Source: a virus
Lineage: Duplodnaviria; Heunggongvirae; Uroviricota; Caudoviricetes
IMG/VR virus record: IMGVR_UViG_3300033072_000303
Coordinates: 1-64,000 of that record
Direction: 5' to 3' (one strand)
DNA: 64,000 nucleotides
Positions 1 through 64,000 of this stretch are shown in pieces. How positions within the stretch are numbered: the stretch's first letter is position 1; every line of letters starts with the position of its first letter. The translations under genes and the position numbers were made by a program. The notes beneath the pieces were generated by a model, which saw only the letters and a program-made list of their open reading frames with translations, ran no database searches and was not told the origin of the DNA.

Positions 1-143
1 ATCCGTTTAGATGGGGTAGTGTTATTACAGTTAAGAATACTTCTAAAGATACTCGTCCAGTTTTGTCAAAAGGTTGGATTGAAAAAGTAATATACGATTC
101 AACTAAAGGTGCAGTGTCTTTAAAAAGTATGTTAGGCGAGTAA
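1..143 (+). CDS. 3' end of an upstream gene (partial, hypothetical protein)
   Basis: Frame 3 is open from the window edge to the TAA at 141-143. The other two forward frames hit stops within 90 nt. No start codon lies inside the window. Confidence 0.3.
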   Translation, partial: PFRWGSVITVKNTSKDTRPVLSKGWIEKVIYDSTKGAVSLKSMLGE

Positions 144-183
144 TGCTCAGAGATATTGTAAAAATAGCAGTAAGGTAAAAATA

Positions 184-1023
184 ATGATAATACTAAATAA
201 TGAAATAGTACCAGTAGCAAAGTTTCCTGCTGGGGAGATTAGGATTAATGTTAAGGCTCTTGATATTAATGAAATAGAACTAAAGTTTGAGGGTTCCGAT
301 GATATTATCGCGTTACAAATGATTTGTGACGCAATTAAACAACAAGGTAAAGAACCCAATGTATTAATTATGAGATATGTGCCTTATGGTCGTCAAGACA
401 GAGTTTGTAACACAGGTGAGTCGTTTAGCTTAGAAGTTTTTGCTAAGACTATTAATGAATTAAAGTTTGGTTCAGTAATTATACAAGACCCACACAGCTG
501 GCAACAAGTTACTATGATAGACAACTCAGTAGTAGTCCCACAAAGTGACACGTGGTTAGATGCTGTCAAAACGTTTAGTAAAACATATAAAGACAAAAAT
601 ACTGAGTTTACTTTAGTATCTCCTGATGCAGGAGCTAAAAAGAAAATTGAGACTTTATCATGCTTATCTGATATTTCATCGATTTACTGTGATAAAGTAA
701 GAGACCCTAAGACAGGTAGACTATCAGATTTTACTGTACAAGGTGACCAAAAGCTAAACGGCGTTTATTGTATTGTTGATGATATATGTGATGGTGGCGG
801 TACATTTATAGGGTTAGCTAAAGAGTTAAAAAGATTGGGTGCTAGTAAAGTACTGTTATGTTGTACTCACGGTATCTTTAGTAAAGGTATTGATTGTATC
901 TTAGAAGAAGTTGATGAAATTTACACTACAGATTCATTAATGTACTATACAAGATTTAGTAATGATGAAAAATTTAAAGTTATTTATAGTGGATATTTTG
1001 AGGAGACTTATAATGGAAATTAA
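184..1023 (+). CDS. Ribose-phosphate pyrophosphokinase family protein (PRPP-synthetase-like; could be the ADP-ribose pyrophosphokinase 'Adps' type)
   Basis: Prs hallmarks are present: YGRQDR and the PRPP-binding loop IVDDICDGGGT. It is 279 aa, the length of a Prs catalytic domain. It lies directly upstream of the NAMPT homologue. Confidence 0.7.
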   Translation: MIILNNEIVPVAKFPAGEIRINVKALDINEIELKFEGSDDIIALQMICDAIKQQGKEPNVLIMRYVPYGRQDRVCNTGESFSLEVFAKTINELKFGSVIIQDPHSWQQVTMIDNSVVVPQSDTWLDAVKTFSKTYKDKNTEFTLVSPDAGAKKKIETLSCLSDISSIYCDKVRDPKTGRLSDFTVQGDQKLNGVYCIVDDICDGGGTFIGLAKELKRLGASKVLLCCTHGIFSKGIDCILEEVDEIYTTDSLMYYTRFSNDEKFKVIYSGYFEETYNGN

Positions 1024-1330
1024 AAGCCAAACAGTAGAGTATAAAGGTACTACAAAGTTTAAGTACACTATTACTAGTGACAACGAGGTTAGGATTAAAA
1101 TCCCTGATAGGTTTATTGGAACGGTATTTGAGCAAGGCTGGATTAGTATGTGTAATGAAATGACCCAAGTATTGCTAACAGTGCCTAGAACTGCCACGTT
1201 AAGAGGCAGAACTGGGCAAAAGGTTAGTAAAATAGCGCCAAAAGTACACTTACGTATTGGACAAAAACACGTAGGCAACTATGATATTTTTAATAAGACA
1301 TACACAGAAGTTAAAAAGGAAGTAGAATGA
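1013..1330 (+). CDS. Hypothetical small protein
   Basis: An internal ATG at 1013 follows AGGAG at 1001-1005. The ORF fills the gap between the Prs-like gene and nadV and ends in a TGATG-type overlap with the nadV start. The track ORF 962..1330 gives the longer alternative. Confidence 0.35.
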   Translation: MEIKSQTVEYKGTTKFKYTITSDNEVRIKIPDRFIGTVFEQGWISMCNEMTQVLLTVPRTATLRGRTGQKVSKIAPKVHLRIGQKHVGNYDIFNKTYTEVKKEVE

Positions 1331-3009
1331 GAATTATGAGAAAAAATCCGATACTTTGTATCGACAGTTATAAGCTTGGACACATCACAATGGTTCCAGA
1401 AGGTGTTGAAACAAGCTACTTAAACTTTACTCCAAGAAGTCTTAAGCATCTAGATAAGATAATCCCAAAAGAGGTTCAAGATGATACTCTAGTTGCGTAT
1501 GGTGCTAGATTAGCAATAAAAGAGATTCACGAGAACTTTAAGCAAGATTTCTTTGCTTTAGATATTGATGAGATTATGGAGGAGTTTTTAATAGAAATTA
1601 AACCTTTTGTTGGAGATAACTCTACGGAAGTAATTGAAAGAAGTATTAGAAATTTACACGCTTTAGGTTACTTACCATTAGAGATAAAATGGATTGCTGA
1701 GGGAACTATAGTACCAGCTAACACTCCGATTATGACCATCAAAAACACTCATTCATCATTCGCTTGGCTTCCAGGGTACCTTGAAACTTACATTTCAGCT
1801 GAGTTCTGGAAAAGAGCAACAAGTGCAACTATAGCAAGAGCGTATAGAAAAATATTAATTAAGTATGCTAAAGAAACTTGCGATAACACTTTACACGTAG
1901 ACTATCAGGGTCACGACTTTAGTGCTAGAGGGTTGTCTGGTGCAGAAGATTTTATTAAAAATGGTACAGCACATTTATTATCATTTAAAGGTACTGATAT
2001 AATTCACTCTGCTACACTTATAAAGCACTTATATAACGTAGAAAACATTGACGTTATAGGCTGCTCAGTTCCAGCTACAGAGCATTCTGTGATGTGTCTT
2101 GGAAGTACAGCTGAAACTGAAGTTGAAACATTCAGAAGACTTATTAAGCTATATCCTAGAGGTATCGTTAGCATTGTATCTGATACTTGGGATTTCTGGG
2201 ATACAATTACAGTTAAAGCACTAGAGTTAAAAGAAGATATCTTAGCTCGTCAAGAGGACTCTTTAGGGTTATCTAAACTAGTATTCAGACCTGATACTGG
2301 AAATCCAGTTGATGTTATTTGTGGATTAAATATTATTAAAACATTAGATGTACAGGTACTAGGTTGGGATAAACTAACGTTGAATGAAGTTCCCGTACAA
2401 AACACAGTGTATTTTGATGGTAACAAGTACAGATGGATTTATGCTAGATGTGACGAAACTACAGGATTATGCGTAGAGATTGATATTGACCAGGCTGAAT
2501 ATCCTGTACCTGAAGCAGAAGCTAAAGGTGCTATTGAATGCTTATGGGACATCTTTGGTGGTAGTGTAAACGATAAAGGTTTCAGAGTTCTTAATCCTAA
2601 AGTTGGTCTAATCTACGGGGATAGTATTACATCTCAAAGAGCAATAGATATTTGTGAAAGGCTTAAAGCTAAAGGATTCGCTTCAAGTAACATAGTATTT
2701 GGTATTGGGTCTTATACTTACAATTATACTACAAGAGATACATTAGGTTCTGCTATTAAAGCAACATACGCTGAGATTAGCGGTAAAGGGTTTGATATAT
2801 TTAAAGCCCCTAAAACAGACTCTGGTAAAAACTCAGCTAAAGGTCTATTATCAGTAGTATTAGAAAACAATAAAATTGTAACATTACAGCAATGCACAAA
2901 AGAACAAGAAGAAAAAGGGTTATTAGTTGTTGGTTATAACTCTGGGGTATTTTCAGAAGAGAAGCCATACTTCAATGAAATTAGAGCAAGAGCTCAAATA
3001 AATTTATAA
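1327..3009 (+). CDS. nadV: Nicotinamide phosphoribosyltransferase (NAMPT/NadV family; possibly the Namat variant)
   Basis: The N-terminus NPILCIDSYKLGH matches the canonical NAMPT start (DSYK..H). It is 560 aa and globular. A good RBS (AAGGAAG) sits 6 nt upstream. Confidence 0.8.
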   Translation: MRIMRKNPILCIDSYKLGHITMVPEGVETSYLNFTPRSLKHLDKIIPKEVQDDTLVAYGARLAIKEIHENFKQDFFALDIDEIMEEFLIEIKPFVGDNSTEVIERSIRNLHALGYLPLEIKWIAEGTIVPANTPIMTIKNTHSSFAWLPGYLETYISAEFWKRATSATIARAYRKILIKYAKETCDNTLHVDYQGHDFSARGLSGAEDFIKNGTAHLLSFKGTDIIHSATLIKHLYNVENIDVIGCSVPATEHSVMCLGSTAETEVETFRRLIKLYPRGIVSIVSDTWDFWDTITVKALELKEDILARQEDSLGLSKLVFRPDTGNPVDVICGLNIIKTLDVQVLGWDKLTLNEVPVQNTVYFDGNKYRWIYARCDETTGLCVEIDIDQAEYPVPEAEAKGAIECLWDIFGGSVNDKGFRVLNPKVGLIYGDSITSQRAIDICERLKAKGFASSNIVFGIGSYTYNYTTRDTLGSAIKATYAEISGKGFDIFKAPKTDSGKNSAKGLLSVVLENNKIVTLQQCTKEQEEKGLLVVGYNSGVFSEEKPYFNEIRARAQINL

Positions 3010-3018
3010 GGAGTAAAA

Positions 3019-3264
3019 ATGCTTAATGTAGATTATAAGCACGATGTAGGAAGTGAGGTTTACTTCCTATCTGAAAATAAAGTTGTTACTGGTAAGGTTA
3101 AGGAAGTTACTATTAAGGTAACAAGAAATCATTATAATGTACAGGAAGTTCTGGTAGTTTGTGATGTACAGTATAGACGTGCAGAACGCGCTGATATTGT
3201 GAAAACAAGTATAAACCAAGACTTACTGTTTAGTACAAAAGACGAGTTATTAAAATCACTATAA
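3019..3264 (+). CDS. Hypothetical protein
   Basis: RBS AAGGAG upstream. 81-aa ORF packed against its neighbours. Confidence 0.5.
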   Translation: MLNVDYKHDVGSEVYFLSENKVVTGKVKEVTIKVTRNHYNVQEVLVVCDVQYRRAERADIVKTSINQDLLFSTKDELLKSL

Positions 3265-3273
3265 AGGAACAAA

Positions 3274-3624
3274 ATGTTTGGATTAAGAAGGCTTAAGATA
3301 TTTACAGTACCACATATGACTGTAAAAGATAAGTTAACTGAGGCTTTGGGGGTGTTTAACACAGCTAAAACTCAGTTACAAGAAGTGGTGTTCTCAGCTA
3401 ATACTGAGATTAAAGAGAAAGAGGAGTTAGTTGCTAAGGCTTTAGAAGAGTTTGAAAGGGTTAAAAAGGTACTAGACGCTAATATTGAAAAGAGTAAGCA
3501 AGAAACTGATGCTCTACAAGAGCTTAAAGTACAAGCTCAAAATATTATGAGTAATATTGATGCTTTAACAAATAATAAAATTCAAATTGTAAAGGATGAA
3601 GAAGATGATGGAAGAAATTGTTAA
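3274..3624 (+). CDS. Hypothetical coiled-coil protein
   Basis: 116 aa rich in E/K/L heptads. RBS AAGGAAC upstream. Confidence 0.5.
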   Translation: MFGLRRLKIFTVPHMTVKDKLTEALGVFNTAKTQLQEVVFSANTEIKEKEELVAKALEEFERVKKVLDANIEKSKQETDALQELKVQAQNIMSNIDALTNNKIQIVKDEEDDGRNC

Positions 3625-3793
3625 AAAGTTTACTAAAATTAAAGAGACTATTATGGCTCTTAATACTTCTGATTGGGAGGTATTAGGATTAGCTTCAATA
3701 AGTTGTATGTTAGTTAATTTTGGGTTTGGTGGCACTTTAGGGGGCATCGCCTCTGGTGTTGTTATTGGTTTATTACTTTTAAAGAAAATTTAA
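3596..3793 (+). CDS. Small membrane protein
   Basis: 65 aa with a C-terminal Gly-rich hydrophobic helix (GFGGTLGGIASGVVIGLLLL). It overlaps the upstream ORF. Confidence 0.4.
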   Translation: MKKMMEEIVKKFTKIKETIMALNTSDWEVLGLASISCMLVNFGFGGTLGGIASGVVIGLLLLKKI

Positions 3794-3803
3794 GGAGATT
3801 AGA

Positions 3804-4658
3804 ATGAAGACAAAATTATATGCAGTATTATTTGTAGGGTTTTTAGTTGCCATCACAGTATATGATGGGTTTTTTATTACACAAGAGGGTAATACTTCTG
3901 TTGTAAAGTCGTTTGGTAAAGCACAAAAAGAAGTTGAACCAGGTTTCCACTTCAAAGTTCCGTTCACAGATTCTGTTGTTAATCTAGATATTAGAGAAAG
4001 AAAATCTGGTGGTGCTATGCAAGTGTCTACTTCAGAACAAATGCCAGTAGATGCTATCATCACTGCTAACTGGAGTATTAAAAAAGGTTCTGGGCTTGGG
4101 TTATATAAAGACTATGGTTCATTAGAGCAATTTGAAGATAAAGTACTTGCACCTAAACTTTTAGAAGCTGCTAAGCAAGGTGCTGCGAAGTTTACTGCTG
4201 AAGAACAAATGAACAAAAGAGACTTAGTTACGAATACAATCAAAGAAGCATTTATACAAAAAGTTTCTTATTTACCTATTGATGTGTCTGCAGTACAAAT
4301 TGAAGAGTTAGTGTTTAACAAAGATTACTTAAATAGTATTGCTAATAAACAAACTCAAAAGAATAATGCTGATGCTGAAAGATTTGTATTAGAAAAACAT
4401 AACTTAACAGCTAGACAAAAAGAGAATACTGCACAAGCAGAGGCTAATGCTACTATAATGGTTGCTAAAGCTGAAGCTGAGAGTATTGAGTTAAAAGGGA
4501 GAGCTGAAGCTCAAGCTATTGAAGCTAAGGCTAAAGCTTTACAAGGTAACCCATTAATCATAGAATTAACAAAGGCTCAGAACTGGAATGGTAGCTATGT
4601 AACTACTAATATTGGTGCTGGTACTCAACCTATTGTTGATTTAAGAGAGAAAAAATAA
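3804..4658 (+). CDS. SPFH/band-7 (prohibitin/HflC-like) membrane protein
   Basis: An N-terminal TM helix is followed by a band-7 core (TQEGNTSVVKSFGK..EPGFHFKVPF..DIRE) and a C-terminal Ala/Glu coiled coil. There is a strong RBS (AAGGAGA). Confidence 0.6.
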   Translation: MKTKLYAVLFVGFLVAITVYDGFFITQEGNTSVVKSFGKAQKEVEPGFHFKVPFTDSVVNLDIRERKSGGAMQVSTSEQMPVDAIITANWSIKKGSGLGLYKDYGSLEQFEDKVLAPKLLEAAKQGAAKFTAEEQMNKRDLVTNTIKEAFIQKVSYLPIDVSAVQIEELVFNKDYLNSIANKQTQKNNADAERFVLEKHNLTARQKENTAQAEANATIMVAKAEAESIELKGRAEAQAIEAKAKALQGNPLIIELTKAQNWNGSYVTTNIGAGTQPIVDLREKK

Positions 4659-4667
4659 GGATTCATT

Positions 4668-4907
4668 ATGGGCATATTTGCTTTATATGTAGTTTCATCG
4701 TTATTAATGATGATGTTTATCCTCTACGTTGAAAATCTGTACAGATTCAACGTAGAGCCCGATGGTCACGAGCTAACAGAAACTAATAATAAAGGGGTAT
4801 TAATTATCCTTAGTTTTATTCCAATAATTCAATACTTAACAGTACTATTTTTCTTAGTTAAACTTGCTGTATATTATATGGAGTTTAGCGATGTTAAAAA
4901 GGGTTAA
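4668..4907 (+). CDS. Small membrane protein (2 TM)
   Basis: 79 aa with two hydrophobic helices. RBS AAGGAT upstream. Confidence 0.45.
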   Translation: MGIFALYVVSSLLMMMFILYVENLYRFNVEPDGHELTETNNKGVLIILSFIPIIQYLTVLFFLVKLAVYYMEFSDVKKG

Positions 4908-5076
4908 AGAAGTATTTAAAGAGTCAGTTAATAGCATAGAGTTACCATCTATATCTAGTATAGTTTGGGCAGTAACCCCTACTATAATAAAAACGATTCT
5001 TATAGCAGGCTTTGTGTCTGCTCTAGCATTACTTGGACTAATATTATACGTATTAGTTTCATCTTTGCTTAATTGA
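4891..5076 (+). CDS. Small membrane protein
   Basis: The track ORF 4864..5076 is trimmed to the internal ATG at 4891, which is preceded by GGAG. The product is a hydrophobic C-terminal helix. It ends at the terminator. Confidence 0.35.
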   Translation: MLKRVKEVFKESVNSIELPSISSIVWAVTPTIIKTILIAGFVSALALLGLILYVLVSSLLN

Positions 5077-5097
5077 GGGCTTTACGCCCTCTTTATG
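5075..5097 (+). terminator. Rho-independent terminator
   Basis: GAGGGC (5075-5080), loop TTTAC, GCCCTC (5086-5091), then TTTATGATT. Confidence 0.55.
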
Positions 5098-5143
5098 ATT
5101 GTTACGGAACACAAAGTGTTGGAGTTCGAATCTCTGGACAATC
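5097..5143 (+). ncRNA. tRNA-like acceptor/T-arm minihelix (no D or anticodon arm)
   Basis: GATTGTT (5097-5103) pairs 7/7 with GACAATC (5137-5143), including one U-G pair. The arm TGGAG-TTCGAAT-CTCTG (5120-5136) is a canonical T-arm with a TTCGAAT loop. Confidence 0.3.
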
Positions 5144-5169
5144 TATATCAAATATTATAAAGGATTATT

Positions 5170-6504
5170 ATGCAAAAAGGAAGTTTTGTTCAAGATACTG
5201 AAACAGGTAATAAATATGTTGTTGAAAGAGTTGGTTCTAGAAACCTCTCAGTGTATGGAAAAGACGGTACTGTTAGAACTGCCGACTGTACTGAAGAAAT
5301 CTTATGCAGAAGTTCAATTGGAAGTAATGTTTATTTCACGAAGTTATCTGCTGTAGTAAATGGTGCTACATCTGGTAGTAAAGTTAAGGTGAAGATTATA
5401 GAGTGTAAAGTGTTAAAAGAAGACTTTGAGTTTGTGGCTGAGTTCAATAATACATCAGATTTATATATATCTTTGGCTATGGCTGTGTCTAAAAAAATAG
5501 AAGAGGAGTTATCAGATAATGTAATTAGAGAAAAGGGTAAACAACCACTCGATATTAACCATAGAAGCGACATAGAGTTTTCTGTTATAGAAATTGACGA
5601 AACAGCTAGTGTAGATGAACAATATATGCAAATTGTTGGTGCTATTACAGGTATGACAAAAGAGATTAATGACTCTGCTGAACTTGCTGATACAAAAGAT
5701 TTAGAAGCATTATTTGAAAAAGCTAAAAGTGCTTTAGATGGTTACGGTAAGATTAAACAAAAAGAAACATCAGGCTGGTTTAATAAATTAACGAAAGCAA
5801 AAGACAAAAAAGAGGCTGAATTATCTTCTGTTAGTTCTCATATTGATTACTTATTTGGTATCATAAACGACAAGTTTGACAAGCTTGTGAAGACGGGTGA
5901 AAAGTTTCAAAAGCTTAAAGTTGAAATGACTTCTCAAGTTGACGCTTTAGGAAAAGTACTAGATAAGTCTAATGAAGAGATGGAAGAGTACACAAGAAAT
6001 GGTCAAATGGTTCCTATGAGATTGATATCAATTAACTCGCAAATTGCAGCATCATTTGAAGCGTACAAAGCTAAACTACTAAACATTGAAGCAGGTATCA
6101 CTATGACTACTGGAGCAGTAATTGCGTTAGGTGCTAAACTGCCTGCAATGAGAGCTGGTATAAATGATGAGATGGCATTTGCTAGTTTATTAGCTGATGT
6201 CGGAAATGTACACGGTATGATTACTGAGGCAGCCGACTTGATGTTAGGTATTGCAGATAATACTTCCACTAATATTTATAATAAAGTGGAAGAAATCTTG
6301 ACATCTCAGATAAATGATGATACAATGTTAAAGTACTTAGCATCAAGACAAGATAATACAGAGAAAATTGCTATTATGGTTTCTGGTAAAGCTCAAGAGT
6401 TGGCTGATAAGCTTTTATTAGAGTCTAATACTATTAAACAGATAGCATCAGAAAGTTCTGCGGAATCTAGTACTAGAAAGTTGAAGTTACTAAATGCGAA
6501 GTAG
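5170..6504 (+). CDS. Hypothetical protein (mostly alpha-helical, 444 aa)
   Basis: RBS AAAGGA upstream. Long ORF with coiled-coil-rich composition. No motif recognised. Confidence 0.55.
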   Translation: MQKGSFVQDTETGNKYVVERVGSRNLSVYGKDGTVRTADCTEEILCRSSIGSNVYFTKLSAVVNGATSGSKVKVKIIECKVLKEDFEFVAEFNNTSDLYISLAMAVSKKIEEELSDNVIREKGKQPLDINHRSDIEFSVIEIDETASVDEQYMQIVGAITGMTKEINDSAELADTKDLEALFEKAKSALDGYGKIKQKETSGWFNKLTKAKDKKEAELSSVSSHIDYLFGIINDKFDKLVKTGEKFQKLKVEMTSQVDALGKVLDKSNEEMEEYTRNGQMVPMRLISINSQIAASFEAYKAKLLNIEAGITMTTGAVIALGAKLPAMRAGINDEMAFASLLADVGNVHGMITEAADLMLGIADNTSTNIYNKVEEILTSQINDDTMLKYLASRQDNTEKIAIMVSGKAQELADKLLLESNTIKQIASESSAESSTRKLKLLNAK

Positions 6505-6898
6505 TAGACCAGGGCTTATGATTAAGTTCGGCGAGGGCTGCCCAGAGGCGGTTGTTGCTGGTATAATACAAAAGCTCCTAAGATTGAGAGTTCGTTTTAA
6601 TAAGGACAGTAATAACCATCATCATACGTTTGGTTACACTGGTGAAGAGAATACATTGTTTATAATAGACGATGCTAACTACCTTGGGTGGGCAACTGAT
6701 TATATCTCAGGGATTCACGAGTTTTACTATCAAAACTATGGTAATTACATAGTAGTTTCTGTGTTGGAGTTGATTGAAATACTAAGACTCAAAAATCTGC
6801 ATAAAGGTACTTTTTACCAAGTTTTATCAGGTTATTCTGGAAGAGAGGTGAAATTTGACAAAAATAGTAATGTTTATAGGTACACTACTCTACTCTAG
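6494..6898 (+). CDS. Hypothetical protein
   Basis: 134-aa ORF overlapping the upstream stop by 11 nt. Confidence 0.45.
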   Translation: MRSSRPGLMIKFGEGCPEAVVAGIIQKLLRLRVRFNKDSNNHHHTFGYTGEENTLFIIDDANYLGWATDYISGIHEFYYQNYGNYIVVSVLELIEILRLKNLHKGTFYQVLSGYSGREVKFDKNSNVYRYTTLL

Positions 6899-7361
6899 TA
6901 GTCTACTAGCTTGGAATTTTAACCAAGACGATTATAATAGGTTATCTGAAAAGCAGAAAGTTGTAATTAAAGATAGTTACGTGGTTGGTGAGTTGTACAA
7001 TCTAGGTTACACTTTAGCGGCTTTATCTATTGTTGAGACTAGAGCTGGTGAGTATAAAGATTCCAATAATAACAGAATTTGTGGTCCTCATCAAATTGAC
7101 GTTAAAGTTGCTTTAGAGCAAACTAACTCTAAAGGAGATTACAAAAAGTTATGTAAAAACGTACAAAATCATAGTATATTGTCTAGTCATTTAGCATTAC
7201 GAAATCTAATATATTGGAAAAAGCATTCTAAAGGTTATAGACAAATGGTTAATAGATACAATAGAGGTTGGAACAGAACTAGTCATGACCTAGAATTTTT
7301 AAGAAGATTTGAGGTTGTTTTAAAAGTACTTCAAAAAAATCAGATGAATGGTATTTTATAA
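6855..7361 (+). CDS. Secreted protein, possibly lysozyme-like (lytic transglycosylase/GH23-like)
   Basis: N-terminal signal-peptide-like segment (FIGTLLYSSSLLA). 'LSIVETRAGEY' resembles the GH23 catalytic E-S/T motif, and a YNRGW motif lies near the C-terminus. The assignment is weak. Confidence 0.35.
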   Translation: MTKIVMFIGTLLYSSSLLAWNFNQDDYNRLSEKQKVVIKDSYVVGELYNLGYTLAALSIVETRAGEYKDSNNNRICGPHQIDVKVALEQTNSKGDYKKLCKNVQNHSILSSHLALRNLIYWKKHSKGYRQMVNRYNRGWNRTSHDLEFLRRFEVVLKVLQKNQMNGIL

Positions 7362-7644
7362 TATGGCTGTATTCCTTGACCAAGATGCAATAGATAGACT
7401 TGAATACGAATTATCTATCGTATCAGCAAGAAACGATTTAGCTAAAAAAGCCCGTGATAAGCTAAAGATTATGTACTTGGACGTTACTAAACAGCACCTA
7501 GATGGACCTTTATTAACGCTTCTTGAAATTCGTAATGTTATTACAGTACTGTCAAGTGTAATACAATCAGATAACAGGTATTACCAGTCTTTTATGTTAT
7601 TAAAAAAGACATATATTAAACGTGGATGTGCTCCAGAATTATAA
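7348..7644 (+). CDS. Hypothetical protein
   Basis: 98-aa ORF with the usual AT-rich codon bias. Confidence 0.45.
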   Translation: MVFYNMAVFLDQDAIDRLEYELSIVSARNDLAKKARDKLKIMYLDVTKQHLDGPLLTLLEIRNVITVLSSVIQSDNRYYQSFMLLKKTYIKRGCAPEL

Positions 7645-7923
7645 TTTACTCAACTGACTATGACATATATGTTGAGTGTCATCGCGATAGTCATATATTC
7701 GGTGGATGACCGTGTAAGTGGAAATCTTATTAGGTATAGTACGAAGTTTACAAGCTGTGCCAAGAACAAGCTCACCCAGAGGGGTCGCAGTACCTTTCAA
7801 GCCTCTGTAACATATACAAATACCAAGTTGGGCAAAGGGTGTAAAGGTACATTCCTGCATAGCAAAGAAAAACCTAAGACGAGAGCCAGTAATGCGTCAG
7901 TAATGGGTATTTGTGATGAACAA

Positions 7924-7966
7924 GTAGGGTATTAAGGCTAAGCCTTTTGTTACCCTACGTTTTTAG
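7924..7966 (+). terminator. Compound hairpin followed by a T5 run (terminator-like)
   Basis: Outer stem GTAGGGTA (7924-7931) pairs with TACCCTAC (7951-7958). It encloses the inner hairpin AAGGCT-a-AGCCTT. It is followed by GTTTTTAG. Confidence 0.4.
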
Positions 7967-7972
7967 TCTAAA

Positions 7973-8071
7973 GGGCGCAAAGCATTGATGGTGATGCACT
8001 CCCCTCATAAGGGAGAATAAGGAGCGTGAGACACTTCTTCAACTAGGTTCAAGTCCGTAGTGTGCCCACCA
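7973..8071 (+). tRNA. Atypical tRNA-like gene with a CAT anticodon (Met/Ile2-type) and an encoded 3' CCA; over-long variable/T region
   Basis: Acceptor GGGCGCA (7973-7979) pairs with TGTGCCC (8061-8067), followed by A and CCA. D-stem GCAT/ATGC encloses an 8-nt loop containing GG. Anticodon stem CTCCC/GGGAG has the 7-nt loop CTCATAA (U33, CAT, A37). A GGTTCAAGTCC T-loop-like motif is present, but the T-stem pairs poorly and the 3' half carries about 23 extra nt. Confidence 0.4.
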
Positions 8072-8221
8072 ACAACGTTTATAAATATTGGTTATACGCC
8101 TATGCTCAGGCTGGTTACCTGAGATTGACTATAATGTGGCTGGACGTAGTCTGCTCGCCATTTTAATTTTATATAGATTATAAAGGTATTTTATGTAAAG
8201 TTCAATTAACAAAGGATTTAA

Positions 8222-8671
8222 ATGAGTGAACTATATGATTCAAAATTATTTAAAGTATACAAAGACTCTGATACTAGAATACTACACGTAGGTGATGTGA
8301 TTATTTACACAATGTCTACAAGCAACTCCATCACGGATAACAAACCTTACGTAGTACGTGAAGTTGGTGTAGAAAATAGAAGCATAGTACTACTTGATAA
8401 TACTAATAATGTCAGACGGTTGTATAAAGGTGCTGGATTTAAAGTAGTAGCGACTCAACCAATAGAGCAAGCAACCGCTGGAGACATATGTATAGCATTT
8501 AATAATAAAACGTATATAGCAGATGATACTACTTGGTTGGATTGGAATAAACAACCAAGATTAGCGGATAAAGTATTGGTGTTATCTACAAAATATGCTA
8601 AAGTTAGAAGATTTAAAAATAGTAAAATTACAACATTAAAGGAGACACCAAGTGGATATGATATCATTTAG
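8222..8671 (+). CDS. Hypothetical protein
   Basis: 149-aa ORF with RBS AAAGGA upstream. Confidence 0.5.
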   Translation: MSELYDSKLFKVYKDSDTRILHVGDVIIYTMSTSNSITDNKPYVVREVGVENRSIVLLDNTNNVRRLYKGAGFKVVATQPIEQATAGDICIAFNNKTYIADDTTWLDWNKQPRLADKVLVLSTKYAKVRRFKNSKITTLKETPSGYDII

Positions 8672-8849
8672 AGGAATGCTGACGAAAATGCTTTACAACA
8701 AGCCAAAAATAGTTGAAGAGAGGGTAAAAAATAAAATTGCAAGGGTCTTGGATATTACTAATCAAACTTCTCTTAGTCCTGAGTCTTGCGCTATTATTAT
8801 AATGATTACTGAAAACGAACTTGAAAGGGAACTTAATGCTACTAATTAA
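8652..8849 (+). CDS. Hypothetical small protein
   Basis: 65-aa ORF overlapping its neighbours. Confidence 0.3.
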   Translation: MDMISFRGMLTKMLYNKPKIVEERVKNKIARVLDITNQTSLSPESCAIIIMITENELERELNATN

Positions 8850-9066
8850 AATATTAAGTATACTAGGTGCAGTAACAGGTATTACTGGGGCAATACTATT
8901 AGCGCTACATTTATTTATGGTGTACGCTTATATGCTGTTTTTAATATCGTCTATATCGTGGTTTATAGTCGGGTGGTTATCTAAAAATATATCTCTTATA
9001 TTAATGAACTTAGTATTTTTAGTTATCAACTCTTTAGGAATTTACACATATATGAGGTTAGGATGA
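8821..9066 (+). CDS. Small membrane protein (2-3 TM)
   Basis: Strongly hydrophobic 81 aa. It overlaps the downstream start with ATGA. Confidence 0.4.
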   Translation: MKGNLMLLIKILSILGAVTGITGAILLALHLFMVYAYMLFLISSISWFIVGWLSKNISLILMNLVFLVINSLGIYTYMRLG

Positions 9067-9551
9067 TTAACTCAATACAGACAAATACAATAGAGTGTAT
9101 AGTTGGTAGAACAGAACTTATACATTTGTTAGATAATAAAGAATTAGATGCTAAAGACTTAGTTTTAATATCAATATCTGAACCTGTGCTAGAGCATTAT
9201 GAAGATGAAACTCTACCTGACACTTACGCTAAGATGTTTAAAGGGAGCATCAGATGTAAGTTCTGGGACATTGAAGAGAAAATAGGGAATTATGATGTTA
9301 TTGATGACGAGTTAGCTGAACTATTACAAAAATTTATAGTTAAACATATTAAAAAGAGATTCGTAGTACAATGCAGGGCTGGAGTTAGTAGAAGTGCTGG
9401 GGTAGGTAGAGCTATTGAGTGTATAAAGTATTTTGGAATTGGCGAAGAAGCTAAATACAATTATTTAACGTCGTTTAATTCTGAGATTACACAACACAGT
9501 AGGTATCATCCTAACATGACTGTATTTGATAAACTTGTAAAGGAGTATTAA
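9063..9551 (+). CDS. Dual-specificity/tyrosine protein phosphatase (CX5R family)
   Basis: VVQCRAGVSRSAG matches the HCxAGxxRS(G) P-loop of VH1-like dual-specificity phosphatases. The 162-aa size fits a minimal DSP domain. Confidence 0.55.
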   Translation: MINSIQTNTIECIVGRTELIHLLDNKELDAKDLVLISISEPVLEHYEDETLPDTYAKMFKGSIRCKFWDIEEKIGNYDVIDDELAELLQKFIVKHIKKRFVVQCRAGVSRSAGVGRAIECIKYFGIGEEAKYNYLTSFNSEITQHSRYHPNMTVFDKLVKEY

Positions 9552-9603
9552 TGGAACTTTTATTATTTGTAATTCTAATATACCTAATAGTAAAGTCAAA
9601 TAG

Positions 9604-9792
9604 ATGAAAATAGCAGGAACACCTACTAATAAAGGTAATTATGTATTTTGTAATACTTGTGTGTATCAGCTTAGTACTGGTAAATATCCGTGCAGTAAAT
9701 CACATAGTCAAGTGCGACGAAGTGGTAATGTAAGGTACGAAAGAGATTTCAGAATGTGTGGATTAATAAAGCTAAAGGAATTAAATGAATGA
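9604..9792 (+). CDS. Small Cys-rich protein
   Basis: 62 aa with CNTC...C...C spacing, suggesting a possible zinc ribbon. Confidence 0.3.
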   Translation: MKIAGTPTNKGNYVFCNTCVYQLSTGKYPCSKSHSQVRRSGNVRYERDFRMCGLIKLKELNE

Positions 9793-10063
9793 CATAATAC
9801 AAAATAACGAGGCGTACGAATTTGTAGTCGAATTTGATGATAACTTAGAAAATGATTGGAGTAACAGAATAGAATTTTGTAATAATATAGATGTTACTAA
9901 AACTGTACTATTTTATGAATCCTATAAAAATGTACTAAGATACATAAATGATGATTTTATTGTAGTACTTGAAGATTACAGATACGGGTTTGAAAGAGAA
10001 GCAAATATTGGTGCATTAATACAGAATGTAGATAACGTTAAAATTTATAAAAAAAAAGGATAG
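9785..10063 (+). CDS. Hypothetical acidic protein
   Basis: 92-aa ORF whose 3' end encodes KKKG through an A9 run. Confidence 0.45.
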   Translation: MNDIIQNNEAYEFVVEFDDNLENDWSNRIEFCNNIDVTKTVLFYESYKNVLRYINDDFIVVLEDYRYGFEREANIGALIQNVDNVKIYKKKG

Positions 10064-10066
10064 AAG

Positions 10067-12067
10067 ATGAGTAGTTTTGGAAAATTTGCAGAAGTAGTTA
10101 AAAAACAATTTGATAGTATGACTTCAGGTGAGTTGTTTGTAGTTGATATTCCTAGGGACACTTTATGGGATTTGTATATGGCAGCATTCCCAGCTGGGAC
10201 AAATGAGATTTTTAAAGAAAGAAGAGAGTACGATTGTCAGACTTGTAGACAGTTTATAAAAAATATAGCTGGTGTTGTTACTATTAAAGATAATAAGTTA
10301 GTTTCTATCTGGGATGTTAAAGCCGAAGGTTATTACCAAGTTGTTGCTAACTTTATGGCTGAAAAAGTTAAAGCTAGTACTATTAAAACAAAATTTATGC
10401 ACAATGAGGCGGTATTTGGTAAAGCCCAAAATGTGCAAGTTTTAGAAGATAACACAACTTTAGTATTTAACCACTTTAATTGTATAGTTCCTAGTAATCT
10501 AGTAAGCAGAGATTACAGAACCATTTTATCAGAAGTAGAGGGTACTAAACAAGTATTCCAAAGAGGTTTAAATGAAATTACAATTGATGCACTTGAAACT
10601 ACTCTTGAATTAATTGCTCAAAACTCATTATACAGAGGTGCTGAGTTTAAAGATACTATTAGTGATTTTTTAAGTAGTAAGAAAAAATATATTAATCTAA
10701 CAGTACAAGAACAAGACATATTTGTATGGTCTAATCTTAAATCTAGAGGCGCTAGAATCAGGAATACTGCTATTGGTACGTTGCTTCAAGATTTATCTGA
10801 GGGAAGAGATTTAGAAAGCGCTGTGAAAGCCTTTGAAAGTGTTGTTGCACCTAGTAACTATAAAAGACCCACAGCGTTAGTAACTAAAACTATGATTGAC
10901 AGAGCATTAAAAACTATTGATGAATTAGGTATCGAGGATGCTTTATATAGAAGACACGCAAAAATTGAAGATGTTTCTGTAACTGACGTATTGTATGCCG
11001 ATAAAGCATCAGCTAAAGTTATGAAGAACTCGGTTGCTGACTTATTAAACTCAGAGGTTAAAGTAACTGAAAAGTCTCTAGGTAAAGTTGAAGAGATAAC
11101 TATAGATGACTTTATTACTAATGTATTACCTACTGTAACATCTTTAGAGTTATTATTAGAAAATAAGCACAACTCTAATTTATGTAACTTAATTGCTCCT
11201 GTTGATGAAAGTGCTAAGAGTATCCTTAAATGGGATTCAAACTTCTCTTGGTCATATAATGGTAATATTACAGACTCTATGAAGCAAAATGTTAAAAATG
11301 CTGGAGGGAACGTTGAGGGTGTATTAAGATTTAGTATCCAATGGAATGATAACAATGACAATAGAAATGACCTAGACGCTCATTGTATTGAACCAGACAC
11401 TTACGAAATTTATTGTGGTAATAAACGTACAAAATCTCCATCTTATGGTATGCTAGATGTTGATATTATAACTCCAGGGTCAAAAGTAGCAGTAGAAAAC
11501 ATTATATATACTGAAAAAAGTAAAATGAAAGAAGGAACATATCAGTTTTTTGTTAGAAATTTCTCAGGAACGTCTGGTAGAAATTTCACAGCTGAAATTG
11601 AATTCGATGGAGTTATACACTCTTACTCTTATGAGGGTTTAACAAAAGGTAATATGTATGTAGCTGAAGTTACTTATAGTAAAGCTAAAGGATTTAGTAT
11701 TAAGCATAAAATGCCTACTAGTACTTCTTCTAAAGAGATTTATGGGCTTAAATCACAACAATTCCATAAAGTGCAATTAGTTACTTTATCACCTAACTTC
11801 TGGGGCAATAACGAAGTTGGGAATAAGCATTATATGTTTATGTTAGAGGGTTGCAAAAACCCTGAAAAAGTGAGAGGGTTCTATAATGAGTTCTTAAGTA
11901 ATGATTTAGCAGAACACAGAAAAGTGTTTGAAATGTTGGCTTCTAAAATGGAGTGTGAACATAGTGACGAGCAATTAGCTGGACTAGGCTTCAGTTCTAC
12001 TCAAAGAAATGACGTTACAGTAAAAGTTAAAGGTGCGTTTACAAGAACGCTTAAAATTAAGTTCTAA
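10067..12067 (+). CDS. Large hypothetical protein (666 aa)
   Basis: RBS AAGGATAG. Long ORF with globular composition. No catalytic motif recognised by eye. Confidence 0.55.
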   Translation: MSSFGKFAEVVKKQFDSMTSGELFVVDIPRDTLWDLYMAAFPAGTNEIFKERREYDCQTCRQFIKNIAGVVTIKDNKLVSIWDVKAEGYYQVVANFMAEKVKASTIKTKFMHNEAVFGKAQNVQVLEDNTTLVFNHFNCIVPSNLVSRDYRTILSEVEGTKQVFQRGLNEITIDALETTLELIAQNSLYRGAEFKDTISDFLSSKKKYINLTVQEQDIFVWSNLKSRGARIRNTAIGTLLQDLSEGRDLESAVKAFESVVAPSNYKRPTALVTKTMIDRALKTIDELGIEDALYRRHAKIEDVSVTDVLYADKASAKVMKNSVADLLNSEVKVTEKSLGKVEEITIDDFITNVLPTVTSLELLLENKHNSNLCNLIAPVDESAKSILKWDSNFSWSYNGNITDSMKQNVKNAGGNVEGVLRFSIQWNDNNDNRNDLDAHCIEPDTYEIYCGNKRTKSPSYGMLDVDIITPGSKVAVENIIYTEKSKMKEGTYQFFVRNFSGTSGRNFTAEIEFDGVIHSYSYEGLTKGNMYVAEVTYSKAKGFSIKHKMPTSTSSKEIYGLKSQQFHKVQLVTLSPNFWGNNEVGNKHYMFMLEGCKNPEKVRGFYNEFLSNDLAEHRKVFEMLASKMECEHSDEQLAGLGFSSTQRNDVTVKVKGAFTRTLKIKF

Positions 12068-12084
12068 TGAATAAAAATAAACTA

Positions 12085-12117
12085 GAGGGCTTATTGTAGC
12101 CCTCGTGCTTATTTTTA
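12085..12117 (+). terminator. Rho-independent terminator
   Basis: GAGGGC (12085-12090), loop TTATTGTA, GCCCTC (12099-12104), then GTGCTTATTTTTAT. Confidence 0.55.
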
Positions 12118-12242
12118 TCTCACTAAGCCTTACCCGTCGCCAGACATTAATGAAATGACCTACTCAAGGAAGTTTCATTAGAGTTAATATACTTGTATGT
12201 GTATATTGATTCTACTGAAATTTAAAAAAAAAAGGATTAAAA

Positions 12243-12623
12243 ATGTTTGAAAAAGCTGCAAGATTAAAAGTACGATTTACTACACAAAATGGTGTATTAT
12301 CTGTTGAAGACTTATGGGATTTACCTCTTGAGTCTAAAGTTAAAGCCAATCTAAACACTATTGCTATTGGTTTAAATAAAGAAATTAAAGAATCTGGTGA
12401 AGAGTCATTTGTTGGGACTAGTAAAGCTAATCCTGTTACTTTACTTAAATTTGAGATTGTTAAACATATTATTGCTGTTAGATTAGCTGAAGCTGATGAA
12501 AAAGCTAAAGCAAGAGCAAAAGCAGAACAAAAAGAAACAATAGGTAGGTTAATTGCTGAAAAAGAGCAAGAGGGTCTAAAATCGCTATCTCTAGATGATT
12601 TAAAAAAGTTATACAATGCGTAG
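12243..12623 (+). CDS. Hypothetical protein
   Basis: An A10 run and AGGATTAAAA precede the ATG. 126 aa, K/E-rich. Ends with TAG. Confidence 0.5.
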   Translation: MFEKAARLKVRFTTQNGVLSVEDLWDLPLESKVKANLNTIAIGLNKEIKESGEESFVGTSKANPVTLLKFEIVKHIIAVRLAEADEKAKARAKAEQKETIGRLIAEKEQEGLKSLSLDDLKKLYNA

Positions 12624-12837
12624 TTTATCGTTTAGTGACTATCTAGACTTAGACAGCACATTAAAGTATCAAGATGAGTTAGAAGAAGCTTTTGATTTAC
12701 TTGGTCTTGATGTGCATAGGCACTTTCATATGAGTAAAGAAGAATTTATTCACGAAAAGCTTGAAGAGAAGTATGTAGCGTCATACGAAGACGCTGTAGA
12801 TAGAGCATATGAAGAGCATAGAGAAAGGAATATATAA
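12616..12837 (+). CDS. Hypothetical acidic protein
   Basis: 73 aa. Overlaps the upstream and downstream genes. Confidence 0.45.
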   Translation: MRSLSFSDYLDLDSTLKYQDELEEAFDLLGLDVHRHFHMSKEEFIHEKLEEKYVASYEDAVDRAYEEHRERNI

Positions 12838-13217
12838 TGGGATATATTAGAAAATTGCCAGGAGTCGACGGTGGATTTATTGAGAGTATAGGCAACCTTG
12901 AGATTGCTTACTTAACGTGGGGAGAGCCAGAAACATCTCCAGTATGCAGACCTGTTAAAGATTTAGCTCCAAATTAGAGAGCGTTTACAAAAGCAATTGG
13001 TGCTTTTAAAGTTGATGGGAGTGCTTGGGTAGTACGTCAAGCTACTTTTGGTAATTATCATGTGCCTGCAAATCTTGTTGCTAAGTTTGCTCCTGTTAAG
13101 CGAAGAGTACCTTTAGATGTATTCAACTATATGTTTGCTGATGCTTATATTAGAGCCTTGCAAGTAGAATCTGAGAATATTATAAATAAATTAGATAACG
13201 GGGAGACTATATGTTAG
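12837..13217 (+). pseudogene. 126-codon frame interrupted by a single in-frame TAG (pseudogene, readthrough candidate or sequencing error)
   Basis: The ATG at 12837 overlaps the upstream stop (TAATG). A TAG lies at 12975-12977. The same frame stays open for 79 more codons to the TAG at 13215-13217, which overlaps the next gene's ATG at 13211. Confidence 0.35.
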
Positions 13218-13432
13218 CAGTATTGATATACCTACTTGGAGTAATGTGTGTATTTATGATAATCTATTCATTTAATAAATCTAGTTCAGCTTACTATTAT
13301 AAATACGATTTATATGAGACAGGAATTGGGGCTGTATTAAGTTGGGTAGCAGTAATAGTGCTATTACTATTAATATTTGAAGCTAAATACAAATTTTTTG
13401 AGTCTTTAAATGATAAGTTTAAAGGAGAATAA
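13211..13432 (+). CDS. Small membrane protein
   Basis: 73 aa with two hydrophobic helices. Confidence 0.4.
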   Translation: MLAVLIYLLGVMCVFMIIYSFNKSSSAYYYKYDLYETGIGAVLSWVAVIVLLLLIFEAKYKFFESLNDKFKGE

Positions 13433-15523
13433 ATGATATTAGAAAAAGACTTACACGATGTTGAAAGTATAGGTTTTGCTAGTACTAAAGTTGCTGAAAT
13501 AAAAGCTACACCTCAAATGCTAAGAATGCTTAGCTCTGGTATATACTCTGATAAGATAGCAGCCTTTATAAGAGAACTTAGTACAAATGCTTATGATGCA
13601 ATGGTAGAAAATGGTACAATAAGGGACAAAACATTTTATGTTCATTTGCCAACAAAACTTGAGCCTTGGTATTCAATTAGAGATTACGGTAATGGGCTAA
13701 GTAGTACTGGTATGGAAACTAATTTCTCTAATTTTGGTGATGGTACAAAAGCTGAGTCAAACGCTTATAACGGTGCATTTGGGTTAGGTTCTAAGTCACC
13801 TTTAAGCTACGTTAGAGATTTTACAATAACAAGTTATCATAAAGGTACTAAAACATTTTACAACTACGGTAAAAATGATGAAGATGTACCTATGCTTAGT
13901 ACCGCGTATAGTATACCATCAGATGAACCATCTGGATTAGAAATACAAATTGCTATACAGCAAAATGACATACCAGAAGTACTAAGAAAAGCTGAGTTAG
14001 TTTATAGGTACTTTGATAAAAAGCCCGATACAAATGTAACTATAGAGTATCATAAACTTGAAAAAATCCTTTCAGGTGATGATTGGTTTTTAACTACAGG
14101 TGATAAAACTGGTAGCTACGTTTCCACAAGTACCCCTACTAGAGTAGTTATGGGGAACGTAGCTTATCCTATTACTGGTGCTAGTGGTAACATAGCATCG
14201 CTTAACTACACTCCATTAGTTATAATTGCTAATATCGGTGACGTTCAGATGACTCCGTCAAGAGAGTCATTAGAGATGACACCTAAAACTATTAAGTTTC
14301 TTGAAGATAAGTTTAAAGTCATTAAATCAGAGTTATCAACTAATATAGAAAAGACCATAGACCCTGCTTTATCTGGCTTTGATAAAGTTATAAAAGGTAT
14401 TGAAGCATTAAAGGCACTGCCGTCAACTATTAAAACGAACGTAAAAATAGGTGAATATGAGATTCCAACATCAATGTGGCAAAGTATATTTAAGATACCG
14501 AAAGATATTGTTGATTTAGTGTCTTTTAGAATACTGTGTAAAAATCCTGGGTATAGTGATAAGAAAAACTTATTGGTATCCGAAGAGTGGAGACCAAAAG
14601 AAACTAATGACTACAGCTTTTTAGTAGTGGATGACAACAAGCGTGTTGATAGTATTATAGCAGACTTAAAAGATAAGTATAAATATGTGTATGTACTTAG
14701 ATTTAGTAAAATGCCGCCTGCAGAAAAGCTTGCTACATTAGATAAATTCTTAAAATCTTGTGGTAATCCTAAATACATTAAAGCTTCGGATTACATAGCT
14801 ACCTTACCACCTTTGGTTAAAAAACCTAAGGGTACTACCACAAGTACTACTAAGCGTGTAATTGGACTAATAAAAGGGACTGAGCTACGAGTAGGACCTC
14901 AGTATCACGGACTTTGTAGTATAGCCTCTATAGTAATTCACCCTGATGATAAAGGACCGTTTTACTATGTTAAAACTTACAATGGTGAACTGCTAGACCA
15001 TAAGGGTAATAAGCTTTGGGGTTTAACTGGTATTCTATGTAATATCATTCAGAAATTTACTGATAGTCTAGGTAAAAAAGATATAACTATATTATCAGTA
15101 ACTTCACAGTACTACAATAAGGTTGAAAAAGACCCTAGATTTGAGTGTTTATTTAAAACTATTACAGATACTAAGCTTAAAATATCTTGGTTGACAGATA
15201 AAGAATCAATGGACTTTTTAAGTAAAATATCATTTAATAGTAATATTAAAAAGTATGTATCAGCTGAAAAAAGTCCAGACTTAGTAGAGTTACTTAAACT
15301 AAAAGACGAGTATGTATATAATAACTATAAATCTAGTTATGAGTACTTAAATTGTGAAATAATTCCAGCTCAGCCAGTTGATGTTGATAAGCATAAGGAT
15401 AAAGTAGAAAAATATTTGTACTTAAACCATTTATCACACACAGCTCCAGCTGAGTTAGTTGAGTTTATAATAGACCTTATAGAAGATAATAAATTAAATT
15501 TAATACCAAAGGATAAAAAATGA
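13433..15523 (+). CDS. GHKL (Bergerat-fold, Hsp90/MORC-like) ATPase domain protein
   Basis: N-box ELSTNAYDA, G1 box DYGNG and G2 box GAFGLGSKS appear in Hsp90-like order and spacing. The remaining ~450 aa are unassigned. Confidence 0.55.
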   Translation: MILEKDLHDVESIGFASTKVAEIKATPQMLRMLSSGIYSDKIAAFIRELSTNAYDAMVENGTIRDKTFYVHLPTKLEPWYSIRDYGNGLSSTGMETNFSNFGDGTKAESNAYNGAFGLGSKSPLSYVRDFTITSYHKGTKTFYNYGKNDEDVPMLSTAYSIPSDEPSGLEIQIAIQQNDIPEVLRKAELVYRYFDKKPDTNVTIEYHKLEKILSGDDWFLTTGDKTGSYVSTSTPTRVVMGNVAYPITGASGNIASLNYTPLVIIANIGDVQMTPSRESLEMTPKTIKFLEDKFKVIKSELSTNIEKTIDPALSGFDKVIKGIEALKALPSTIKTNVKIGEYEIPTSMWQSIFKIPKDIVDLVSFRILCKNPGYSDKKNLLVSEEWRPKETNDYSFLVVDDNKRVDSIIADLKDKYKYVYVLRFSKMPPAEKLATLDKFLKSCGNPKYIKASDYIATLPPLVKKPKGTTTSTTKRVIGLIKGTELRVGPQYHGLCSIASIVIHPDDKGPFYYVKTYNGELLDHKGNKLWGLTGILCNIIQKFTDSLGKKDITILSVTSQYYNKVEKDPRFECLFKTITDTKLKISWLTDKESMDFLSKISFNSNIKKYVSAEKSPDLVELLKLKDEYVYNNYKSSYEYLNCEIIPAQPVDVDKHKDKVEKYLYLNHLSHTAPAELVEFIIDLIEDNKLNLIPKDKK

Positions 15524-16500
15524 TTAAAGTAAAAGTTGGTGACACAGTTACGCTTAAAGACAATTTGTATGATACTTCGCGTGTGTTCTGTACTAAAAAG
15601 ATGAAAAAATTTGCAGGAGGCACTGTAAAAGTAACCTTTGCAGATTGTGATGGTTGTTTCTTAATCAATGGTTGTGAAGACTATTTTGATTCTGAACATA
15701 TTCTACAAAAACACAAGACGGTTAAAACTGTGAAAAAACCTGAACCAAAAGCGGTTAAAAAACCTGAAACACAGTTTGCTATGATTAGGACTGCAGAAGG
15801 TATTACTGTAATTATAGACTCGGTACCTTATATTGTAAGTAATTCACACGTTAACTATGATAAAATAGTATTATCTATAAAAGAAAAAGAATATCATAAA
15901 ATTCATGATTTAGTAAATATTAGTAAATCAATAGAGTCTTTTGGAGGTGCTAGGTTAGAAGTTAAACAAGGCGTTGTAAAATTTGATGGTAAAGAGCTGC
16001 ACGGATGTATAGTTGATAGTATATTGTCATTAATGAGGGATGGGTTTGATATTAGACCTATTGAAGCGTTTTTAGAAAACTTAAGCCTAAATCCTTCACA
16101 TAGAGCTGTGACTGAATTATATGGTTTCTTAGAATACGGTAAACTACCTATAACTGAAGACGGGTGTTTCTTAACCTACAAAAAAGTTAGAAGAGACTTT
16201 AAAGACATTCATTCTGGTACGTTTGACAACTCTGTAGGTAAAGTTTGTGAGATGCCAAGAAACAAAGTTGATGATGTTTCTACAAATACCTGCTCTACAG
16301 GTCTTCACGTTTGTAGTTATGAGTACACTAAGTCATTTGGTGGACCAGACTCTAGACTTGTTTTATGTAAAGTAAACCCAAGAGATGTTGTATCTATTCC
16401 AGTAGATTATAATAATACTAAAATGAGATGTTGTAGATACGAAGTTGTTGCAGATATCACTGGACAAGGTGATGTATTAAAAGGTAAATCATTATATTAA
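15520..16500 (+). CDS. Hypothetical protein (Cys-rich, 326 aa)
   Basis: Translationally coupled to the GHKL gene through an ATGA overlap. No motif assigned. Confidence 0.5.
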   Translation: MIKVKVGDTVTLKDNLYDTSRVFCTKKMKKFAGGTVKVTFADCDGCFLINGCEDYFDSEHILQKHKTVKTVKKPEPKAVKKPETQFAMIRTAEGITVIIDSVPYIVSNSHVNYDKIVLSIKEKEYHKIHDLVNISKSIESFGGARLEVKQGVVKFDGKELHGCIVDSILSLMRDGFDIRPIEAFLENLSLNPSHRAVTELYGFLEYGKLPITEDGCFLTYKKVRRDFKDIHSGTFDNSVGKVCEMPRNKVDDVSTNTCSTGLHVCSYEYTKSFGGPDSRLVLCKVNPRDVVSIPVDYNNTKMRCCRYEVVADITGQGDVLKGKSLY

Positions 16501-16509
16501 AGGATGTAA

Positions 16510-17622
16510 ATGCGTAAATTAGTTACAATTAGGACAGTTGATAGGTTAATTCCTATCAACGGTTGTGATAATATTTGCTTGGCTGTTATAGATGGTTGGC
16601 AAGTTATCGTTAAGAAAACAGAATTTGTAGTTGGTGATTCTTGTTTATTTTTTGAGATTGATAGTTTTATCCCAGTAAAAGATACGAGATTTCAGTTCTT
16701 AAACAAAGTTACTAAGTTTAATGGTTTTGAAGGTTACAGAATTAAAACCTTAAAAATGAGAGGCGTTTTATCTCAGGGGTTAGCACTACCATTAACTATG
16801 TTTCCAGAGATACAAAATTTCTTTTTGGAAGACTATAGCGAAGCCTTAGGTGTTGTTAAATATGATAATGCAGTTGCTGAGGCTAAAGGTGGACCTAAAG
16901 CTGGTAATTCAGCTGGTAAGTTTCCATCATTTATTCCTAAGACAGACCAAGAAAGGGTACAGAACTTAACATCATACTTTACTACGATGAAGGATGAAGT
17001 ATTTGAAGAGACTTTAAAACTAGATGGCTCTAGTTTAACTTGTTTTACAATGCCAAGACCTAGAACGTGGTTTCAAAAATTACTAAATAAAATAGGGATA
17101 AGAACTGAAATCAAACAAGAGTTTAGAGTTTGTTCTAGAAACCTAGAAATTAAAGAACCACAAAAAGAAGATGAACCTAAAACTTATGATAATAATGGCA
17201 GACCAACCACTGTAAAACAAAGTGATTACTGGACGGTTGTTAAAAAATATAACCTACACAAAAAGATTCCTTTAGGTTTTGCAGTGCAAGGTGAAATGAT
17301 TGGTCCTAAAATTCAAGCTAATCACGAGAAAGTGCACGACCTCGAGTTTTATGCTTTTGACGTGTATGATATAGGTGAATCAAAATACTTGTTACCTCAC
17401 GAAAGAAGAGAGTTTTGTGCTACTTATGATATTCCTCATGTACCTGTTGTTTCGCAAGGAATAAAACCATTTAATATGAGTTTAGAAGAACTTTTAACTC
17501 ACGTTGAAGGAGAGTCTATGAATGCTGGAACAATTTCTGAGGGTAGAGTGTATAAACATATATATAAAGACATCAGTTTTAAAGTTATTAGCAATAGTTA
17601 TTTATTAAAATCAGAAAGGTAA
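16510..17622 (+). CDS. RNA ligase (Rnl, DRB0094/Rnl5-like family)
   Basis: The N-terminus MRKLVTIRTVDRLIPINGCDNICLAVIDGWQVIVKKTEFVVGD..FFEIDSFIP is typical of PF09414-type RNA ligases. Nucleotidyltransferase motif I is present as KLDGSS. Confidence 0.6.
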   Translation: MRKLVTIRTVDRLIPINGCDNICLAVIDGWQVIVKKTEFVVGDSCLFFEIDSFIPVKDTRFQFLNKVTKFNGFEGYRIKTLKMRGVLSQGLALPLTMFPEIQNFFLEDYSEALGVVKYDNAVAEAKGGPKAGNSAGKFPSFIPKTDQERVQNLTSYFTTMKDEVFEETLKLDGSSLTCFTMPRPRTWFQKLLNKIGIRTEIKQEFRVCSRNLEIKEPQKEDEPKTYDNNGRPTTVKQSDYWTVVKKYNLHKKIPLGFAVQGEMIGPKIQANHEKVHDLEFYAFDVYDIGESKYLLPHERREFCATYDIPHVPVVSQGIKPFNMSLEELLTHVEGESMNAGTISEGRVYKHIYKDISFKVISNSYLLKSER

Positions 17623-17625
17623 AAT

Positions 17626-17916
17626 ATGAGAACAAATAAAGTTAAAGTTTTAGATAGAACAAAAGTTCAAGAAGTTATTAAAGAGAACAAAGGGAAATTC
17701 TTTAGTGCTGTGTTCACAAAGGTAGACAATACTGAAAGAATGATTCACGGTAGAACAGGTGTTAAAAAATACCTAAAAGGTGGTAAAAATAACGTACAAA
17801 AACCTAGTAATTCTTTACTTAGTATTTGGGATAGAAGGGCTGAGGATTACAGAAGCTTGAATATCAAGACGATGTCTAGCTTAACGTTAAGAGGTGTAAA
17901 GTATAGAATTGTATAA
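17626..17916 (+). CDS. Hypothetical basic protein
   Basis: 96 aa, coupled to the RNA ligase gene. Confidence 0.45.
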   Translation: MRTNKVKVLDRTKVQEVIKENKGKFFSAVFTKVDNTERMIHGRTGVKKYLKGGKNNVQKPSNSLLSIWDRRAEDYRSLNIKTMSSLTLRGVKYRIV

Positions 17917-17931
17917 TATACCTTAAATTAT

Positions 17932-17953
17932 GCTTAAATTATGGTATTTAAGC
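17932..17953 (+). terminator. AT-rich hairpin (weak terminator)
   Basis: GCTTAAAT, loop tatggt, ATTTAAGC, then ATATATT. Confidence 0.3.
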
Positions 17954-17979
17954 ATATATTAAGTTAAAGTACATTTCCT

Positions 17980-18055
17980 TTAAGTTAAGTTTAAGCAGAA
18001 CTTGGGTATACTATCTTTACCGCTGAAAGGGAGCTAAACCTATTATATAGCTAGT
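17980..18055 (+). promoter_or_regulatory. Conserved promoter-like intergenic element, copy A
   Basis: 76 nt ttaagttaagtttaagcagaacttgggtatactatctttaccgctgaaagggagctaaacctattatatagctagt. It is 94% identical to copy B. It carries TTTACC..(19)..TATTAT and a TGGGTATACT extended -10-like motif, 37 nt before the ATG at 18093. Confidence 0.45.
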
Positions 18056-18092
18056 AGTATAGTTTCGTTCTGTTAACATTATAAGGATAATT

Positions 18093-18416
18093 ATGAGTAG
18101 TATAGAAGATGTAGTAGTAGAAGAGTTAGAAGACTCTTTAGAGTTAAGATTTGGTAAGTATAGAGTTAGAAGATTAGACGCGTACAATATTGTAGTAGAA
18201 GAAATGAGGATTACTCAGACTGGTGAAAATAAAGGTTCAGAATATCCTGTAAATATAGGTTACTATAAAAGACTGTATAATGCACTTGAAAAAGTACTCC
18301 ACTTTAATTTAGAAGCTAAAGCCATAAAAAGCTTACCAGATGTTATAAGTGCTTTGAAAGAAGCTGAAAAGACTCTTTATAAAGAGTTAGAAACTAAATA
18401 TAAAAATATAATATAA
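18093..18416 (+). CDS. Hypothetical protein
   Basis: 107 aa. RBS TAAGGATAA upstream. Confidence 0.45.
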   Translation: MSSIEDVVVEELEDSLELRFGKYRVRRLDAYNIVVEEMRITQTGENKGSEYPVNIGYYKRLYNALEKVLHFNLEAKAIKSLPDVISALKEAEKTLYKELETKYKNII

Positions 18417-18424
18417 GGACAAAA

Positions 18425-18817
18425 ATGGATAATTTAGAATTTGTAGAAAAGGCATTAAGGACTGAAAGTTCTTCTTTTAAACCACTAGTATCTCCAGATG
18501 GTACACAATATAACACTGAAAGACTATTACATGCTGCTTTAGGTATGCAGACAGAAACTGCAGAGTTCTCTGACGCATTAAAGAAAGCTTTGTTCTATGG
18601 TAAACCATTAGACGTAACAAATCTATGTGAGGAGCTTGGTGACTTATTCTGGTATATGGCTATTGCTGTAAACGAGTTAAAAACTACGTTTAATAAAGAA
18701 CAAGAGAGAGTAATCGCTAAACTTGAGTTAAGATATCCTGATAAGTTCTCAGAGGAAAAAGCAGAGAATAGAGACTTAGAAGCTGAAAGAGCTTTATTAG
18801 AGAGTCATAATGATTGA
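18425..18817 (+). CDS. MazG-like nucleotide pyrophosphohydrolase
   Basis: All-alpha NTP-PPase pattern with acidic ladders: LLHAALGMQTETAEFSDALKK and EELGDLFWYM. Confidence 0.55.
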   Translation: MDNLEFVEKALRTESSSFKPLVSPDGTQYNTERLLHAALGMQTETAEFSDALKKALFYGKPLDVTNLCEELGDLFWYMAIAVNELKTTFNKEQERVIAKLELRYPDKFSEEKAENRDLEAERALLESHND

Positions 18818-18937
18818 TAAAGTTAAAGAGTTTTATTCTAAATTAAATAAACCAGTAGAAGTTACTGGTTTAGATATGGTGTATATCTACTTGGGTTTAA
18901 CTTTGTTATATTTCAGTCAAGCAATTAAAGGATAATT

Positions 18938-19516
18938 ATGATAGTACTAATTCACGGTAAAAAGAGAAGTGGTAAGGATACTTTAGCAGGTATCCTCAAA
19001 GAGTTAGAGCCGAGGTTAACAGTTAAGTCTTTCGCAGGACCTTTAAAAGAGATTACTGCGAAGTCTTTTGATATATCGTTAGAAACTGTAGATTATTTAA
19101 AGAATAACGAAGATATTAAAATAGAATTCACAGACTCTAAAGAAAAGCTGTGCACTGGTAACTCAGTAAGAAACTTTTTACAAAACTTAGGTACTGAAGC
19201 TATTAAACCTATTTTTGGTAATGACGTTTGGGCTAAGTTATTAATAGAAGGTTATAATACACAAACACATTTATTAGTACCAGACTTTAGAGTTATAGAA
19301 GAGTACAATACATTAACAGATGTTTTAGGTAACGATGAAATAATTACTGTTAATATTATAAGACCTGACGCTGAAATATCTGGCGATACTCATATTACAG
19401 AACAGGGTTTAGCTAATTTTAAGTTTGATTATAGCATAGTTAATGAGGGGTCGCTTGACGACTTAAGAGCAGAAGCTACAGAATTTTTAGCGTACTTAAA
19501 AGGTACTATAAAATGA
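18938..19516 (+). CDS. Deoxynucleoside monophosphate kinase (T4 gp1-like P-loop kinase)
   Basis: The N-terminal P-loop LIHGKKRSGKDT resembles T4 dNMP kinase GVKRSGKDT. Confidence 0.5.
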   Translation: MIVLIHGKKRSGKDTLAGILKELEPRLTVKSFAGPLKEITAKSFDISLETVDYLKNNEDIKIEFTDSKEKLCTGNSVRNFLQNLGTEAIKPIFGNDVWAKLLIEGYNTQTHLLVPDFRVIEEYNTLTDVLGNDEIITVNIIRPDAEISGDTHITEQGLANFKFDYSIVNEGSLDDLRAEATEFLAYLKGTIK

Positions 19517-19665
19517 GTATACTGCAAGATTATTATGATAAAGCTGTAATAGGCTTAAAATTATTTCACGAACATAACTTAGAAATGAGAATCAACTTTT
19601 ATGAGTTTCTAGGTATAGTATGTGTTGCTGAAGTTATATCAAGTATATTTAGATAAGGATTAAAA

Positions 19666-20163
19666 ATGGATAAGAACATAAAAGCATTACAATTAAGATA
19701 TAGACTATACGGATTACCTTTGGATTGGTTTGACTGTACATTTGATAATACTGGTTTAAGTAAACCTGAAGCTGATAGGCTAAAAGGTGCTTTTAGTGTT
19801 CTTAGACGAGGTTCTGTATGTTATGTTCAAGGAACTGCAGGACCTATCGCTAATCAGTATTTAGAGATGGGGTTAATAGTTAGAGGAGTAGACGCTTCTA
19901 TATATATTAGTGACCCTTTTGATAAAGAAGAAAAGAAAGGTTTACCAGATAACGCAGATGTTGTATTTATATATAATTGTTATGAGGGCACAACACAATT
20001 ACCTTTAGTACAAAAAGTGCTTAAGAAACTTATTAATAGTTTTGGTGGTGGTACTATGATTGTGTTATGTGGTGATGCTTTAGGGCGAACATTTAGCAAG
20101 GATTACTACCAAGTACAGAATACTTGTAGTATACCTAAGAAAAAGGAGGAAAACTGGCTTTGA
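19666..20163 (+). CDS. Hypothetical protein
   Basis: 165-aa ORF with RBS AAGGATTAAAA upstream. Confidence 0.45.
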   Translation: MDKNIKALQLRYRLYGLPLDWFDCTFDNTGLSKPEADRLKGAFSVLRRGSVCYVQGTAGPIANQYLEMGLIVRGVDASIYISDPFDKEEKKGLPDNADVVFIYNCYEGTTQLPLVQKVLKKLINSFGGGTMIVLCGDALGRTFSKDYYQVQNTCSIPKKKEENWL

Positions 20164-20369
20164 ATATAATAATAAAAGAATTAGAGGGTATTGCTACGTT
20201 TACCCAACAAGACGGTAATATTATTGATTTTAGAAATATAAATGAACATATATTTATTATAGATAGAGGATTAAAAACACTTAAACCAGAGTGTAAATAT
20301 AAAGTAACTATCGAGCTAATTACAGAAACCGTAGAGGAGTGCAATAATGAAAATACTTTGCCTGAGTGA
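20160..20369 (+). CDS. Hypothetical small protein
   Basis: 69 aa with overlapping ends. Confidence 0.35.
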   Translation: MNIIIKELEGIATFTQQDGNIIDFRNINEHIFIIDRGLKTLKPECKYKVTIELITETVEECNNENTLPE

Positions 20370-20985
20370 TACTCACACTATGCACCATAAAATACAATTA
20401 CCAGATTTATCAGATATTGACGTAATTGTTCATACTGGTGACTTTAGTAATAGTGATGAAGCAAGTACTGATGTATTTTTATGTTGGTTTGCTGACTTAC
20501 CAGTACCTTGTAAAGTCCTGGTAGCGGGTAATCACGATAAATATGTTATGCACTACAACGATAGATTTAAAATAAAATGTGCTGTATTAGGCATAGAGTA
20601 TCTACAAGACTCTGGATGTGAAATTAATGGCATTAAATTTTGGGGTACACCTTGGGTTAATCAGTTTTATAACTGGGCGTTTATGATGTACGAAAAAGAC
20701 TTAAGTAAAGTTTATAAGTTAATACCTAAAAACACCGAGATTCTACTGTCCCACGGACCAGCTAAAGGTATACTAGACTTTGTTGATAGAGTAGGTGGAG
20801 GTAATGTTGGAGCTATGACGTTAAAAGAGCGTTTAGCTAAACTGCCTAAACTGAAATACCACATCTTTGGTCATATCCACGAGGGTTATGGTATTTTAGA
20901 TACTGGCAGCTACATAGCAGTAAATGCTTCTTCTGTTACAGAATTATATAAACCAGTTAATCAACCTATAATAATAGAGGTGTAA
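20347..20985 (+). CDS. Calcineurin-like metallophosphoesterase
   Basis: Metallophosphoesterase motifs are in order: LSDTH, HTGDFS, AGNHD, SHGP, GHIHEG. Confidence 0.6.
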   Translation: MKILCLSDTHTMHHKIQLPDLSDIDVIVHTGDFSNSDEASTDVFLCWFADLPVPCKVLVAGNHDKYVMHYNDRFKIKCAVLGIEYLQDSGCEINGIKFWGTPWVNQFYNWAFMMYEKDLSKVYKLIPKNTEILLSHGPAKGILDFVDRVGGGNVGAMTLKERLAKLPKLKYHIFGHIHEGYGILDTGSYIAVNASSVTELYKPVNQPIIIEV

Positions 20986-23300
20986 TGAAAAATATAGTAC
21001 AAGCACAACAAACAGGTCTTTTATGGTTTTTAAAAGATAGCTTAACACAAGAGCAACAAGACAGGATTAAAACATACTATACGTATATTAACCCTAAAGA
21101 CCAAGATAATATTTTTAGTACCTTTATAGAGCTAAAAGATAAGATTGGAGTCCCTTATGGAGATAAAGATAAAATTAGAAACTTACTCCAAGTTGAACTA
21201 GAGGTTCAAGATAACAGGATATCCCCTAAGTTTAAAAAGAAAAAAGTTTCTAAGCTTAAATTACGAGACTATCAAGAGCTTGTTATGAAAGATATAATGA
21301 CATTTATAAATAACAATGGAACATCATTTAATTTATCTGGTGAACCTGGTTGCGTTGATAAAGACACAGAGTTTTTATCACTAGATGGTTGGAAGAAAAT
21401 ATCAGAGTACAAAGAAGGGGATTTAGTAGGTACTTATAAAGATGGTATAGTTGAGTTTGAGAAACCTTTAACTTATATCGTTAAACCTTGTGATAAGTGG
21501 ATTAATTTGTATTCTGGTACTAAACACATAGCACAACTTTCAGAAGAGCATAGAGTTGTTTATAAGACCTCTAAAGGTAATATGGCTATAAAGACTGCTA
21601 GTAACTTATTACAAGATAAAAATAGAGTAAATTTAATCACAAATGCTAATGGTAATAATTTAAAAGGTATAGACTTAAGTGATGACTTAATTAGATTACA
21701 ATGTGCTATCGCAGCTGATGGTACTAAGTTACCACAACCTAATAAGTTTAGACTTAATCTTAAAAAGCAGCATAAAATTTCAAGATTGAGAATATTACTA
21801 AAAAATTGTAAAATAGACTACACAGAGTCATTTAGTAATGTTACTGGATACACAGTATTTTATTTTTATGTACCTGATAGACTAGTTAAAAGTCTCCTAC
21901 CTTTTTATAGTTGTAATACTAGACAACTTAAAATCATAGCAGAAGAAGTTTTATTATGGGATGGCTCACAATCACAACGTACTTTTTATAGTACTATAAA
22001 AGAAGAGGCTGACTTTGTTCAATACTGTTTTACGTTACAAGGATATACTGCTAGTATGGTTATTGATGATAGAATAGGAGAACAGCAGGGTAAATACACA
22101 AGAAAGAGTAAAACATACGAGGTTAGACTAACCAAAGATAGTTCTATAGCTTTAAATTTTAAATCTGTTGGTAGATGTCCAGACACGATATCAGAAGTTC
22201 CTGCTGAGCCTAATGATTTAAAATACTGCTTTACAGTGTCATCTGGTATGTTCTTTATTCGTAAAAATTTAAAAGTACATGTTACTGGTAATTCAGGGAA
22301 AAGTTTCATGTTAGCAAATATATTAGCAAATCTTGGAACTAAAACCCTTATTATTGCTCACTTAAGTCAACTAACAAAACAGTTAGCAAAAGAGATAGAA
22401 GCAGTTCTTGGGTATAAACCTCAGATATTAGATAAAGACACAAAAGAGTTAGCTGATATTAATATAGCGACTTCTCAACTTATATCTAAAAATCCTGATT
22501 TATGGTACCTTATAAAGAAAGGTATAGGTTGTATAGTTATAGATGAAGCAGAAACTCTAGCATCTTTAAGTACATTAAGAATTGTACAAAGAGCTCACGC
22601 TAAATACCATATATTTATATCTGCTACATTCACTAGGTCAGTAGACCATAGAACTGAGGCTTTAATAGATTTTGCTGGACCTAACGTGTTTACACTTAAA
22701 AACCCTGCTCTGTTAAAACCACAAGTTATAACAGTTCAATGTTCAGAAACTTTTACAGCGCCTATGGATACAAAGTTATATAACTTAGCACGAGGTAGAT
22801 TTTATAAACGTGACTCTATATCTGATAAAGTTTTGTTAATTACTAAAGCATCGTTAAGAAAAAATAGACAAGTGCTGATAGCATGTGATGTAGTAGAACT
22901 ACAGCTTAAGTTAAAAGACTTATTGACAGACATTGGTATTAAGTCTGAATGTATTAACTCTGGTACTAAAGCGTCTTTGAGAGATTCTGCGATGGTAGAC
23001 TTTGATAATGGTGACTTACAAGTATTAATTGGTTTTGGTACACTAAATGCTGGTTTAAGTATACCTAAGATTAGTACTATTATAAGAGTCGCTACACCCA
23101 GTTCACAAGAAAAATTAGAGCAACTTATCGGTAGAGCACGAAGAGACTTTGATGGTAAAGACGGAGCATTTGTTATAGACCTTATGTTTCAAGGGTTTAA
23201 CAATGATAGTCGTTTAAAGTTATATAAAAAGAAACGAAGACAAGATGATTGGAAACTTAATCAAACAACTTGGGACGAGTTTGAAAGGAAGATAAAATGA
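20985..23300 (+). CDS. SF2 (DEAD/DEAH, UvsW-like) helicase interrupted by an intein
   Basis: Extein motifs are RDYQ, a Walker A rebuilt as GEPG|SGKS across the insert, VIDEAE (motif II), ISATFTR (motif III) and IGRARR (motif VI). A 314-aa insert starts with Cys and ends with Asn before a Ser at +1. Confidence 0.65.
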   Translation: MKNIVQAQQTGLLWFLKDSLTQEQQDRIKTYYTYINPKDQDNIFSTFIELKDKIGVPYGDKDKIRNLLQVELEVQDNRISPKFKKKKVSKLKLRDYQELVMKDIMTFINNNGTSFNLSGEPGCVDKDTEFLSLDGWKKISEYKEGDLVGTYKDGIVEFEKPLTYIVKPCDKWINLYSGTKHIAQLSEEHRVVYKTSKGNMAIKTASNLLQDKNRVNLITNANGNNLKGIDLSDDLIRLQCAIAADGTKLPQPNKFRLNLKKQHKISRLRILLKNCKIDYTESFSNVTGYTVFYFYVPDRLVKSLLPFYSCNTRQLKIIAEEVLLWDGSQSQRTFYSTIKEEADFVQYCFTLQGYTASMVIDDRIGEQQGKYTRKSKTYEVRLTKDSSIALNFKSVGRCPDTISEVPAEPNDLKYCFTVSSGMFFIRKNLKVHVTGNSGKSFMLANILANLGTKTLIIAHLSQLTKQLAKEIEAVLGYKPQILDKDTKELADINIATSQLISKNPDLWYLIKKGIGCIVIDEAETLASLSTLRIVQRAHAKYHIFISATFTRSVDHRTEALIDFAGPNVFTLKNPALLKPQVITVQCSETFTAPMDTKLYNLARGRFYKRDSISDKVLLITKASLRKNRQVLIACDVVELQLKLKDLLTDIGIKSECINSGTKASLRDSAMVDFDNGDLQVLIGFGTLNAGLSIPKISTIIRVATPSSQEKLEQLIGRARRDFDGKDGAFVIDLMFQGFNNDSRLKLYKKKRRQDDWKLNQTTWDEFERKIK
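21351..22292 (+). mobile_element. Intein with LAGLIDADG homing-endonuclease domain, inserted in the helicase P-loop
   Basis: The N-terminus is CVDKDTEFLSLDGW..EGDLV (Hint block A), with GTKH in block B. Two LAGLIDADG-like motifs are present: LIRLQCAIAADGT and IIAEEVLLWDGSQ. The C-terminus is KVHVTGN|S. Excising it restores GEPGSGKS. Confidence 0.55.
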
Positions 23301-23728
23301 AACTATATGACGAAATACAATCAAAAGATACTATGTATAGTAGCTTCCCAATAAAAGAAACTATGCTAACAGAAGGTAAAACGTACTCTGTAATTTATGT
23401 TGATGGTGGTAAGTTTGCGTTATTTGACGATAACAACCATCATATAGAGTTTTGGGATGTAGAATTTGATGAATACTTTACAAGTGTTACAGAAGATTTT
23501 AATAATCTAATAAAACATCTGGAAATAAGTTGTAAGTTGAATAAAAATATACCTATTAAAATGTATGATTATGTGTTTAAAAATTACAAGAGTTTTAATA
23601 TGATTTATACAAAACTAGAAAATAGAAGCGTAGAAAAATCTTTTGATTCTATAATAATTAAAGACACAGCATATAGTACGAAATTAACTAGCGAAGAACT
23701 TCTAGCTAAATTAAAGGAAACGATATGA
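23297..23728 (+). CDS. Hypothetical protein
   Basis: 143 aa. ATGA-coupled on both sides. Confidence 0.45.
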   Translation: MKLYDEIQSKDTMYSSFPIKETMLTEGKTYSVIYVDGGKFALFDDNNHHIEFWDVEFDEYFTSVTEDFNNLIKHLEISCKLNKNIPIKMYDYVFKNYKSFNMIYTKLENRSVEKSFDSIIIKDTAYSTKLTSEELLAKLKETI

Positions 23729-24783
23729 TAAAAGATAAAATAAAAGAATTAGAGATTGCTCACGATATCAGAGTTATATACTTGATAAAAAGCGGTTCAG
23801 CCCTATATGGTACTAATTCAGATAGTTCTGATACGGATTATATGGGTATTTTTATACCTAGTGCTAGGTCAGTAATGCTGAAAAAAGACCTAGAACATAT
23901 ATGTCTAACTACTGGTGAAGCTAACTCTAGAAACTCTGCAGATGATGAAGACTTACAACTATGGAGTATTTATAAATTCCTACATCTGGTAAAGAAAGGT
24001 GAAACTGGTGCGTTAGATTTATTATTTAGTTTTAACGCTAAACACTCATCTGAAATACACGTAATAAACGACACAATGTACACAGATACGATAACAGAAA
24101 ATATACCTAAGCTTGTATCAAAAAACTTACAAGCTTTTGTTGGTTACTGCCTAGGACAAGCTAAAAAGTACAATATAAAAGGTGAAAGGTATTCTGAAGT
24201 AGAAGTCTTCTATAGAGAATTTAAAGAACTTGAAGTAAAGACTACTAAAAGTTCTTTACATACTATACATAGGACACTAGAAGATATAATAGATAAGGCT
24301 AGGTTTAAATACATTAAGTTAGTAAGGGCAAGAGGACCAAAAAGGTTTACAGAAGAAGATATTTGGTACATTGAAATACTAGGCAGAAAACACGCTTTAG
24401 ATATCTCTATAGCAGAATTCACAGCTCGTATAGACAAACTATTCAACTCTTTTGGAGCAAGAGTTATAGCCGCAGCTGACGGTGTAGACAATAAAGCTTT
24501 AAGCCACGCTACAAGAGTTATCTTAGAGTGTAAAGAGTTACTAGAAAAAGGTTATATTACATTCCCATTACCATCTGCTGAGTTTATTAAAGAAATAAAA
24601 TATCATAAAGACTTAGTTAATGGTACTCCAGAAAATCCTGGATTAACTTTAGAAAGTATTATGGTTTTATTAGAAAGAACTTTAGATGATGTTAATAGGT
24701 TACTAGAAGATTCAGAGTTACCTGATAAAGTATCAGAGGAATTAATAACAGAAATGTTAATAGAAATAATGGAGATAGTATGA
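23725..24783 (+). CDS. Pol-beta-superfamily nucleotidyltransferase (minimal NTase fold)
   Basis: SGSALYGTNSDSSDTDYMGIF fits hG[GS]x(9-13)Dh[DE]h. It is ATGA-coupled to the CCA-adding enzyme gene. Confidence 0.45.
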   Translation: MIKDKIKELEIAHDIRVIYLIKSGSALYGTNSDSSDTDYMGIFIPSARSVMLKKDLEHICLTTGEANSRNSADDEDLQLWSIYKFLHLVKKGETGALDLLFSFNAKHSSEIHVINDTMYTDTITENIPKLVSKNLQAFVGYCLGQAKKYNIKGERYSEVEVFYREFKELEVKTTKSSLHTIHRTLEDIIDKARFKYIKLVRARGPKRFTEEDIWYIEILGRKHALDISIAEFTARIDKLFNSFGARVIAAADGVDNKALSHATRVILECKELLEKGYITFPLPSAEFIKEIKYHKDLVNGTPENPGLTLESIMVLLERTLDDVNRLLEDSELPDKVSEELITEMLIEIMEIV

Positions 24784-26093
24784 TGTTTAACACACCGAAT
24801 GTGTATGTTGTAGGTGGTGCTGTAAGAGATATTCTTATGGGTGTACAACCTAGAGATATAGACTACGTTGCAGTAGGTTTAACTGCACAGCAACTAATAG
24901 ATGATGGTTTCGTTCCTATAGATGCTGAATTCCCTGTTTTCCTTGACCCTAATGATAACTCAGAAGTAGCTTTGGCTCGTAGAGAAAAAAGCACTGGTAA
25001 AGGTTATAAAGACTTTACCACTGACACGTCTGATGTAACTTTAGAAGAAGATTTAAGAAGACGTGACTTAACAATTAATGCTATGGCTATGGATTCTGAA
25101 AAAACTATTATAGACCCATTTGGAGGACAGAAAGACCTACAGTCTAAAATATTAAGGCATACTTCTGACGCGTTCTTTGAAGACCCCTTAAGAGTATTAA
25201 GGTTAGCAAGATTTCAAACTAAGTACCCAGACTTTAGGATTCATGAAAGTACTATAGAAATTGTTAAAGCAAACAAAGACTCGCTTAAAGCTTTGACTCC
25301 TGAAAGAGTACAAAAAGAAATGTATAAAGCTTTAGAGTACAAGTACCCTAGTTTGTACTTTAGAACACTAGAGTTTTTAGGTGTTTTGGATTTAGTTCAT
25401 CCAGAACTTTATGATATGAAGCAATGTATTCAAAAACCTACACATCACGCAGAAGGTGACGTTTTTCTACACTCTATGATGGTATTAGATGAATGCGCTA
25501 AGTTATCTAAGGATGTTAACACTAGATTAGGAGCACTTTACCACGATATAGCAAAACCTATATGCGATGTTAAAAAACAAGGTTTTCATAAAGGTCACGA
25601 TGGTATTAATGTAGTACAACCTTTAGTACAAGAATTAAAAAATAGGTATAAGCTTCCTAATAAAGCTGAGAAGCGTATTGTCCAAGGTGCTTTATTTCAT
25701 ATGAAGCTACACAAATTAAAAGATATGAATTCTAGTACTATTGCAAGTATGTTTAACGATAAGTTCTTTCCAAAAACTAAAGAAGATTTAATTCAGTTAC
25801 TATGTATAAGCGTAGCTGATTCAAGAGGTAGAATCACAATCGGGTATGATAAAGAGGAAGTAAATGTTGATGCTATAGTTAATACTTTTAACGCTATTAA
25901 GGCGTATAGCCCAAAAGCTGAAATTGAAGAATATAACAAAAGACATCTTGATGATGGTAAAACTGCTAATCCAGAACTGATTAAACAAATGATTCATAAA
26001 TACTCTATTAAGTGTGTTGACGCTTGGTTAAGACCTCATTATACTATATCTAAAGATAAACAAGATAACTATACTAAACATCTCTTAAGTTAA
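24780..26093 (+). CDS. cca: CCA-adding tRNA nucleotidyltransferase with HD domain
   Basis: The class II head is VVGGAVRDILMG..RDIDYV. The HD domain is present as HHAEGDVFLHSMMVLD and LYHDIAKP. Confidence 0.75.
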   Translation: MMFNTPNVYVVGGAVRDILMGVQPRDIDYVAVGLTAQQLIDDGFVPIDAEFPVFLDPNDNSEVALARREKSTGKGYKDFTTDTSDVTLEEDLRRRDLTINAMAMDSEKTIIDPFGGQKDLQSKILRHTSDAFFEDPLRVLRLARFQTKYPDFRIHESTIEIVKANKDSLKALTPERVQKEMYKALEYKYPSLYFRTLEFLGVLDLVHPELYDMKQCIQKPTHHAEGDVFLHSMMVLDECAKLSKDVNTRLGALYHDIAKPICDVKKQGFHKGHDGINVVQPLVQELKNRYKLPNKAEKRIVQGALFHMKLHKLKDMNSSTIASMFNDKFFPKTKEDLIQLLCISVADSRGRITIGYDKEEVNVDAIVNTFNAIKAYSPKAEIEEYNKRHLDDGKTANPELIKQMIHKYSIKCVDAWLRPHYTISKDKQDNYTKHLLS

Positions 26094-26160
26094 GTTTAAG
26101 CAAACTTTCGGTAAACTATCTTTACCGCTGAAAGGGAGCTAAACCTATTATATAGCTAGT
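26085..26160 (+). promoter_or_regulatory. Conserved promoter-like intergenic element, copy B
   Basis: Same 76-nt element as copy A, with an identical 3' 45 nt. It overlaps the cca stop and ends 39 nt before the ATG at 26200. Confidence 0.45.
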
Positions 26161-26199
26161 TACTAGCTAATTTTCTAAAAATAATTTATAAGGATAAAT

Positions 26200-27561
26200 A
26201 TGACTCTTTCTATAAGTACTATCTGTAAAATCCTACAAGGGCTAATAGATACAAAAGGTACAAATGATAAAGAAACTTACTTATCTAATGTATGTAATAA
26301 TCCAGAAGTTAAACATCTATTAACTATACTGTTAGATTCTAAGTATACACTAGGTATAAAAAAGTTAGGAGATATTAAAGTGTCTTCTGATAAAACAATA
26401 AGGAATTTTGATGAACTGAAACAACTATTAGATACACTAAATTCTAGTAATATAAATGACTCTTTAAGAGAGCAAGTTATTAAGTTTTTAGGCGGGTGTA
26501 CTAAAGAAGACCAAAGCATCTTAAAAGGTATATTCCAAAAAACCTTAAAATTAGGTGTTACTAGTAAAACGTTCTCAAAAGTATTTAAAGGAGTGATTAA
26601 AGAACATCCTATCGCATTAGCAAAAAGTCCTACTGAAGCAGTACCGCCAATACCTTGTATAGTTAGTACTAAGTACGATGGTATTAGGTACACACAAGTA
26701 AAGGTTGTAGTAAATGAAGATAACTCAGTTGATATAGGTACTGCTCTTACTAGAGACCGTAATGTAATGAGATTTAAAAGGATTGAGAACGGTATTAAAC
26801 AGTTACTTAATAACCAAGTTGGTGAATGGGTTATAGATGGTGAACTAGAAACATTAGATGAAGACTTCGATAAAATCCAAGGAGTAGTTAGCTCTAATAT
26901 AGATAACAAGGTATATGAAGATGGAAATAACCTAAAGCTTACTGTATTTGATATTATTAGATATTCTGATTATATTGGTGAAACTAAATCTAAACCACAA
27001 TCTGAAAGACTAAAAGATTTAAGCAGGTTGTTCATAATAAATAAACCAACTGGTTTAGTGGAAGCTGAACATATAACTGTGTACTCACTAGAAAAGATTA
27101 AAGAACTTACTGATGAAAAAATTAATAAAGGGCTTGAGGGTACAATTATTAAAGACCCAAAAGCAAATTATAAAAAAGGAAAAACATCAGCTTGGATTAA
27201 ACAAAAAGCTATAAATGACTGCACATTAAAATGTGTTGGTGTTACTATATCTGACAATAACAAAAGGGCTGGTAAAGTTGGTGCTTTATGTATGGAGTCA
27301 AGTGATGGTTTAATTAAAGTTAATGTAGGTTCTGGGTTGTCCGACGACTTAGTTGAATTATATACAAAGACACCTCCTATTGGTAAGTTCTTTGATGTAC
27401 TTTTCAACCAAGTTTCTCAGGCAGAGGATTTACAAATGAGTTTAAGGTTACCTAGACTTAAAGGAGCTAGAATTGATGTTGTTGAAGCTGATAGCTTTGA
27501 GAAAATAAAAGCGCAACATATTGGTGCGATGAAATTAAAAGGAGATAAAGATGAAGATTAA
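26200..27561 (+). CDS. ATP-dependent DNA ligase
   Basis: Motif I KYDGIR, motif IV EGTIIKDP and motif V WIKQK, with a T7-ligase-like overall layout. Confidence 0.75.
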   Translation: MTLSISTICKILQGLIDTKGTNDKETYLSNVCNNPEVKHLLTILLDSKYTLGIKKLGDIKVSSDKTIRNFDELKQLLDTLNSSNINDSLREQVIKFLGGCTKEDQSILKGIFQKTLKLGVTSKTFSKVFKGVIKEHPIALAKSPTEAVPPIPCIVSTKYDGIRYTQVKVVVNEDNSVDIGTALTRDRNVMRFKRIENGIKQLLNNQVGEWVIDGELETLDEDFDKIQGVVSSNIDNKVYEDGNNLKLTVFDIIRYSDYIGETKSKPQSERLKDLSRLFIINKPTGLVEAEHITVYSLEKIKELTDEKINKGLEGTIIKDPKANYKKGKTSAWIKQKAINDCTLKCVGVTISDNNKRAGKVGALCMESSDGLIKVNVGSGLSDDLVELYTKTPPIGKFFDVLFNQVSQAEDLQMSLRLPRLKGARIDVVEADSFEKIKAQHIGAMKLKGDKDED

Positions 27562-27823
27562 AGATTTAGTATTAATAGATTTAATAGAGGATAAAGCACT
27601 AGGTATAGCTAGTGAAGTTACTGGTACACTATATACAGCATTTGATGCTTATGATAAAGTACAATTTAATATAGATGCTGATTGTCTTAAAAAGAAGTAT
27701 AAAAGAGAATTTTATGGTAGAGCAGTAATTTTGCTCTCATTAATTAGAGAATTTAATTTAATAACTGATTCTAGATGTTATAATTTATTAAGACACATAG
27801 AAGATACATTTGGACCAAAGTAA
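27551..27823 (+). CDS. Hypothetical protein
   Basis: 90 aa. Overlaps the ligase gene end. Confidence 0.4.
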   Translation: MKIKDLVLIDLIEDKALGIASEVTGTLYTAFDAYDKVQFNIDADCLKKKYKREFYGRAVILLSLIREFNLITDSRCYNLLRHIEDTFGPK

Positions 27824-27862
27824 GGCTTAGTGCCTTACTAATAACAAAAAAAAAGGATATTA

Positions 27863-29182
27863 ATGAAAAAGGCTATGTTAATTTATGTAAGCTCTACTGG
27901 TAACGGTAAAGGTGGTAATACAGGAAATAATAACAAGTTCTATTATATTGAGCTAAAAGAATCAGGTGATGTGTATTTTAGGTATGGTAGAGTTGGTACT
28001 AGTGGTTCTGATGGAACAAAGCAAGGCGTTGGTCTAGCGGGTTTTCATAAGTTAATGAAAAGTAAAACTTCTAAAGGTTATGTAGAAGTTCCTTTAGACT
28101 TAGACGCAGACGTATCGTCAATAGATACTAATACTTCTGGTTCGGACATTATGATGATAGCATTATCTCAAATAAAGTCTGATGATGATTCTAAAGCACT
28201 TATTAAAAAACTTGTAGCACGTAATATACATAATATTACAAGTAACACAAAGATTACATTTAATGCTAGTACAGGATTATTTAAAACTCCGTTAGGTGTT
28301 GTTACTAAAGAGGGTATTGACAAAGCTGAAAGTATCTTAGATGAGCTTTCTAAGATACTTGCGAGACCTACTCTTGATTCTAGTTATATAACATACGAAG
28401 TGGATATTAGAAATTACTCTGAACAGTATTACTGTATCATCCCAACCACTGTTGATAACTTAAGAAGTATCTACTCACACATTTATAACAAAGATGCTTT
28501 ATCTAAACAGTATGACATTTGTTCTGCGTTAAGACAGAGCATAGATATTTTAGATAAAGATAAGCTTAAAGCTATACAAGCCGCTCAGGCTGACACAAGT
28601 ATTCCAGTACTGTTTAATACATCTTTAGTGAAGCTTACTGATAGTAAAGAGTTCGATAGAATAGAAAGGTATTTTGAGAAGTCTAAAAACTCACAACACG
28701 GTCGTACTACTTCTAAAGCTAAAATTAAAAATATATATTGTATAAATATAAAATCAGATGATGATGCGTATAGACACGATTTAACTAATCAGATGGAGTT
28801 ATGGCATGGTACTAAGGTAGTTAACATCTTAAGTATATTAAAGTCAGGTCTGTTAATGCCAAAGTATAGTCCAGGTTCTGTTACAGGTTATATGTTTGGA
28901 CAAGGTTTATATTTTTCTAACCAATCATCTAAGTCATTAAATTACTGTGATGGTATGTACTGGAATAACTCGAATAGGAGTGATAATTTTATCTATATGT
29001 TTGTTGCTAATATAGCTATGGGTAACTACCAAGTACCTAAAGGAAGTACATCAAAATTACCTGATAATGGTTATGACTCTTATTGGGCACAGCCTGGTAA
29101 GTCTGGTATAATGAATGACGAAATGATTGTGTTCAAAAATGAACAAATACAATTAAAGTACTTATTAGAAATAGAGGTTTAA
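27863..29182 (+). CDS. Poly(ADP-ribose) polymerase homologue (WGR domain plus PARP catalytic domain)
   Basis: The N-terminal WGR-like segment reads KFYYIELKESGDVYFRYGRVG. The C-terminus ELWHGTKVVNILSILKSGLLMP..GYMFGQGLYFSNQSSKSLNYC..NDEMIVFKNEQIQLKYLL aligns with PARP1 ELLWHGSR..GYMFGKGIYFAD..SANYC..YNEYIVY. The H-Y-E triad is intact. Confidence 0.75.
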   Translation: MKKAMLIYVSSTGNGKGGNTGNNNKFYYIELKESGDVYFRYGRVGTSGSDGTKQGVGLAGFHKLMKSKTSKGYVEVPLDLDADVSSIDTNTSGSDIMMIALSQIKSDDDSKALIKKLVARNIHNITSNTKITFNASTGLFKTPLGVVTKEGIDKAESILDELSKILARPTLDSSYITYEVDIRNYSEQYYCIIPTTVDNLRSIYSHIYNKDALSKQYDICSALRQSIDILDKDKLKAIQAAQADTSIPVLFNTSLVKLTDSKEFDRIERYFEKSKNSQHGRTTSKAKIKNIYCINIKSDDDAYRHDLTNQMELWHGTKVVNILSILKSGLLMPKYSPGSVTGYMFGQGLYFSNQSSKSLNYCDGMYWNNSNRSDNFIYMFVANIAMGNYQVPKGSTSKLPDNGYDSYWAQPGKSGIMNDEMIVFKNEQIQLKYLLEIEV

Positions 29183-29184
29183 AA

Positions 29185-29526
29185 ATGTATAAAATTTATC
29201 TAGTACAAGCAGATGACAGGTGCTATGAAGATGGTTCAGTATATACTATAACAGCTTTTTCTAATAGAGAGACAGCAGAACTTTTGAAGTGTAAAATAGA
29301 ACAAGTATTCTATTATGTAGAACAAAGAGCTGATAAGTACTTAGCCAAACACCCAGAGTGCTACTTGAATAGTGTACAAGAAAGAATATTTAATAGTATT
29401 AAAAGAAACAAAATGTTTAAATATCTTAAAGATATAGACTGGAGTTATTGGTATGACTCTGGTCCAACTATTATAATAAACGAATTAAATCTACACGATA
29501 ACTTTACAGACTACATTGGAGAATAA
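29185..29526 (+). CDS. Hypothetical protein
   Basis: 113 aa, 3 nt downstream of the PARP gene. Confidence 0.45.
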   Translation: MYKIYLVQADDRCYEDGSVYTITAFSNRETAELLKCKIEQVFYYVEQRADKYLAKHPECYLNSVQERIFNSIKRNKMFKYLKDIDWSYWYDSGPTIIINELNLHDNFTDYIGE

Positions 29527-29696
29527 ATGAATATATCAAATATAGAAGAACTAGAAGAAAAAGTTACTGATTTAACTATGGCTACAAAAGACTTACTAAG
29601 TGCTATAGAACAAAATACAGAATATTTAAATGACGGTGAAGCTTGGGTTAAAATCCAGTATTTAGCCGACGAAATAGATGCATTTGGAGCAATAAT

Positions 29697-30284
29697 ATGA
29701 AAGAAAAGCTATTAAAATACGAGAATATGAAATTAAAAAACCAGTACATATTTACTTTACCAGCAACCAAAAGTGTATGCGGTAGGGTGTGTCCAGGGTG
29801 TTATGCAATAAAGTTTCAGGTTAGATTTCCCAAAACATTAGAGTACAGAGAAAGAATGCTAGAAAGAAGTAAACAAGATGAATTTGTTAATGATATTGTA
29901 GATGAGCTGAATAAAAGTAAAAGGGAGTACACTTCAGTTAGGATACACGAAAGTGGTGAATTTTATTCACAAGAGTATATTAATAAATGGGAAAAGATTG
30001 CTAAGCAGTTACCTAACACAAAATTTTACGCTTTTACAAAACGTATGAAAGATTTTGATTTTAAAAGGATTATGAGCTTACCTAATGTTGTTATTATAGA
30101 CTCAATGAAGTTTAATGGTCTTAATTATGGACCAAAAGAAGATATGATGAAACTAAGAGCGGAACATGGTACTATGATTTGCCCCGCTACTATAAGCAAC
30201 AATAAAGAAACGTGTGGAGTTACCTGTGACTGGTGTTGGACTAAAAAAGCACAAGAGTTTGGCACTGTGTTCGTTAAACATTAA
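29697..30284 (+). CDS. Radical-SAM activase-like protein (NrdG/glycyl-radical-activase family), two Cx3Cx2C motifs
   Basis: SVCGRVCPGCYA matches the NrdG cluster motif C-x3-CPGCY. A second motif, CGVTCDWC, lies at the C-terminus. Its 195-aa size fits NrdG. Confidence 0.45.
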   Translation: MKEKLLKYENMKLKNQYIFTLPATKSVCGRVCPGCYAIKFQVRFPKTLEYRERMLERSKQDEFVNDIVDELNKSKREYTSVRIHESGEFYSQEYINKWEKIAKQLPNTKFYAFTKRMKDFDFKRIMSLPNVVIIDSMKFNGLNYGPKEDMMKLRAEHGTMICPATISNNKETCGVTCDWCWTKKAQEFGTVFVKH

Positions 30285-30431
30285 TAAGGAATAACTATGA
30301 CAGAAGAACAATTAAAAACATTCTATAGACTTCTAGAAACAAAAAATAGTTGGGGTAAAAATGAAGTTAAAACTTTACTCCTAGAAGTAATTGCTGGTAT
30401 AAGACAATGAATACACCATTAGGAATATAAT

Positions 30432-30689
30432 ATGCTACCGTACAAGGAAGTGTTAACTATACACGAAGATACAGAAGGAGTGTATAAAAAGATGTCTGGG
30501 TCTGGGTATACTATAACAGGTGTGGCTAAAGAATACCTTTTACACGCAGCTCTTATGTTTATACGTAATGATAATAATGATTATTACTGTGTAAAAAATA
30601 GAATAACTGGTGTCACAGGACCAATGACAATAGCTGAAGTGGATAAACTACAAAAAGAATATTTCAATAGAAGGGGTCTAAATGGTTAA
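30432..30689 (+). CDS. Hypothetical protein
   Basis: 85 aa. Overlaps the DNA polymerase gene start. Confidence 0.4.
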   Translation: MLPYKEVLTIHEDTEGVYKKMSGSGYTITGVAKEYLLHAALMFIRNDNNDYYCVKNRITGVTGPMTIAEVDKLQKEYFNRRGLNG

Positions 30690-33393
30690 AGAACTAAAAT
30701 TAATACCAAATTCAACACCTGATACAGCAGTACTAATAAAAGATTACGATGTTACTGAAAAGAATAAAACAAACTTAATGTATAGGTACATTCAAAAGTT
30801 AACAGCTTTAGGTGTTGAAAAACCAGGATTTAGATTTACATTTTTAGGGTTAGTACAAAACCCAGACTCTAAGAAAAAAGTAAATAAAACAGTGGCTTTA
30901 GAGTGTTTAGGTAATATCCTAGAGCACTGTGACATTCAAGGTATAACTACATTATTATGTACTGACGCTACGTATTTTCAGCTACTTACAGGTAGAAGTA
31001 AATTAGAAGAAAGTATTGATGGAGTGTATAAAGTAGTGATAACGGGTTTTGAGCATATTACTGTGTTGCCTAGTTTACACTATAACGCTTTAATAATGGC
31101 TCCACAAAAAGAATCAGTACTTGAAAAATCGCTTAAAGTACTAGCTATGCACTTAAACGGAAGCTATTCCAAACCTGGTGCAGATGTACTTAAAGATTAC
31201 ACTAAGTGTTATTCAGCAAACGAGTTAAAGAGAGTATTAAACGAATACATGGTTCTCCCAGAAATAACTTGTGATATTGAGGCTACTCATTTAAAGTTTT
31301 ATAAATCTGAGTTACTTACAATAGCCTTTGGTAAAGATAAGCACACCGCTATGACTTGTGCTGTACATCATTTGTATCATAATCAGCTAGAGTCAAATAG
31401 TATTAAACAAGTACTTAAAGAATTCTTTATTAACTATAAAGGTAAAGTATGGTTTCATAACGCACTATTTGACGTTAAGCAACTAACATACAGACTATTT
31501 ATGAGGAGTTTAGACGACTTTACAGGGATGCAAGAAGGTTTAGATGCTTTCGAGAATGTACACGATACATTTATGGTTGCTTACTTAGCTAAGAACTCAA
31601 CGTACCGTCAAGGGTTAGGATTAAAAGAACTATCTAAAGAGTTTATGGGTGAATACGCAGAGGATGTTAAAGAGGCAATAAAAGTTCCGTTAGAAGACTT
31701 AATGCTGTATAACGCAAAAGACTGCTGTGCTACTTGGTATGTACTAGATACGTATAGACCTATAATGATTCAAGATGACCAACAGTATGTGTATGACACA
31801 ATAATGCAACCTAGTATGAAGCCATTGCTTAAGATGATGCTTACTGGTTTGCCAATAGACTTAGGAAGAACCGAAGAGGCTAGAATCGAGCTACAAGCTA
31901 AACTAGATGATGCAGTAAATACCCTTAATAAGTCACACTATGTTAAGCGTGCTGTTTCAGTTTTAAAGTATAATGCTGCTGAAAAGTACAATGCTACACA
32001 TAAGACTAAAAAGATAAATGCAAATGATGTTGAACTGGAGTTTAATCCTAACTCATCAGACCAATTAAGACTATTATTATTTGAAATCTTAGGGTTTGAA
32101 GAAATAGAGAAAACTAAAGCTGGTAAGTCTAGTACTAAAAGAAATTTTATAGAGGAATACCTAGCAGAGGCTAAAGCTGACGGCGAGTCTGATGTAGTTT
32201 CTTGCTTAGAGGCTTTAGTAAATGTTTCTCAGATAAGTATTATATTGAACACTTTTATAACAGCTTTTGAAGAGCTTAGTGTTGAGCATCCAAGTGGTTA
32301 TAAATTCCTTAAGGGTAATTTAAAACTAGGTGGAACACAATCAGGAAGACTGTCTAGTTCTGAACCTAACTTACAAAACTTACCATCTGGTTCAAAGTAT
32401 GGTAAAATTATTAAGAACTGCTTTGTTGCACCAAAAGGTTGGCTGTTCGCTGGAGCAGACTTTAGCGCCCTCGAAGATAGAATAGGGGCAATCCTAAGTA
32501 ACGATATGAATAAGACAAAGGAATTTGCCTACGGGTTTGACGGTCATAGTTTACGTGCTTTAGCATTCTTTCCAGAAGAGCTACCAGAAGGCTTATCTAT
32601 TGATTCACTAGAGGATAATAAACTTATAAAGAAACAATACGGTGACATTAGAGGTAAGTCAAAAGGACCATCGTTTGCAATGCAATACGGGTGTGGTCCT
32701 GGAAAAATACAACAGTTACTAAAATGCTCTAAAGCAAAAGCTGAAGAAGTCTACTCAGCGTTTCATAATCTATATTCAGGGTTATCTAAATTTGCTCAAG
32801 TTAATAAAATCCAAGGTATGACTAATGGGTATGTAACAGGAGCCTTTGGATTAAGACTTAGAACTCCTAAGCTGAAAGCACACAGAGCTGGTACTAAAGA
32901 GTCTACCGAGGTAGGTTCTGAAGCGCGTTCTGCCTCTAATATGGTTACACAGTCTTGGGGTATGTTGATGAATAGAGCTTTAATTGAGTTTAATCAGAGA
33001 CTTGAAAACTCAGAATTCAAACATAAAGTTAGACTTATTAATACTATACACGATGCTGGTTATCTATTAGTTAAAGCTGAGCCAGAAGTGGTAGAGTGGG
33101 TTAATATTAACTTTGTAGAGTGCATGAAATGGCAGGACGGATTAATTGCTTCTGATGAAGTTAAAATGGAGGCTGAAGTAGACTTTGGTCTAGATTGGGC
33201 ACATCAAGAAACGTTACATAACAACGCGTCTAAAGAGGAGTGTAAAGCTTTTATAGATGCTATTAATATGTATGACTCAGTTAAACATCTTGAGTATAAC
33301 AATCAACCAGTAAAATTTAACGTTGTGTATAAACTAGCACTAGAAGGTTTTGACAATCTATCAAAATTAATAACAAAATTAAGCGAAGTTTAA
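30682..33393 (+). CDS. Family A DNA polymerase with 3'-5' exonuclease domain
   Basis: Exo I is TCDIEATH, Exo II is WFHNALFDVKQL, Exo III is YNAKD. Pol motif A is ADFSALEDRIGA and motif B is RGKSKGPSFAMQYGCG. Motif C reads IHDAG, HDA rather than HDE. An N-terminal extension of about 190 aa is unassigned. Confidence 0.85.
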   Translation: MVKELKLIPNSTPDTAVLIKDYDVTEKNKTNLMYRYIQKLTALGVEKPGFRFTFLGLVQNPDSKKKVNKTVALECLGNILEHCDIQGITTLLCTDATYFQLLTGRSKLEESIDGVYKVVITGFEHITVLPSLHYNALIMAPQKESVLEKSLKVLAMHLNGSYSKPGADVLKDYTKCYSANELKRVLNEYMVLPEITCDIEATHLKFYKSELLTIAFGKDKHTAMTCAVHHLYHNQLESNSIKQVLKEFFINYKGKVWFHNALFDVKQLTYRLFMRSLDDFTGMQEGLDAFENVHDTFMVAYLAKNSTYRQGLGLKELSKEFMGEYAEDVKEAIKVPLEDLMLYNAKDCCATWYVLDTYRPIMIQDDQQYVYDTIMQPSMKPLLKMMLTGLPIDLGRTEEARIELQAKLDDAVNTLNKSHYVKRAVSVLKYNAAEKYNATHKTKKINANDVELEFNPNSSDQLRLLLFEILGFEEIEKTKAGKSSTKRNFIEEYLAEAKADGESDVVSCLEALVNVSQISIILNTFITAFEELSVEHPSGYKFLKGNLKLGGTQSGRLSSSEPNLQNLPSGSKYGKIIKNCFVAPKGWLFAGADFSALEDRIGAILSNDMNKTKEFAYGFDGHSLRALAFFPEELPEGLSIDSLEDNKLIKKQYGDIRGKSKGPSFAMQYGCGPGKIQQLLKCSKAKAEEVYSAFHNLYSGLSKFAQVNKIQGMTNGYVTGAFGLRLRTPKLKAHRAGTKESTEVGSEARSASNMVTQSWGMLMNRALIEFNQRLENSEFKHKVRLINTIHDAGYLLVKAEPEVVEWVNINFVECMKWQDGLIASDEVKMEAEVDFGLDWAHQETLHNNASKEECKAFIDAINMYDSVKHLEYNNQPVKFNVVYKLALEGFDNLSKLITKLSEV

Positions 33394-33431
33394 TGTAATT
33401 AAAGTATAATATTACTTTTAAAAGGAGAACA

Positions 33432-34160
33432 ATGAGACACTACGACTTTGCAGTGTCTTTAAAAGAACAGTATAAAGCTATTAAGGGACTTCCTGAAAAT
33501 GAAGTCGCTTACAGTTTACAGTACATACCTTGGATTTTAAAGACAACTGCTGACACATATAAAAAGCATCATAAAAGGTATGATTTTAATGAGCTGCTAA
33601 GCGTAGCTTTTACAGCTGCTGTAGAAGCTGAAAAGAAGTACGATGCTAGTACATCTAATAAGTTTACTACCTATGCTCAGTACCACGTTGAGCCTGCGCT
33701 TAATGAATACGTGAGTAATATGTCAAAGACACAATTAGACTTACAAAAAAGAATTCAAGGGTTTATCAGCAGCTACTTTGAAGCTAACAAAGTATATCCA
33801 GCTGAAAATATCATATTAAGTGAACTAAACATCTCAGAAGAAACGTTTAGAAATTTAATAAATAACGGTGTTGATTTAATATATCTAGATGATGAAGAAG
33901 ATAGTATTGTATGTAACGATGCTACCGCTGAGCAATCCCTGCAACTAGATGAGTATATTAAAATCATAGAATATATTGATGTAGATAATCAAGGTGTACT
34001 AAAAATGTATTTAGTAGATGAGCATTCATTTACTATAATAGGTAAACTATTAGGTATTACTAAAGAAAAAGCCCAAAGACTTTTTGATAAAGCTTTATTA
34101 GAGCTCAGAGAAGAGTTTAAACGTAGGGGTATAACAAAAGAGGATTTAGTATGGAACTAG
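33432..34160 (+). CDS. Sigma-70-family RNA polymerase sigma factor
   Basis: A region 2-like segment reads LLSVAFTAAVEAEKKYDASTSNKFTTYAQYHVEPAL. A C-terminal region 4 HTH-like segment reads FTIIGKLLGITKEKAQRLFDKALLELR. Confidence 0.6.
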   Translation: MRHYDFAVSLKEQYKAIKGLPENEVAYSLQYIPWILKTTADTYKKHHKRYDFNELLSVAFTAAVEAEKKYDASTSNKFTTYAQYHVEPALNEYVSNMSKTQLDLQKRIQGFISSYFEANKVYPAENIILSELNISEETFRNLINNGVDLIYLDDEEDSIVCNDATAEQSLQLDEYIKIIEYIDVDNQGVLKMYLVDEHSFTIIGKLLGITKEKAQRLFDKALLELREEFKRRGITKEDLVWN

Positions 34161-34290
34161 TATTATTGCTAGAACAACAACAAAAACTAAGAGCTTTAAA
34201 AGAGACTGAATACCTAAATAATAACATTAGTAAAGTACACGCTATCACAGAAATTATGAATGAAAATTCTATAAATATAAGGAAAATTAA

Positions 34291-34923
34291 ATGGAAGTAA
34301 AACTAGAGCATTATACCCCTCTATGGGTGTGCAGTACAGCAATACGAACTTGTTGGGACTCTCACGATAAGAGTGATACAGAATTCATAAAAGGTATGCA
34401 CCATTATCTACAAAACATAGAGGCAGGACAAGCGGATAAAGATTTAATTGATAGAATTGGTAATAAGATGAAACATACATCTGTTAAAAATCACATTAAT
34501 TATAACTTTAGTATTAAAGGTATAACTACCAAAACGTTATTAGCCTTAACAAGACACGACGTTGGAACTGAGTTTAGCGTACAATCAACAAGATACACGA
34601 CTAAAAAATCTGTTAACAATAACTCAGCTGGTTACACATTAAGTAAAAGTGATTTAGTAAATGAAAAATTAGCAATACTACATAAAATGATTAAAGAATG
34701 TGTAGATGCTGGTGCATCTAATGATGAAATAAGTTTATTATTACCACAAGCTTGGAATTATAACCTAATGGCTACATTTAGTTTAGGGGCTTTACAACAT
34801 TTTTTAACATTAAGACTTAAATCGGATGCACATTGGGACATTAGGGACTTAGCCCATAAACTATATAAAGCTATTCCAGAAGAACATAAATATATTTTTG
34901 AGGATACAAAGCCAAATGATTAA
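34291..34923 (+). CDS. thyX: FAD-dependent thymidylate synthase ThyX
   Basis: The ThyX signature is present as RHDVGTEFSVQSTRY (RHR-x7-S..QSxRY), with the third R replaced by D. Its 210-aa size fits. Confidence 0.55.
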   Translation: MEVKLEHYTPLWVCSTAIRTCWDSHDKSDTEFIKGMHHYLQNIEAGQADKDLIDRIGNKMKHTSVKNHINYNFSIKGITTKTLLALTRHDVGTEFSVQSTRYTTKKSVNNNSAGYTLSKSDLVNEKLAILHKMIKECVDAGASNDEISLLLPQAWNYNLMATFSLGALQHFLTLRLKSDAHWDIRDLAHKLYKAIPEEHKYIFEDTKPND

Positions 34924-35086
34924 ATCAGGATTTAAAATTACACCAGATAATGTAGATTATCTAATAGGTGGCGTTAAAGTAGCACAGGAAGACCCAGATA
35001 AAAGTAGAGTGTTAAAAAACTTATTCTTTGAAAAAGGCGAAGTTAGTGAACAAACTAAAAAGAAGTTAAAACAGATATGGTGGTAA
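34898..35086 (+). CDS. Hypothetical small protein
   Basis: 62 aa. Overlaps the thyX end. Confidence 0.3.
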   Translation: MRIQSQMIKSGFKITPDNVDYLIGGVKVAQEDPDKSRVLKNLFFEKGEVSEQTKKKLKQIWW

Positions 35087-35087
35087 A

Positions 35088-35330
35088 ATGAAAGAATACG
35101 TAGAATACGATATTGAAGGGCATAAATTAGAACACGGGGATAAAGTAGTAACTATAATAAAAAACTATAGAGCTAAAGGTGGTGATGTAGCAATCGCTTA
35201 CGTACATAAACCAAAGGTTACTGATAGAGCTACACTAGTGTTAAAAGAAGAAGAATTATTAGAAGAAAAAGCTCCTAGAAGCTATGGTTTCTATGATAGA
35301 CTGTCAGGTAAAGTATATAAAATTAAATAA
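35088..35330 (+). CDS. Hypothetical protein
   Basis: 80 aa. Confidence 0.4.
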   Translation: MKEYVEYDIEGHKLEHGDKVVTIIKNYRAKGGDVAIAYVHKPKVTDRATLVLKEEELLEEKAPRSYGFYDRLSGKVYKIK

Positions 35331-35339
35331 GGATGTATT

Positions 35340-35666
35340 ATGAGCATTAGAACAAGATTAAATAAAGCGACTAATTTTACTAGAAAAGCTAAGGCTATAG
35401 CAAGAGTAGGTAACTACTACCAACTAAGTAAAAACACGTCAGTAAACGGTGTGGAGTATAACAACATAACTAAAGCCCACAAACAAGTACCGTTTAGGCT
35501 GCCTAAATTAGGATTAAACACAGTATTTAATTACTTATTAAAAGATATAAAAGGAAGGACTGAACTTATGACTTATGCTTCTATTCAGCAAAAAATTGCA
35601 GAGTTAAGTACTAACAAAATAAATAATGAACTTGATGAATTACAAAAAGAAGGTGGTGACGCTTAA
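35340..35666 (+). CDS. Hypothetical protein
   Basis: 108 aa. RBS AAGGATG upstream. ATGA-type coupling into nrdA. Confidence 0.45.
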   Translation: MSIRTRLNKATNFTRKAKAIARVGNYYQLSKNTSVNGVEYNNITKAHKQVPFRLPKLGLNTVFNYLLKDIKGRTELMTYASIQQKIAELSTNKINNELDELQKEGGDA

Positions 35667-37513
35667 TGGGTATCAATAATATTAGTGGTAGAGGTTGGGA
35701 TGGGCTCCATCCTCTATCTAAAGCATTGTACAAAGAGACCTACTTTAAACCTAATGAAGACTATGAATTATGGTTAGAAAACAGAGTTAAACCGTATTCT
35801 AATAATGAGACTCATAAAGAAAGAGTTAAAACTATTATAAGAAATTTTTGGTTCCACCCTAGTACACCACCATCATCTGGTAGAGGATTGCCTATCAGCT
35901 GTTATGTATCACATATTCCTGACACAAGAGAAGGAATCTTTGAAGGGTACTTAGAAGGAATGTGGTTAGGTGCTGAAGGTGGAGGTAGAGGTGTATACTG
36001 GGGAGATGTAGGAGGTGCTGGACGTCCTATAGGGTTAACTATAGAAGAACTTTCTAAACTAACTTGGGAAGAAATCCAGCAAGACGACGATATACCTAAG
36101 TCTAGCGGTACAATTCCATTCTTCGGGATATCAGATAGAGCCACTTACGCAATATCTCAAGCAGGTGTCAGAAGAAGTACAGAAGCCGTGTATTTATGCG
36201 ATACACACCCAGATTTAGTAGAGTTCTTGCATATAAGACTAGAAACTGGTGATAAAAATAGAAGAATGCCCAATTTACATCATGGTGTTTGTTTATCACA
36301 CGCTTTTATGGAAGCCGTGAGAACATTAAGCTCTTGGGACTTAATCTGCCCTAAAACAGGTAAAGTTACAGATACGATAGACGCTTTTGATTTATGGATT
36401 GAACTATTAACTATAAGAAAAACAGAAAGTGGTGAACCATATATTTTGTTTATTGATAATGTAAATGATAGAACACCTATAGAGTACAAGAAGTTAGGGT
36501 TAAGAGTCGTATCATCAAACATATGTACAGAAATAGTAACACACACTGCGCCAGATAAAACTACGATATGTTGTTTAGGCTCAATGAACTTAGAGTACTA
36601 TGACGAGTATAAAGACATACTAGACGAGGTAGTAGCAGATTTAACTGACTTCTTACATAACATATTGTTAGTGTTCTTGAAAGACACAGAGGGAAGAGAA
36701 GGATTTAAAAGAGCTCGTAAAGCAGTTCTTGAAGAGTATAACATAGGGTTAGGTGTTATGGGTTGGCACTCTTTATTACAAAAGAAGAGAATTCCGTTTG
36801 AATCACCTATGGCATTCGCATTGAACAAACAGATATTTAGCGGTATAAGAAGAGCTTCAGATAAACATCAAGCGGATATTACAGCTAAAAACCCAGAGTT
36901 AATTTGCCCTATGTCTAGAGAAGCTGGTACGTCTAGAAGAAATATTCATACACTGGCAGTCGCACCTACAATGTCGATTAGTATGTTATGTGACTTATCA
37001 TCTAGCGGTATTGAACCTTGGGTAACAAATGCCTTTGTTAAGAAAGTACCTACTGGGTCGTTCAGTATTAAGAATAAGTATTTACATGAATTAATTGTAG
37101 ATTATTGCCATAACGTAGCATTTGCTGGTTCACAAAACTTGTATGGTCCAGATGCTTGGATTGAAGAGCAATGGGACTCCATTGTAGCAAATGGAGGTTC
37201 AGTTCAACATTTAAAGTGGATGTCTGATTACGATAAAGATGTATTTAAAACAGCATTCGAAATAAACCCTCTAGCTATGATTAAACAAATGGGTGACAGA
37301 GTTGATTATGTTGACCAAGCAGTTAGTAATAACCTATTTATACCATCTGAAGTATCTTATGAAGAGTTGCATACTATTCACTTCACTGCGTACACTCTAG
37401 GAGTTAAGTCATTATACTACTTAAGGTCAGAACCAGAGGCTAAAGCACAAACAGGTAAAAAAGAACGTAAAGCTATTGTCTTAACTGATGATACTTGTAC
37501 AGCGTGTACTTGA
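35666..37513 (+). CDS. nrdA: Ribonucleotide reductase large subunit (class I-type active site, no ATP cone)
   Basis: The active-site loop VVSSNICTEIV matches SNLCxEI (Asn, Cys, Glu). A C-terminal CTAC redox pair is present. 615 aa. Confidence 0.8.
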   Translation: MGINNISGRGWDGLHPLSKALYKETYFKPNEDYELWLENRVKPYSNNETHKERVKTIIRNFWFHPSTPPSSGRGLPISCYVSHIPDTREGIFEGYLEGMWLGAEGGGRGVYWGDVGGAGRPIGLTIEELSKLTWEEIQQDDDIPKSSGTIPFFGISDRATYAISQAGVRRSTEAVYLCDTHPDLVEFLHIRLETGDKNRRMPNLHHGVCLSHAFMEAVRTLSSWDLICPKTGKVTDTIDAFDLWIELLTIRKTESGEPYILFIDNVNDRTPIEYKKLGLRVVSSNICTEIVTHTAPDKTTICCLGSMNLEYYDEYKDILDEVVADLTDFLHNILLVFLKDTEGREGFKRARKAVLEEYNIGLGVMGWHSLLQKKRIPFESPMAFALNKQIFSGIRRASDKHQADITAKNPELICPMSREAGTSRRNIHTLAVAPTMSISMLCDLSSSGIEPWVTNAFVKKVPTGSFSIKNKYLHELIVDYCHNVAFAGSQNLYGPDAWIEEQWDSIVANGGSVQHLKWMSDYDKDVFKTAFEINPLAMIKQMGDRVDYVDQAVSNNLFIPSEVSYEELHTIHFTAYTLGVKSLYYLRSEPEAKAQTGKKERKAIVLTDDTCTACT

Positions 37514-37530
37514 TACAAAGAAGTAAATCT

Positions 37531-37560
37531 CCAACGATATGCGAAAGCATATCTGATTGG
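37531..37560 (+). terminator. Stable hairpin with GNRA tetraloop (terminator or RNA-stability element)
   Basis: CCAAC-GATATGC-GAAA-GCATATC-TGATTGG, followed by TTTAT. Confidence 0.4.
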
Positions 37561-37619
37561 TTTATACTACTACAAAGCATAGCTTTTAATAAAACTAAGC
37601 AAATTTTTAAAGGACAATA

Positions 37620-38186
37620 ATGAAAAAAGATAAAGTACAGATTGTGTGTATATTAGATATGTCTGGCTCAATGAGGGACTTAGCTACCGAAGTTATAAAC
37701 TCATTTAATCATTTTATATCAGAACAAAAGAAACTAAAAGGTAAAGCTGAGGTAACACTGGTATTATTTGACCACGTTATAGAAAAACCTTATTATAAAG
37801 TTAAGTTAAAAGACGTAAAAGATATTGACGAAACATTGTATAAACCAAGAGGTATGACAGCGTTATATGATGCTATTGGGCTTACCGTAGAAGAATTTAG
37901 TGAACATAAAGACGTCGTATTATTAATACAGACAGATGGAGAAGAGAATTCATCTAAAGAGTACACACAGAGTATAATAAAAGATATGATTAAAGATAAA
38001 GAACAAGATGGTTGGGATATTACATTCTTAGGAGCTAATATAGATGCTAAAGCAGTAGGTTCTAGCCTTGGGGTATCTTTGTTAAAGAGTGTACAGTACA
38101 GTAATTCAGCTGACGGAATACACGAAGCTTTTGCTTGTATGAGTAAAATGTCTAGTGATTATAGAGCAAAGAAATTAGGAGATTAA
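37620..38186 (+). CDS. von Willebrand factor A (vWA) domain protein
   Basis: MIDAS motif DMSGSM near the N-terminus. 188 aa. Ends in an ATGA overlap with nrdB. Confidence 0.55.
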   Translation: MKKDKVQIVCILDMSGSMRDLATEVINSFNHFISEQKKLKGKAEVTLVLFDHVIEKPYYKVKLKDVKDIDETLYKPRGMTALYDAIGLTVEEFSEHKDVVLLIQTDGEENSSKEYTQSIIKDMIKDKEQDGWDITFLGANIDAKAVGSSLGVSLLKSVQYSNSADGIHEAFACMSKMSSDYRAKKLGD

Positions 38187-39211
38187 TGAGTAATTTATTA
38201 AACAGAGGAACACCAGTACCAGTGTATAAAGAAGCTACTGGTATGAAGTACCCACAATTCGACAAATACACAGAGTCATTAATGAATATGTTCTGGATGT
38301 TTAACGCAGTTGAACTTGGGCAGGATATTGAAGATTATAGAAAAGCATCACCTGAAGAGAAACTGTTTATACAAAATATAATGAAACTATTTACTCAGAA
38401 TGAGGTTATAGTTTCTAATGGGTACGTTAAGTTAGCTAGTATATTTAAACCGAACGAAGTGCAAAACTGGTTTAATTACGCTAATGGAACAGAAGTTATG
38501 CACCAAAAAGCCTATAGTTTATTCATAGAAACCTTAGGACTGCCTGATACAATATACACAGACTTCCTAGACATTAACGTTATGAGTACAAAAACTGGGT
38601 ATTTAGATAAGGCTAAAGTTAAAAAGTTTGAAGAATACAAAGCTATGGGTATGACCGATGCTGAAGTAGACAAAGAGTTCAGAAGAGCTGTAGCTAGAAT
38701 GTTAGCACTATACGGTGGTGGTGCTGAGTTAGTTTCGTTGTACGCACAATTTGCTATGCTTTTAGCATTCCAGTTTCAAGGTAAATACCCAGGTTTATGT
38801 CAGATTGTTGAATACTCGATTAGAGATGAGTATATGCACGGTACAGGAAACTGTGATGTATTTAGAACATATATTGCAGAGAATCCTGATATATTTGATG
38901 ATGAACTTAAGTTCGACATCTACGAGGGGATGAGAGAGTTAGTTTCATATGAAGAAGCTACAGTAGACTTTGTAAATCCCCCTCATATGAACTCAGATGA
39001 GTGTAAACAGTATATTAAACACCAAGCGGATGAAGCATTAAAACTATTAGGTATGAAACCTAATTATAATGTTAAAAACCCATTTAAGTTTATGGACGAA
39101 GTTACTGGAACAATCTTAACAGATTTCTTTAGTGGTAAAGTTACAAGCTACTCTAGAAAGATTACAGGAAGTAAGTCAGATTTAAGAGCAAAAATAAAAA
39201 GTTTAAGCTAG
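38186..39211 (+). CDS. nrdB: Ribonucleotide reductase small subunit (diiron/tyrosyl radical R2)
   Basis: EVMHQKAYSLF provides the ExxH iron ligands and the radical Tyr. RDEYMHGTG matches E. coli RDEALHLTG. Confidence 0.8.
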   Translation: MSNLLNRGTPVPVYKEATGMKYPQFDKYTESLMNMFWMFNAVELGQDIEDYRKASPEEKLFIQNIMKLFTQNEVIVSNGYVKLASIFKPNEVQNWFNYANGTEVMHQKAYSLFIETLGLPDTIYTDFLDINVMSTKTGYLDKAKVKKFEEYKAMGMTDAEVDKEFRRAVARMLALYGGGAELVSLYAQFAMLLAFQFQGKYPGLCQIVEYSIRDEYMHGTGNCDVFRTYIAENPDIFDDELKFDIYEGMRELVSYEEATVDFVNPPHMNSDECKQYIKHQADEALKLLGMKPNYNVKNPFKFMDEVTGTILTDFFSGKVTSYSRKITGSKSDLRAKIKSLS

Positions 39212-39223
39212 GTTTAATCAAAG

Positions 39224-39272
39224 TTTGGCTATACTCTATTTATCGCCAAGCGGGGGTTAAACCTATTATATA
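39224..39272 (+). promoter_or_regulatory. Promoter-like element, diverged copy C
   Basis: TTTGGCTATACTCTATTTATCGCCAAGCGGGGGTTAAACCTATTATATA shares the GG-TATACT-TTTAyCGC and TAAACCTATTATATA blocks with copies A and B. It lies 10 nt before the phoH ATG. Confidence 0.35.
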
Positions 39273-39282
39273 AAGGATAGTT

Positions 39283-40671
39283 ATGATAGAGGGATTAAAG
39301 TATATAGTAGTAGATACTAATATACTTCTTATAGACGCTGAGAACTTATTACAACATAATAAAATTGTAGTAATACCAGAAGTAGTTATTGATGAAATGG
39401 ACTCTAAAAAGAGTTTATTAGGGAGTGAACTAGGCTATCAAGCTAGAAAGTTCTCAAGATTACTATCTAAAGCCGAAGTAATTACTATTAATTACGATGA
39501 GCATAAAGATATTAAAGTATCTGAAACACTTTTAAAGATAAAAGACTGTTATGTATTGTTCACAGCGTTTAGCCACTATAAAGCAGAAGAAGGCAGAAGT
39601 TATACAAATGATAGAAAGATACTAGAAGTAGCTAAATATTACAGTGAAAAAAATAAAGCAGTATTTATGTCGAATGATAATGCTGCTAGGTTAAGAGCGG
39701 TGTCTTTAGGTATAGCAACAACAGAACACTTAGTAGTTGAGGAAGTAAACACAGAATTTACAAAAGAGGTTACTATAGAAGATGAACTATTGTTTGATAA
39801 ACTTGACTACAAAGATATTCTGTCAGTAATACCAAACCATACACAAGGTACATTTAACTACATTATAAAGAATCCTGAGACAACTCAAGTTAAGTTATGC
39901 TATGTAGATAATGGAATACTACATCATATAAGTAGTACTGTTGAAAAGGACATTAGAAAGAATGTAGATGTAGCCCCTATAAATACACAGCAGATATTTT
40001 TAGCAAGAGCTTTACAAGATGTCTCAACGGATATAGTAATATGCGAGGCTAAAGCAGGCTCTGGTAAAACACTGGTAACGTTAAGTAACGCTATTAGGAT
40101 GGTTAAACTTGGTAAATATTCTGGTATAACCTACATTAGGCACTCTGTAGATGACGTACCAAAAGAAGAAGAAGTAGGTTTCTTATCTGGTAACGATGAA
40201 AAAATGGCAGTTTATTTTCATCCGCTTTATGACTCATTAGAGGTTATAGTTAGAGGTAAGCATAAAGCGTCTAAGCTAAAAGGTAAAGAGTTCGAAGACT
40301 TTATAACTAAGCAGATAGAAGAACTAATGGCTGAGTGTAAAATTCAACCTATGACGGGTTTAGGACTAAGAGGTAGAACGCTTACTAACCAGTTTGTTAT
40401 CATTGACGAAGCACAAAACCCATCAGCGTCTTCAATGCAAAAGACTCTAACTAGGTTAGGTAAAGGATGTAAAGTTGCTATTATAGGTTCAAATAAACAA
40501 ATAGACAATCCGTATATTACAAAACATAATAATGGATTGAGTTACCTAATAGACGCTTTAAGAAAGACAGACAATAGCGGGGTTAAAATATATGGTGTAG
40601 ACCTACATAAAGTAGTAAGGTCATCAATTGCAGAGTTCGCAGAAAATTTATATTCAAAGGAAGTTAAGTGA
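39283..40671 (+). CDS. phoH: PIN-domain/PhoH-like ATPase (PhoH2 type)
   Basis: N-terminal PIN domain (VVDTNILL). The PhoH P-loop is EAKAGSGKT, with Walker B in VIIDEAQN. Confidence 0.75.
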   Translation: MIEGLKYIVVDTNILLIDAENLLQHNKIVVIPEVVIDEMDSKKSLLGSELGYQARKFSRLLSKAEVITINYDEHKDIKVSETLLKIKDCYVLFTAFSHYKAEEGRSYTNDRKILEVAKYYSEKNKAVFMSNDNAARLRAVSLGIATTEHLVVEEVNTEFTKEVTIEDELLFDKLDYKDILSVIPNHTQGTFNYIIKNPETTQVKLCYVDNGILHHISSTVEKDIRKNVDVAPINTQQIFLARALQDVSTDIVICEAKAGSGKTLVTLSNAIRMVKLGKYSGITYIRHSVDDVPKEEEVGFLSGNDEKMAVYFHPLYDSLEVIVRGKHKASKLKGKEFEDFITKQIEELMAECKIQPMTGLGLRGRTLTNQFVIIDEAQNPSASSMQKTLTRLGKGCKVAIIGSNKQIDNPYITKHNNGLSYLIDALRKTDNSGVKIYGVDLHKVVRSSIAEFAENLYSKEVK

Positions 40672-41486
40672 CAGGTAAAGACGCAGAAAAACTACATAAG
40701 TCTATGAAAAAAGCTTACAAAGACGCAGAAAAAGGTCATAAAGCTGAAATAACATACGATGAAGACGACAGAATATATAATATCTATATAACTGATGAAA
40801 TAACTGGTCCAGAAGATTATACAAACGTATTTGATACGTTTGTATTAGCAAAAGAAAATGAAACTATTAGAGTATTCTTAGCTACACCAGGAGGTAGACT
40901 AGATACCACTAATAAGATTAGGGGATTAGCTTTAATGACTAGGGCTAGAACAATAGCAGTAGTTGGTGATGTAGCTTCTGCTGGTACTATACTAGCGTTA
41001 TGTTTTGATGAAATGGTAGTTTTACCTAACATAGAATTTATGATACATAATTATAGTGGTGGAGCTAGAGGTAAAGGTCATGAAGTATATTCAGCTGTAA
41101 ACTTCTTACAGAAAGAGATGCCTAGAATCTTTAAAGATTACTATGATGTGTTTTTAACAGATGAAGAGATAGCTGATGTTATTGCTGGAAATGACTTATA
41201 CTTAAATTCAGATGAAGTAGCAGAAAGATGGGAAAGAAAAGTTAGACACTTTGAACAACTACTAGAACTAGAGCAGATAGAGGAGCAGAAACAACAATTA
41301 GCACAAGCTAAAACTCTACTAGAAGCTAACGGTTATATAGTTAAAAACCCTAGTTCTATTGTTAAAGATAATCCTAAAACTGCTTTAGAAAAGATTAAAG
41401 ATATAAAAGTAAAACCTAAAAAGAAGCTAAGAGAGTCTGTAGAGGATGAGTACGAACCACTTATTTCTAATGGGGTAGCACAGTAA
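40668..41486 (+). CDS. ClpP-like serine protease
   Basis: ATPGGRLD, GDVASAGT and MIHNYSGG align with ClpP NSPGG, GQAASMGA and MIHQPLGG. A C-terminal extension carries a coiled coil. Confidence 0.65.
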   Translation: MTGKDAEKLHKSMKKAYKDAEKGHKAEITYDEDDRIYNIYITDEITGPEDYTNVFDTFVLAKENETIRVFLATPGGRLDTTNKIRGLALMTRARTIAVVGDVASAGTILALCFDEMVVLPNIEFMIHNYSGGARGKGHEVYSAVNFLQKEMPRIFKDYYDVFLTDEEIADVIAGNDLYLNSDEVAERWERKVRHFEQLLELEQIEEQKQQLAQAKTLLEANGYIVKNPSSIVKDNPKTALEKIKDIKVKPKKKLRESVEDEYEPLISNGVAQ

Positions 41487-41493
41487 TTTGTTA

Positions 41494-41518
41494 GAGAGCC
41501 TTACGAGGCTCTTTATAC
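41494..41518 (+). terminator. Rho-independent terminator
   Basis: GAGAGCC, loop ttacga, GGCTCTT, then TATAC. Same GAGrGC/GCyCTC style as the terminators at 5075 and 12085. Confidence 0.5.
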
Positions 41519-41556
41519 AGGATACTAAAAGTAGACTGAAATAACAAAGGAGTAAT

Positions 41557-42789
41557 ATGATAGATTTTGAAAAACTAGCGCTTAAGTCATTACTAGATGG
41601 TAATGTAAGTTTAGTTTCACATTTAAAGCTTGAATACTTCACTAAAGGTAATATTAAATTATATGAGAAGATACTTGAGTTCTTTGCTCAGTATAAACGA
41701 TTACCTACATACGATGAAATCGGTTCTTTAATACAAGCGAAAGCACCTGCTAATGTTGTGCCCCAGTTTATGGCTATTATTGCATCGTTACAAAGTATAC
41801 ATCAAACTATTGATACAGAGTTAGTAATACAAGAGCTTAAAGAGGCTTTTACAGTACGAACAGTTGATAATGAAATAGTAGACTTAGTAGAAGCGAACAA
41901 AATTAAAGATACAAAAGAGGTTAAACGTTTACTTAATATACTTAATGAAAAAGTAAACTTATGCGGAATTAAAGTTAAAAGCTTAGAGGACGTTAAAGAT
42001 GAAGATGATACGCATACATTAGTACGAACATTCTTAGACAAAGATGCGGAATCAGAGTTCTTTGGTGGTGGGCACACAGGTTTAACGATATATTCAGCTG
42101 AATCTGGTGGTGGTAAATCAATAGCACTAGGGCAAACTGCACTTAATAACTATAAAGATGGTAAGAATGTATTTTTTATATCGTTAGAGTTATCGCGAAA
42201 AGTTATGTATAATAGAATCATCTCGGCTGAGTCTGGTGTAGACTTTAGTATTATTAATGATAGTAAACAAACACCTGAGCAGCAACTATTAATTGACAAA
42301 GCGCATAAAACTTTATTTGACCCTAATAATAAGAATAAGTTCTTAATAGTAGATGATGACATAACAGACACAGAGCTTATTAATTTAATTGCTGTTGAGG
42401 CTCAAGTTAATAAAATTGACGTGTTTGTTATAGACTACTTACAGCTTGTAGAACCTGACAGTTCTGGTGATGAGTGGAAAGCACTTACTAAGTTATGTAA
42501 AAAGTTGCATAAATTAACTAAAGCATACGACATAGCAGTTATTTCAGCCTCACAAGTAAATGAAGAGGGTACTGAGAAAGGTACTATAATGCCTAAGATT
42601 TCATCAAGAGGTTCTAAAGAGGTTAAATTCTCTAGTTCACAATTTATTCACTTTGCAAGAGATAGGGAAACAGGTATGCTAAATATGTTCCAAATGAAAA
42701 ATAGGATAGCTAAAGCTAGACACTTGATATTAGAACCAGAGTTTGAGCATATGAAAATGAACTCAACAGGCGTGGAGTTAAACATATGA
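41557..42789 (+). CDS. DnaB-family replicative helicase
   Basis: Walker A is AESGGGKSIALGQ. The DnaB H3 motif is present as FVIDYLQLV. A SASQVNEEG motif follows. An N-terminal helical domain is present. Confidence 0.75.
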   Translation: MIDFEKLALKSLLDGNVSLVSHLKLEYFTKGNIKLYEKILEFFAQYKRLPTYDEIGSLIQAKAPANVVPQFMAIIASLQSIHQTIDTELVIQELKEAFTVRTVDNEIVDLVEANKIKDTKEVKRLLNILNEKVNLCGIKVKSLEDVKDEDDTHTLVRTFLDKDAESEFFGGGHTGLTIYSAESGGGKSIALGQTALNNYKDGKNVFFISLELSRKVMYNRIISAESGVDFSIINDSKQTPEQQLLIDKAHKTLFDPNNKNKFLIVDDDITDTELINLIAVEAQVNKIDVFVIDYLQLVEPDSSGDEWKALTKLCKKLHKLTKAYDIAVISASQVNEEGTEKGTIMPKISSRGSKEVKFSSSQFIHFARDRETGMLNMFQMKNRIAKARHLILEPEFEHMKMNSTGVELNI

Positions 42790-43664
42790 GTTTTAAAGCT
42801 CACTTAGAAAGTAAACTCAAAAGCCTAGGTAAAGAGTACACCATATCTGGTAATGAAATTAGAACAACCTGTATGAACCCAGCCCATATAGACCATAAGC
42901 CTAGTTACTTTATCAATGTAAAGACTGGTGTAAGTCATTGTTTTTCTTGTGGATTTAGCCCTCATCCAGCAAAACTAATAGACGCGTCAGAAGAAGACAC
43001 AGAGGAACTATTAAGGCAAGCCCAGTATATTTATTTAGAAGAACTCACAAAAAGTAAAGAGGAACAAGAAGTTGTAGCATTTACCTTACCACCAAAAGCG
43101 TACGATATAAATAAACCTTGGAGAGGTGTTTCACTAGACCTACTACAAGCGCTAGGCGTGTATTATTGTGATACTGGTAGGTTCGCTGGGAGGCTAATCT
43201 TTCCAGTATATCAAAAAGGATTACTACAAGGTTTTGACGCTAGGATTGTTAATCCTACAATAGTACCTGAACAATTACAAGATGTAAAGTGGTTAAGACC
43301 TAAAGGTATGCAAGTACAAAAATTATGTTATCCTTTTGAGTATCTTAAAACAATGGACTGTAGTCACTTAGTGATATGTGAGGGTATTGCAGATTGTATT
43401 TCATACTTAGAACTAGGAGTACCTGCCATACCATCGTTTGGAGTATCACCACCAGAAGACGAAAGAATATCGTCTCTACTAGAATTAGGAGTTAATACTA
43501 TAGGGTTAGCTTATGATAATGATGAAGCAGGTAGAACCGCTTCGTTAAAAGTTTACAAACACTATGTTAAGTGGTTTAAAATAAAAAACCACAGTGTAAC
43601 ATACAAGGTATTCCAATCAGGGGTTAAAGACTGTAACGAGTATCTAAAATTAATAAAAGGATAA
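42786..43664 (+). CDS. DnaG-type primase (zinc ribbon plus Toprim)
   Basis: Zinc binding is CMNPAHIDH..CFSCG. The Toprim acidic residues are ICEGIADC and YDNDEAG. Coupled to the dnaB-like gene through ATGA. Confidence 0.65.
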   Translation: MSFKAHLESKLKSLGKEYTISGNEIRTTCMNPAHIDHKPSYFINVKTGVSHCFSCGFSPHPAKLIDASEEDTEELLRQAQYIYLEELTKSKEEQEVVAFTLPPKAYDINKPWRGVSLDLLQALGVYYCDTGRFAGRLIFPVYQKGLLQGFDARIVNPTIVPEQLQDVKWLRPKGMQVQKLCYPFEYLKTMDCSHLVICEGIADCISYLELGVPAIPSFGVSPPEDERISSLLELGVNTIGLAYDNDEAGRTASLKVYKHYVKWFKIKNHSVTYKVFQSGVKDCNEYLKLIKG

Positions 43665-43666
43665 TA

Positions 43667-43882
43667 ATGAAAACATTTAAAGACGTATTTTTAGAAAAGG
43701 TAAATACTACGTATGATAGAATACAAGCTATAAATAAAGTTGATACTTCAGGAGAATTCTTGGCATCAAGAGTAAAAGACTTACAAACAAAGATGGTCGG
43801 TACGTTAGACATTGATGTTGGTATAGACTTAATAACAGAGTTAGCTGTAATAAGCTACATAGTTACTAAAGAGGTGGTATGA
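43667..43882 (+). CDS. Hypothetical small protein
   Basis: 71 aa. Confidence 0.35.
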   Translation: MKTFKDVFLEKVNTTYDRIQAINKVDTSGEFLASRVKDLQTKMVGTLDIDVGIDLITELAVISYIVTKEVV

Positions 43883-44865
43883 AATACATATACTTTGTAG
43901 ATACTAAACTAATATGTTACTACTTATTCCAAAGAGGTTCTAGTATAACTGGTATGTATGATAAGATAGCACAACTTATTTATAATTTCCCTAAAGGTGA
44001 AATATACTTAGGTTGGGATATTGGTAAATCCAGTTACAGATTAGGTATATCTCCAACGTATAAAGGGCATAGACAGGCTGAAAAAGAAAAGCTATCACAA
44101 GAAGAGCAAGAAGCTCTGGTAAATTTTAATATAGAGTATCTTAAAATGGCTGAATTAGCCGATTTAATCCCAGTACACAACTTAAAGGTTAGTGGGGTTG
44201 AATGTGATGATATGTGTTCTATATTGGCTAAAAAGTATGAGAATAAGACTGAGTATACTGTATACCTCGTAACAGCAGATATGGACTGGATACACTCAGT
44301 AGTAAATACTAGTAATGTATTCATAATTGATGTGTATAATGGTGGTTCAGTTATCGACTCTAAGTACGTTGAGCAGACTTACAACTTAGACACAAGAAAA
44401 AAGTTTACAGTACTAAAATCTATTCTTGGTGATAAATCAGATAATATTAAGTTCTGTACTAATATAGGTCCAGTTAAAGCTAAAGAAATATTTGATAAAA
44501 TATATCTAAAGTACAAAGACCCTACAGTAGACGAGATAATACTGGAGATAGAAAAGTACCTAGCTGATAAAGAGGCGGATAGGATTAAACGAAAGTTGAA
44601 AACAAGTATATCTATACATAGTGACCACACTAGCGTAGGTAGAACAACAGTTAAAGAAGCTTTTTTAGCAAACTTAAGTATAGCTGACCCTTTCCAAGAT
44701 ACTAGTAATTTAACAGATGAGCAGCTTATAGCTTTTAATAAATGCTTAGAAAGAGTCCCTCCTAAAAGTATATCATTTGATAAAATACTAGATGCTAGTA
44801 TAGAGAGTTTAGGGTATGCTCTACAGTTTGGTCATAGGGCTTCTAAAGTATTTAAGGTTGTATAA
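43879..44865 (+). CDS. 5'-3' exonuclease / flap endonuclease (RNase H-like, FEN family)
   Basis: FEN family acidic clusters are LGWDIGKSSYR, VECDDM and VTADMDW. The motif ILGDKSDNI is present. Confidence 0.6.
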   Translation: MKYIYFVDTKLICYYLFQRGSSITGMYDKIAQLIYNFPKGEIYLGWDIGKSSYRLGISPTYKGHRQAEKEKLSQEEQEALVNFNIEYLKMAELADLIPVHNLKVSGVECDDMCSILAKKYENKTEYTVYLVTADMDWIHSVVNTSNVFIIDVYNGGSVIDSKYVEQTYNLDTRKKFTVLKSILGDKSDNIKFCTNIGPVKAKEIFDKIYLKYKDPTVDEIILEIEKYLADKEADRIKRKLKTSISIHSDHTSVGRTTVKEAFLANLSIADPFQDTSNLTDEQLIAFNKCLERVPPKSISFDKILDASIESLGYALQFGHRASKVFKVV

Positions 44866-45155
44866 TGAATGAGGTAATGATTGCAGAATTTTATAATAGA
44901 CTAAAAACTGAGCTAGGTGTATCTATAAGGGTAGCCAGAGAGATTCATAAAGGGTATAAAGCAGTATATTTAGCTTGTATAGCTAATGGTGAGTCCTTTC
45001 AACTACCTGGAATAGGTTTTATAGAACTACGTCCTTACACAGATACACAAGCTCGTAACCCTAAGACTAAAAGTATGGTTGAGCGTCAGGCTAAATATAA
45101 GATAATATTTTCAGCGTCAAAAACTGCTAAACGACTAATAGGAAAAAGGGTATGA
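44865..45155 (+). CDS. HU/IHF-family DNA-binding protein
   Basis: Beta-arm signature ELRPYTDTQARNPKTKSMV. 96 aa. Confidence 0.7.
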   Translation: MNEVMIAEFYNRLKTELGVSIRVAREIHKGYKAVYLACIANGESFQLPGIGFIELRPYTDTQARNPKTKSMVERQAKYKIIFSASKTAKRLIGKRV

Positions 45156-46777
45156 TTAAGTTTAAAAAGTTAGTTATAAATAATTATAAGAGTATCAGCA
45201 AAGCTGAGCTATTATACACTAAAGGTTTATGGGAAGTATCAGGAATTAATAATGATTCTACCTTTAAATCAAATGGTGCAGGTAAAAGTACTGTGCTCGA
45301 AGCTATACAACAGTGTTTATATAATAAAAATATTAAGAGTATATCAATAGAAGACACATATAATAGACTCACTAAGAAGGGCTACAGTATAACTATTTAT
45401 TTTAGTAAAGGTCAGGATGAATATACTATTACTAATGATAGGGAGTCTGGGTGTATCACAATAGTGAAAAATAATACCGATATATCAGAAAAAGGTATAG
45501 CGAATAACTTAAAGTTAATTCAGACAATCATTGGATTTGACTTTAGTACGTTTTGTGCTTTAACGTATGTATCCCACCAAAATATCGTTAGTATTATGGA
45601 ATCATTTAGCTCTAGTAACTTAATGAAAGTACTGCTTGACTTTGATACTATTTCAAATTTTGAAACAGTAACAAAAGATTCTTTAAGTAAATCTAAGGAG
45701 TTGGTTCAAAGATTACTACAAGAAAACGTACAAATTAATGATACAATTACATTAATGGCAGAGTTTAAGTATACTGATTTAACACCTATGTATAATGAAA
45801 AGCAGAGACTACAAAACGAGTTTTTTGAGAATACGTCTAATATAAATATACAAGGTCTATCAAATAAGCTTGATAGTCTAAATAGTTCTATTCAATTAAA
45901 TAAGTCTGCAATACAGCAACTAGAGTTAAAAATTAACGGAAAGACCTGCCCAACGTGTGGGCAAGAGACTACGCATTATGGTGATGTAACGAAAGGTTTA
46001 TTACAGTACGAATTAACAGCTTTACTAGAGGCTAATGAGAAATATAGTACTGATTTTGAGATAGCAAAAGAAGCATTTAATTTAGCAAATGAGAAACTAA
46101 TCATTTTAAGGACAGAGTTTGATGAAGCTATAAGAGTAGTTGATACTAATATAACTATAGGTGAGTATAAAAATGATTTATATGAACGTAATAAAGGACA
46201 GTTAAACGGCGCAACAAGTAAGTTAGAAGAAAATAACAAGCTTATTAGTACTGAGTACTTTAATCAAGACTTATATGATACTATATTAAAGACTATTAAA
46301 TCAGGAAAAATGCACAAAGATTTATTAGATAATTTTACTAAAGTACTTAATACTTATATAGATGATTATATAAAATATATGAGTATAGATTATTTAAATG
46401 TAAAAGCTAAAGCTTCAAAAGCAGCTATAGACTTTATTCTATATGATAACAGAACAAAACAGTTTATAGATATCAATACCCTTTCAGGTGGAGAGTTAAC
46501 TAGAATACGTATTGTAGTATTAATGAGTATGTTAAAGACCATAAGTACTTTGACTAAAATGAGTACAAACATACTAGTATTGGATGAAGCACTAGACACA
46601 TTAGATAAATCTGCAGCAGATGACTTAGCTAGTCTATTCGAGTACTTAATAAAGTCTGAGGATAAGTTTATTGCTTTGGTATCACACGGTGAGCAACTGA
46701 GTAACATAGATTTTAGTGGTAAAATCAAGGCTATTAAAACAAATGGAATTACTACAATAATCCAAGAAAAGGAATAA
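45152..46777 (+). CDS. sbcC: SbcC/Rad50-like ATPase (T4 gp46-like)
   Basis: Walker A is SNGAGKST. The ABC signature is LSGGELTRI. Walker B is ILVLDEALD. The middle is a coiled coil. Confidence 0.65.
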   Translation: MIKFKKLVINNYKSISKAELLYTKGLWEVSGINNDSTFKSNGAGKSTVLEAIQQCLYNKNIKSISIEDTYNRLTKKGYSITIYFSKGQDEYTITNDRESGCITIVKNNTDISEKGIANNLKLIQTIIGFDFSTFCALTYVSHQNIVSIMESFSSSNLMKVLLDFDTISNFETVTKDSLSKSKELVQRLLQENVQINDTITLMAEFKYTDLTPMYNEKQRLQNEFFENTSNINIQGLSNKLDSLNSSIQLNKSAIQQLELKINGKTCPTCGQETTHYGDVTKGLLQYELTALLEANEKYSTDFEIAKEAFNLANEKLIILRTEFDEAIRVVDTNITIGEYKNDLYERNKGQLNGATSKLEENNKLISTEYFNQDLYDTILKTIKSGKMHKDLLDNFTKVLNTYIDDYIKYMSIDYLNVKAKASKAAIDFILYDNRTKQFIDINTLSGGELTRIRIVVLMSMLKTISTLTKMSTNILVLDEALDTLDKSAADDLASLFEYLIKSEDKFIALVSHGEQLSNIDFSGKIKAIKTNGITTIIQEKE

Positions 46778-46778
46778 T

Positions 46779-47459
46779 ATGTTTGAGAATATAAGTATAA
46801 CTACAATAGAGAAAGTAGTTAATGATTTATTTAAGATAGTACAAGAAAAATCTATTAGTGCCTCTAGACAAGCATTGTATTCATATTCAATGGCAGCACA
46901 AAGAGAGGATAAAGTATTATTCGATATGATAATATCTTACGCTATGCAGAGTACGCTACATAATGATATTATAAGTAGATATAATACGAGACCTTTAACA
47001 CAAGAGTCATTAGTGGAAGTACAACAGCTTTACTTTAGTTATGATAGTAGAAGATTTAAAAAACTCCCTAATACAGCTCAAAGACTCTTATGGTTATGCT
47101 CAAGTACTAGTGTTTATAGAGATAGTATAGCAAAGTTAAGAAGATTAATCACTGAGTATCATCCAGTTGAGTTCCCTAAGACAGTACAAAGTCAATGTAA
47201 ACGTTGCTACTCAGATTCCGAAAATACTCTATGCGCCTCTTGTATAAAAAAGATAGAATCTTGTGTCGAGTTTACTTCGGACTCATTCTCTAGTACAGGT
47301 ACAACAATGGAACCATTTGAGTACTATTTTAAAGATTGGGAGGTTACCGTTAATAACCAAGGTGAGTATAAGTTTAAAAAACTAAATAAAAGTCTTCAAA
47401 GGTATCAACCTAATTTACCTATAAAAGAATTTCAAAATTTAATGGTGCTAATAGGTTAG
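46779..47459 (+). CDS. Hypothetical protein with C-terminal Cys cluster
   Basis: 226 aa. CKRCYSDSENTLCASCIKKIESC suggests a zinc finger. Confidence 0.45.
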   Translation: MFENISITTIEKVVNDLFKIVQEKSISASRQALYSYSMAAQREDKVLFDMIISYAMQSTLHNDIISRYNTRPLTQESLVEVQQLYFSYDSRRFKKLPNTAQRLLWLCSSTSVYRDSIAKLRRLITEYHPVEFPKTVQSQCKRCYSDSENTLCASCIKKIESCVEFTSDSFSSTGTTMEPFEYYFKDWEVTVNNQGEYKFKKLNKSLQRYQPNLPIKEFQNLMVLIG

Positions 47460-47460
47460 T

Positions 47461-47498
47461 TTAAGTTTAATTTAAGTATAACTTGGTATAATGCTATC
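47461..47498 (+). promoter_or_regulatory. Sigma-70-type extended -10 promoter within a diverged copy of the 5' half of the repeat element
   Basis: ttaagtttaatttaagtataacTTGGTATAATgctatc contains TGnTATAAT at 47484-47492 and resembles the 5' part of copies A and B. Confidence 0.4.
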
Positions 47499-47623
47499 AA
47501 GTTTTTAAGGAGAGTCATGTTATAGATTATGATATAAGTAATTAATAAAGAATGTAAGCGAGTAAGGTGAATAGTCTAACAATATTAAAAGTTACAAAGT
47601 AAAGATAAAAATAAGGAAACACA

Positions 47624-48442
47624 ATGGAAAATATGTCAAGAGAAGAATTAATAGCGTTATTTGGTTTAGAGGCTGGTGAAGAGATGTACAAACAACAAAC
47701 TGCTGCTAATGTTACAGGTGGTTCTAGAGAGCCTTTCCCATTACTTAAAAAAGTAGTAGATGGTGATTTAGGGTTAGGTAAATTTGGAACGTTTGTATTC
47801 GGTACAGAGTTTGAGAAAGATAGAGATGCAAATGGTGATAAAGTTATTTCTAACTTTGGAACAAACGTAGGTGACTCGTTTAGATTTATCATCCTTAATG
47901 TGTCATATAGATTCAAAAGATGGGTTGAAGGTGCTGGTAAAGATAAAAAAGGTAAAAATGAGTTCTCTAATATCTTCACAGATATGAATGGGTTTAAAAC
48001 AGCAGTTGACTATAATGGTAATCCAATTCCTGATAATAAACAAGCAAGAGATGCTTTAGGTTGGAGAACAGTTAAAATTATGGGTGGTTTAGTAGAAGTA
48101 AGTGGTGAATGGAAACCAGTTATATTTGAAGTAGATGGTAAAATGTACTTCACAGTAAATGAGTTATTAGACAAAGCACCTAACAAAGGTGTTATCGGTT
48201 GTATTTGTAACTTTGCGACTAAAACTGAAAAACAAGGTTCAACTAAGTTTACAGTTATTGATGTAGAGAAATCATCTTGGACTACAGACGGTATTCAAGA
48301 TATCTTAAGAGATAATAAAGAAACTGTTACAGATATGGCTATTAAGATGAAAGCTTATCAAGCAGATAATGACTACAAAAATAAAGCTAAAAATACTACG
48401 CCAGTTAATAAAAGCGTAGAGTCAGACGACACGAACTGGTAA
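47624..48442 (+). CDS. Hypothetical protein (272 aa) between sbcC and sbcD
   Basis: RBS AAGGAAACACA upstream. Globular and Gly-rich. No motif assigned. Confidence 0.5.
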   Translation: MENMSREELIALFGLEAGEEMYKQQTAANVTGGSREPFPLLKKVVDGDLGLGKFGTFVFGTEFEKDRDANGDKVISNFGTNVGDSFRFIILNVSYRFKRWVEGAGKDKKGKNEFSNIFTDMNGFKTAVDYNGNPIPDNKQARDALGWRTVKIMGGLVEVSGEWKPVIFEVDGKMYFTVNELLDKAPNKGVIGCICNFATKTEKQGSTKFTVIDVEKSSWTTDGIQDILRDNKETVTDMAIKMKAYQADNDYKNKAKNTTPVNKSVESDDTNW

Positions 48443-48447
48443 TAAAT

Positions 48448-49407
48448 ATGAACATCGCAATAGTAGGTGATGTTCATCTTTCTCTTAGAAAGTATAAGGA
48501 GTTTGAAGAAAATCGCTTCAAGCTCCTTATAGATGAGCTAATAAATAAAAAACCAAATATTGTTGTATTTGCAGGAGACTTGCTAGATAAACCTAACCCA
48601 ACTTTAGAAGAGCAACAATTGTTACTGTACGCTATACATAGACTAAGAGCACGTAACATAACCGTTAAAATCATTTCAGGAAATCATGAAGCAGTGACTG
48701 GTACTACTAGCACATATGATTTTATATTTCCGTATGATAATACCTACGTTAATAAATGCAGACTGTATAACTTAAAAAGTACAACACCAGACCTAGGTAT
48801 AGTACTAAATGGTTGGACGACAGTAAAAGTATCTAATCACGAAAAGACTGACGATATACTTATTACACATCTTAGAGCAAACCACGGACTGATTAAAGAA
48901 GAGTTTAACATAAAAGAGTTAAGCGAAAAATATAGTCAGGTATTCATGGGAGACTTACACTTTAGGTACAGTCCATATGATAATGTACATTACACGTCAT
49001 CCCCTTATAGTACTAAGTTTACAGATAAGCCTCTGTCAGATTACGGGTATATTATGTTAGATACTGTAACTAAAAATTGGATGTATATTGATTTACAGTT
49101 ACCGTGTAAAGTAAAGATAGCCAGTAAAGCAAAGGACGTTGAAAAGGTTATTAAAGGTTTAGATAAACACTTAATTAAAGTAGAAGTATCAGGTACTTTA
49201 GAGGAACTTAAAACATTAAAAGAATATACTAATGTAATATACGTTAAAGAAGTACTAGATATAAGCACTATATCAGTTAAAAGCGTTAAATCTAACACAC
49301 TGGATTCACTAGAAGATTATATAGAAGAGTCTGGGTTTAGTAAAAAGTATCCTAATAGCGAAGAAAAAGTAAAAGATATATTAAATAATCTTAAAGGTAA
49401 ATTATGA
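48448..49407 (+). CDS. sbcD: SbcD/Mre11-like nuclease (T4 gp47-like)
   Basis: Phosphoesterase motifs are IVGDVH, FAGDLLD, GNHE and THLRANHG. Confidence 0.7.
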   Translation: MNIAIVGDVHLSLRKYKEFEENRFKLLIDELINKKPNIVVFAGDLLDKPNPTLEEQQLLLYAIHRLRARNITVKIISGNHEAVTGTTSTYDFIFPYDNTYVNKCRLYNLKSTTPDLGIVLNGWTTVKVSNHEKTDDILITHLRANHGLIKEEFNIKELSEKYSQVFMGDLHFRYSPYDNVHYTSSPYSTKFTDKPLSDYGYIMLDTVTKNWMYIDLQLPCKVKIASKAKDVEKVIKGLDKHLIKVEVSGTLEELKTLKEYTNVIYVKEVLDISTISVKSVKSNTLDSLEDYIEESGFSKKYPNSEEKVKDILNNLKGKL

Positions 49408-49610
49408 ATGAAATAATAAAAAAGATGTACAATGTGCAAGACCTATTTAAAGTACCCATTAATGTACTACAAGCAATAGAAGATGCAGACGAACTTTGTA
49501 GAAGAGCTGGTGGTCAACTAGTATCTAGGCAGGTTATAGCAGCTATAATAGTAGAGCATGACACTCTTAAAACATATGACAAAGAGTCAAAGTACTACAT
49601 AGGAGCTTAA
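49404..49610 (+). CDS. Hypothetical small protein
   Basis: 68 aa. ATGA coupling. Confidence 0.35.
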   Translation: MNEIIKKMYNVQDLFKVPINVLQAIEDADELCRRAGGQLVSRQVIAAIIVEHDTLKTYDKESKYYIGA

Positions 49611-49611
49611 T

Positions 49612-50163
49612 ATGAGGTTATCAGAAACATTATTAACAGGTTATGGTATATCCCCAAAAACTGTTAGACCAACACAGTTACTAGATATCATTGATGGATT
49701 ACTATTATATAGCGATATAAGTAGAGTTACGAGTAATATAAAAAAGCTATCTAATTTAGATTATACAGGTGATACAAGTAGTTTAAACGCAGTAGCTAAA
49801 AGTATTGTATTAGTAAAGTTACTTAGTAAACCAAAAGCAACTAAACTATATTCGAAGTTACTACTTAACATCATGCTAGGTACTAGCACAGAGTTATCTA
49901 AAGAGGACGTATTAGACGCGTTAGGCGGTATTACTAATGTAAACGCTCAATATAAAGCTTTAGCAAAAACAGTAGAACAAATTAATGAAGTACTTGAAGA
50001 TACGATTATATTGTACTCACAGTATTCTGATGTAGTACGCTTTATAATATTAAAAGGTAGTACTAGCGAAGAACTCAAAACTAGCTTAATGAACTCTGGG
50101 TACCAATCACCAGCTTTATTAGACAAGTTACATATAACTCTGTTAGTAAAAGGTTTAGAGTGA
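49612..50163 (+). CDS. Hypothetical protein
   Basis: 183-aa ORF. Confidence 0.45.
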   Translation: MRLSETLLTGYGISPKTVRPTQLLDIIDGLLLYSDISRVTSNIKKLSNLDYTGDTSSLNAVAKSIVLVKLLSKPKATKLYSKLLLNIMLGTSTELSKEDVLDALGGITNVNAQYKALAKTVEQINEVLEDTIILYSQYSDVVRFIILKGSTSEELKTSLMNSGYQSPALLDKLHITLLVKGLE

Positions 50164-50648
50164 GTAATCCAAAAATACCACATAAGCCTTGGGTGCAATT
50201 AGAGACAAAAGACATATCACAACTTAGAGATAAACTTTTAAAAGAGCAATTAAATAAGTGTGGAATATGTGGTACAACCGATGGCATTGTGTGGACATTA
50301 GACCATAGTCACAAGAAAGGTTTTGGAGGTACAGGACTAATACGTGGTGTTCTTTGTAGAAGTTGTAACTCAGTAGAAGGAAAGATTGTAAGAGCCTTAA
50401 AAAGGTTCGGTGTTAAGATACATAATATGTCGGATTGGTTAAGAAATCTAGCAGACTGGTTAGATAAACCTCATTACCCATACATCCACCCTACTGAGAA
50501 AGAAGTTATAAAGATAACTAAAACAGACTTTAAGGCATTAATGAAAAAGTACCTAGAAAAGTATCCTAAGAAAGTAGCTCTTAAGTACCCTGTTGGCGGT
50601 AAAGCTAATACTAGACTACAAGAAATAATAAAGGAGTTTAATGATTAA
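50160..50648 (+). CDS. Endonuclease VII-like Holliday junction resolvase (HNH-type)
   Basis: CGICG..WTLDHSH..GLIRGVLCRSCN matches the T4 endo VII zinc/HNH core. It has a GTG start. Confidence 0.6.
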   Translation: MSNPKIPHKPWVQLETKDISQLRDKLLKEQLNKCGICGTTDGIVWTLDHSHKKGFGGTGLIRGVLCRSCNSVEGKIVRALKRFGVKIHNMSDWLRNLADWLDKPHYPYIHPTEKEVIKITKTDFKALMKKYLEKYPKKVALKYPVGGKANTRLQEIIKEFND

Positions 50649-51039
50649 AATATATAAATCAAAACCAATACGCGATAAAGACCTTAAGACATTAGACGAA
50701 GTAAAAATATTTGTTAGACCTACGGAGTTATGGTATGGGTATGAGATTAAATTAGATGACGTAAAAGAACGTTTAAGATTTGGCGAAGCGGAGATACAAG
50801 TTGATGATATTAAGTTACAAACCAATATAATATACTATGATGATATTATACTAGGTAGTACTCATTGCTCTATTAACGAACTAATTACGGCTTGTAAAGG
50901 AACTAAGTACTCTATTCCCCCAGTAGAGATTACTAGAATGGGTTATATAGACGAAGTACACAGAAGAAAGTATATTAGCACACCAATAAATGGTTATTGG
51001 GACTATAGTTTAGCACCAATTATAATGATAAAGATTTAA
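50641..51039 (+). CDS. Hypothetical protein
   Basis: 132 aa. Confidence 0.45.
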   Translation: MIKIYKSKPIRDKDLKTLDEVKIFVRPTELWYGYEIKLDDVKERLRFGEAEIQVDDIKLQTNIIYYDDIILGSTHCSINELITACKGTKYSIPPVEITRMGYIDEVHRRKYISTPINGYWDYSLAPIIMIKI

Positions 51040-51047
51040 GGACAAAG

Positions 51048-52322
51048 ATGAACAAGTTACAAAAGTTAATAAAAAGTTTAGAAGAAAATTATAAAGTTGA
51101 TATAGCAGAAATAGTAGACTTATATGAGCAGGCTTGGTCAGTAGCAGCTATAGCTGAAAACCAGGATGTTACACCATATGTTATTAGTAATATACTCAAA
51201 CACTTACAGTTAAAAAGACCAAAGAATAAAAGAGACATATGTGTAAAAGAACATTATGCTATGTTAAATGAAGAGTCTTTAGATGAGTACACTGAAGAGC
51301 TTGAAGATGAAAATGAAGTATTATTTAATAAGGTAAATAAGCTTGAAACAACACTAATAAAAACAAAGGCTGAACTGAACGCTAAGCGTAAAGCACAACG
51401 AGAAGCTATCAAATCGGAAATAATTACCGAAAAACTGTTAGATGCTTTAGATAAAAGTTTAAAAACTAAAACAATTAATAAAATTAATGTTAAGCTTAAC
51501 AAAACTTCAGAAATAGAGACAGACGAAGGATTAGTAATAGTATTATCTGACCAGCATATAGGTGAAGTAGTAGGACCAGATATTGTACAGAATACATACA
51601 ATTACAATGAGGCAATAAAAAGATTAGATAAATTTATAGGTAATGTATTAATGTTCCCTAGGCAATCTAGAAAAATTACTGTAGTACAATGTGGAGATAT
51701 GCTAAAAGGACTGATTCACGGTGGTTTGTATACATCAGAGGAGTCGTTTATTGAAAGTATAAATAAAGCTGTAGATTATAACGTATATTTATATAATATC
51801 TTAGCAGAAGTATATGATGAAGTTAATATATATTCTATTACTGGGAATCACGATAGAGTGACAGAAAACCCAAAAGTAGAAAGTAAAGCACTAGATTTTA
51901 CTAGATTAGTTGATTCTATGGTGTCAAGACAGTTAAGAGCATTAAAAGTAAATAATGTAAACTTATACGTTACACCTACTCCGTATCATTTAGTAGAAAT
52001 TAATACAGCAAACGTATTGATGTTTCACGGTGATACTGTAAGAAAGTATAACGCCGCTGATGCAGGACAAAGAGGATTGTTACAAGATTTATGTTTAGGT
52101 ACGTTTAAGAAACCATACACACACGCTATATCTGGTCACTCGCATAGTTTTGTTGCTTGTCATAACCAGTATGGTGGAATGAATATAGTTAACGGTACTT
52201 TAGTAGGTAGTAATGCTTTTGGAGTAGCAAATGGTATGAGAGACATCTGTGCTTCTCAAACAATCTGCTATATAGATACAGATGGAAATCTAGAGCTAGT
52301 TCAAGCTGTAAAGCTTAACTAG
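51048..52322 (+). CDS. Metallophosphoesterase with N-terminal coiled-coil domain
   Basis: Motifs LSDQHIG, CGDMLKG, TGNHDR, MFHGD and SGHSHS. Confidence 0.55.
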   Translation: MNKLQKLIKSLEENYKVDIAEIVDLYEQAWSVAAIAENQDVTPYVISNILKHLQLKRPKNKRDICVKEHYAMLNEESLDEYTEELEDENEVLFNKVNKLETTLIKTKAELNAKRKAQREAIKSEIITEKLLDALDKSLKTKTINKINVKLNKTSEIETDEGLVIVLSDQHIGEVVGPDIVQNTYNYNEAIKRLDKFIGNVLMFPRQSRKITVVQCGDMLKGLIHGGLYTSEESFIESINKAVDYNVYLYNILAEVYDEVNIYSITGNHDRVTENPKVESKALDFTRLVDSMVSRQLRALKVNNVNLYVTPTPYHLVEINTANVLMFHGDTVRKYNAADAGQRGLLQDLCLGTFKKPYTHAISGHSHSFVACHNQYGGMNIVNGTLVGSNAFGVANGMRDICASQTICYIDTDGNLELVQAVKLN

Positions 52323-52330
52323 TATAAATA

Positions 52331-52365
52331 ATCCCGTATTATGTCAAAGTGCGGGATGATTTTAA
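52331..52365. terminator. Hairpin at the convergent gene junction (possible bidirectional terminator)
   Basis: ATCCCGTA / TGCGGGAT stem with one G-U pair, followed by GATTTT on the + strand and preceded by an A/T run read from the - strand. Confidence 0.4.
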
Positions 52366-52379
52366 CAAAAACGCTATAT

Positions 52380-52510
52380 ATAAGAGTAGCGAATCGGAAG
52401 ATGAAGCTATACTATATAGCTATAGATTAGATAGTTAATAACTAGTTACTATATAGTTATTAGATATAGTATAGATACTTACTATTATAGAGTATAGACT
52501 AGATAGTACA
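52380..52510. repeat. Iterated TATAG/CTATA-rich region with palindromes at the strand-switch point
   Basis: At least 12 TATAG/CTATA pentamers lie within about 130 nt. The perfect palindrome TAACTAGTTA sits inside ATAACTAGTTACTAT. No ORF is present. Confidence 0.45.
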
Positions 52511-52529
52511 GGCGATTCTTAAAGTTAGC

Positions 52530-52994
52530 TTAAAAGGTTTCTGTAAACTTATTATATATTTTTAATAACTTACAAAAGTCTTTTTTCTTATCCATCATAA
52601 TACAAAATTCAGCGAACTCAGAATACAAGTGTAAAAATAAACACTTAGTATCAGAATCATTGATTCTTGACACCGTAGCGTTTAGTAGTAAGCCGTTTGA
52701 CTCTAACCCTAACACTCTATCTAGTTTATCAATTAACTTCCTCTTACCGTTCGCTACAGAGAACACAAACATTAGCTCAGCTAATTCTTGAGATACTATT
52801 TCATCACATTTTAGTTTAGACCAAAAGAATATATTATAAAAATCATCAACCAGTTCTTCATCAGGTATTTCACCTGAGTCAATAACCCTCCAACCTTCCC
52901 ACTTAGGAAAGAACTTACGATTAATCCCACAGTACTCTATAGTAGAGTAAGGTGGTTGTTTTAAGTGTTGTACAGCTTTAGCAAAGATAGCCAT
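52530..52994 (-). CDS. Hypothetical protein (lysis-cassette neighbour)
   Basis: 154 aa, directly downstream of the M15 peptidase gene on the - strand. Confidence 0.45.
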   Translation of the reverse strand: MAIFAKAVQHLKQPPYSTIEYCGINRKFFPKWEGWRVIDSGEIPDEELVDDFYNIFFWSKLKCDEIVSQELAELMFVFSVANGKRKLIDKLDRVLGLESNGLLLNATVSRINDSDTKCLFLHLYSEFAEFCIMMDKKKDFCKLLKIYNKFTETF

Positions 52995-52996
52995 AA

Positions 52997-53392
52997 TTAT
53001 CCTTTTAGTTCAAAGTGAGGCATATCGACAAAAGTTTTCCAATCACCTCCCCAAGTAATATCAATACCTAATCTAGTAGCAATAGCTTTAAACTCTTTTG
53101 CTAGTTTATGAAAAAGTTCTTTACTATTTTGACTTCCGTCAAACGGATTTACACCAGCTTTGTACGGAATAATATCAATAGCTAAACTAGGCGAGTAATT
53201 ATGTTTACCTTTTTTAGTAACGCCGTCAAGCTTACTAAAACCTTTATTAAATAATTCTTGTTGTCTAGCTAAGCTTCTATGTCCTTCAATTACAGTAAAG
53301 TCGACTACCTTAATCAGCTCATTACATATCTTTACCAGCCTTTGGTCTACATTAGATAAATTATCTAAACTTCTTTTACTAAAACTATACAT
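52997..53392 (-). CDS. Peptidase M15 (L-alanyl-D-glutamate / VanY-like) endolysin
   Basis: Zn-ligand pattern EGHRSLARQ ... AIDI ... DMPHFEL (H..D..H). 131 aa. Confidence 0.6.
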   Translation of the reverse strand: MYSFSKRSLDNLSNVDQRLVKICNELIKVVDFTVIEGHRSLARQQELFNKGFSKLDGVTKKGKHNYSPSLAIDIIPYKAGVNPFDGSQNSKELFHKLAKEFKAIATRLGIDITWGGDWKTFVDMPHFELKG

Positions 53393-53404
53393 TTTTATAT
53401 CCTT

Positions 53405-53818
53405 TTATTTTTTACTTAATAACCATCTTAAACCAAACGTTGCAGCTACTATACCTGAAATCATCAACATATACCAATCAGGTGTTTGTTGTAGTACTGC
53501 AAAACCTTGTAAAACAGTCTCCTGTGTTTTAGGGAAAAATGCAAGTATCAAAGGAATACTAAATAGTACTAAAAGATACTCATCTTTCCAACTTGTAGAC
53601 ATAGCTATCTGAGCCCTAGAGTCCCAGTCAGCTTCAGTTTGAATTCCTTGCTTAGCTAACTCGGAAGCTATATCCATCTTCTTTAAATTCAGTTCATGTT
53701 GTCTATCAAGAATTTTACCTTCAAGCTCAATCTCGATAGTCTTTCTTTGTTGATAACCTTTAACAACTTCTGTAATAGGGTTAACAATTACACCAAAAAT
53801 ACTTTCAAACCATCCCAT
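53405..53818 (-). CDS. Membrane protein, possible holin or spanin component
   Basis: Two C-terminal hydrophobic helices (LLVLFSIPLILAFF, MLMISGIVAATFGL). It lies next to the endolysin. Confidence 0.4.
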   Translation of the reverse strand: MGWFESIFGVIVNPITEVVKGYQQRKTIEIELEGKILDRQHELNLKKMDIASELAKQGIQTEADWDSRAQIAMSTSWKDEYLLVLFSIPLILAFFPKTQETVLQGFAVLQQTPDWYMLMISGIVAATFGLRWLLSKK

Positions 53819-53839
53819 AACTTATCCTTTATAGATAAT

Positions 53840-54034
53840 TTAGCAGCAGTACCTGTACGAATTAACACAACGTATTAACTTTTCCTCTTCGTCTCCGCTA
53901 AGCTTTAAACCCTTGACTATTTTGAGAGCACCAAGAAAATCTTTATTCCTAATACTCTCATCTAGTAAGTTACTGTTCTCTTCGCTAACACCAAGTAACT
54001 TACAACAAAACCCAGTAAGGGTTACTTTATCCAT
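53840..54034 (-). CDS. Hypothetical small protein
   Basis: 64 aa. Confidence 0.3.
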   Translation of the reverse strand: MDKVTLTGFCCKLLGVSEENSNLLDESIRNKDFLGALKIVKGLKLSGDEEEKLIRCVNSYRYCC

Positions 54035-54231
54035 AACCCTGCACCACTAATAACTAAAGCTAGTAAAGTAGGTATACCAGCAGTGAAGAAAGACTGCTTA
54101 ACTCTGCCTTCTACTACGTGAATCCTAATCTCAGTTACCATTTTACTCATCTCAGACATATCTCTCATGAGTGTACTAACAGCTTCCTCTAGCTTTCTTA
54201 TTCTATATTCTTCCATACTCTCTTGTGACAT
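54022..54231 (-). CDS. Small C-terminally anchored membrane protein
   Basis: 69 aa with a C-terminal TM helix (FFTAGIPTLLALVISGAGLWI). Confidence 0.35.
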   Translation of the reverse strand: MSQESMEEYRIRKLEEAVSTLMRDMSEMSKMVTEIRIHVVEGRVKQSFFTAGIPTLLALVISGAGLWIK

Positions 54232-54233
54232 GT

Positions 54234-54854
54234 CTATCCCTCAAACTTATATTTATCAAGCTCAGCTCTTAACTTCTGAACACAACTACTCTCAGCACAA
54301 TTATCTATAGCCTCTTTTAGCCCTAAATAATAATCCGTTACATCTCTACCAGTACCTACGGTTCCTAGTAACTTACCATCAGCATTATAAAAAGGCGCTT
54401 TATGTACTTCTAAATAAATATCTTTACCATTTACTTTACCATACTCCAAGAACTTCTCTTTATCAAGTTTAGCTAGTACTACAACGTCACTATTACCACA
54501 AATCTCACCAAATGTATGTTTATCATCTCCAACTAAAGCTTTACACATCTTAGATAACTCAATATCGTTTCTACCTAAAACAGCACTTTTATCCATACCA
54601 TAGAAAAGCACTCTTCTAATCTCTGGGTTAGCATAAATATAATTACCATCAGTATCTTTAGCCCACATTAAATCAGGAATAGTATTCCCAACAGCAATAA
54701 CTAAATTTTTATACTTATCTCTGTCCGCCCTTATAGTTCTAAGCTCATTATCTAATTTTCCTATTAATTCTCTATCATGGTTTAGCGTAGCGGATATTTC
54801 ATCTAGCTTACATAATAAGTCACCTTTAATAATCTTTTTAACCCACTCTACCAC
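54234..54854 (-). CDS. PAS-fold domain protein
   Basis: A PAS-like core reads WAKDTDGNYIYANPEIRRVLFYGMDKSAVLGRNDIEL. 206 aa. Confidence 0.4.
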   Translation of the reverse strand: MVEWVKKIIKGDLLCKLDEISATLNHDRELIGKLDNELRTIRADRDKYKNLVIAVGNTIPDLMWAKDTDGNYIYANPEIRRVLFYGMDKSAVLGRNDIELSKMCKALVGDDKHTFGEICGNSDVVVLAKLDKEKFLEYGKVNGKDIYLEVHKAPFYNADGKLLGTVGTGRDVTDYYLGLKEAIDNCAESSCVQKLRAELDKYKFEG

Positions 54855-55239
54855 GATACACCTCTTTAAATAAAAAACTCTTTAGTTTACCAACTAAAAG
54901 TTTAGTTTGTACTATAATCCAATTGTACTTTTTAAACTCTGTAACTATAAACATTTTATAATACAGTTCAGTTGTAACAACACGTTTAGTATTACAATCA
55001 ATAATGTCACCGTTTTTATACAATACACAATGACCATTTCCATTTAATTTGCAGTAATAGTAATCCCAATCGTTAAAATACTCTAGATGGTTTTTGAGGT
55101 ATATACAGTAAGATTCACAATCTCCGTATATAAAACCATCTTTATCAATACTTGGTAGTTCCCAAACTTCATTAAATCCAAATTTATCAATATCTTTTTT
55201 ATACCTATAAACTTTGTTAAACTCTTCTAATTTAACCAT
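54838..55239 (-). CDS. Hypothetical protein
   Basis: 133 aa. Confidence 0.4.
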   Translation of the reverse strand: MVKLEEFNKVYRYKKDIDKFGFNEVWELPSIDKDGFIYGDCESYCIYLKNHLEYFNDWDYYYCKLNGNGHCVLYKNGDIIDCNTKRVVTTELYYKMFIVTEFKKYNWIIVQTKLLVGKLKSFLFKEVYRGRVG

Positions 55240-55243
55240 CTTG

Positions 55244-55657
55244 TCAAACCTTTAATTCTTGGTTATTCTTAATAACTTTATACAAAGCATTAGGGCTAAC
55301 TTTTACACCTAAACCTAATGCTTCAGCACACCACTCAGAACAGTACCACTTTTTATTATCTTGTTTTTTAAGTGGTATAAACTCATTTAACAAAATACCT
55401 AATAAATCATATTTAGCTCCTTTAGTTTGATTAAACAAACTCAATGTCCTATCAATGTATTTAGAGGGTAGTTCAATAAAATCCCAATGTTCTGTGCTTG
55501 GATGAATCTTACGTCTAACAACACCACCATCATACCACGATGATGTATACCAATCATCCCCTATTACTAGCTCGCAATGACTATAATTACCAACTGTCCA
55601 AAACCTTATAAGTTTATCTGTCCAGTCACCTTCCGCTTTATAGAATGCGATTTTCAT
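55244..55657 (-). CDS. Hypothetical Cys/His-containing protein (possible papain-like hydrolase)
   Basis: The YSHCELV and WYCSEWCAEALG segments contain a candidate Cys/His pair. The assignment is weak. Confidence 0.35.
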   Translation of the reverse strand: MKIAFYKAEGDWTDKLIRFWTVGNYSHCELVIGDDWYTSSWYDGGVVRRKIHPSTEHWDFIELPSKYIDRTLSLFNQTKGAKYDLLGILLNEFIPLKKQDNKKWYCSEWCAEALGLGVKVSPNALYKVIKNNQELKV

Positions 55658-56055
55658 AATGTACTAGCTTCTATAAAAAGAGCGTCTATAGCTTCATCAG
55701 ATAAACCTAGTTCAGAGGCTAATCCTGATATTAGCGGACTATTTCTAAGAACCTCAGTTGCATACTCCCATTCTATCTTCCAAGCAGCGTTTTGCTCTAA
55801 CATATTATTGATAGTATCAAGTAAACCCAACTCTAAAAGTTTAAGTCTTATTTGTCTAGGTGTTACTGATACAACAGTAACATTAACCATTTTACTAAAA
55901 AACACTAATGCTTCATCAAAACTATCAAACCAATACCATCCATCTTGTGGATAAGTATAACTATCTTTATCCTCAGCCTTTAGTGTAACTACCGGAGAGA
56001 ACACGAAGTTCTCTCCTTTTAATATATCATTATCTGTTTTTTTATAAAATCCCAT
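55654..56055 (-). CDS. Hypothetical protein
   Basis: 133 aa. Confidence 0.4.
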   Translation of the reverse strand: MGFYKKTDNDILKGENFVFSPVVTLKAEDKDSYTYPQDGWYWFDSFDEALVFFSKMVNVTVVSVTPRQIRLKLLELGLLDTINNMLEQNAAWKIEWEYATEVLRNSPLISGLASELGLSDEAIDALFIEASTL

Positions 56056-56073
56056 ATTATCTCCTTTATTTCA

Positions 56074-57771
56074 TTAACCAGTTACAGTCCAACCCTTAGC
56101 AGTAGCAATTGACGGGTCGTCCTCACTCACTCCATAGTTTCCAGTTACTGTTACTGTTTGTCCAGTTACGGTTGGAAGTATGCTATACATCTCATTTAAT
56201 GCTGTTGCACTCATCTTAGCATTAGCTACTGAGAAAGTAAATCTTAGAGGCATTAGCATTCGTTTGAGGGAGTAACAGATATTTAATATTGAAGTATTAG
56301 CGGTGTATGAACTACCAACTGTAATACTTGGCATTACTTGTAAACTCGAACACCCATTTGCAAAAGATGCTAGACCATAAGAAGCAGCGATATTTCCAAA
56401 TATATAGGATGGAATTGTTGTTAAACACTTACAATTTGATAACATGTTTGCAATATTTGTAACACCACTACTATCGCTAAAAGTAGGAGCTTTTTCTAGT
56501 GACCAGCAGTTGTTGCACAAACTAGCTAAATTTGTACAACTAGCAGTAATATTAAAATTAGGCACAGATTTTAAACTATAACACCCATCCAGCATAAAAG
56601 CTAGTGTAGTAGCACTTGTATAATTATATGTTTGTAATATAGCTAATCTATCACAATATTGGAATGTATTACTAAACGTTGTACATAAACTTGTATCTAT
56701 TGCTGGGCTTTCTTTTATTCTAGTATATGCAAATGTCTGTGACAAGCTTGTAATTTTTCCAGTGCCACTGAAAGTTAACATAATATCCGCCAATGACGAA
56801 CATCCGTAGAACACTTGCGAAAATGAATAATCTATATTTGAATTTATAGTTAAATTAATATATCTTAATGACTTACATAAATAAAACATATTTAGAAAAT
56901 CATTACTATTACTTGGTGTTATAGTAATAGGATATGTTTCTATTAATGAACAACAACTGTAGAACATACTATTTAGACTAACACCAGCACTTCTAAACGT
57001 ATATGTAGGCATCTTTTGTAAGGCATAGTTGTTATAGTGCATATTAGTAAATGTTGTTACATTACTTGTATTTTTAATTGTTACTGATTGAAGTGAATGA
57101 CAATCGTAGAATAAATTAGCTAATGAAGTACTTGCTAATTCACCTATTAAGCATTGTTCTAACATAGTATGCTTAACATAATTTGCAACTGCCCCTATTG
57201 ATAAATTAGTACAATTTATCGCGTTTATTCTCATATCTAAAAACCCAGTAGTTAAATCATAGTTTGTACCACTTCCGATACTTGAATGATAAGTATGTAA
57301 AGCAAATTCTGTTAAATTCTGCCCAGCCTGAGGAGTAATAGTAATAATACATTGTTTATATCCAAACTTAGAAACTGTTGCACTATTTAGATTTACATTT
57401 GAGTAATCGTACTTATGTTCTGCTTTTATATTATCTGCAAAGTTTTCTACTACACCATCACCCCAATCAACTGTATAAGTTCCTCGACAAGTAAATGCTA
57501 CAAACTCACTATCTGTATCAAACACAGCATTTAATATACTAACCTTTTGTACTCCATCAACATTATCCGGTAAAGCTAACCATTCTGTAGGTCTTACCCA
57601 AGCATCTGCAACTTCACTTCCACCTCCACCTGTTGTTATCTCTCCAATCTTAGTTGCATAGTTTCTAAAGGTTGTACCAACAGGAACACTAACCCCTTTA
57701 GCTACTATAGCATTTTTAATTGCTGCTTTTGTATCTTGTAAATACAATAATTTATCTGATGTTGTTCCCAT
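56074..57771 (-). CDS. Tail fibre / receptor-binding protein with BspA-type leucine-rich repeats
   Basis: Repeated modules of about 22-25 aa ending in MFYxCxSL / FxxCxSL (LRR_5-like) occur at least 8 times. Its start overlaps the stop of the upstream fibre gene. Confidence 0.5.
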   Translation of the reverse strand: MGTTSDKLLYLQDTKAAIKNAIVAKGVSVPVGTTFRNYATKIGEITTGGGGSEVADAWVRPTEWLALPDNVDGVQKVSILNAVFDTDSEFVAFTCRGTYTVDWGDGVVENFADNIKAEHKYDYSNVNLNSATVSKFGYKQCIITITPQAGQNLTEFALHTYHSSIGSGTNYDLTTGFLDMRINAINCTNLSIGAVANYVKHTMLEQCLIGELASTSLANLFYDCHSLQSVTIKNTSNVTTFTNMHYNNYALQKMPTYTFRSAGVSLNSMFYSCCSLIETYPITITPSNSNDFLNMFYLCKSLRYINLTINSNIDYSFSQVFYGCSSLADIMLTFSGTGKITSLSQTFAYTRIKESPAIDTSLCTTFSNTFQYCDRLAILQTYNYTSATTLAFMLDGCYSLKSVPNFNITASCTNLASLCNNCWSLEKAPTFSDSSGVTNIANMLSNCKCLTTIPSYIFGNIAASYGLASFANGCSSLQVMPSITVGSSYTANTSILNICYSLKRMLMPLRFTFSVANAKMSATALNEMYSILPTVTGQTVTVTGNYGVSEDDPSIATAKGWTVTG

Positions 57772-60470
57772 TATATCACCTGCCCATTGATTGTGTCTAA
57801 TGCTGAGTTTATATCACCTATTAAACTATCTACTTCAGTTTTAGTATAAGTATCAGATATACCATAACCACTTAATGTTGTTGGGTTAGTTCCTGCTGTA
57901 ACCCTACCTTTCGCATCCACCGTTACAGATTTATACGTACCTGCTGTAACTCCGCTGTTTGCCAATGTAGCTGTTCCAGTAACGTTAGCTAATCCATTAA
58001 ACGCCGCTGAAGTCCATGTAACATCCCCAGTCATTCCTATTGTTCTGCCAGTAGCTAAAGCAGAAGCTGTTGAAATGTTACCTGTAATCTGATTTCCATT
58101 TATTTCAATATAATTACTATTACTATATAGACGTAACGTACCATTAGAGTCTAAACTTTGAATTCCTGACCTAAATACGCCACCAGACGTTCCAGATAAC
58201 AACCAAGTAGCAGAACTTGATGTACCCATTATAACATTAAGGGCGCCAGTACTAGTACCACTTGTAGCACCCCAAGATGTGCTTAAACCTGAAGATTGTA
58301 TAAACGATTGCGCACCTAGTGTTGTAGAAATACTAACGTCAGCTGAACCATCAAAGTTTACACTACCAACAATAGCTCCAGCTAAAGCAATATTTCTAGA
58401 AGTTTGTAACTTCGTTGCTGTTCCTGCATTACCGGAAATAGAACCACTAGGAATAACATAATCTGTTCCAGCTGTTGCTGCAGTCATTGCTCCAGTTCCA
58501 TTACCTTTAACTATACCAGTTAAAGTTGTAGCTCCAGTTCCTCCATTACCTACTGGTAATGTACCCGTTACACCTGGAGTTATATTTGCACTACCGTCAA
58601 ATGACGCACTTGCAGTTGAGCCTAAGTTAGTTTGAACTGTCCTAGCAGTTTGCAACGCAGTTGCTGTACCAGCGTTACCAGTAATAGTAGTTATATTAAC
58701 AACACCAGTTTGACCATTTACAGAGTCAACAGCTCCACTTGTTATGTAAACATATACAGAACCAGACCATCTATAAGTTTTATTAGTATCTAAAGCAACG
58801 TATATTTTTCCAGACTCACCTGTAGCTGGGAAACTAGCTTGATTAGCGAATTCTAAAACATCATCAACAAATGCAGGTAATCTCGCAGCATCAATAATAC
58901 CGGTTGTTATCTTACTTGCATCTAAAGATGGTATATCTGAAGCACTTAAAGACGTCCCTGAAGTAACCTGACCTTGCGCATTAGTTGTAACTTTTGTATA
59001 TGTACCAGCAGTTCCTACATTTGTTATTGCTACAGTAGGAGACCAACCTTCACCTGCTGTACCAGACACGGTGATACCTGTACCTTGAGTTAAACCCGCA
59101 ACATAATTTCCTGTTGTATCTGTACCTAAGGCTACTGAGTTAGCTGCAATAGTAGTAGTTATACTTGCGTTAGCCGACCCGTCAAAGTTTACAGTACCTG
59201 TTACATCACCTGTTAAAGATATACTTCTTGTTGTTTGTAGCTTAGTAGCTGTAGCTGCGTTTGCGTTTTCATTTAATGGATGTATTCTTATTTCTAAAAC
59301 CCCATTTGTCGCATGAGCACTAATAACAGCACAAACTATTATTTTAAGCTCAGTGCTACTAGGTACTACTTTTGTTAAACCAGTCCCATTAGGTTTAGCA
59401 TATAAAATATCCCCATCTGCCCAAGTTTCGCCATATAAACTCCCAGATGTATTTACACCACGTACTTTACCATCAATAGTAATAATACCATCAGCACCAG
59501 CTGCTATGTCTTGTGTAGCAACACCATACAGTAAGTGTGCTTCATTAAACCCACCAGTAAATGGTTTTACTTTTATTCTTCCGCTTGCACCTATAGTACC
59601 GTCGAACATTACAGGTGTACCATTAGTTATGATACTCGCCGTGCTATTTCTTACAGTCCTTATATTTTCTTGTCCTAGTTGAATAGAACTTCCGTTAAGC
59701 GTCCCTAGATTAACTGTATTTTCATCTGAGTTCCAAGTTAGCTGCCCTAAGTTAGGAGCTACGTTACCAGCAGTACTAAACCCTACGCTTGGTAATGAAC
59801 TTTGAACTTCAGATTTAGTATACACATCTAATAACGTAACTACCGACCAACCAGTTGAAGTTCTTACTTTCATTGCCTCTATAGTACTATTAAAGTACAG
59901 AGCACCTACTAATAAAGCCCCACCATCATTGTCAACAGTAGGGTCAGAAGCTTTTACTCCTAAGTACCTATCATCAAAACTATCATAACTAGCAGCAGCA
60001 GCATTAGCACTAGCTAAAGCATTCGCTGCACTTGTACTAGCCTCTGAGGCTTTTGTAGTAGCTGTTGTAGCAGAAGTCGTAGCAGAAGTTGCACTTGAAG
60101 CCGCACTAGTAGCACTTGAAGATGCACTAGTAGCACTTGAAGCAGCACTAGTAGCAGAAGTTGCAGCAGCATTTTTAGATGCTAAAGCATTAGTTTCTGA
60201 TGTAGCTGCAGCAGTTGCTTTAGTCGTTGCTGTAGTAGCACTTGTTGCTGCATTAGTTGCAGAAGTTGCAGCAGCATTTTTATATGCTAAAGCACTTGCA
60301 GCATCAGCTGCAGTAGCTGTTGTTATGCTTGTAGCAATACCATCATAAGTAGTCTCTACATACTCTTTAACATCGTCCATTAGTATATTAAGCTGTTCAT
60401 CAGCCTGCGCAATTAATGTATTACCATTAATCACAGCTGTTGTATTAAAATCAGGTATTACTATCGGCAT
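57771..60470 (-). CDS. Tail fibre protein (899 aa)
   Basis: An N-terminal Ala/Ser/Thr low-complexity stretch of about 110 aa, made of ATSA/SATS-type modules, is followed by a long beta-rich Gly/Thr/Asn fibre body. Confidence 0.6.
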   Translation of the reverse strand: MPIVIPDFNTTAVINGNTLIAQADEQLNILMDDVKEYVETTYDGIATSITTATAADAASALAYKNAAATSATNAATSATTATTKATAAATSETNALASKNAAATSATSAASSATSASSSATSAASSATSATTSATTATTKASEASTSAANALASANAAAASYDSFDDRYLGVKASDPTVDNDGGALLVGALYFNSTIEAMKVRTSTGWSVVTLLDVYTKSEVQSSLPSVGFSTAGNVAPNLGQLTWNSDENTVNLGTLNGSSIQLGQENIRTVRNSTASIITNGTPVMFDGTIGASGRIKVKPFTGGFNEAHLLYGVATQDIAAGADGIITIDGKVRGVNTSGSLYGETWADGDILYAKPNGTGLTKVVPSSTELKIIVCAVISAHATNGVLEIRIHPLNENANAATATKLQTTRSISLTGDVTGTVNFDGSANASITTTIAANSVALGTDTTGNYVAGLTQGTGITVSGTAGEGWSPTVAITNVGTAGTYTKVTTNAQGQVTSGTSLSASDIPSLDASKITTGIIDAARLPAFVDDVLEFANQASFPATGESGKIYVALDTNKTYRWSGSVYVYITSGAVDSVNGQTGVVNITTITGNAGTATALQTARTVQTNLGSTASASFDGSANITPGVTGTLPVGNGGTGATTLTGIVKGNGTGAMTAATAGTDYVIPSGSISGNAGTATKLQTSRNIALAGAIVGSVNFDGSADVSISTTLGAQSFIQSSGLSTSWGATSGTSTGALNVIMGTSSSATWLLSGTSGGVFRSGIQSLDSNGTLRLYSNSNYIEINGNQITGNISTASALATGRTIGMTGDVTWTSAAFNGLANVTGTATLANSGVTAGTYKSVTVDAKGRVTAGTNPTTLSGYGISDTYTKTEVDSLIGDINSALDTINGQVI

Positions 60471-60491
60471 TTAATTTCCTTTATTATTATT

Positions 60492-60911
60492 TTATAAACT
60501 ATTTTTTATTGTTAGTAATTCTAACTCAAGATTGTTAATTAATTCTCTAGTAGTATTTCTTTTATCCAGTATATCTTTATATTTAATTTTAAAATCAGTA
60601 TCCGATATAGACTGGGTTATTACTACTAGTTCATTATACTTTGATATAATATAATCAGTACTACTCATATAAGACTTTGATTCATTTATTAGCATATTAA
60701 TCCTATCTATTTTATCTGGTTCAAAGTATTTTTTATGTTCATCTTTATTATAACTTATTTCTATAACTTTATTATTTATATAGGCATACTCTTTATTAGG
60801 GTCTATTTCAACGTTATCTGGTAACTTTATTACATTATTACCAGATAGTTTAGTATTATCATCATAAAATCTAGCTTTTATAAATCCAGCTTCGTTTATA
60901 ATTATTGTCAT
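60492..60911 (-). CDS. Hypothetical protein (possible fibre assembly/chaperone)
   Basis: 139 aa between two fibre genes. Confidence 0.4.
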   Translation of the reverse strand: MTIIINEAGFIKARFYDDNTKLSGNNVIKLPDNVEIDPNKEYAYINNKVIEISYNKDEHKKYFEPDKIDRINMLINESKSYMSSTDYIISKYNELVVITQSISDTDFKIKYKDILDKRNTTRELINNLELELLTIKNSL

Positions 60912-60920
60912 ATTTACTCC

Positions 60921-62315
60921 TTAATCAACTCGGTATAATTTCCAGTTTATACCACCAGTAACTCTTCCATCACCCCATAATGCTTTAATGTATAACATTA
61001 CTTCTATACATCCTTCTGCATGACCTCCATCTGATGCACTTCCTGATGAGAACCCAGCGGCTACACCTAATTGGTGGTAAATACCGATTCTATATTGGTA
61101 GCTATACACGTACCCACCACCAATTCCTAAGTCCAACTGATATTTTCCACAAGGTGCAGTTGTATTATAGGTATTACCTGAGTCATATCCTGTGTTGAAC
61201 CACAACCACGTGTCACCAGTAAACTCACCAGGATTATAGTTACCTTGAGCTACTAAATACCTAGTTACGCTACCAGCACTATTAGCGTAATTAACGCTAA
61301 AGTTAGACGGGTTATACACGTACATTGCAGTACCATTACTACCACCCCATAACCATGGTGGTTGTCCTGTCTGACCAGACCAGTTAAAAGTCATAGCTGC
61401 TCCTGTACCACCACCTTGAGCAAGTGTAGAAGCCTTAGTTGCATTAGTAGCATTAGTAGCGTTAGTTGCATTAGTAGCGTTAGTTGCATTAGTTGCATTA
61501 GTAGCGTTAGTTGCATTAGTAGCGTTAGTTGCATTAGTTGCATTAGTTGCACTATCAGCCACTCTTGCAGAGTCCACCCTAACACCATATGTTTGACTTC
61601 CATTCCAACCCATTAACGTAGGGTATGTTGCACTCCATACATTAGTTGGTGTAGTGTTATTAACAGCAGTACCAGAAGGAGATAACCCTTTAGAGGCATC
61701 AAAAATAACATGATTATTACCATAGTTATTCCATGCTAACATATTAGCTACTGCCGAACTTCTATTAGTTGCCCAGTTACTAGCATCCCCAGATAGTGTT
61801 GTTGCAGCTCCAGTTAAGTTTGCTGTAATAGTACCAGCACTAAAGTTTCCACTAGCGTCACGTGCTACTATTGTACTTGCAGTATTAGTAGAACTCGAGT
61901 TCATACCATCGAGTAAATCTGCGTCTAACCCACTTCCAGTACCATCTACTGTTTTAATCTTTGTTAAAACGTCAGCAGCAGTATATGTAGTAGTATTTAG
62001 CTTTAATCCTAACTCATTATTTATTTTAGAAGCCGTCCATAAACTGTTTGTATCAGTACCAGTATCTAGAACTGTACACCCGTCTACTTTATCTACATCA
62101 ATCATGTACTTAGTAGCCATAGGATTCCACGCACTACCACTATATGTTTCCCAATACTTATTAGTATTATTCCATCTTTTTGCACCAGTAGGTAAGTTAG
62201 TAGGAGTTACCGTTGAGCTATCCAGCATTTGTAGTAAATCAGTATCCCTAGCCTTTAGCTCATTTAAAAAGTCACTATAAAGACTGGTTAAAGTTGGTTT
62301 TGCAAAATCTGCCAT
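60921..62315 (-). CDS. Tail fibre-like protein with (NAT)n repeat
   Basis: Gly/Thr/Asn-rich fibre composition with an internal stretch of at least 11 NAT repeats. Confidence 0.5.
   Translation of the reverse strand: MADFAKPTLTSLYSDFLNELKARDTDLLQMLDSSTVTPTNLPTGAKRWNNTNKYWETYSGSAWNPMATKYMIDVDKVDGCTVLDTGTDTNSLWTASKINNELGLKLNTTTYTAADVLTKIKTVDGTGSGLDADLLDGMNSSSTNTASTIVARDASGNFSAGTITANLTGAATTLSGDASNWATNRSSAVANMLAWNNYGNNHVIFDASKGLSPSGTAVNNTTPTNVWSATYPTLMGWNGSQTYGVRVDSARVADSATNATNATNATNATNATNATNATNATNATNATNATNATKASTLAQGGGTGAAMTFNWSGQTGQPPWLWGGSNGTAMYVYNPSNFSVNYANSAGSVTRYLVAQGNYNPGEFTGDTWLWFNTGYDSGNTYNTTAPCGKYQLDLGIGGGYVYSYQYRIGIYHQLGVAAGFSSGSASDGGHAEGCIEVMLYIKALWGDGRVTGGINWKLYRVD
61432..61548 (-). 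repeat. 9-bp tandem repeat (about 13 units) encoding (Asn-Ala-Thr)n
   Basis: The + strand shows gcattagta / gcgttagtt / gcattagtt units in head-to-tail array. Read on the - strand each is AAT GCT ACT. Confidence 0.7.
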
Positions 62316-62345
62316 ACTTTTCCTTTTATTAATATAACTAGAGGA

Positions 62346-63974
62346 TTAGTACCCTCTAGCAGACCAGCTAAACTGACCATTTATTCTGATACCAGAAGTA
62401 TCATACATTAAAACTTTAAATGACGTTGGGTTTGGTGTATCCACAAAGTCATAAATAGCAATTTGAGGTGTAGTACCAAGAGGAGTTACACTAATTGATG
62501 TAATGTCAACAAAACTTTTGTTAAAGTTAACAACTGTTCCACCTACATGTGTTGATAAAGCCGTACCAGTACCAGAATCATTTTTAATCTTAGAGTCAAG
62601 CTTAACGTTTAGTGTTTTAAGTCGAACCCCAGCATTCGTACCAGATACTTGTAGATGTATTTTAACATATCTAAAACCAGTACCATACACTTGTGTTTGA
62701 CCTGGGTAATTAGTATAAGTAGTACCATCAGCACTAATAGATATAGTAGGTGCTATTACAACATTACCAACAATATTCTCAATAGAGTATTCTAGTGTTA
62801 CTAAAGAACTAGATAAAGAGGTACCATAATCAAATACCTCAGTGTAAGAACCAGATGTTAAAAATGGTTGAATCCATAGTGGACTCCCTGCAGTTACTTG
62901 TGCTTGAGGCGCTGTCCAGCTATTATTAACAAAGTGTTGCTGAATTGTCTCAACAGTATTAACTGGAATAACTAGACCATTATCTATTTTAGCATTTACC
63001 TTAGTACCACTAAATGTACTAACCCAATTAACATTTAAAATGTAATCAGGTGGCTCTGAAACTAGCGTAGTAGCGGATTTTAATGCCCCTAGGTTACCAG
63101 CAGAATCAACAGCACCAAGCCAGTAAGTATACTGCCCAGAGTTATTTTCAAATATAGTTGTAAATGTACCTTTTTTCTCGCCTATTTCTACTAGTGAATT
63201 TATACTATTACCTTTGTATAGTATAAAGTTCTCAATAGGTAAACTACCTTGAGTAGCGCTCCATTTTAATAGTACGTTATTATCAATCACCTCAGTTTGT
63301 AATGCGTCTATAGTTCCTGTTGAAATACTTAAATTTGTCTCTATACCTGTGCTTCTCGCACCTAAAACATTTACCGTTGTTACTTTAAATGTTTTATTGC
63401 CTACCCAATATACTGGCAATCTATAGTTGTTAGATTTAGATTTAACAATCTTGCTATCATACTCTATTTCATAGTAGTCAATAGGAACAGCTGAATTAGG
63501 TACTCCCCAAGACATTACTGCCTCTTTACCTTCAATTACAATAGTAACGGCTAAAGGGTTTGGTACTTGTACCGTAACAGTTAATAGGTACTCAGCAGAT
63601 TTATTCCCAAGCACATCAGTAACAGTTATTTTAAATACTCTATCACCAGTAAAATTAGCCTTCATATAAGATATATTATCTTTGGTATTAACTGTAGTAC
63701 CATTGTAACTAACAGTATAATAATCTAAAGCAAAACCAGCAACACCGTCAGTAGTAGCATTTATTGTTAGTTTTATATCCTCACCGTCTACTATGTAGTT
63801 TGCACCTATCACGCTAGGTGGAACTGTAGTAAATGATTTGCTTAATGGATTAGATACTTTTTTAATCATATCCACAGCTTTAAACACATACGTAATACCA
63901 GATGTTCCTACTGGGTGTCTAAGTGTAAATGAGTCTGAAATCTGAGTAGAAATCTTAACATTATCTTTGTACAC
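62346..63974 (-). CDS. Structural protein with Ig/FN3-like beta repeats (tail or baseplate); 5' end may lie beyond the window
   Basis: 542 aa with a beta-strand-rich repetitive pattern. The listed start is GTG at 63974, but the frame stays open to the window edge (..PLDFAYYEV upstream). Confidence 0.45.
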   Translation of the reverse strand: MYKDNVKISTQISDSFTLRHPVGTSGITYVFKAVDMIKKVSNPLSKSFTTVPPSVIGANYIVDGEDIKLTINATTDGVAGFALDYYTVSYNGTTVNTKDNISYMKANFTGDRVFKITVTDVLGNKSAEYLLTVTVQVPNPLAVTIVIEGKEAVMSWGVPNSAVPIDYYEIEYDSKIVKSKSNNYRLPVYWVGNKTFKVTTVNVLGARSTGIETNLSISTGTIDALQTEVIDNNVLLKWSATQGSLPIENFILYKGNSINSLVEIGEKKGTFTTIFENNSGQYTYWLGAVDSAGNLGALKSATTLVSEPPDYILNVNWVSTFSGTKVNAKIDNGLVIPVNTVETIQQHFVNNSWTAPQAQVTAGSPLWIQPFLTSGSYTEVFDYGTSLSSSLVTLEYSIENIVGNVVIAPTISISADGTTYTNYPGQTQVYGTGFRYVKIHLQVSGTNAGVRLKTLNVKLDSKIKNDSGTGTALSTHVGGTVVNFNKSFVDITSISVTPLGTTPQIAIYDFVDTPNPTSFKVLMYDTSGIRINGQFSWSARGY

Positions 63975-64000
63975 CTCGTAGTAAGCAAAGTCTAGCGGTT

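Follow-up and report, generated by a model that had tools for sequence, protein, structure and literature searches.

The window analyzed here is a 64,000-nucleotide stretch (IMG/VR record IMGVR_UViG_3300033072_000303) from a novel, uncultured large phage of a clade without a close cultured relative. Three overlapping ORFs, one of unassigned family and two for nucleotidyltransferases (NTases), follow a series of genes on the same strand. The features discussed below are:

16510-17622, plus strand: Rnl5-type (DraRnl/NgrRnl-like) ATP-dependent RNA ligase, from profile and structure matches
17626-17916, plus strand: small WYL_2 (Sm-like SH3 barrel) protein; WYL_2 match at 1.8e-5, slightly under the gathering score
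20347-20985, plus strand: calcineurin-like metallophosphoesterase (MPP); Metallophos match at 4.8e-14, with phrog_547 and phrog_1649
20985-23300, plus strand: SF2 helicase (ResIII/DEAD and Helicase_C, from Pfam); its stop overlaps the start of orf143
23297-23728, plus strand: ORF1 (orf143), 143 aa
23725-24783, plus strand: ORF2, RlaP-family NTase, 352 aa
24780-26093, plus strand: ORF3, class II CCA-adding enzyme with HD domain, 437 aa

An earlier note on this DNA had described the last three ORFs as a triplet coupled by ATGA overlaps. The start/stop ATGA is indeed present at 23297, 23725, and 24780, and probably gives co-translation. Its reading as a special sign of the triplet does not hold, however, as the same type of overlap is generic across the genome. 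Of the 68 plus-strand junctions in the window, 32 overlap in some way and 13 by 4 nt (10 of these as ATGA). With 4-nt overlaps so common, three consecutive ones are unremarkable, and the coupling is ordinary dense phage packing. The tRNA-like elements claimed for the genome came down to a single ARAGORN call in the window, 99 nt long (7973-8071), which found no support in Rfam even at E<=1.

Two Nucleotidyltransferases of Different Families

ORF2 is a Pol-beta NTase of the RlaP family (PF10127, homologs of T4 NrdC.11), and is predicted from this membership to add nucleotides to RNA 3' ends. The PF10127 profile covered residues 2-105 with a score of 63.6 bits (E=3e-17), above the gathering cut-off of 23, and phrog_388 aligned to residues 13-349 (6.6e-61). 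The 352-aa protein is therefore assigned to a family acting on RNA 3' ends and not to an unrelated aminoglycoside-type NTase. The motif by which a separate NTase had been recognized is present, as GS-x10-DTD rather than with the x12 spacing first given. The Pol-beta signature (hG[GS] and three catalytic Asp) is found as G24-S25, D36-x-D38, and D74/D76, all invariant among 42 homologs, as is D98. The third catalytic ligand we infer to be D74 or D76; D76 opens the strand at 75-81 in the AF2 model.

The enzyme is not a "minimal" NTase, as had been supposed. In the AF2 model (pLDDT 87.6), the NTase domain is joined by a helical C-terminal domain of ∼240 aa, in which residues 229-275 and 309-329 form long helices and 338-348 the final one. 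The crystal structure of PfRlaP has an N-terminal NTase domain and a C-terminal helical domain, the terminal helix of which is packed back on the NTase domain. A Foldseek search of the model against the PDB returned kanamycin NTase, ANT(4'), and Hailong HalB with E of 5e-3 to 5e-2 and TM of 0.2-0.3, matches that reflect the generic NTase fold. Homologs of ORF2 are often labeled "thioredoxin, phage-associated" in database records, which appears to be a propagated annotation; Pfam finds PF10127 alone in ORF2. Bacterial homologs with ∼40% identity stand alone among unrelated genes.

Two Pseudomonas RlaPs, PfRlaP and PaRlaP, have been reported in a 2025 preprint to add 1-2 NMPs to the 3'-OH of RNA in a Mn2+-dependent manner, while DNA and protein were not labeled (PMC12776372). 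A Pseudomonas RlaP also partly rescued the aminoacylation of a tRNA missing one nucleotide of the anticodon loop (PMC12776372). This biochemistry may carry over to ORF2 by analogy, although the assayed enzymes are bacterial members of cluster 1a, whereas ORF2 lies nearest to the T4 NrdC.11 type (∼33% identity to such proteins in 1516 phage records). A partner NTase that adds nucleotides other than CCA, as proposed in the earlier note, would be compatible with it.

The domains and motifs of ORF3 are those of a complete class II CCA-adding tRNA NTase with a C-terminal HD phosphohydrolase, the E. coli-type "multifunctional" architecture, in agreement with its first description as a bacterial-type enzyme (GGAVRD..DID and an HD domain). 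Pfam matches were obtained to PolyA_pol (PF01743, 1.1e-20, 74.7 bits), PolyA_pol_RNAbd (PF12627, 1.1e-11, 44.7 bits), and HD (PF01966, 5.9e-7, 30.2 bits against a cut-off of 22), and phrog_2244 aligned over the full length (3e-109). The protein also matches CCA-adding enzymes in the PDB (1.3e-25), and its best identities to phage proteins are 38%-42%. Class II enzymes are characterized by motifs A (GGxVRD...DxD), B (RRD), C, D (EDxxR, the nucleotide-selecting template), and E. In ORF3, GGAVRD (12-17), DID (26-28), RRD (94-96), DPFGG (112-116), EDPLR (134-138), and R176/E180/K183 are invariant in the alignment and line up with the motifs of other phage enzymes. The His and Asp residues of the HD domain (H223, H255-D256, H270, H273, H307, H311, and D347) are likewise invariant. 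The best NCBIfam model, NF008137, scored 337.8 bits, under its equivalog cut-off of 451; by the NCBI threshold, ORF3 counts as a diverged member from phages rather than as an equivalog. CCA models scored higher than pcnB (89.8 bits) and the A-adding model (64.3 bits), and ORF3 is predicted to add the full CCA rather than CC only, A only, or poly(A). A split CC/A-adder, the other role suggested for the pair, does not fit an ORF3 with all of motifs A-E and an ORF2 from a different NTase family.

Upstream Genes and Conservation of the Locus

Profile matches bore out both genes pointed out previously, an RNA ligase (16510) and a calcineurin-like phosphoesterase (20347), which lie 3-7 kb upstream on the same strand. 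The ligase has OB and NTase domains (PHA02142 OB, PF21189, 8.2e-31; RNA_ligase, PF09414, 1.1e-23). It matched phrog_968 (1.2e-91) and the Naegleria gruberi RNA ligase 5cot (1.6e-60), and scored 147 bits with TIGR02306, slightly below the cut-off of 151.15. It lies 6.1 kb upstream of RlaP on the same strand, an arrangement kept in a 107-kb relative, and from its family it likely seals 3'-OH/5'-P ends as the ligation partner of a repair set. The WYL_2 gene comes right after the ligase here and in the 107-kb relative; its product is a possible RNA-binding accessory, of uncertain membership in the set. The MPP is kept in relatives L001 and L002, and one is also found next to RlaP/CCA in L141, in locus L027, and in the isolated Pseudaeromonas phage KLEP7. 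By its family, it is a candidate end-healing enzyme for 3'-phosphates or 2',3'-cyclic phosphates. A search of the larger ORFs from 10067 to 29182 turned up no polynucleotide 5'-kinase, PNK-HAD, or Pnkp, and the only P-loop kinase was a dNMP kinase (PF21448). Healing of 5'-OH ends thus has no candidate among these ORFs.

The SF2 helicase is counted as a syntenic neighbor of the repair genes. It carries a 314-aa intein-like insertion in Walker A, exactly between GEPG and SGKS, as placed by alignment with intein-less orthologs from L001 and L002 (89% and 80% identity, respectively).

Within the clade, the order Rnl-WYL_2-MazG-DNMK-MPP-helicase-orf14x-RlaP-CCA-DNA ligase is kept at RlaP identities of 59%-78%. 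The small orf143 protein, with SH3/Tudor-like beta-barrels, is encoded upstream of RlaP in all clade relatives examined, either directly or with one small ORF between. It was found only in this clade and is missing at every other RlaP-CCA locus examined. The triplet as a functional unit is not sustained by this distribution, and orf143 would instead be a clade-specific SH3-like accessory. A DUF723 ORF lies between RlaP and CCA in L001, and inside the CCA gene in L003 and L004; these insertions indicate that tight translational coupling of RlaP and CCA is dispensable.

Linkage of RlaP to Class II Nucleotidyltransferases

RlaP sequences were grouped into 42 clusters at 60% identity, and a class II NTase was sought within 10 kb of each. 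One was found in 18 of the 42, and in 12 of these 18 it lay within 1 kb, where uniform placement would put approximately 10%. A binomial test, rough and made on clusters that are not phylogenetically independent, gave P ∼1e-8 against uniform placement. The two genes occur in three arrangements: co-directional in either order, or divergent. In KLEP7, the locus reads Pth2...CCA-RlaP-x-MPP; in L027, it reads RlaP-Rnl-MPP-x-x-CCA, with RlaP directly abutting the ligase. In several lineages, the neighbor of RlaP is a head-only class II NTase of 205-295 aa, and no ligase was detected at these loci in a scan for Rnl5-type ligases. Close linkage of RlaP and a class II NTase thus recurs in many phage lineages, which is a new observation here. 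Neither enzyme strictly requires the other, however: CCA-adding enzymes are present in 508 phage records, 72 of 80 IMG/VR phage CCA loci have no RlaP within 10 kb, and 24 of the 42 RlaP clusters have no class II NTase within that distance.

RNA End Repair, Alternatives, and Known Systems

Taken together, the gene families make it probable that these genes belong to a set with which a large phage repairs the ends of RNA, mainly of tRNA. A repair toolkit against host ribonucleases had been proposed for them at the outset, which agrees with what the literature predicts for such families in large phages (PMC7824862). In such a set, tRNAs would be cut or trimmed by host ribotoxins or immune nucleases, and the HD domain and/or the MPP would take off 2',3'-cyclic phosphates or 3'-phosphates. 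RlaP would then extend a 3'-OH end, shortened beyond a clean cut, by one or two untemplated nucleotides. This end could be an anticodon-loop nucleotide ahead of ligation by the Rnl5-type enzyme, or the discriminator ahead of CCA addition, after which the CCA enzyme would restore the tail.

The two NTases could also serve independent functions within one early/middle transcription unit, their adjacency reflecting co-regulation of RNA-metabolism genes with no shared end. The CCA enzyme would then do housekeeping, keeping up or maturing the 3' ends of phage tRNAs, or of host tRNAs that turn over in infection, so that translation is sustained, and RlaP would act only with the Rnl5-type ligase on anticodon-loop breaks. 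RlaP takes its name from a linkage with RNA ligases, with a proposed role in restoring anticodon-loop nucleotides before ligation; most phage CCA loci have no RlaP nearby, DUF723 can part the two genes, and the entire gene array is tightly packed. Yet in 12 of 18 lineages the two genes lie no more than 1 kb apart, and they do so in three arrangements; this exceeds what co-regulation of a wide class of genes would lead one to expect, and head-only class II NTases occur beside RlaP where no Rnl5-type ligase was detected. We consider independent functions rather unlikely. That ORF2 nucleotidylates something other than RNA (a small molecule, protein, or DNA ends), as do aminoglycoside NTases, MNT antitoxins, and HalB, with CCA adjacency incidental, is improbable. 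The fold matches are confined to such enzymes, the "thioredoxin" labels are many, and the bacterial homologs lack related neighbors; but these fold matches are weak and limited to the common NTase core, while the PF10127 score is far over threshold, assayed RlaPs labeled RNA and neither DNA nor protein, and linkage with class II NTases, RNA ligase, and MPP points to RNA ends.

Least probable is that the coupled genes are a product of chance in a densely packed phage genome and meaningless as a unit. The frequency of 4-nt overlaps in the window and the ORFan status of orf143 in one clade fit chance packing, and for the triplet and orf143 this reading holds. For the RlaP-CCA pair, it is largely refuted by the linkage: the pair is kept across the clade and recurs in unrelated lineages.

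Within end repair, a narrower and unlikely role is suggested by immunity that cuts the 3' tail of tRNA including the discriminator. HepT-type HEPN toxins reportedly remove 4 nt. Cas12a3 shortens the tRNA 3' end by 2-4 nt, reaching as far as the discriminator, and viruses would need a "yet unknown means of resistance" (PMC12851939). RlaP and its class II NTase neighbor might rebuild such tails in two steps, with RlaP restoring the one or two positions that precede CCA and the CCA enzyme then adding CCA; phosphorylated ends would be healed by the HD domain or the MPP, and in this clade, orf143 could be a tRNA- or partner-binding adaptor. If this is true, the RlaP-CCA pair would be that means of resistance. 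tRNA-targeting immunity is now seen as widespread (PrrC, RloC, PARIS, retron effectors, Cas13, and Cas12a3), and tail clipping cannot be bypassed by phage tRNA genes; a conserved pair of a 1-2-nucleotide RNA 3'-OH adder and a CCA/HD enzyme is an obvious candidate counter. Cultivable carriers of the pair exist, KLEP7 among them. Even if tail rebuilding fails as an idea, a clean phage RNA-repair set has been delineated in a clade without a close cultured relative, and genomic context has been gained for the little-studied phage branch of RlaP that includes T4 NrdC.11.

A phage RNA-repair kit of this sort is largely known already. In a comparative survey of jumbo phages (Iyer et al., 2021; PMC7824862), RNA repair was assigned to RlaP together with ATP-dependent RNA ligases, CCA-adding enzymes, and phosphatases of the calcineurin and HD types, the same parts as here, with Pth2 in KLEP7; the co-distribution of RlaP and ligase is given in that survey, but an operonic RlaP-CCA pair is not mentioned. 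Analogous to T4 Pnkp and Rnl1, which repair the anticodon loop as a counter to PrrC, the present set would heal and seal against host tRNA nucleases. The ORFs searched included neither a Pnkp nor an Rnl1 homolog, however, and healing would fall to the HD and MPP domains. The classical T4 pathway is without nucleotide-adding steps (RlaP, CCA), though T4 carries NrdC.11. With NrdC.11 and the RlaP of the Pseudomonas RtcB-RlaP-RtcA operon, ORF2 shares the Pfam family, the GS...DxD...D signature, and, judging by its AF2 model, the NTase plus helical C-terminal domain; as in RlaP RNA-repair operons, an RNA ligase lies in its genome neighborhood. Here, the ligase is a Rnl5-type 5'-P ligase 6 kb upstream and not RtcB, and the immediate, overlapping neighbor of ORF2 is the CCA-adding enzyme instead of a ligase. 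ORF3 in turn resembles the E. coli-type CCA enzyme (NF008137) and the phage proteins of phrog_2244 in its head, neck, and body, motifs A-E, and HD His/Asp residues, and differs in being probably coupled to RlaP in translation.

The gene array and its close relatives

The three ORFs lie exactly where the earlier note had placed them, in a stretch of 32% GC from a large tailed phage whose genes include an NAD salvage pair, rIIA/rIIB, a PolA-type polymerase, RNR, PhoH, DnaB, SbcCD and tail fibre genes. With their upstream neighbours they are arranged as follows.

Features of the array and its upstream neighbours
16510–17622: Rnl5-type RNA ligase (Rnl) with OB and NTase (nucleotidyltransferase) domains; match to the Naegleria gruberi RNA ligase, 1.6e-60
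Directly after the ligase: small WYL_2 protein
20347–20985: calcineurin-like metallophosphoesterase (MPP)
20985–23300: SF2 helicase
23297–23728 (+): ORF1, orf143, 143 aa
23725–24783 (+): ORF2, RlaP, 352 aa
24780–26093 (+): ORF3, CCA-adding enzyme with HD domain, 437 aa

From 20347 to 26093 the genes form an unbroken overlapping array (MPP-helicase-orf143-RlaP-CCA), and the first terminator-like site after 20347, a pattern match only, is found directly 3′ of the CCA gene at 26153–26169. The ATGA overlaps to which the earlier note drew attention are present at every junction of ORF1, ORF2 and ORF3, but they are unremarkable because overlaps are frequent throughout the window: 4-nt overlaps occur at 13 of the 68 plus-strand junctions and overlaps of any length at 32. 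The ligase is predicted from its sequence to be a 3′-OH/5′-P ligase, compatible with RlaP products. Of the larger ORFs that were searched in the interval 10067–29182, none was identified as a polynucleotide kinase, and an Rfam search of the window matched no family.

The helicase carries a 314-aa insertion exactly within Walker A (GEPG/C...GN/SGKS), at about residues 123–436 (roughly nt 21351–22292). Its orthologs in two related phages (L001 and L002) lack the insertion and are 89% and 80% identical elsewhere. The ends are intein-like, with Cys as the first residue and Asn as the last, followed by Ser; the penultimate residue is Gly, not His, and Pfam detected no intein or Hint domain.

Among 50,697 phage records, the 2.8-kb region of the three ORFs gave zero megablast matches and the best DNA polymerase identity was ∼37%, with no close relative present; IMG/VR pattern scans for near relatives of ORF1 and ORF2 also returned none. 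Relatives were recovered solely through the protein database and Logan/ENA contigs, where RlaP homologs of 59%–78% identity occur on metagenomic contigs that share the gene order of the window. On a 107-kb contig this order reads rIIA-rIIB-x-Rnl-WYL_2-...-MazG-DNMK (dNMP kinase)-...-MPP-...-helicase-...-orf147-x-RlaP-CCA-DNA ligase-...-PolA. The RlaP and CCA genes overlap in L002. In L001 an opposite-strand DUF723 ORF (6472–7362) lies between them, and in two further relatives, L003 (1754–4011) and L004 (1836–4093), a DUF723-domain ORF interrupts the CCA gene, leaving a 103-aa N-terminal and a 320-aa C-terminal piece. These ORFs look like insertions of a mobile, homing-endonuclease-like element. 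Their positions, at the junction or in the CCA gene, indicate that the RlaP-CCA order is conserved while strict translational coupling is dispensable.

Other features of the window and its relatives may be recorded here. An HNH_3 endonuclease ORF interrupts the PolA-type polymerase gene in L003 (7211–10669) and in the ERZ22666135 contig (671 aa, HNH, 200–246 aa); in the window the gene is a single 903-aa ORF (30682–33393). Just downstream of the DNA ligase gene, 27863–29182 (+) encodes a PARP-like protein that combines a WGR domain with the regulatory and catalytic domains of PARP (PARP 2.2e-30); nicotinamide phosphoribosyltransferase and PRPP synthetase are also encoded in the window (184–3009), and no PARP-family gene was called in the matching stretch of the 107-kb relative. 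ARAGORN reports a 99-nt tRNA-Met (anticodon CAT) at 7973–8071 (+). The fold is a cloverleaf whose acceptor stem has 7 bp and whose variable arm is long; the ACCA of the 3′ end is encoded. The Rfam tRNA model misses this element even at E ≤ 1 and its fold z-score is only −1.9; it is a false positive or else a class II-like tRNA of unusual form whose anticodon is CAU.

Assignment of the two nucleotidyltransferases

ORF2 matches PF10127 ("RlaP") with 63.6 bits against a cut-off of 23, which agrees with the earlier proposal of an RNA-acting nucleotidyltransferase and not with an unrelated family lacking an RNA substrate. The profile phrog_388 covers nearly its whole length, and NrdC.11 proteins of T4-like phages are ∼33% identical to it (1516 records). 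Across 42 homologs, G24-S25, D36, D38, D74, D76 and D98 are invariant. In the AF2 model (pLDDT 87.6) a helical domain comes after the NTase domain. Comparison with PDB sequences gave nothing meaningful, and Foldseek returned weak matches, confined to the NTase-fold core, to kanamycin NTase, ANT(4′) and HalB. These were given no weight as a sign of an aminoglycoside NTase, because their TM scores are 0.2–0.3 and the profile assignment is strong.

ORF3 contains the PolyA_pol head, PolyA_pol RNA-binding and HD domains of Pfam and aligns over its full length with phrog_2244, "tRNA nucleotidyltransferase" (3e-109). Its top NCBIfam model is NF008137, "multifunctional CCA addition/repair protein", with a score (337.8 bits) below the equivalog cut-off of 451 and far above those of the pcnB and A-adding models. 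Class II motifs A–E and the His/Asp ligands of the HD domain do not vary when ORF3 is aligned with clade members and with enzymes of Vibrio and Sinorhizobium phages. These profile matches and motifs, together with the presence of homologs in 508 phage records, argue that ORF3 is an ordinary, complete phage-borne CCA enzyme of the E. coli type. The HD domain of the E. coli enzyme reportedly has phosphodiesterase/phosphatase activity, a finding ascribed to Yakunin et al. in 2004. The idea that ORF2 and ORF3 are a split CC-adder and A-adder, raised in the earlier note, can be discarded, as ORF3 has every class II motif and ORF2 lies outside class II.

Pairing of RlaP with class II nucleotidyltransferases

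For a survey of the linkage, 80 IMG/VR loci were fetched around CCA homologs and 51 around RlaP homologs, with flanks of up to 10 kb; six-frame ORFs of these loci were scanned with HMMs, the RlaP HMM taking the place of a single-sequence tblastn that had missed gp104 of the isolated Pseudaeromonas phage KLEP7. RlaP was present within 10 kb in only 8 of the 80 CCA loci, and phage CCA genes are therefore mostly unpaired. Clustering of the RlaP-bearing loci at 60% identity gave 42 lineages. A class II NTase occurs in the fetched stretch of 18 of these and lies within 1 kb of RlaP in 12 of the 18, against an expectation of ∼10% under uniform placement over 10 kb (binomial P ∼1e-8, an approximate value given that clusters are phylogenetically non-independent, locus lengths unequal, and CCA- and RlaP-anchored loci pooled).

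Gene order of RlaP and class II NTase (L numbers are fetched phage loci)
RlaP then NTase: window clade, L088/L093/L141, L090/L091, L131
NTase then RlaP: KLEP7, L042, L046, L086, L107, L129
Divergent: L089, L092/L094

The order in KLEP7 is Pth2...CCA-RlaP (gp104, noted as "nrdC.11")-small ORF-metallophosphoesterase, and that in L027 is ThyX-RlaP-Rnl5-MPP-x-x-CCA. In KLEP7 (OM654377.1) the Pth2 peptidyl-tRNA hydrolase gene lies 1 kb upstream of CCA, and the annotation divides CCA itself (4995–6239) into two CDS, gp106 and gp105, ∼70 nt apart; the gene may truly be split, or the annotation may reflect a frameshift or a sequencing error. Several lineages pair RlaP not with a full CCA enzyme but with a class II NTase of 205–295 aa comprising head and neck only; motifs A–E are kept, and the body, tail and HD domains are missing. 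Such proteins may be minimal CCA-like enzymes that rely on a partner for tRNA binding.

Short class II NTases beside RlaP
L088: 10854–11537
L093: 10924–11550
L141: 6972–7595
L091: 11476–12201
L089: 4575–5465 (−)
L092: 3968–4855 (−)
L107: 9190–10008

Outside the window clade, orf143 is absent from all RlaP/class II NTase loci examined, and the small ORFs between CCA and RlaP in L042, L046 and L086 show homology neither to orf143 nor among themselves. With overlaps as generic as they are, the three genes do not hold together as a unit, contrary to the earlier description of a coupled triplet. Bacterial (Sulfurovum-type) RlaP homologs, ∼40% identical, are solitary among unrelated genes.

A possible tRNA repair pathway and comparison with known systems

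RlaP takes its name from linkage to RNA ligases. Two Pseudomonas RlaPs, characterised in a December 2025 preprint, add 1 or 2 NMPs of any base to RNA 3′-OH ends, do not use DNA or protein as substrates, and favour the 3′ end of a cleaved-tRNA mimic (PMC12776372). With these enzymes, a tRNA lacking one anticodon-loop nucleotide partly regained aminoacylation, and the authors proposed that RlaP is an antidote to nucleotide-excising ribotoxins such as RloC (PMC12776372). For the present locus, the sequences show which families the proteins belong to, the conservation of their catalytic residues, their synteny and the recurring linkage. During infection, its products would work on the ends of damaged tRNAs: phosphorylated 3′ ends would be healed by the HD domain and/or the MPP, RlaP would put back one or two lost nucleotides, the Rnl5 ligase would seal anticodon-loop breaks and the CCA enzyme would rebuild the tail.

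The close linkage of RlaP to class II NTases suggests that RlaP acts at least partly on the acceptor end. It could plausibly restore the discriminator after a nuclease has taken more than CCA. Cas12a3 cuts tRNAs 2–4 nt from the 3′ end, up to the discriminator, and its discoverers state that viral tRNAs are unable to bypass this cleavage and describe viral countermeasures as unknown (PMC12851939). This specific reading, in which RlaP makes good what a tail-trimming nuclease removes beyond CCA, seems to us rather unlikely. The parts of the locus are ordinary, but they bear on a question that is open at present and can be addressed by experiment, the resistance of phages to tRNA-tail cleavage.

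RlaP, ATP-dependent ligases, CCA enzymes and calcineurin/HD phosphatases have been assigned to phage RNA repair (PMC7824862), and this precedent, together with the families of the parts, their catalytic residues and their synteny, sustains the original reading of a tRNA/RNA repair toolkit. All catalytic parts come from described families, and their co-presence in large phages is already catalogued. Neither the clade-specific SH3-like ORF (orf143) nor the tight, recurrent RlaP/class II NTase pair with its head-only partners was found in the accessible literature, a scope to which Burroughs & Aravind (2016), where RlaP was named, does not belong. Judged from its genes, the locus is best described as a phage RNA-repair set of ordinary parts, in which the pairing of RlaP with a class II NTase is possibly a new wiring.

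Follow-up and report, generated by a model that had tools for sequence, protein, structure and literature searches.

A PARP2-like WGR-HD-ART protein encoded in one gene block with an ATP-dependent DNA ligase in a phage genome

The 64,000-nucleotide stretch of phage DNA analysed here (hereafter the window) encodes a complete PARP2-like poly(ADP-ribose) polymerase (PARP) of the DNA-dependent clade and of bacterial type, in which a WGR domain, a helical regulatory domain (HD or PARP_reg) and a catalytic ART domain follow one another in a 439-amino-acid protein. As the preliminary description of this DNA had proposed, the gene lies one small gene downstream of an ATP-dependent DNA ligase, exactly at the ORF coordinates described (Table 1). 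Phage PARPs had also been described as very rare, and homologs were indeed detected in only 16 of 50,697 phage records. The window gene is however not a first: Perina 2014 (PMC4245714) already listed PARPs from phages, Iyer 2021 (PMC7824862) noted them as well, and PARPs of WGR-HD-ART architecture are annotated in GenBank records of Cellulophaga, Klebsiella, Xanthomonas and Stenotrophomonas phages. It adds one more case to a family of phage genes that is rare but not new. No experiments on any phage PARP were found in the literature searched.

Table 1. Features of the window discussed in the text
Feature	Coordinates	Strand	Basis
PRPP synthetase and NadV-type nicotinamide phosphoribosyltransferase (NAD+ salvage), 25 kb from PARP	184..3009	+	
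DRB0094-type RNA ligase, ~10 kb upstream of PARP	16510..17622	+	Family scan
RlaP nucleotidyltransferase, upstream of ligase	23725..24783	+	Pfam RlaP
CCA-adding/repair enzyme with HD domain, immediately upstream of ligase	24780..26093	+	Pfam PolyA_pol and HD
Terminator-like hairpin between CCA enzyme and ligase (106-nt gap)	26153..26169	+	Consensus scan only
ATP-dependent DNA ligase, 453 aa, KxDG motif 'TKYDG'	26200..27561	+	Pfam, PDB, NCBIfam DNA-ligase models
orf90, small four-helix protein, 90 aa	27551..27823	+	AF2
PARP, 439 aa, WGR-HD-ART	27863..29182	+	Pfam, PDB phmmer, AF2, Foldseek
WGR domain, residues 1-78, 'YGR' variant	27863..28096	+	Alignment to PARP2/PARP3 WGR
Helical (auto-inhibitory) regulatory domain, about residues 96-240, L159 and L223 invariant	28148..28582	+	Pfam PARP_reg, model
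ART catalytic domain, residues 250-439	28610..29179	+	phmmer alignment, homolog conservation
ART triad codons H315, Y350, E420	28805..28807, 28910..28912, 29120..29122	+	
orf113 and orf57, small ORFs right after PARP	29185..29700	+	ORF calls

Three Pfam domains score above threshold in the protein, in agreement with its earlier description as a PARP with an N-terminal WGR: WGR (PF05406, 35.8 bits, cut-off 22), PARP_reg (PF02877, residues 120-224, 37.9 bits, cut-off 26.8) and the PARP catalytic domain (PF00644, 106.1 bits, cut-off 26.7). Its top PDB match with phmmer is the PARP1 catalytic fragment (6e-19). The AF2 model (pLDDT 85.5, pTM 0.79) has helices at residues 96-240, and the best Foldseek matches are the WGR-CAT structures of PARP1 on a DNA break (4dqy_C and 4opx_C, TM 0.66), with the PARP2-DNA structures 7aeo and 6x0l also among the top matches; matches to the PARP1/2 catalytic-domain fold have E-values of 1e-20 to 1e-24. 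The model therefore resembles PARP1/2 with WGR and helical domain and not a bare toxin-like mono-ART. T4 Alt, ModA and ModB are, as the window PARP, phage-encoded NAD+-dependent ADP-ribosyl transferases, but they lack WGR and HD and belong to the cholera-toxin-like mono-ARTs with R-S-E (PMC8120803), whereas the window PARP belongs to the H-Y-E, diphtheria-toxin/PARP class; an Alt/Mod-type enzyme is ruled out by the combination of H-Y-E, WGR and HD.

All the motifs previously quoted for the protein (FYYIEL..FRYGRVG, ELWHGT, GYMFGQGLYFS, SLNYC and NDEMIVF) are present, and the phmmer alignment places LWHGT, GYMFGQGLYFS, SLNYC and NDEMIVF on PARP1 LWHGS, GYMFGKGIYFA, SANYC and YNEYIVY. The claim that the catalytic domain follows PARP1 almost residue for residue is thus accurate for the active-site motifs, to which near-identity is confined, but overstated overall, the identity to PARP1/2 structures being 20-24%. 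The His-Tyr-Glu triad is intact, with H315, Y350 and E420 falling on PARP1 H862, Y896 and E988 in the phmmer alignment. All three residues, the catalytic Glu included, show no variation among 70 database homologs and among 62 viral copies, and in the 70 homologs the same holds for G316, K357, S358 and Y361. The invariance in viral copies indicates purifying selection on activity, and as far as its residues tell, the phage PARP is apparently active as an ADP-ribosyl transferase. The H-Y-E triad is needed for chain elongation but is not enough alone. At the position of PARP1 Y986 the family has its own invariant Asn (N418), and the loop on the acceptor side falls ~25 residues short of that of PARP1, so that chain length and branching are not predictable. 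phmmer further aligns the helical domain with the PARP1 HD, and within it L159 with the leucine of PARP1 'SIL'.

The WGR domain, aligned to NNNKYYLIQL..WGRVG, has predicted nick and 5'-phosphate contacts of PARP2/3 type at N22, N24, K25, Y27, Y41, R43, K68 and Y73; all of these except Y41, together with G42, are invariant in 70/70 homologs. PARP2 contacts DNA through N127, K130, Y132, W151, R153, K183 and Y201, among which N127, K130 and Y201 are PARP2/3-specific and responsible for activation by breaks with a 5'-phosphate (PMC6294510). The equivalents of N127, K130, Y132, R153, K183 and Y201 are all invariant in the 70 homologs, that of Y201 (Y73) being inferred across a deletion. The Trp of the WGR motif is replaced by Tyr, as is usual in bacterial PARPs (PMC5966428).

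Human PARP2 and PARP3 have domain order, fold, H-Y-E and the PARP2/3-specific WGR residues in common with the phage PARP. The latter differs in being phage-encoded and only ~20-24% identical to them, in lacking a disordered N-terminal tail and any chromatin, HPF1 or XRCC1 context, and in the Tyr of its WGR motif, the Asn that takes the place of PARP1 Y986 and the strongly shortened loop on the acceptor side. Judging from published descriptions, HaPARP of Herpetosiphon aurantiacus and CdPARP of Clostridioides difficile are like the phage PARP in architecture, size and 'YGR' (PMC8120803, PMC5966428); both make PAR in vitro, HaPARP being DNA-dependent and CdPARP highly active (PMC8120803). The catalytic half of a Yarrowia homolog (P0119) is 46% identical to that of the phage PARP, its WGR and first helices 35%, and the two proteins have in common a short loop and the motif GVMNDE(I/M)IVF (GVMNDEIIVF in Yarrowia). 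Pyl1 of Yarrowia lipolytica, of which P0119, from another Yarrowia species, is assumed to be the ortholog, PARylates itself and Ku (PMC12412787), but has coiled-coil insertions, no recognisable PARP_reg, and in vitro activity without added DNA (PMC12412787).

The neighbouring gene product has the adenylation domain with the KxDG lysine and the OB domain of an ATP-dependent DNA ligase. DNA_ligase_A_M (PF01068) scores 71.4 bits (cut-off 26.2, 1e-19) and the OB_2 domain 23.3 bits, under its cut-off of 28, and the top PDB matches are the ATP-dependent DNA ligases 6rar/6rau (5e-16, residues 42-422), followed by T4 and T7 ligases. Ligase, orf90, PARP, orf113, orf57 and GP88 are packed co-directionally in an operon-like manner, with spacers of -11 to +39 nt: the start of orf90 overlaps the ligase stop by 11 nt, 2 nt separate PARP from orf113, none separate orf113 from orf57, and orf57 and GP88 overlap by 3 nt. 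An AGGA-type ribosome-binding site precedes each of ligase, orf90 and PARP. The block recurs in other sequencing runs: an independent gene caller returned identical genes, orf113 and orf57 included, in two other, identical assemblies (L091 and L092), and the gene order of the block is kept in both as well as in L062 and L087; in L087, ORFs in the place of orf113/orf57 match by size only, and a 93-aa ORF matches orf90 by position only. The orf90 product (pLDDT 93.4) has no fold match and no Pfam, PHROG or PADLOC match, and its family has only 7 representatives among 1.84 billion. Its homologs adjoin PARP in L062 and L015 and are fused into a larger protein in L005, so that orf90 travels with PARP in its clade. 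No significant family match was obtained for orf113 or orf57, and PADLOC gave only a weak WGR-domain match for PARP (WGR_XIII, 19 bits) and none for orf113 or the ligase.

The explanation that we tentatively prefer, and to which we would give slightly less than an even chance, is that the PARP is a nick- or break-activated ADP-ribosyl transferase working with the phage end-joining enzymes. In the resting state, access of NAD+ would be blocked by the helical domain. The WGR domain would bind a 5'-phosphate nick or break, the same structure that the neighbouring ligase seals; binding would lift the auto-inhibition, and the H-Y-E site would move ADP-ribose from NAD+ to the enzyme itself, to nearby proteins or to a phosphorylated nucleic-acid end, probably in the form of chains, short or long. 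In the infected cell, broken phage nucleic-acid ends may in this way be marked, shielded or passed to the phage end-joining enzymes. Because the ligase uses ATP, it would be unaffected by local NAD+ consumption.

The link to the ligase is recurrent, not general. Among 21 PARP clades defined at 50% identity, four have an ATP-dependent DNA ligase within 2 kb of PARP (0.3-0.7 kb away, in both gene orders), and these four are deep-branching on the PARP tree. A ligase occurs anywhere within 10 kb in five clades and in four of the five within 0.7 kb (P about 1e-4, a rough value under uniform placement), while the control genes dNMP kinase, ThyA, TopoII, PhoH and PolA lie within 2 kb of PARP in only 0-2 clades. 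The other 17 clades, Klebsiella and Xanthomonas phage isolates included, have no DNA ligase nearby, and the ligase is thus not an obligatory partner of PARP. Moreover, all these genes belong to replication and nucleic-acid-metabolism regions of large phages, so that adjacency is possible without functional coupling. Both situations are met in isolated phages whose full-length homologs, annotated as PARP, are 25-41% identical to the window PARP (Cellulophaga phi4:1 gp031, Xanthomonas XacN1 ORF414 and Klebsiella vB_KpM_FBKp34 gp111). Phage phi4:1 has the same set of CCA enzyme, PARP, small ORF and DNA ligase, with the gene order relative to the ligase inverted, whereas FBKp34 and XacN1 have a macrodomain or VWA neighbour instead of an adjacent ligase. 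The window phage has no DNA-level relation to any isolate, and its PolA reaches no more than ~36% identity with the best match.

That most phage PARP loci are without a ligase would suit a role in host takeover or counter-defence, as proposed for jumbo-phage PARPs (Iyer et al. 2021, PMC7824862). The enzyme would then ADP-ribosylate proteins of the host in the manner of T4 Alt/ModA/ModB, with RNA polymerase, translation factors and defence proteins among the possible targets; the WGR domain would only localise it on DNA, and its adjacency to the ligase would be incidental. Other clades pair PARP with the putative DNA-binding, antidote-like c183 and with TARG1/DarG-like macrodomains, pairings that are typical of conflict systems; a TARG1-like macrodomain lies 1.6-4.5 kb from PARP in five of them. 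Both this macrodomain and the ~220-aa partner family that also recurs in other PARP clades are absent from the window. We consider such a role unlikely here, since the helical domain and every PARP2-type nick-contact residue are retained, which argues for an activity gated by nucleic-acid breaks and not constitutive, since the gene lies among replication genes (ligase, PolA) and not typical immediate-early takeover genes, and since PADLOC found nothing past the WGR domain.

The neighbourhood of PARP suggests repair of RNA ends no less than of DNA breaks, and the enzyme could instead belong to a phage response to RNA (tRNA) damage, with RlaP, CCA enzyme and RNA ligases, that counters host anticodon nucleases; broken RNA ends would activate PARP, or PARP would ADP-ribosylate phosphorylated RNA ends. 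In the window, PARP lies 1.8-3 kb downstream of the CCA enzyme and RlaP, the former scoring 338 bits with the NCBIfam model for multifunctional CCA addition/repair protein, under the curated cut-off of 451, and a DRB0094 RNA ligase and a metallophosphoesterase are found 7-10 kb upstream. RNA ligases or a CCA-adding enzyme adjoin PARP in other clades: the CCA enzyme of phi4:1 ends 2 nt before PARP, six loci, all in one clade, have a T4 Rnl1-type RNA ligase 0.3-1 kb upstream, and L082 and L089 have a DRB0094 RNA ligase at a distance of 1.1-1.6 kb. RlaP is 2-4.5 kb from PARP in three clades, and FBKp34 has an RlaP-domain ORF at 4.5 kb; RlaP and CCA genes also flank PARP in L072 and L003, and L072 gathers CCA, PARP, c183 and RlaP within 6 kb. 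RlaP, CCA enzyme and RNA ligases are established parts of phage RNA repair (PMC7824862, PMC12776372), and some PARPs and TRPT1 are reported to ADP-ribosylate RNA ends (PMC9458441, PMC8053099). Nevertheless, RNA-repair genes occur within 2 kb of PARP in only 5/21 clades, the terminator-like hairpin would part an RlaP-CCA unit from the ligase-PARP unit, and PARP2 uses the equivalents of the conserved WGR residues to recognise a nick in duplex DNA (PMC6294510). Furthermore, in the literature consulted, RNA ADP-ribosylation is reported for PARP10/11/15 and TRPT1 and not for WGR-type PARPs. An RNA-damage function thus appears rather improbable.

Lastly, PARP could be a recently captured host gene, a passenger without phage-specific role, or a mere NAD+ sink. 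A host origin was suggested by Perina 2014 (PMC4245714), and homologs 50-60% identical occur in cellular-looking contexts, those of L088/L090 being syntenic and chromosomal and those of L060/L061 different, while the L064 homolog belongs to a Sulfurovum MAG. However, PARP is kept in the same block in phage relatives down to 65% identity despite surrounding HNH and intein insertions, all viral copies share its catalytic and DNA-binding residues, and the phage puts resources into salvaging NAD+ rather than into depleting it. We therefore regard a passenger or sink as very unlikely. The salvage module announced in the preliminary description does comprise a ribose-phosphate diphosphokinase, i.e. 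PRPP synthetase (TIGR01251, 117 bits, cut-off 113), and a NadV-type phosphoribosyltransferase (NF006629, 485 bits, cut-off 405), while no NMN adenylyltransferase was identified among the scanned window ORFs. The idea that it is a dedicated source of NAD+ for PARP is unsupported, because NadV is 25 kb away and in none of 59 other phage loci (L001-L059) lies as close as 10 kb to PARP.

Herpetosiphon and C. difficile also encode a PAR-reversing PARG. The ORF scan of the window took in most + strand ORFs of >=90 aa, but only a minority of the minus-strand ones past 52.5 kb and not all of the small + strand ones; within this scope no ORF had a Pfam match to an eraser (PARG, macrodomain or ARH), and tblastn of the window gave no match to phage macrodomains. 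These 64 kb thus show no evident reversible signalling cycle; the database lists an identical PARP on an 86,262-bp contig.

Beyond the preferred reading of the window PARP, phage WGR-PARPs in general might be nick or end sensors functionally coupled to polynucleotide ligases, and so represent, among viruses and prokaryotes, an equivalent of the axis that links PARP and ligase at single-strand breaks in eukaryotes, although we hold this to be doubtful. In one version, 5'-phosphorylated phage DNA or RNA ends would be marked with PAR or ADP-ribose, shielded from host nucleases and handed to the ATP-dependent ligase. If so, the c183 partner found in sister clades would be the regulator, and the TARG1/DarG-like macrodomains the eraser, of the same system; if the bacterial and phage family is ancestral, the PARP-ligase partnership would be older than eukaryotes.

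PARPs are central to eukaryotic DNA-break signalling, and active bacterial PARPs were demonstrated more than a decade ago. What is new here is the proximity of a ligase in 4/21 clades in both orders, the adjacency of RNA ligases and CCA enzyme, the proximity of RlaP and the recurrence of a ~220-aa partner and a TARG1-like macrodomain. This comparative pattern supplies candidate partners, namely DNA ligase, RNA ligases and CCA enzyme, the c183 family and macrodomains. A compact 439-aa enzyme that keeps its catalytic and nick-sensing residues, with a ligase in the same block, offers a tractable model for two questions: how a minimal PARP functions where there is no chromatin, and whether phages use the ADP-ribosylation of proteins or nucleic-acid ends in their replication or in the arms race with their hosts.

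Pfam resolves the 439-amino-acid protein into a WGR domain (residues 20–76), a PARP_reg regulatory domain (120–224) and a PARP catalytic domain (261–407), all scoring above the curated thresholds. A sequence search of the PDB returned PARP1 and PARP2 as the top matches (6e-19), and the alignment with PARP1 places H315 on H862 (ELWHGT on LWHGS), Y350 on Y896 (GQGLYFS on GKGIYFA), K357, S358 and Y361 on K903, S904 and Y907 (KSLNYC on KSANYC) and E420 on E988 (NDEMIVF on YNEYIVY). A confident AlphaFold2 model (pLDDT 85.5, pTM 0.79) was obtained from an alignment of 70 sequences; its top Foldseek matches are PARP1 WGR-catalytic chains bound to a DNA double-strand break (4dqy_C and 4opx_C, TM 0.66), with PARP2-DNA complexes also among the best. 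Domain assignment, PDB alignment and modeling all support the identification as a WGR-containing PARP with an H-Y-E triad made in the preliminary description: the catalytic Glu is present and correctly placed, and the fold is not that of a bare toxin-like mono-ART. The "almost residue-for-residue" match to PARP1 announced there holds for the active-site motifs, which are near-identical, but not for the whole protein, whose overall identity to PARP1/2 is 20–24%.

Residues H315, G316, Y350, K357, S358, Y361 and E420 are invariant in 70 database homologs, and the triad is likewise invariant in the window's own copy and in 62 further copies taken from phage records and from viral or related contigs. 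In PARP2-DNA structures, N127, K130, Y132, W151, R153, K183 and Y201 touch the nick, N127, K130 and Y201 being the residues specific to PARP2/3 that determine activation by 5'-phosphorylated breaks (PMC6294510). Alignment gives N22, K25, Y27, Y41, R43, K68 and Y73 as their equivalents in the phage WGR domain, Y73 probably corresponding to Y201 across a deletion. All of these except position 41 are invariant in 70 of 70 sequences; position 41 is a Tyr in 56 of the 70, a residue typical of bacterial "YGR" PARPs (PMC5966428). Two leucines of the regulatory domain, L159 and L223, are also invariant, the former aligning on the leucine of the PARP1 "SIL" motif.

The family differs from PARP1 by an invariant Asn at the position of Y986 and by an acceptor-side loop that is shorter by about 25 residues. 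A Yarrowia homolog (P0119), 46% identical over the catalytic half, shares both features, and experiments have shown that Pyl1 of Y. lipolytica makes poly(ADP-ribose) (PMC12412787). Thus, assuming that the compared protein is orthologous to Pyl1, the Asn and the short loop are compatible with chain synthesis. The fungal PARPs of Yarrowia sp. (P0119), Smittium angustum (P0108) and Dipsacomyces (P0120) are 37–46% identical to the phage/bacterial family, and the Yarrowia protein combines the family-specific motif GVMNDEIIVF with the short loop, which suggests, from sequence comparison, that a gene passed horizontally between fungi and bacteria or phages; the Pyl1 paper (PMC12412787) does not contain the word "horizontal".

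Phage PARPs had been described as very rare, in agreement with our tblastn search, in which 16 of 50,697 phage records gave a homolog. These include Klebsiella phages FBKp34, 05F01 and KP13-16 (about 40% identity to the window PARP), Xanthomonas phages XacN1 and Xoo-sp13 and Stenotrophomonas phages CM1 and RAS14 (about 34–35%), Cellulophaga phages phi4:1 and phi17:2 (25%) and two huge uncultured phages. Existing annotations call several of these proteins poly(ADP-ribose) polymerase, and they carry the three domains seen here. PARPs of Aeromonas phage Aeh1 and Cellulophaga phage phi4:1 were reported together with their H-Y-E triad (Perina et al. 2014, PMC4245714), and bacterial PARPs with this architecture show activity in vitro, that of Herpetosiphon in a DNA-dependent manner and that of C. 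difficile (PMC8120803). The literature searched yielded no experimental study of a phage PARP, and a search for literature on Klebsiella phage FBKp34 found none. The family is sizeable in metagenomes, with 759 matches at E<1e-5, mostly 415–445 amino acids long, and a pattern-limited scan of IMG/VR gave 56 PARP loci. The protein is therefore a further member of a known, rare phage gene class and not a new kind of system.

The open reading frames of the ligase, orf90 and the PARP (Table) match exactly the positions first assigned to them, with an AGGA-type ribosome-binding site in front of each; the start of orf90 overlaps the ligase stop. Independent gene calls in two other assemblies encoding the identical protein (SRR31200905 and SRR32380192) gave the same block of ligase, orf90, PARP, orf113, orf57, GP88 and PolA, and the locus is thus real and repeatedly recovered.

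Table. Features of the window and of compared PARP loci (L numbers; phage records, viral or metagenomic contigs and MAGs).
Feature	Position	Remarks
PRPP synthetase (ribose-phosphate diphosphokinase)	184–1023	TIGR01251, above cut-off
NadV-type phosphoribosyltransferase	1327–3009	560 aa; NF006629, 485 bits
DRB0094 RNA ligase	16510–17622	
MazG	18425–18817	
dNMP kinase	18938–19516	
Metallophosphoesterase	20347–20985	
SF2 helicase	20985–23300	
RlaP	23725–24783	
CCA-adding/repair enzyme	24780–26093	with HD domain
ATP-dependent DNA ligase	26200–27561	453 aa
orf90	27551–27823	90 aa
PARP	27863–29182	439 aa
GP88	29697–30284	
PolA	30682–33393	
VWA protein	37620–38186	
VWA homolog	L002:7225–7875	Xanthomonas phage XacN1
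c183	L012:11319–11981; L006:12093–12728; L068:6287–6967; L072:8417–9124	others exist
Macrodomain	L001:3010–3525	FBKp34 gp105, annotated "putative phosphatase"
Macrodomain	L024:12852–13379; L031:15833–16321; L046:15033–15806; L047:14497–15054; L074:10653–11243	

The window, with a G+C content of about 32%, covers the half of a large, virulent, uncultured phage that is devoted to replication and nucleic-acid metabolism, PolA being followed by ThyX, RNR, a VWA protein, PhoH, DnaB, primase, FEN and SbcCD. The GC skew switches at 52.5 kb, and the mostly unannotated genes beyond, on the minus strand, are presumably structural. A search for near-identical DNA found no close relative among the 50,697 phage records, and PolA, whose best match is only about 36% identical, is distant from N4-like and other phages. 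Sigma-70-like sites were fewer than the shuffled expectation (28 vs 34.6), and no promoter is therefore claimed. A set of RNA-repair genes (DRB0094 RNA ligase, metallophosphoesterase, RlaP and CCA-adding/repair enzyme, 16510–26093) immediately precedes the ligase-PARP block. ARAGORN predicts a tRNA-Met (CAT) of 99 nt at 7973–8071; the usual length is about 77 nt, and the call may reflect an insertion, an intron or a mis-call. The phage also encodes an SPFH/Band-7 protein and a ClpP/NfeD-like protease (3804–4658 and 40668–41486), 36 kb apart, although such proteins are usually paired in cells.

To place this arrangement in the family, neighbours were tabulated for 87 PARP loci, which form 21 clades when clustered at 50% PARP identity. 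An ATP-dependent DNA ligase lies within 2 kb of the PARP in four clades, at 0.3–0.7 kb: the window with contigs L062 and L087; Cellulophaga phage phi4:1; L036–L042; and L023 with L030. On the PARP tree these clades are widely separated, and both orders of the two genes occur among them. Counting up to 10 kb, a ligase is found in five clades, in four of them at 0.7 kb or less, roughly P = 1e-4 under uniform placement, a value that ignores the functional clustering of replication genes. The link to the ligase first noted in this phage thus recurs, but in only 4 of the 21 clades within 2 kb. At the same distance we found the CCA-adding enzyme in three clades, the DRB0094 RNA ligase in two (L082, L089) and a Pfam-assigned T4 Rnl1-type RNA ligase in one (six loci, 0.3–1 kb upstream), the controls dNMP kinase, ThyA, TopoII, PhoH and PolA occurring in 0–2 clades each. 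RlaP is 2–4.5 kb away in three clades, and in L072 the CCA-adding enzyme, PARP, c183 and RlaP all fall within 6 kb. The PARP recurrently, though not universally, adjoins enzymes that heal and seal polynucleotide ends, an adjacency of which we found no description in the literature searched. The CCA, RlaP and RNA-ligase neighbours lend support to a rival reading, a possible role of the PARP in RNA or tRNA repair. At 8.4 kb downstream of its PARP, the window encodes a VWA protein with clear homologs (E 1e-24 to 1e-37): one is located 10 bp after the PARP in XacN1, and others are within 4–6 kb of the PARP in related jumbo-phage contigs (L044, L050, L035).

The most conserved partner of the PARP family is c183, an uncharacterised family of about 200–230 amino acids whose gene directly follows the PARP, within 2 kb, in 8 of the 21 clades (within 10 kb in 10), in phage contigs and in bacterial MAGs (Armatimonadota, Blastocatellia). 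Its N-terminal domain is conserved (FTAFDIT..LR..H..VK..Y.RT..AFVYHP) and its C-terminal half is weakly AbrB/antidote-like, with non-significant PDB matches (E 0.05–0.8); no Pfam, PHROG or PADLOC match was obtained. In five clades, a TARG1/SCO6735/DarG-like macrodomain (PDB matches 2afc, 2fg1 and 5e3b, E 1e-33 to 1e-37), a candidate eraser, is encoded 1.6–4.5 kb from the PARP. Both pairings would fit the PARP being a host-takeover effector, an alternative already published as the modification of host proteins, with mention of the XacN1 enzyme (Iyer et al. 2021, PMC7824862). Both partners are absent from the window's clade, and no PARG, macrodomain or ARH was detected in the 64-kb window by Pfam among the ORFs scanned, most plus-strand ones of at least 90 amino acids being covered, or by tblastn with phage macrodomains; the identical protein is listed on a contig of 86,262 bp. 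As for the intervening ORFs, only that of L030 falls in c183 by profile comparison, that of L023 being related to it by BLAST (2e-8). We rejected orf90 and orf113 as remote relatives of c183 or of the intervening ORFs of phi4:1 and L036 (hhalign probability <1% in both cases). The clade-specific orf90 is predicted to form four helices (pLDDT 93), has 7 family representatives in 1.84 billion and gave no fold match with E<1.

PARPs 65–74% identical to that of the window are found in the syntenic phage contigs L062 and L087, and PARPs 50–60% identical in the cellular-looking contexts L060/L061 and L088/L090, while the nearest match in genome collections is a Sulfurovum MAG (L064, 51%). These contexts give a hint of the host lineage and of gene exchange between phage and host, plausibly with a low-G+C lineage, possibly Campylobacterota; a further alternative is that the PARP is a passenger gene of host origin. 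L060/L061 (GC 23%) also carry SmpB, MFS and GGDEF genes, and the mutually syntenic L088 and L090 encode PhoH, peptidase M23, HAD hydrolase, PARP and an AAA protein. In the close relatives, PolA is split by intein/HNH insertions, and genes for HNH homing endonucleases have entered the stretch between ligase and PARP and the one after PARP (L062:4352–8779; L087:1392–1880 and 4841–5326, for these features together); the order ligase, PARP, GP88, PolA is kept despite these insertions.

The preliminary description also had the genome supplying NAD+ through the module at 184–3009. The salvage genes are real, but a dedicated supply is not supported, as they lie 25 kb from the PARP and none of the 59 other phage loci (L001–L059) has NadV within 10 kb of it. 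No NMN adenylyltransferase was recognised among the scanned window ORFs, and the 122-amino-acid ORF overlapping the salvage genes (962–1330) has no family match. Phage NAD+ salvage systems have been listed among the metabolic means of countering NAD+ restriction by the host (PMC7824862).

Taken together, the best-supported reading is that of a PARP2/3-like, break-activated enzyme acting with the phage ligase. The data establish the domain identity, the conserved residues and the linkage of the genes. From these we infer that the resting protein would be auto-inhibited by its helical domain and activated by binding of the WGR domain to a 5'-phosphorylated nick or break; it would then move ADP-ribose from NAD+, possibly as chains, to itself, to nearby proteins or to a nucleic-acid end, in concert with the ATP-dependent ligase. 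In this family the nick-sensing and catalytic apparatus is strictly conserved, and the recurrent ligase and RNA-repair neighbourhood offers testable partners.
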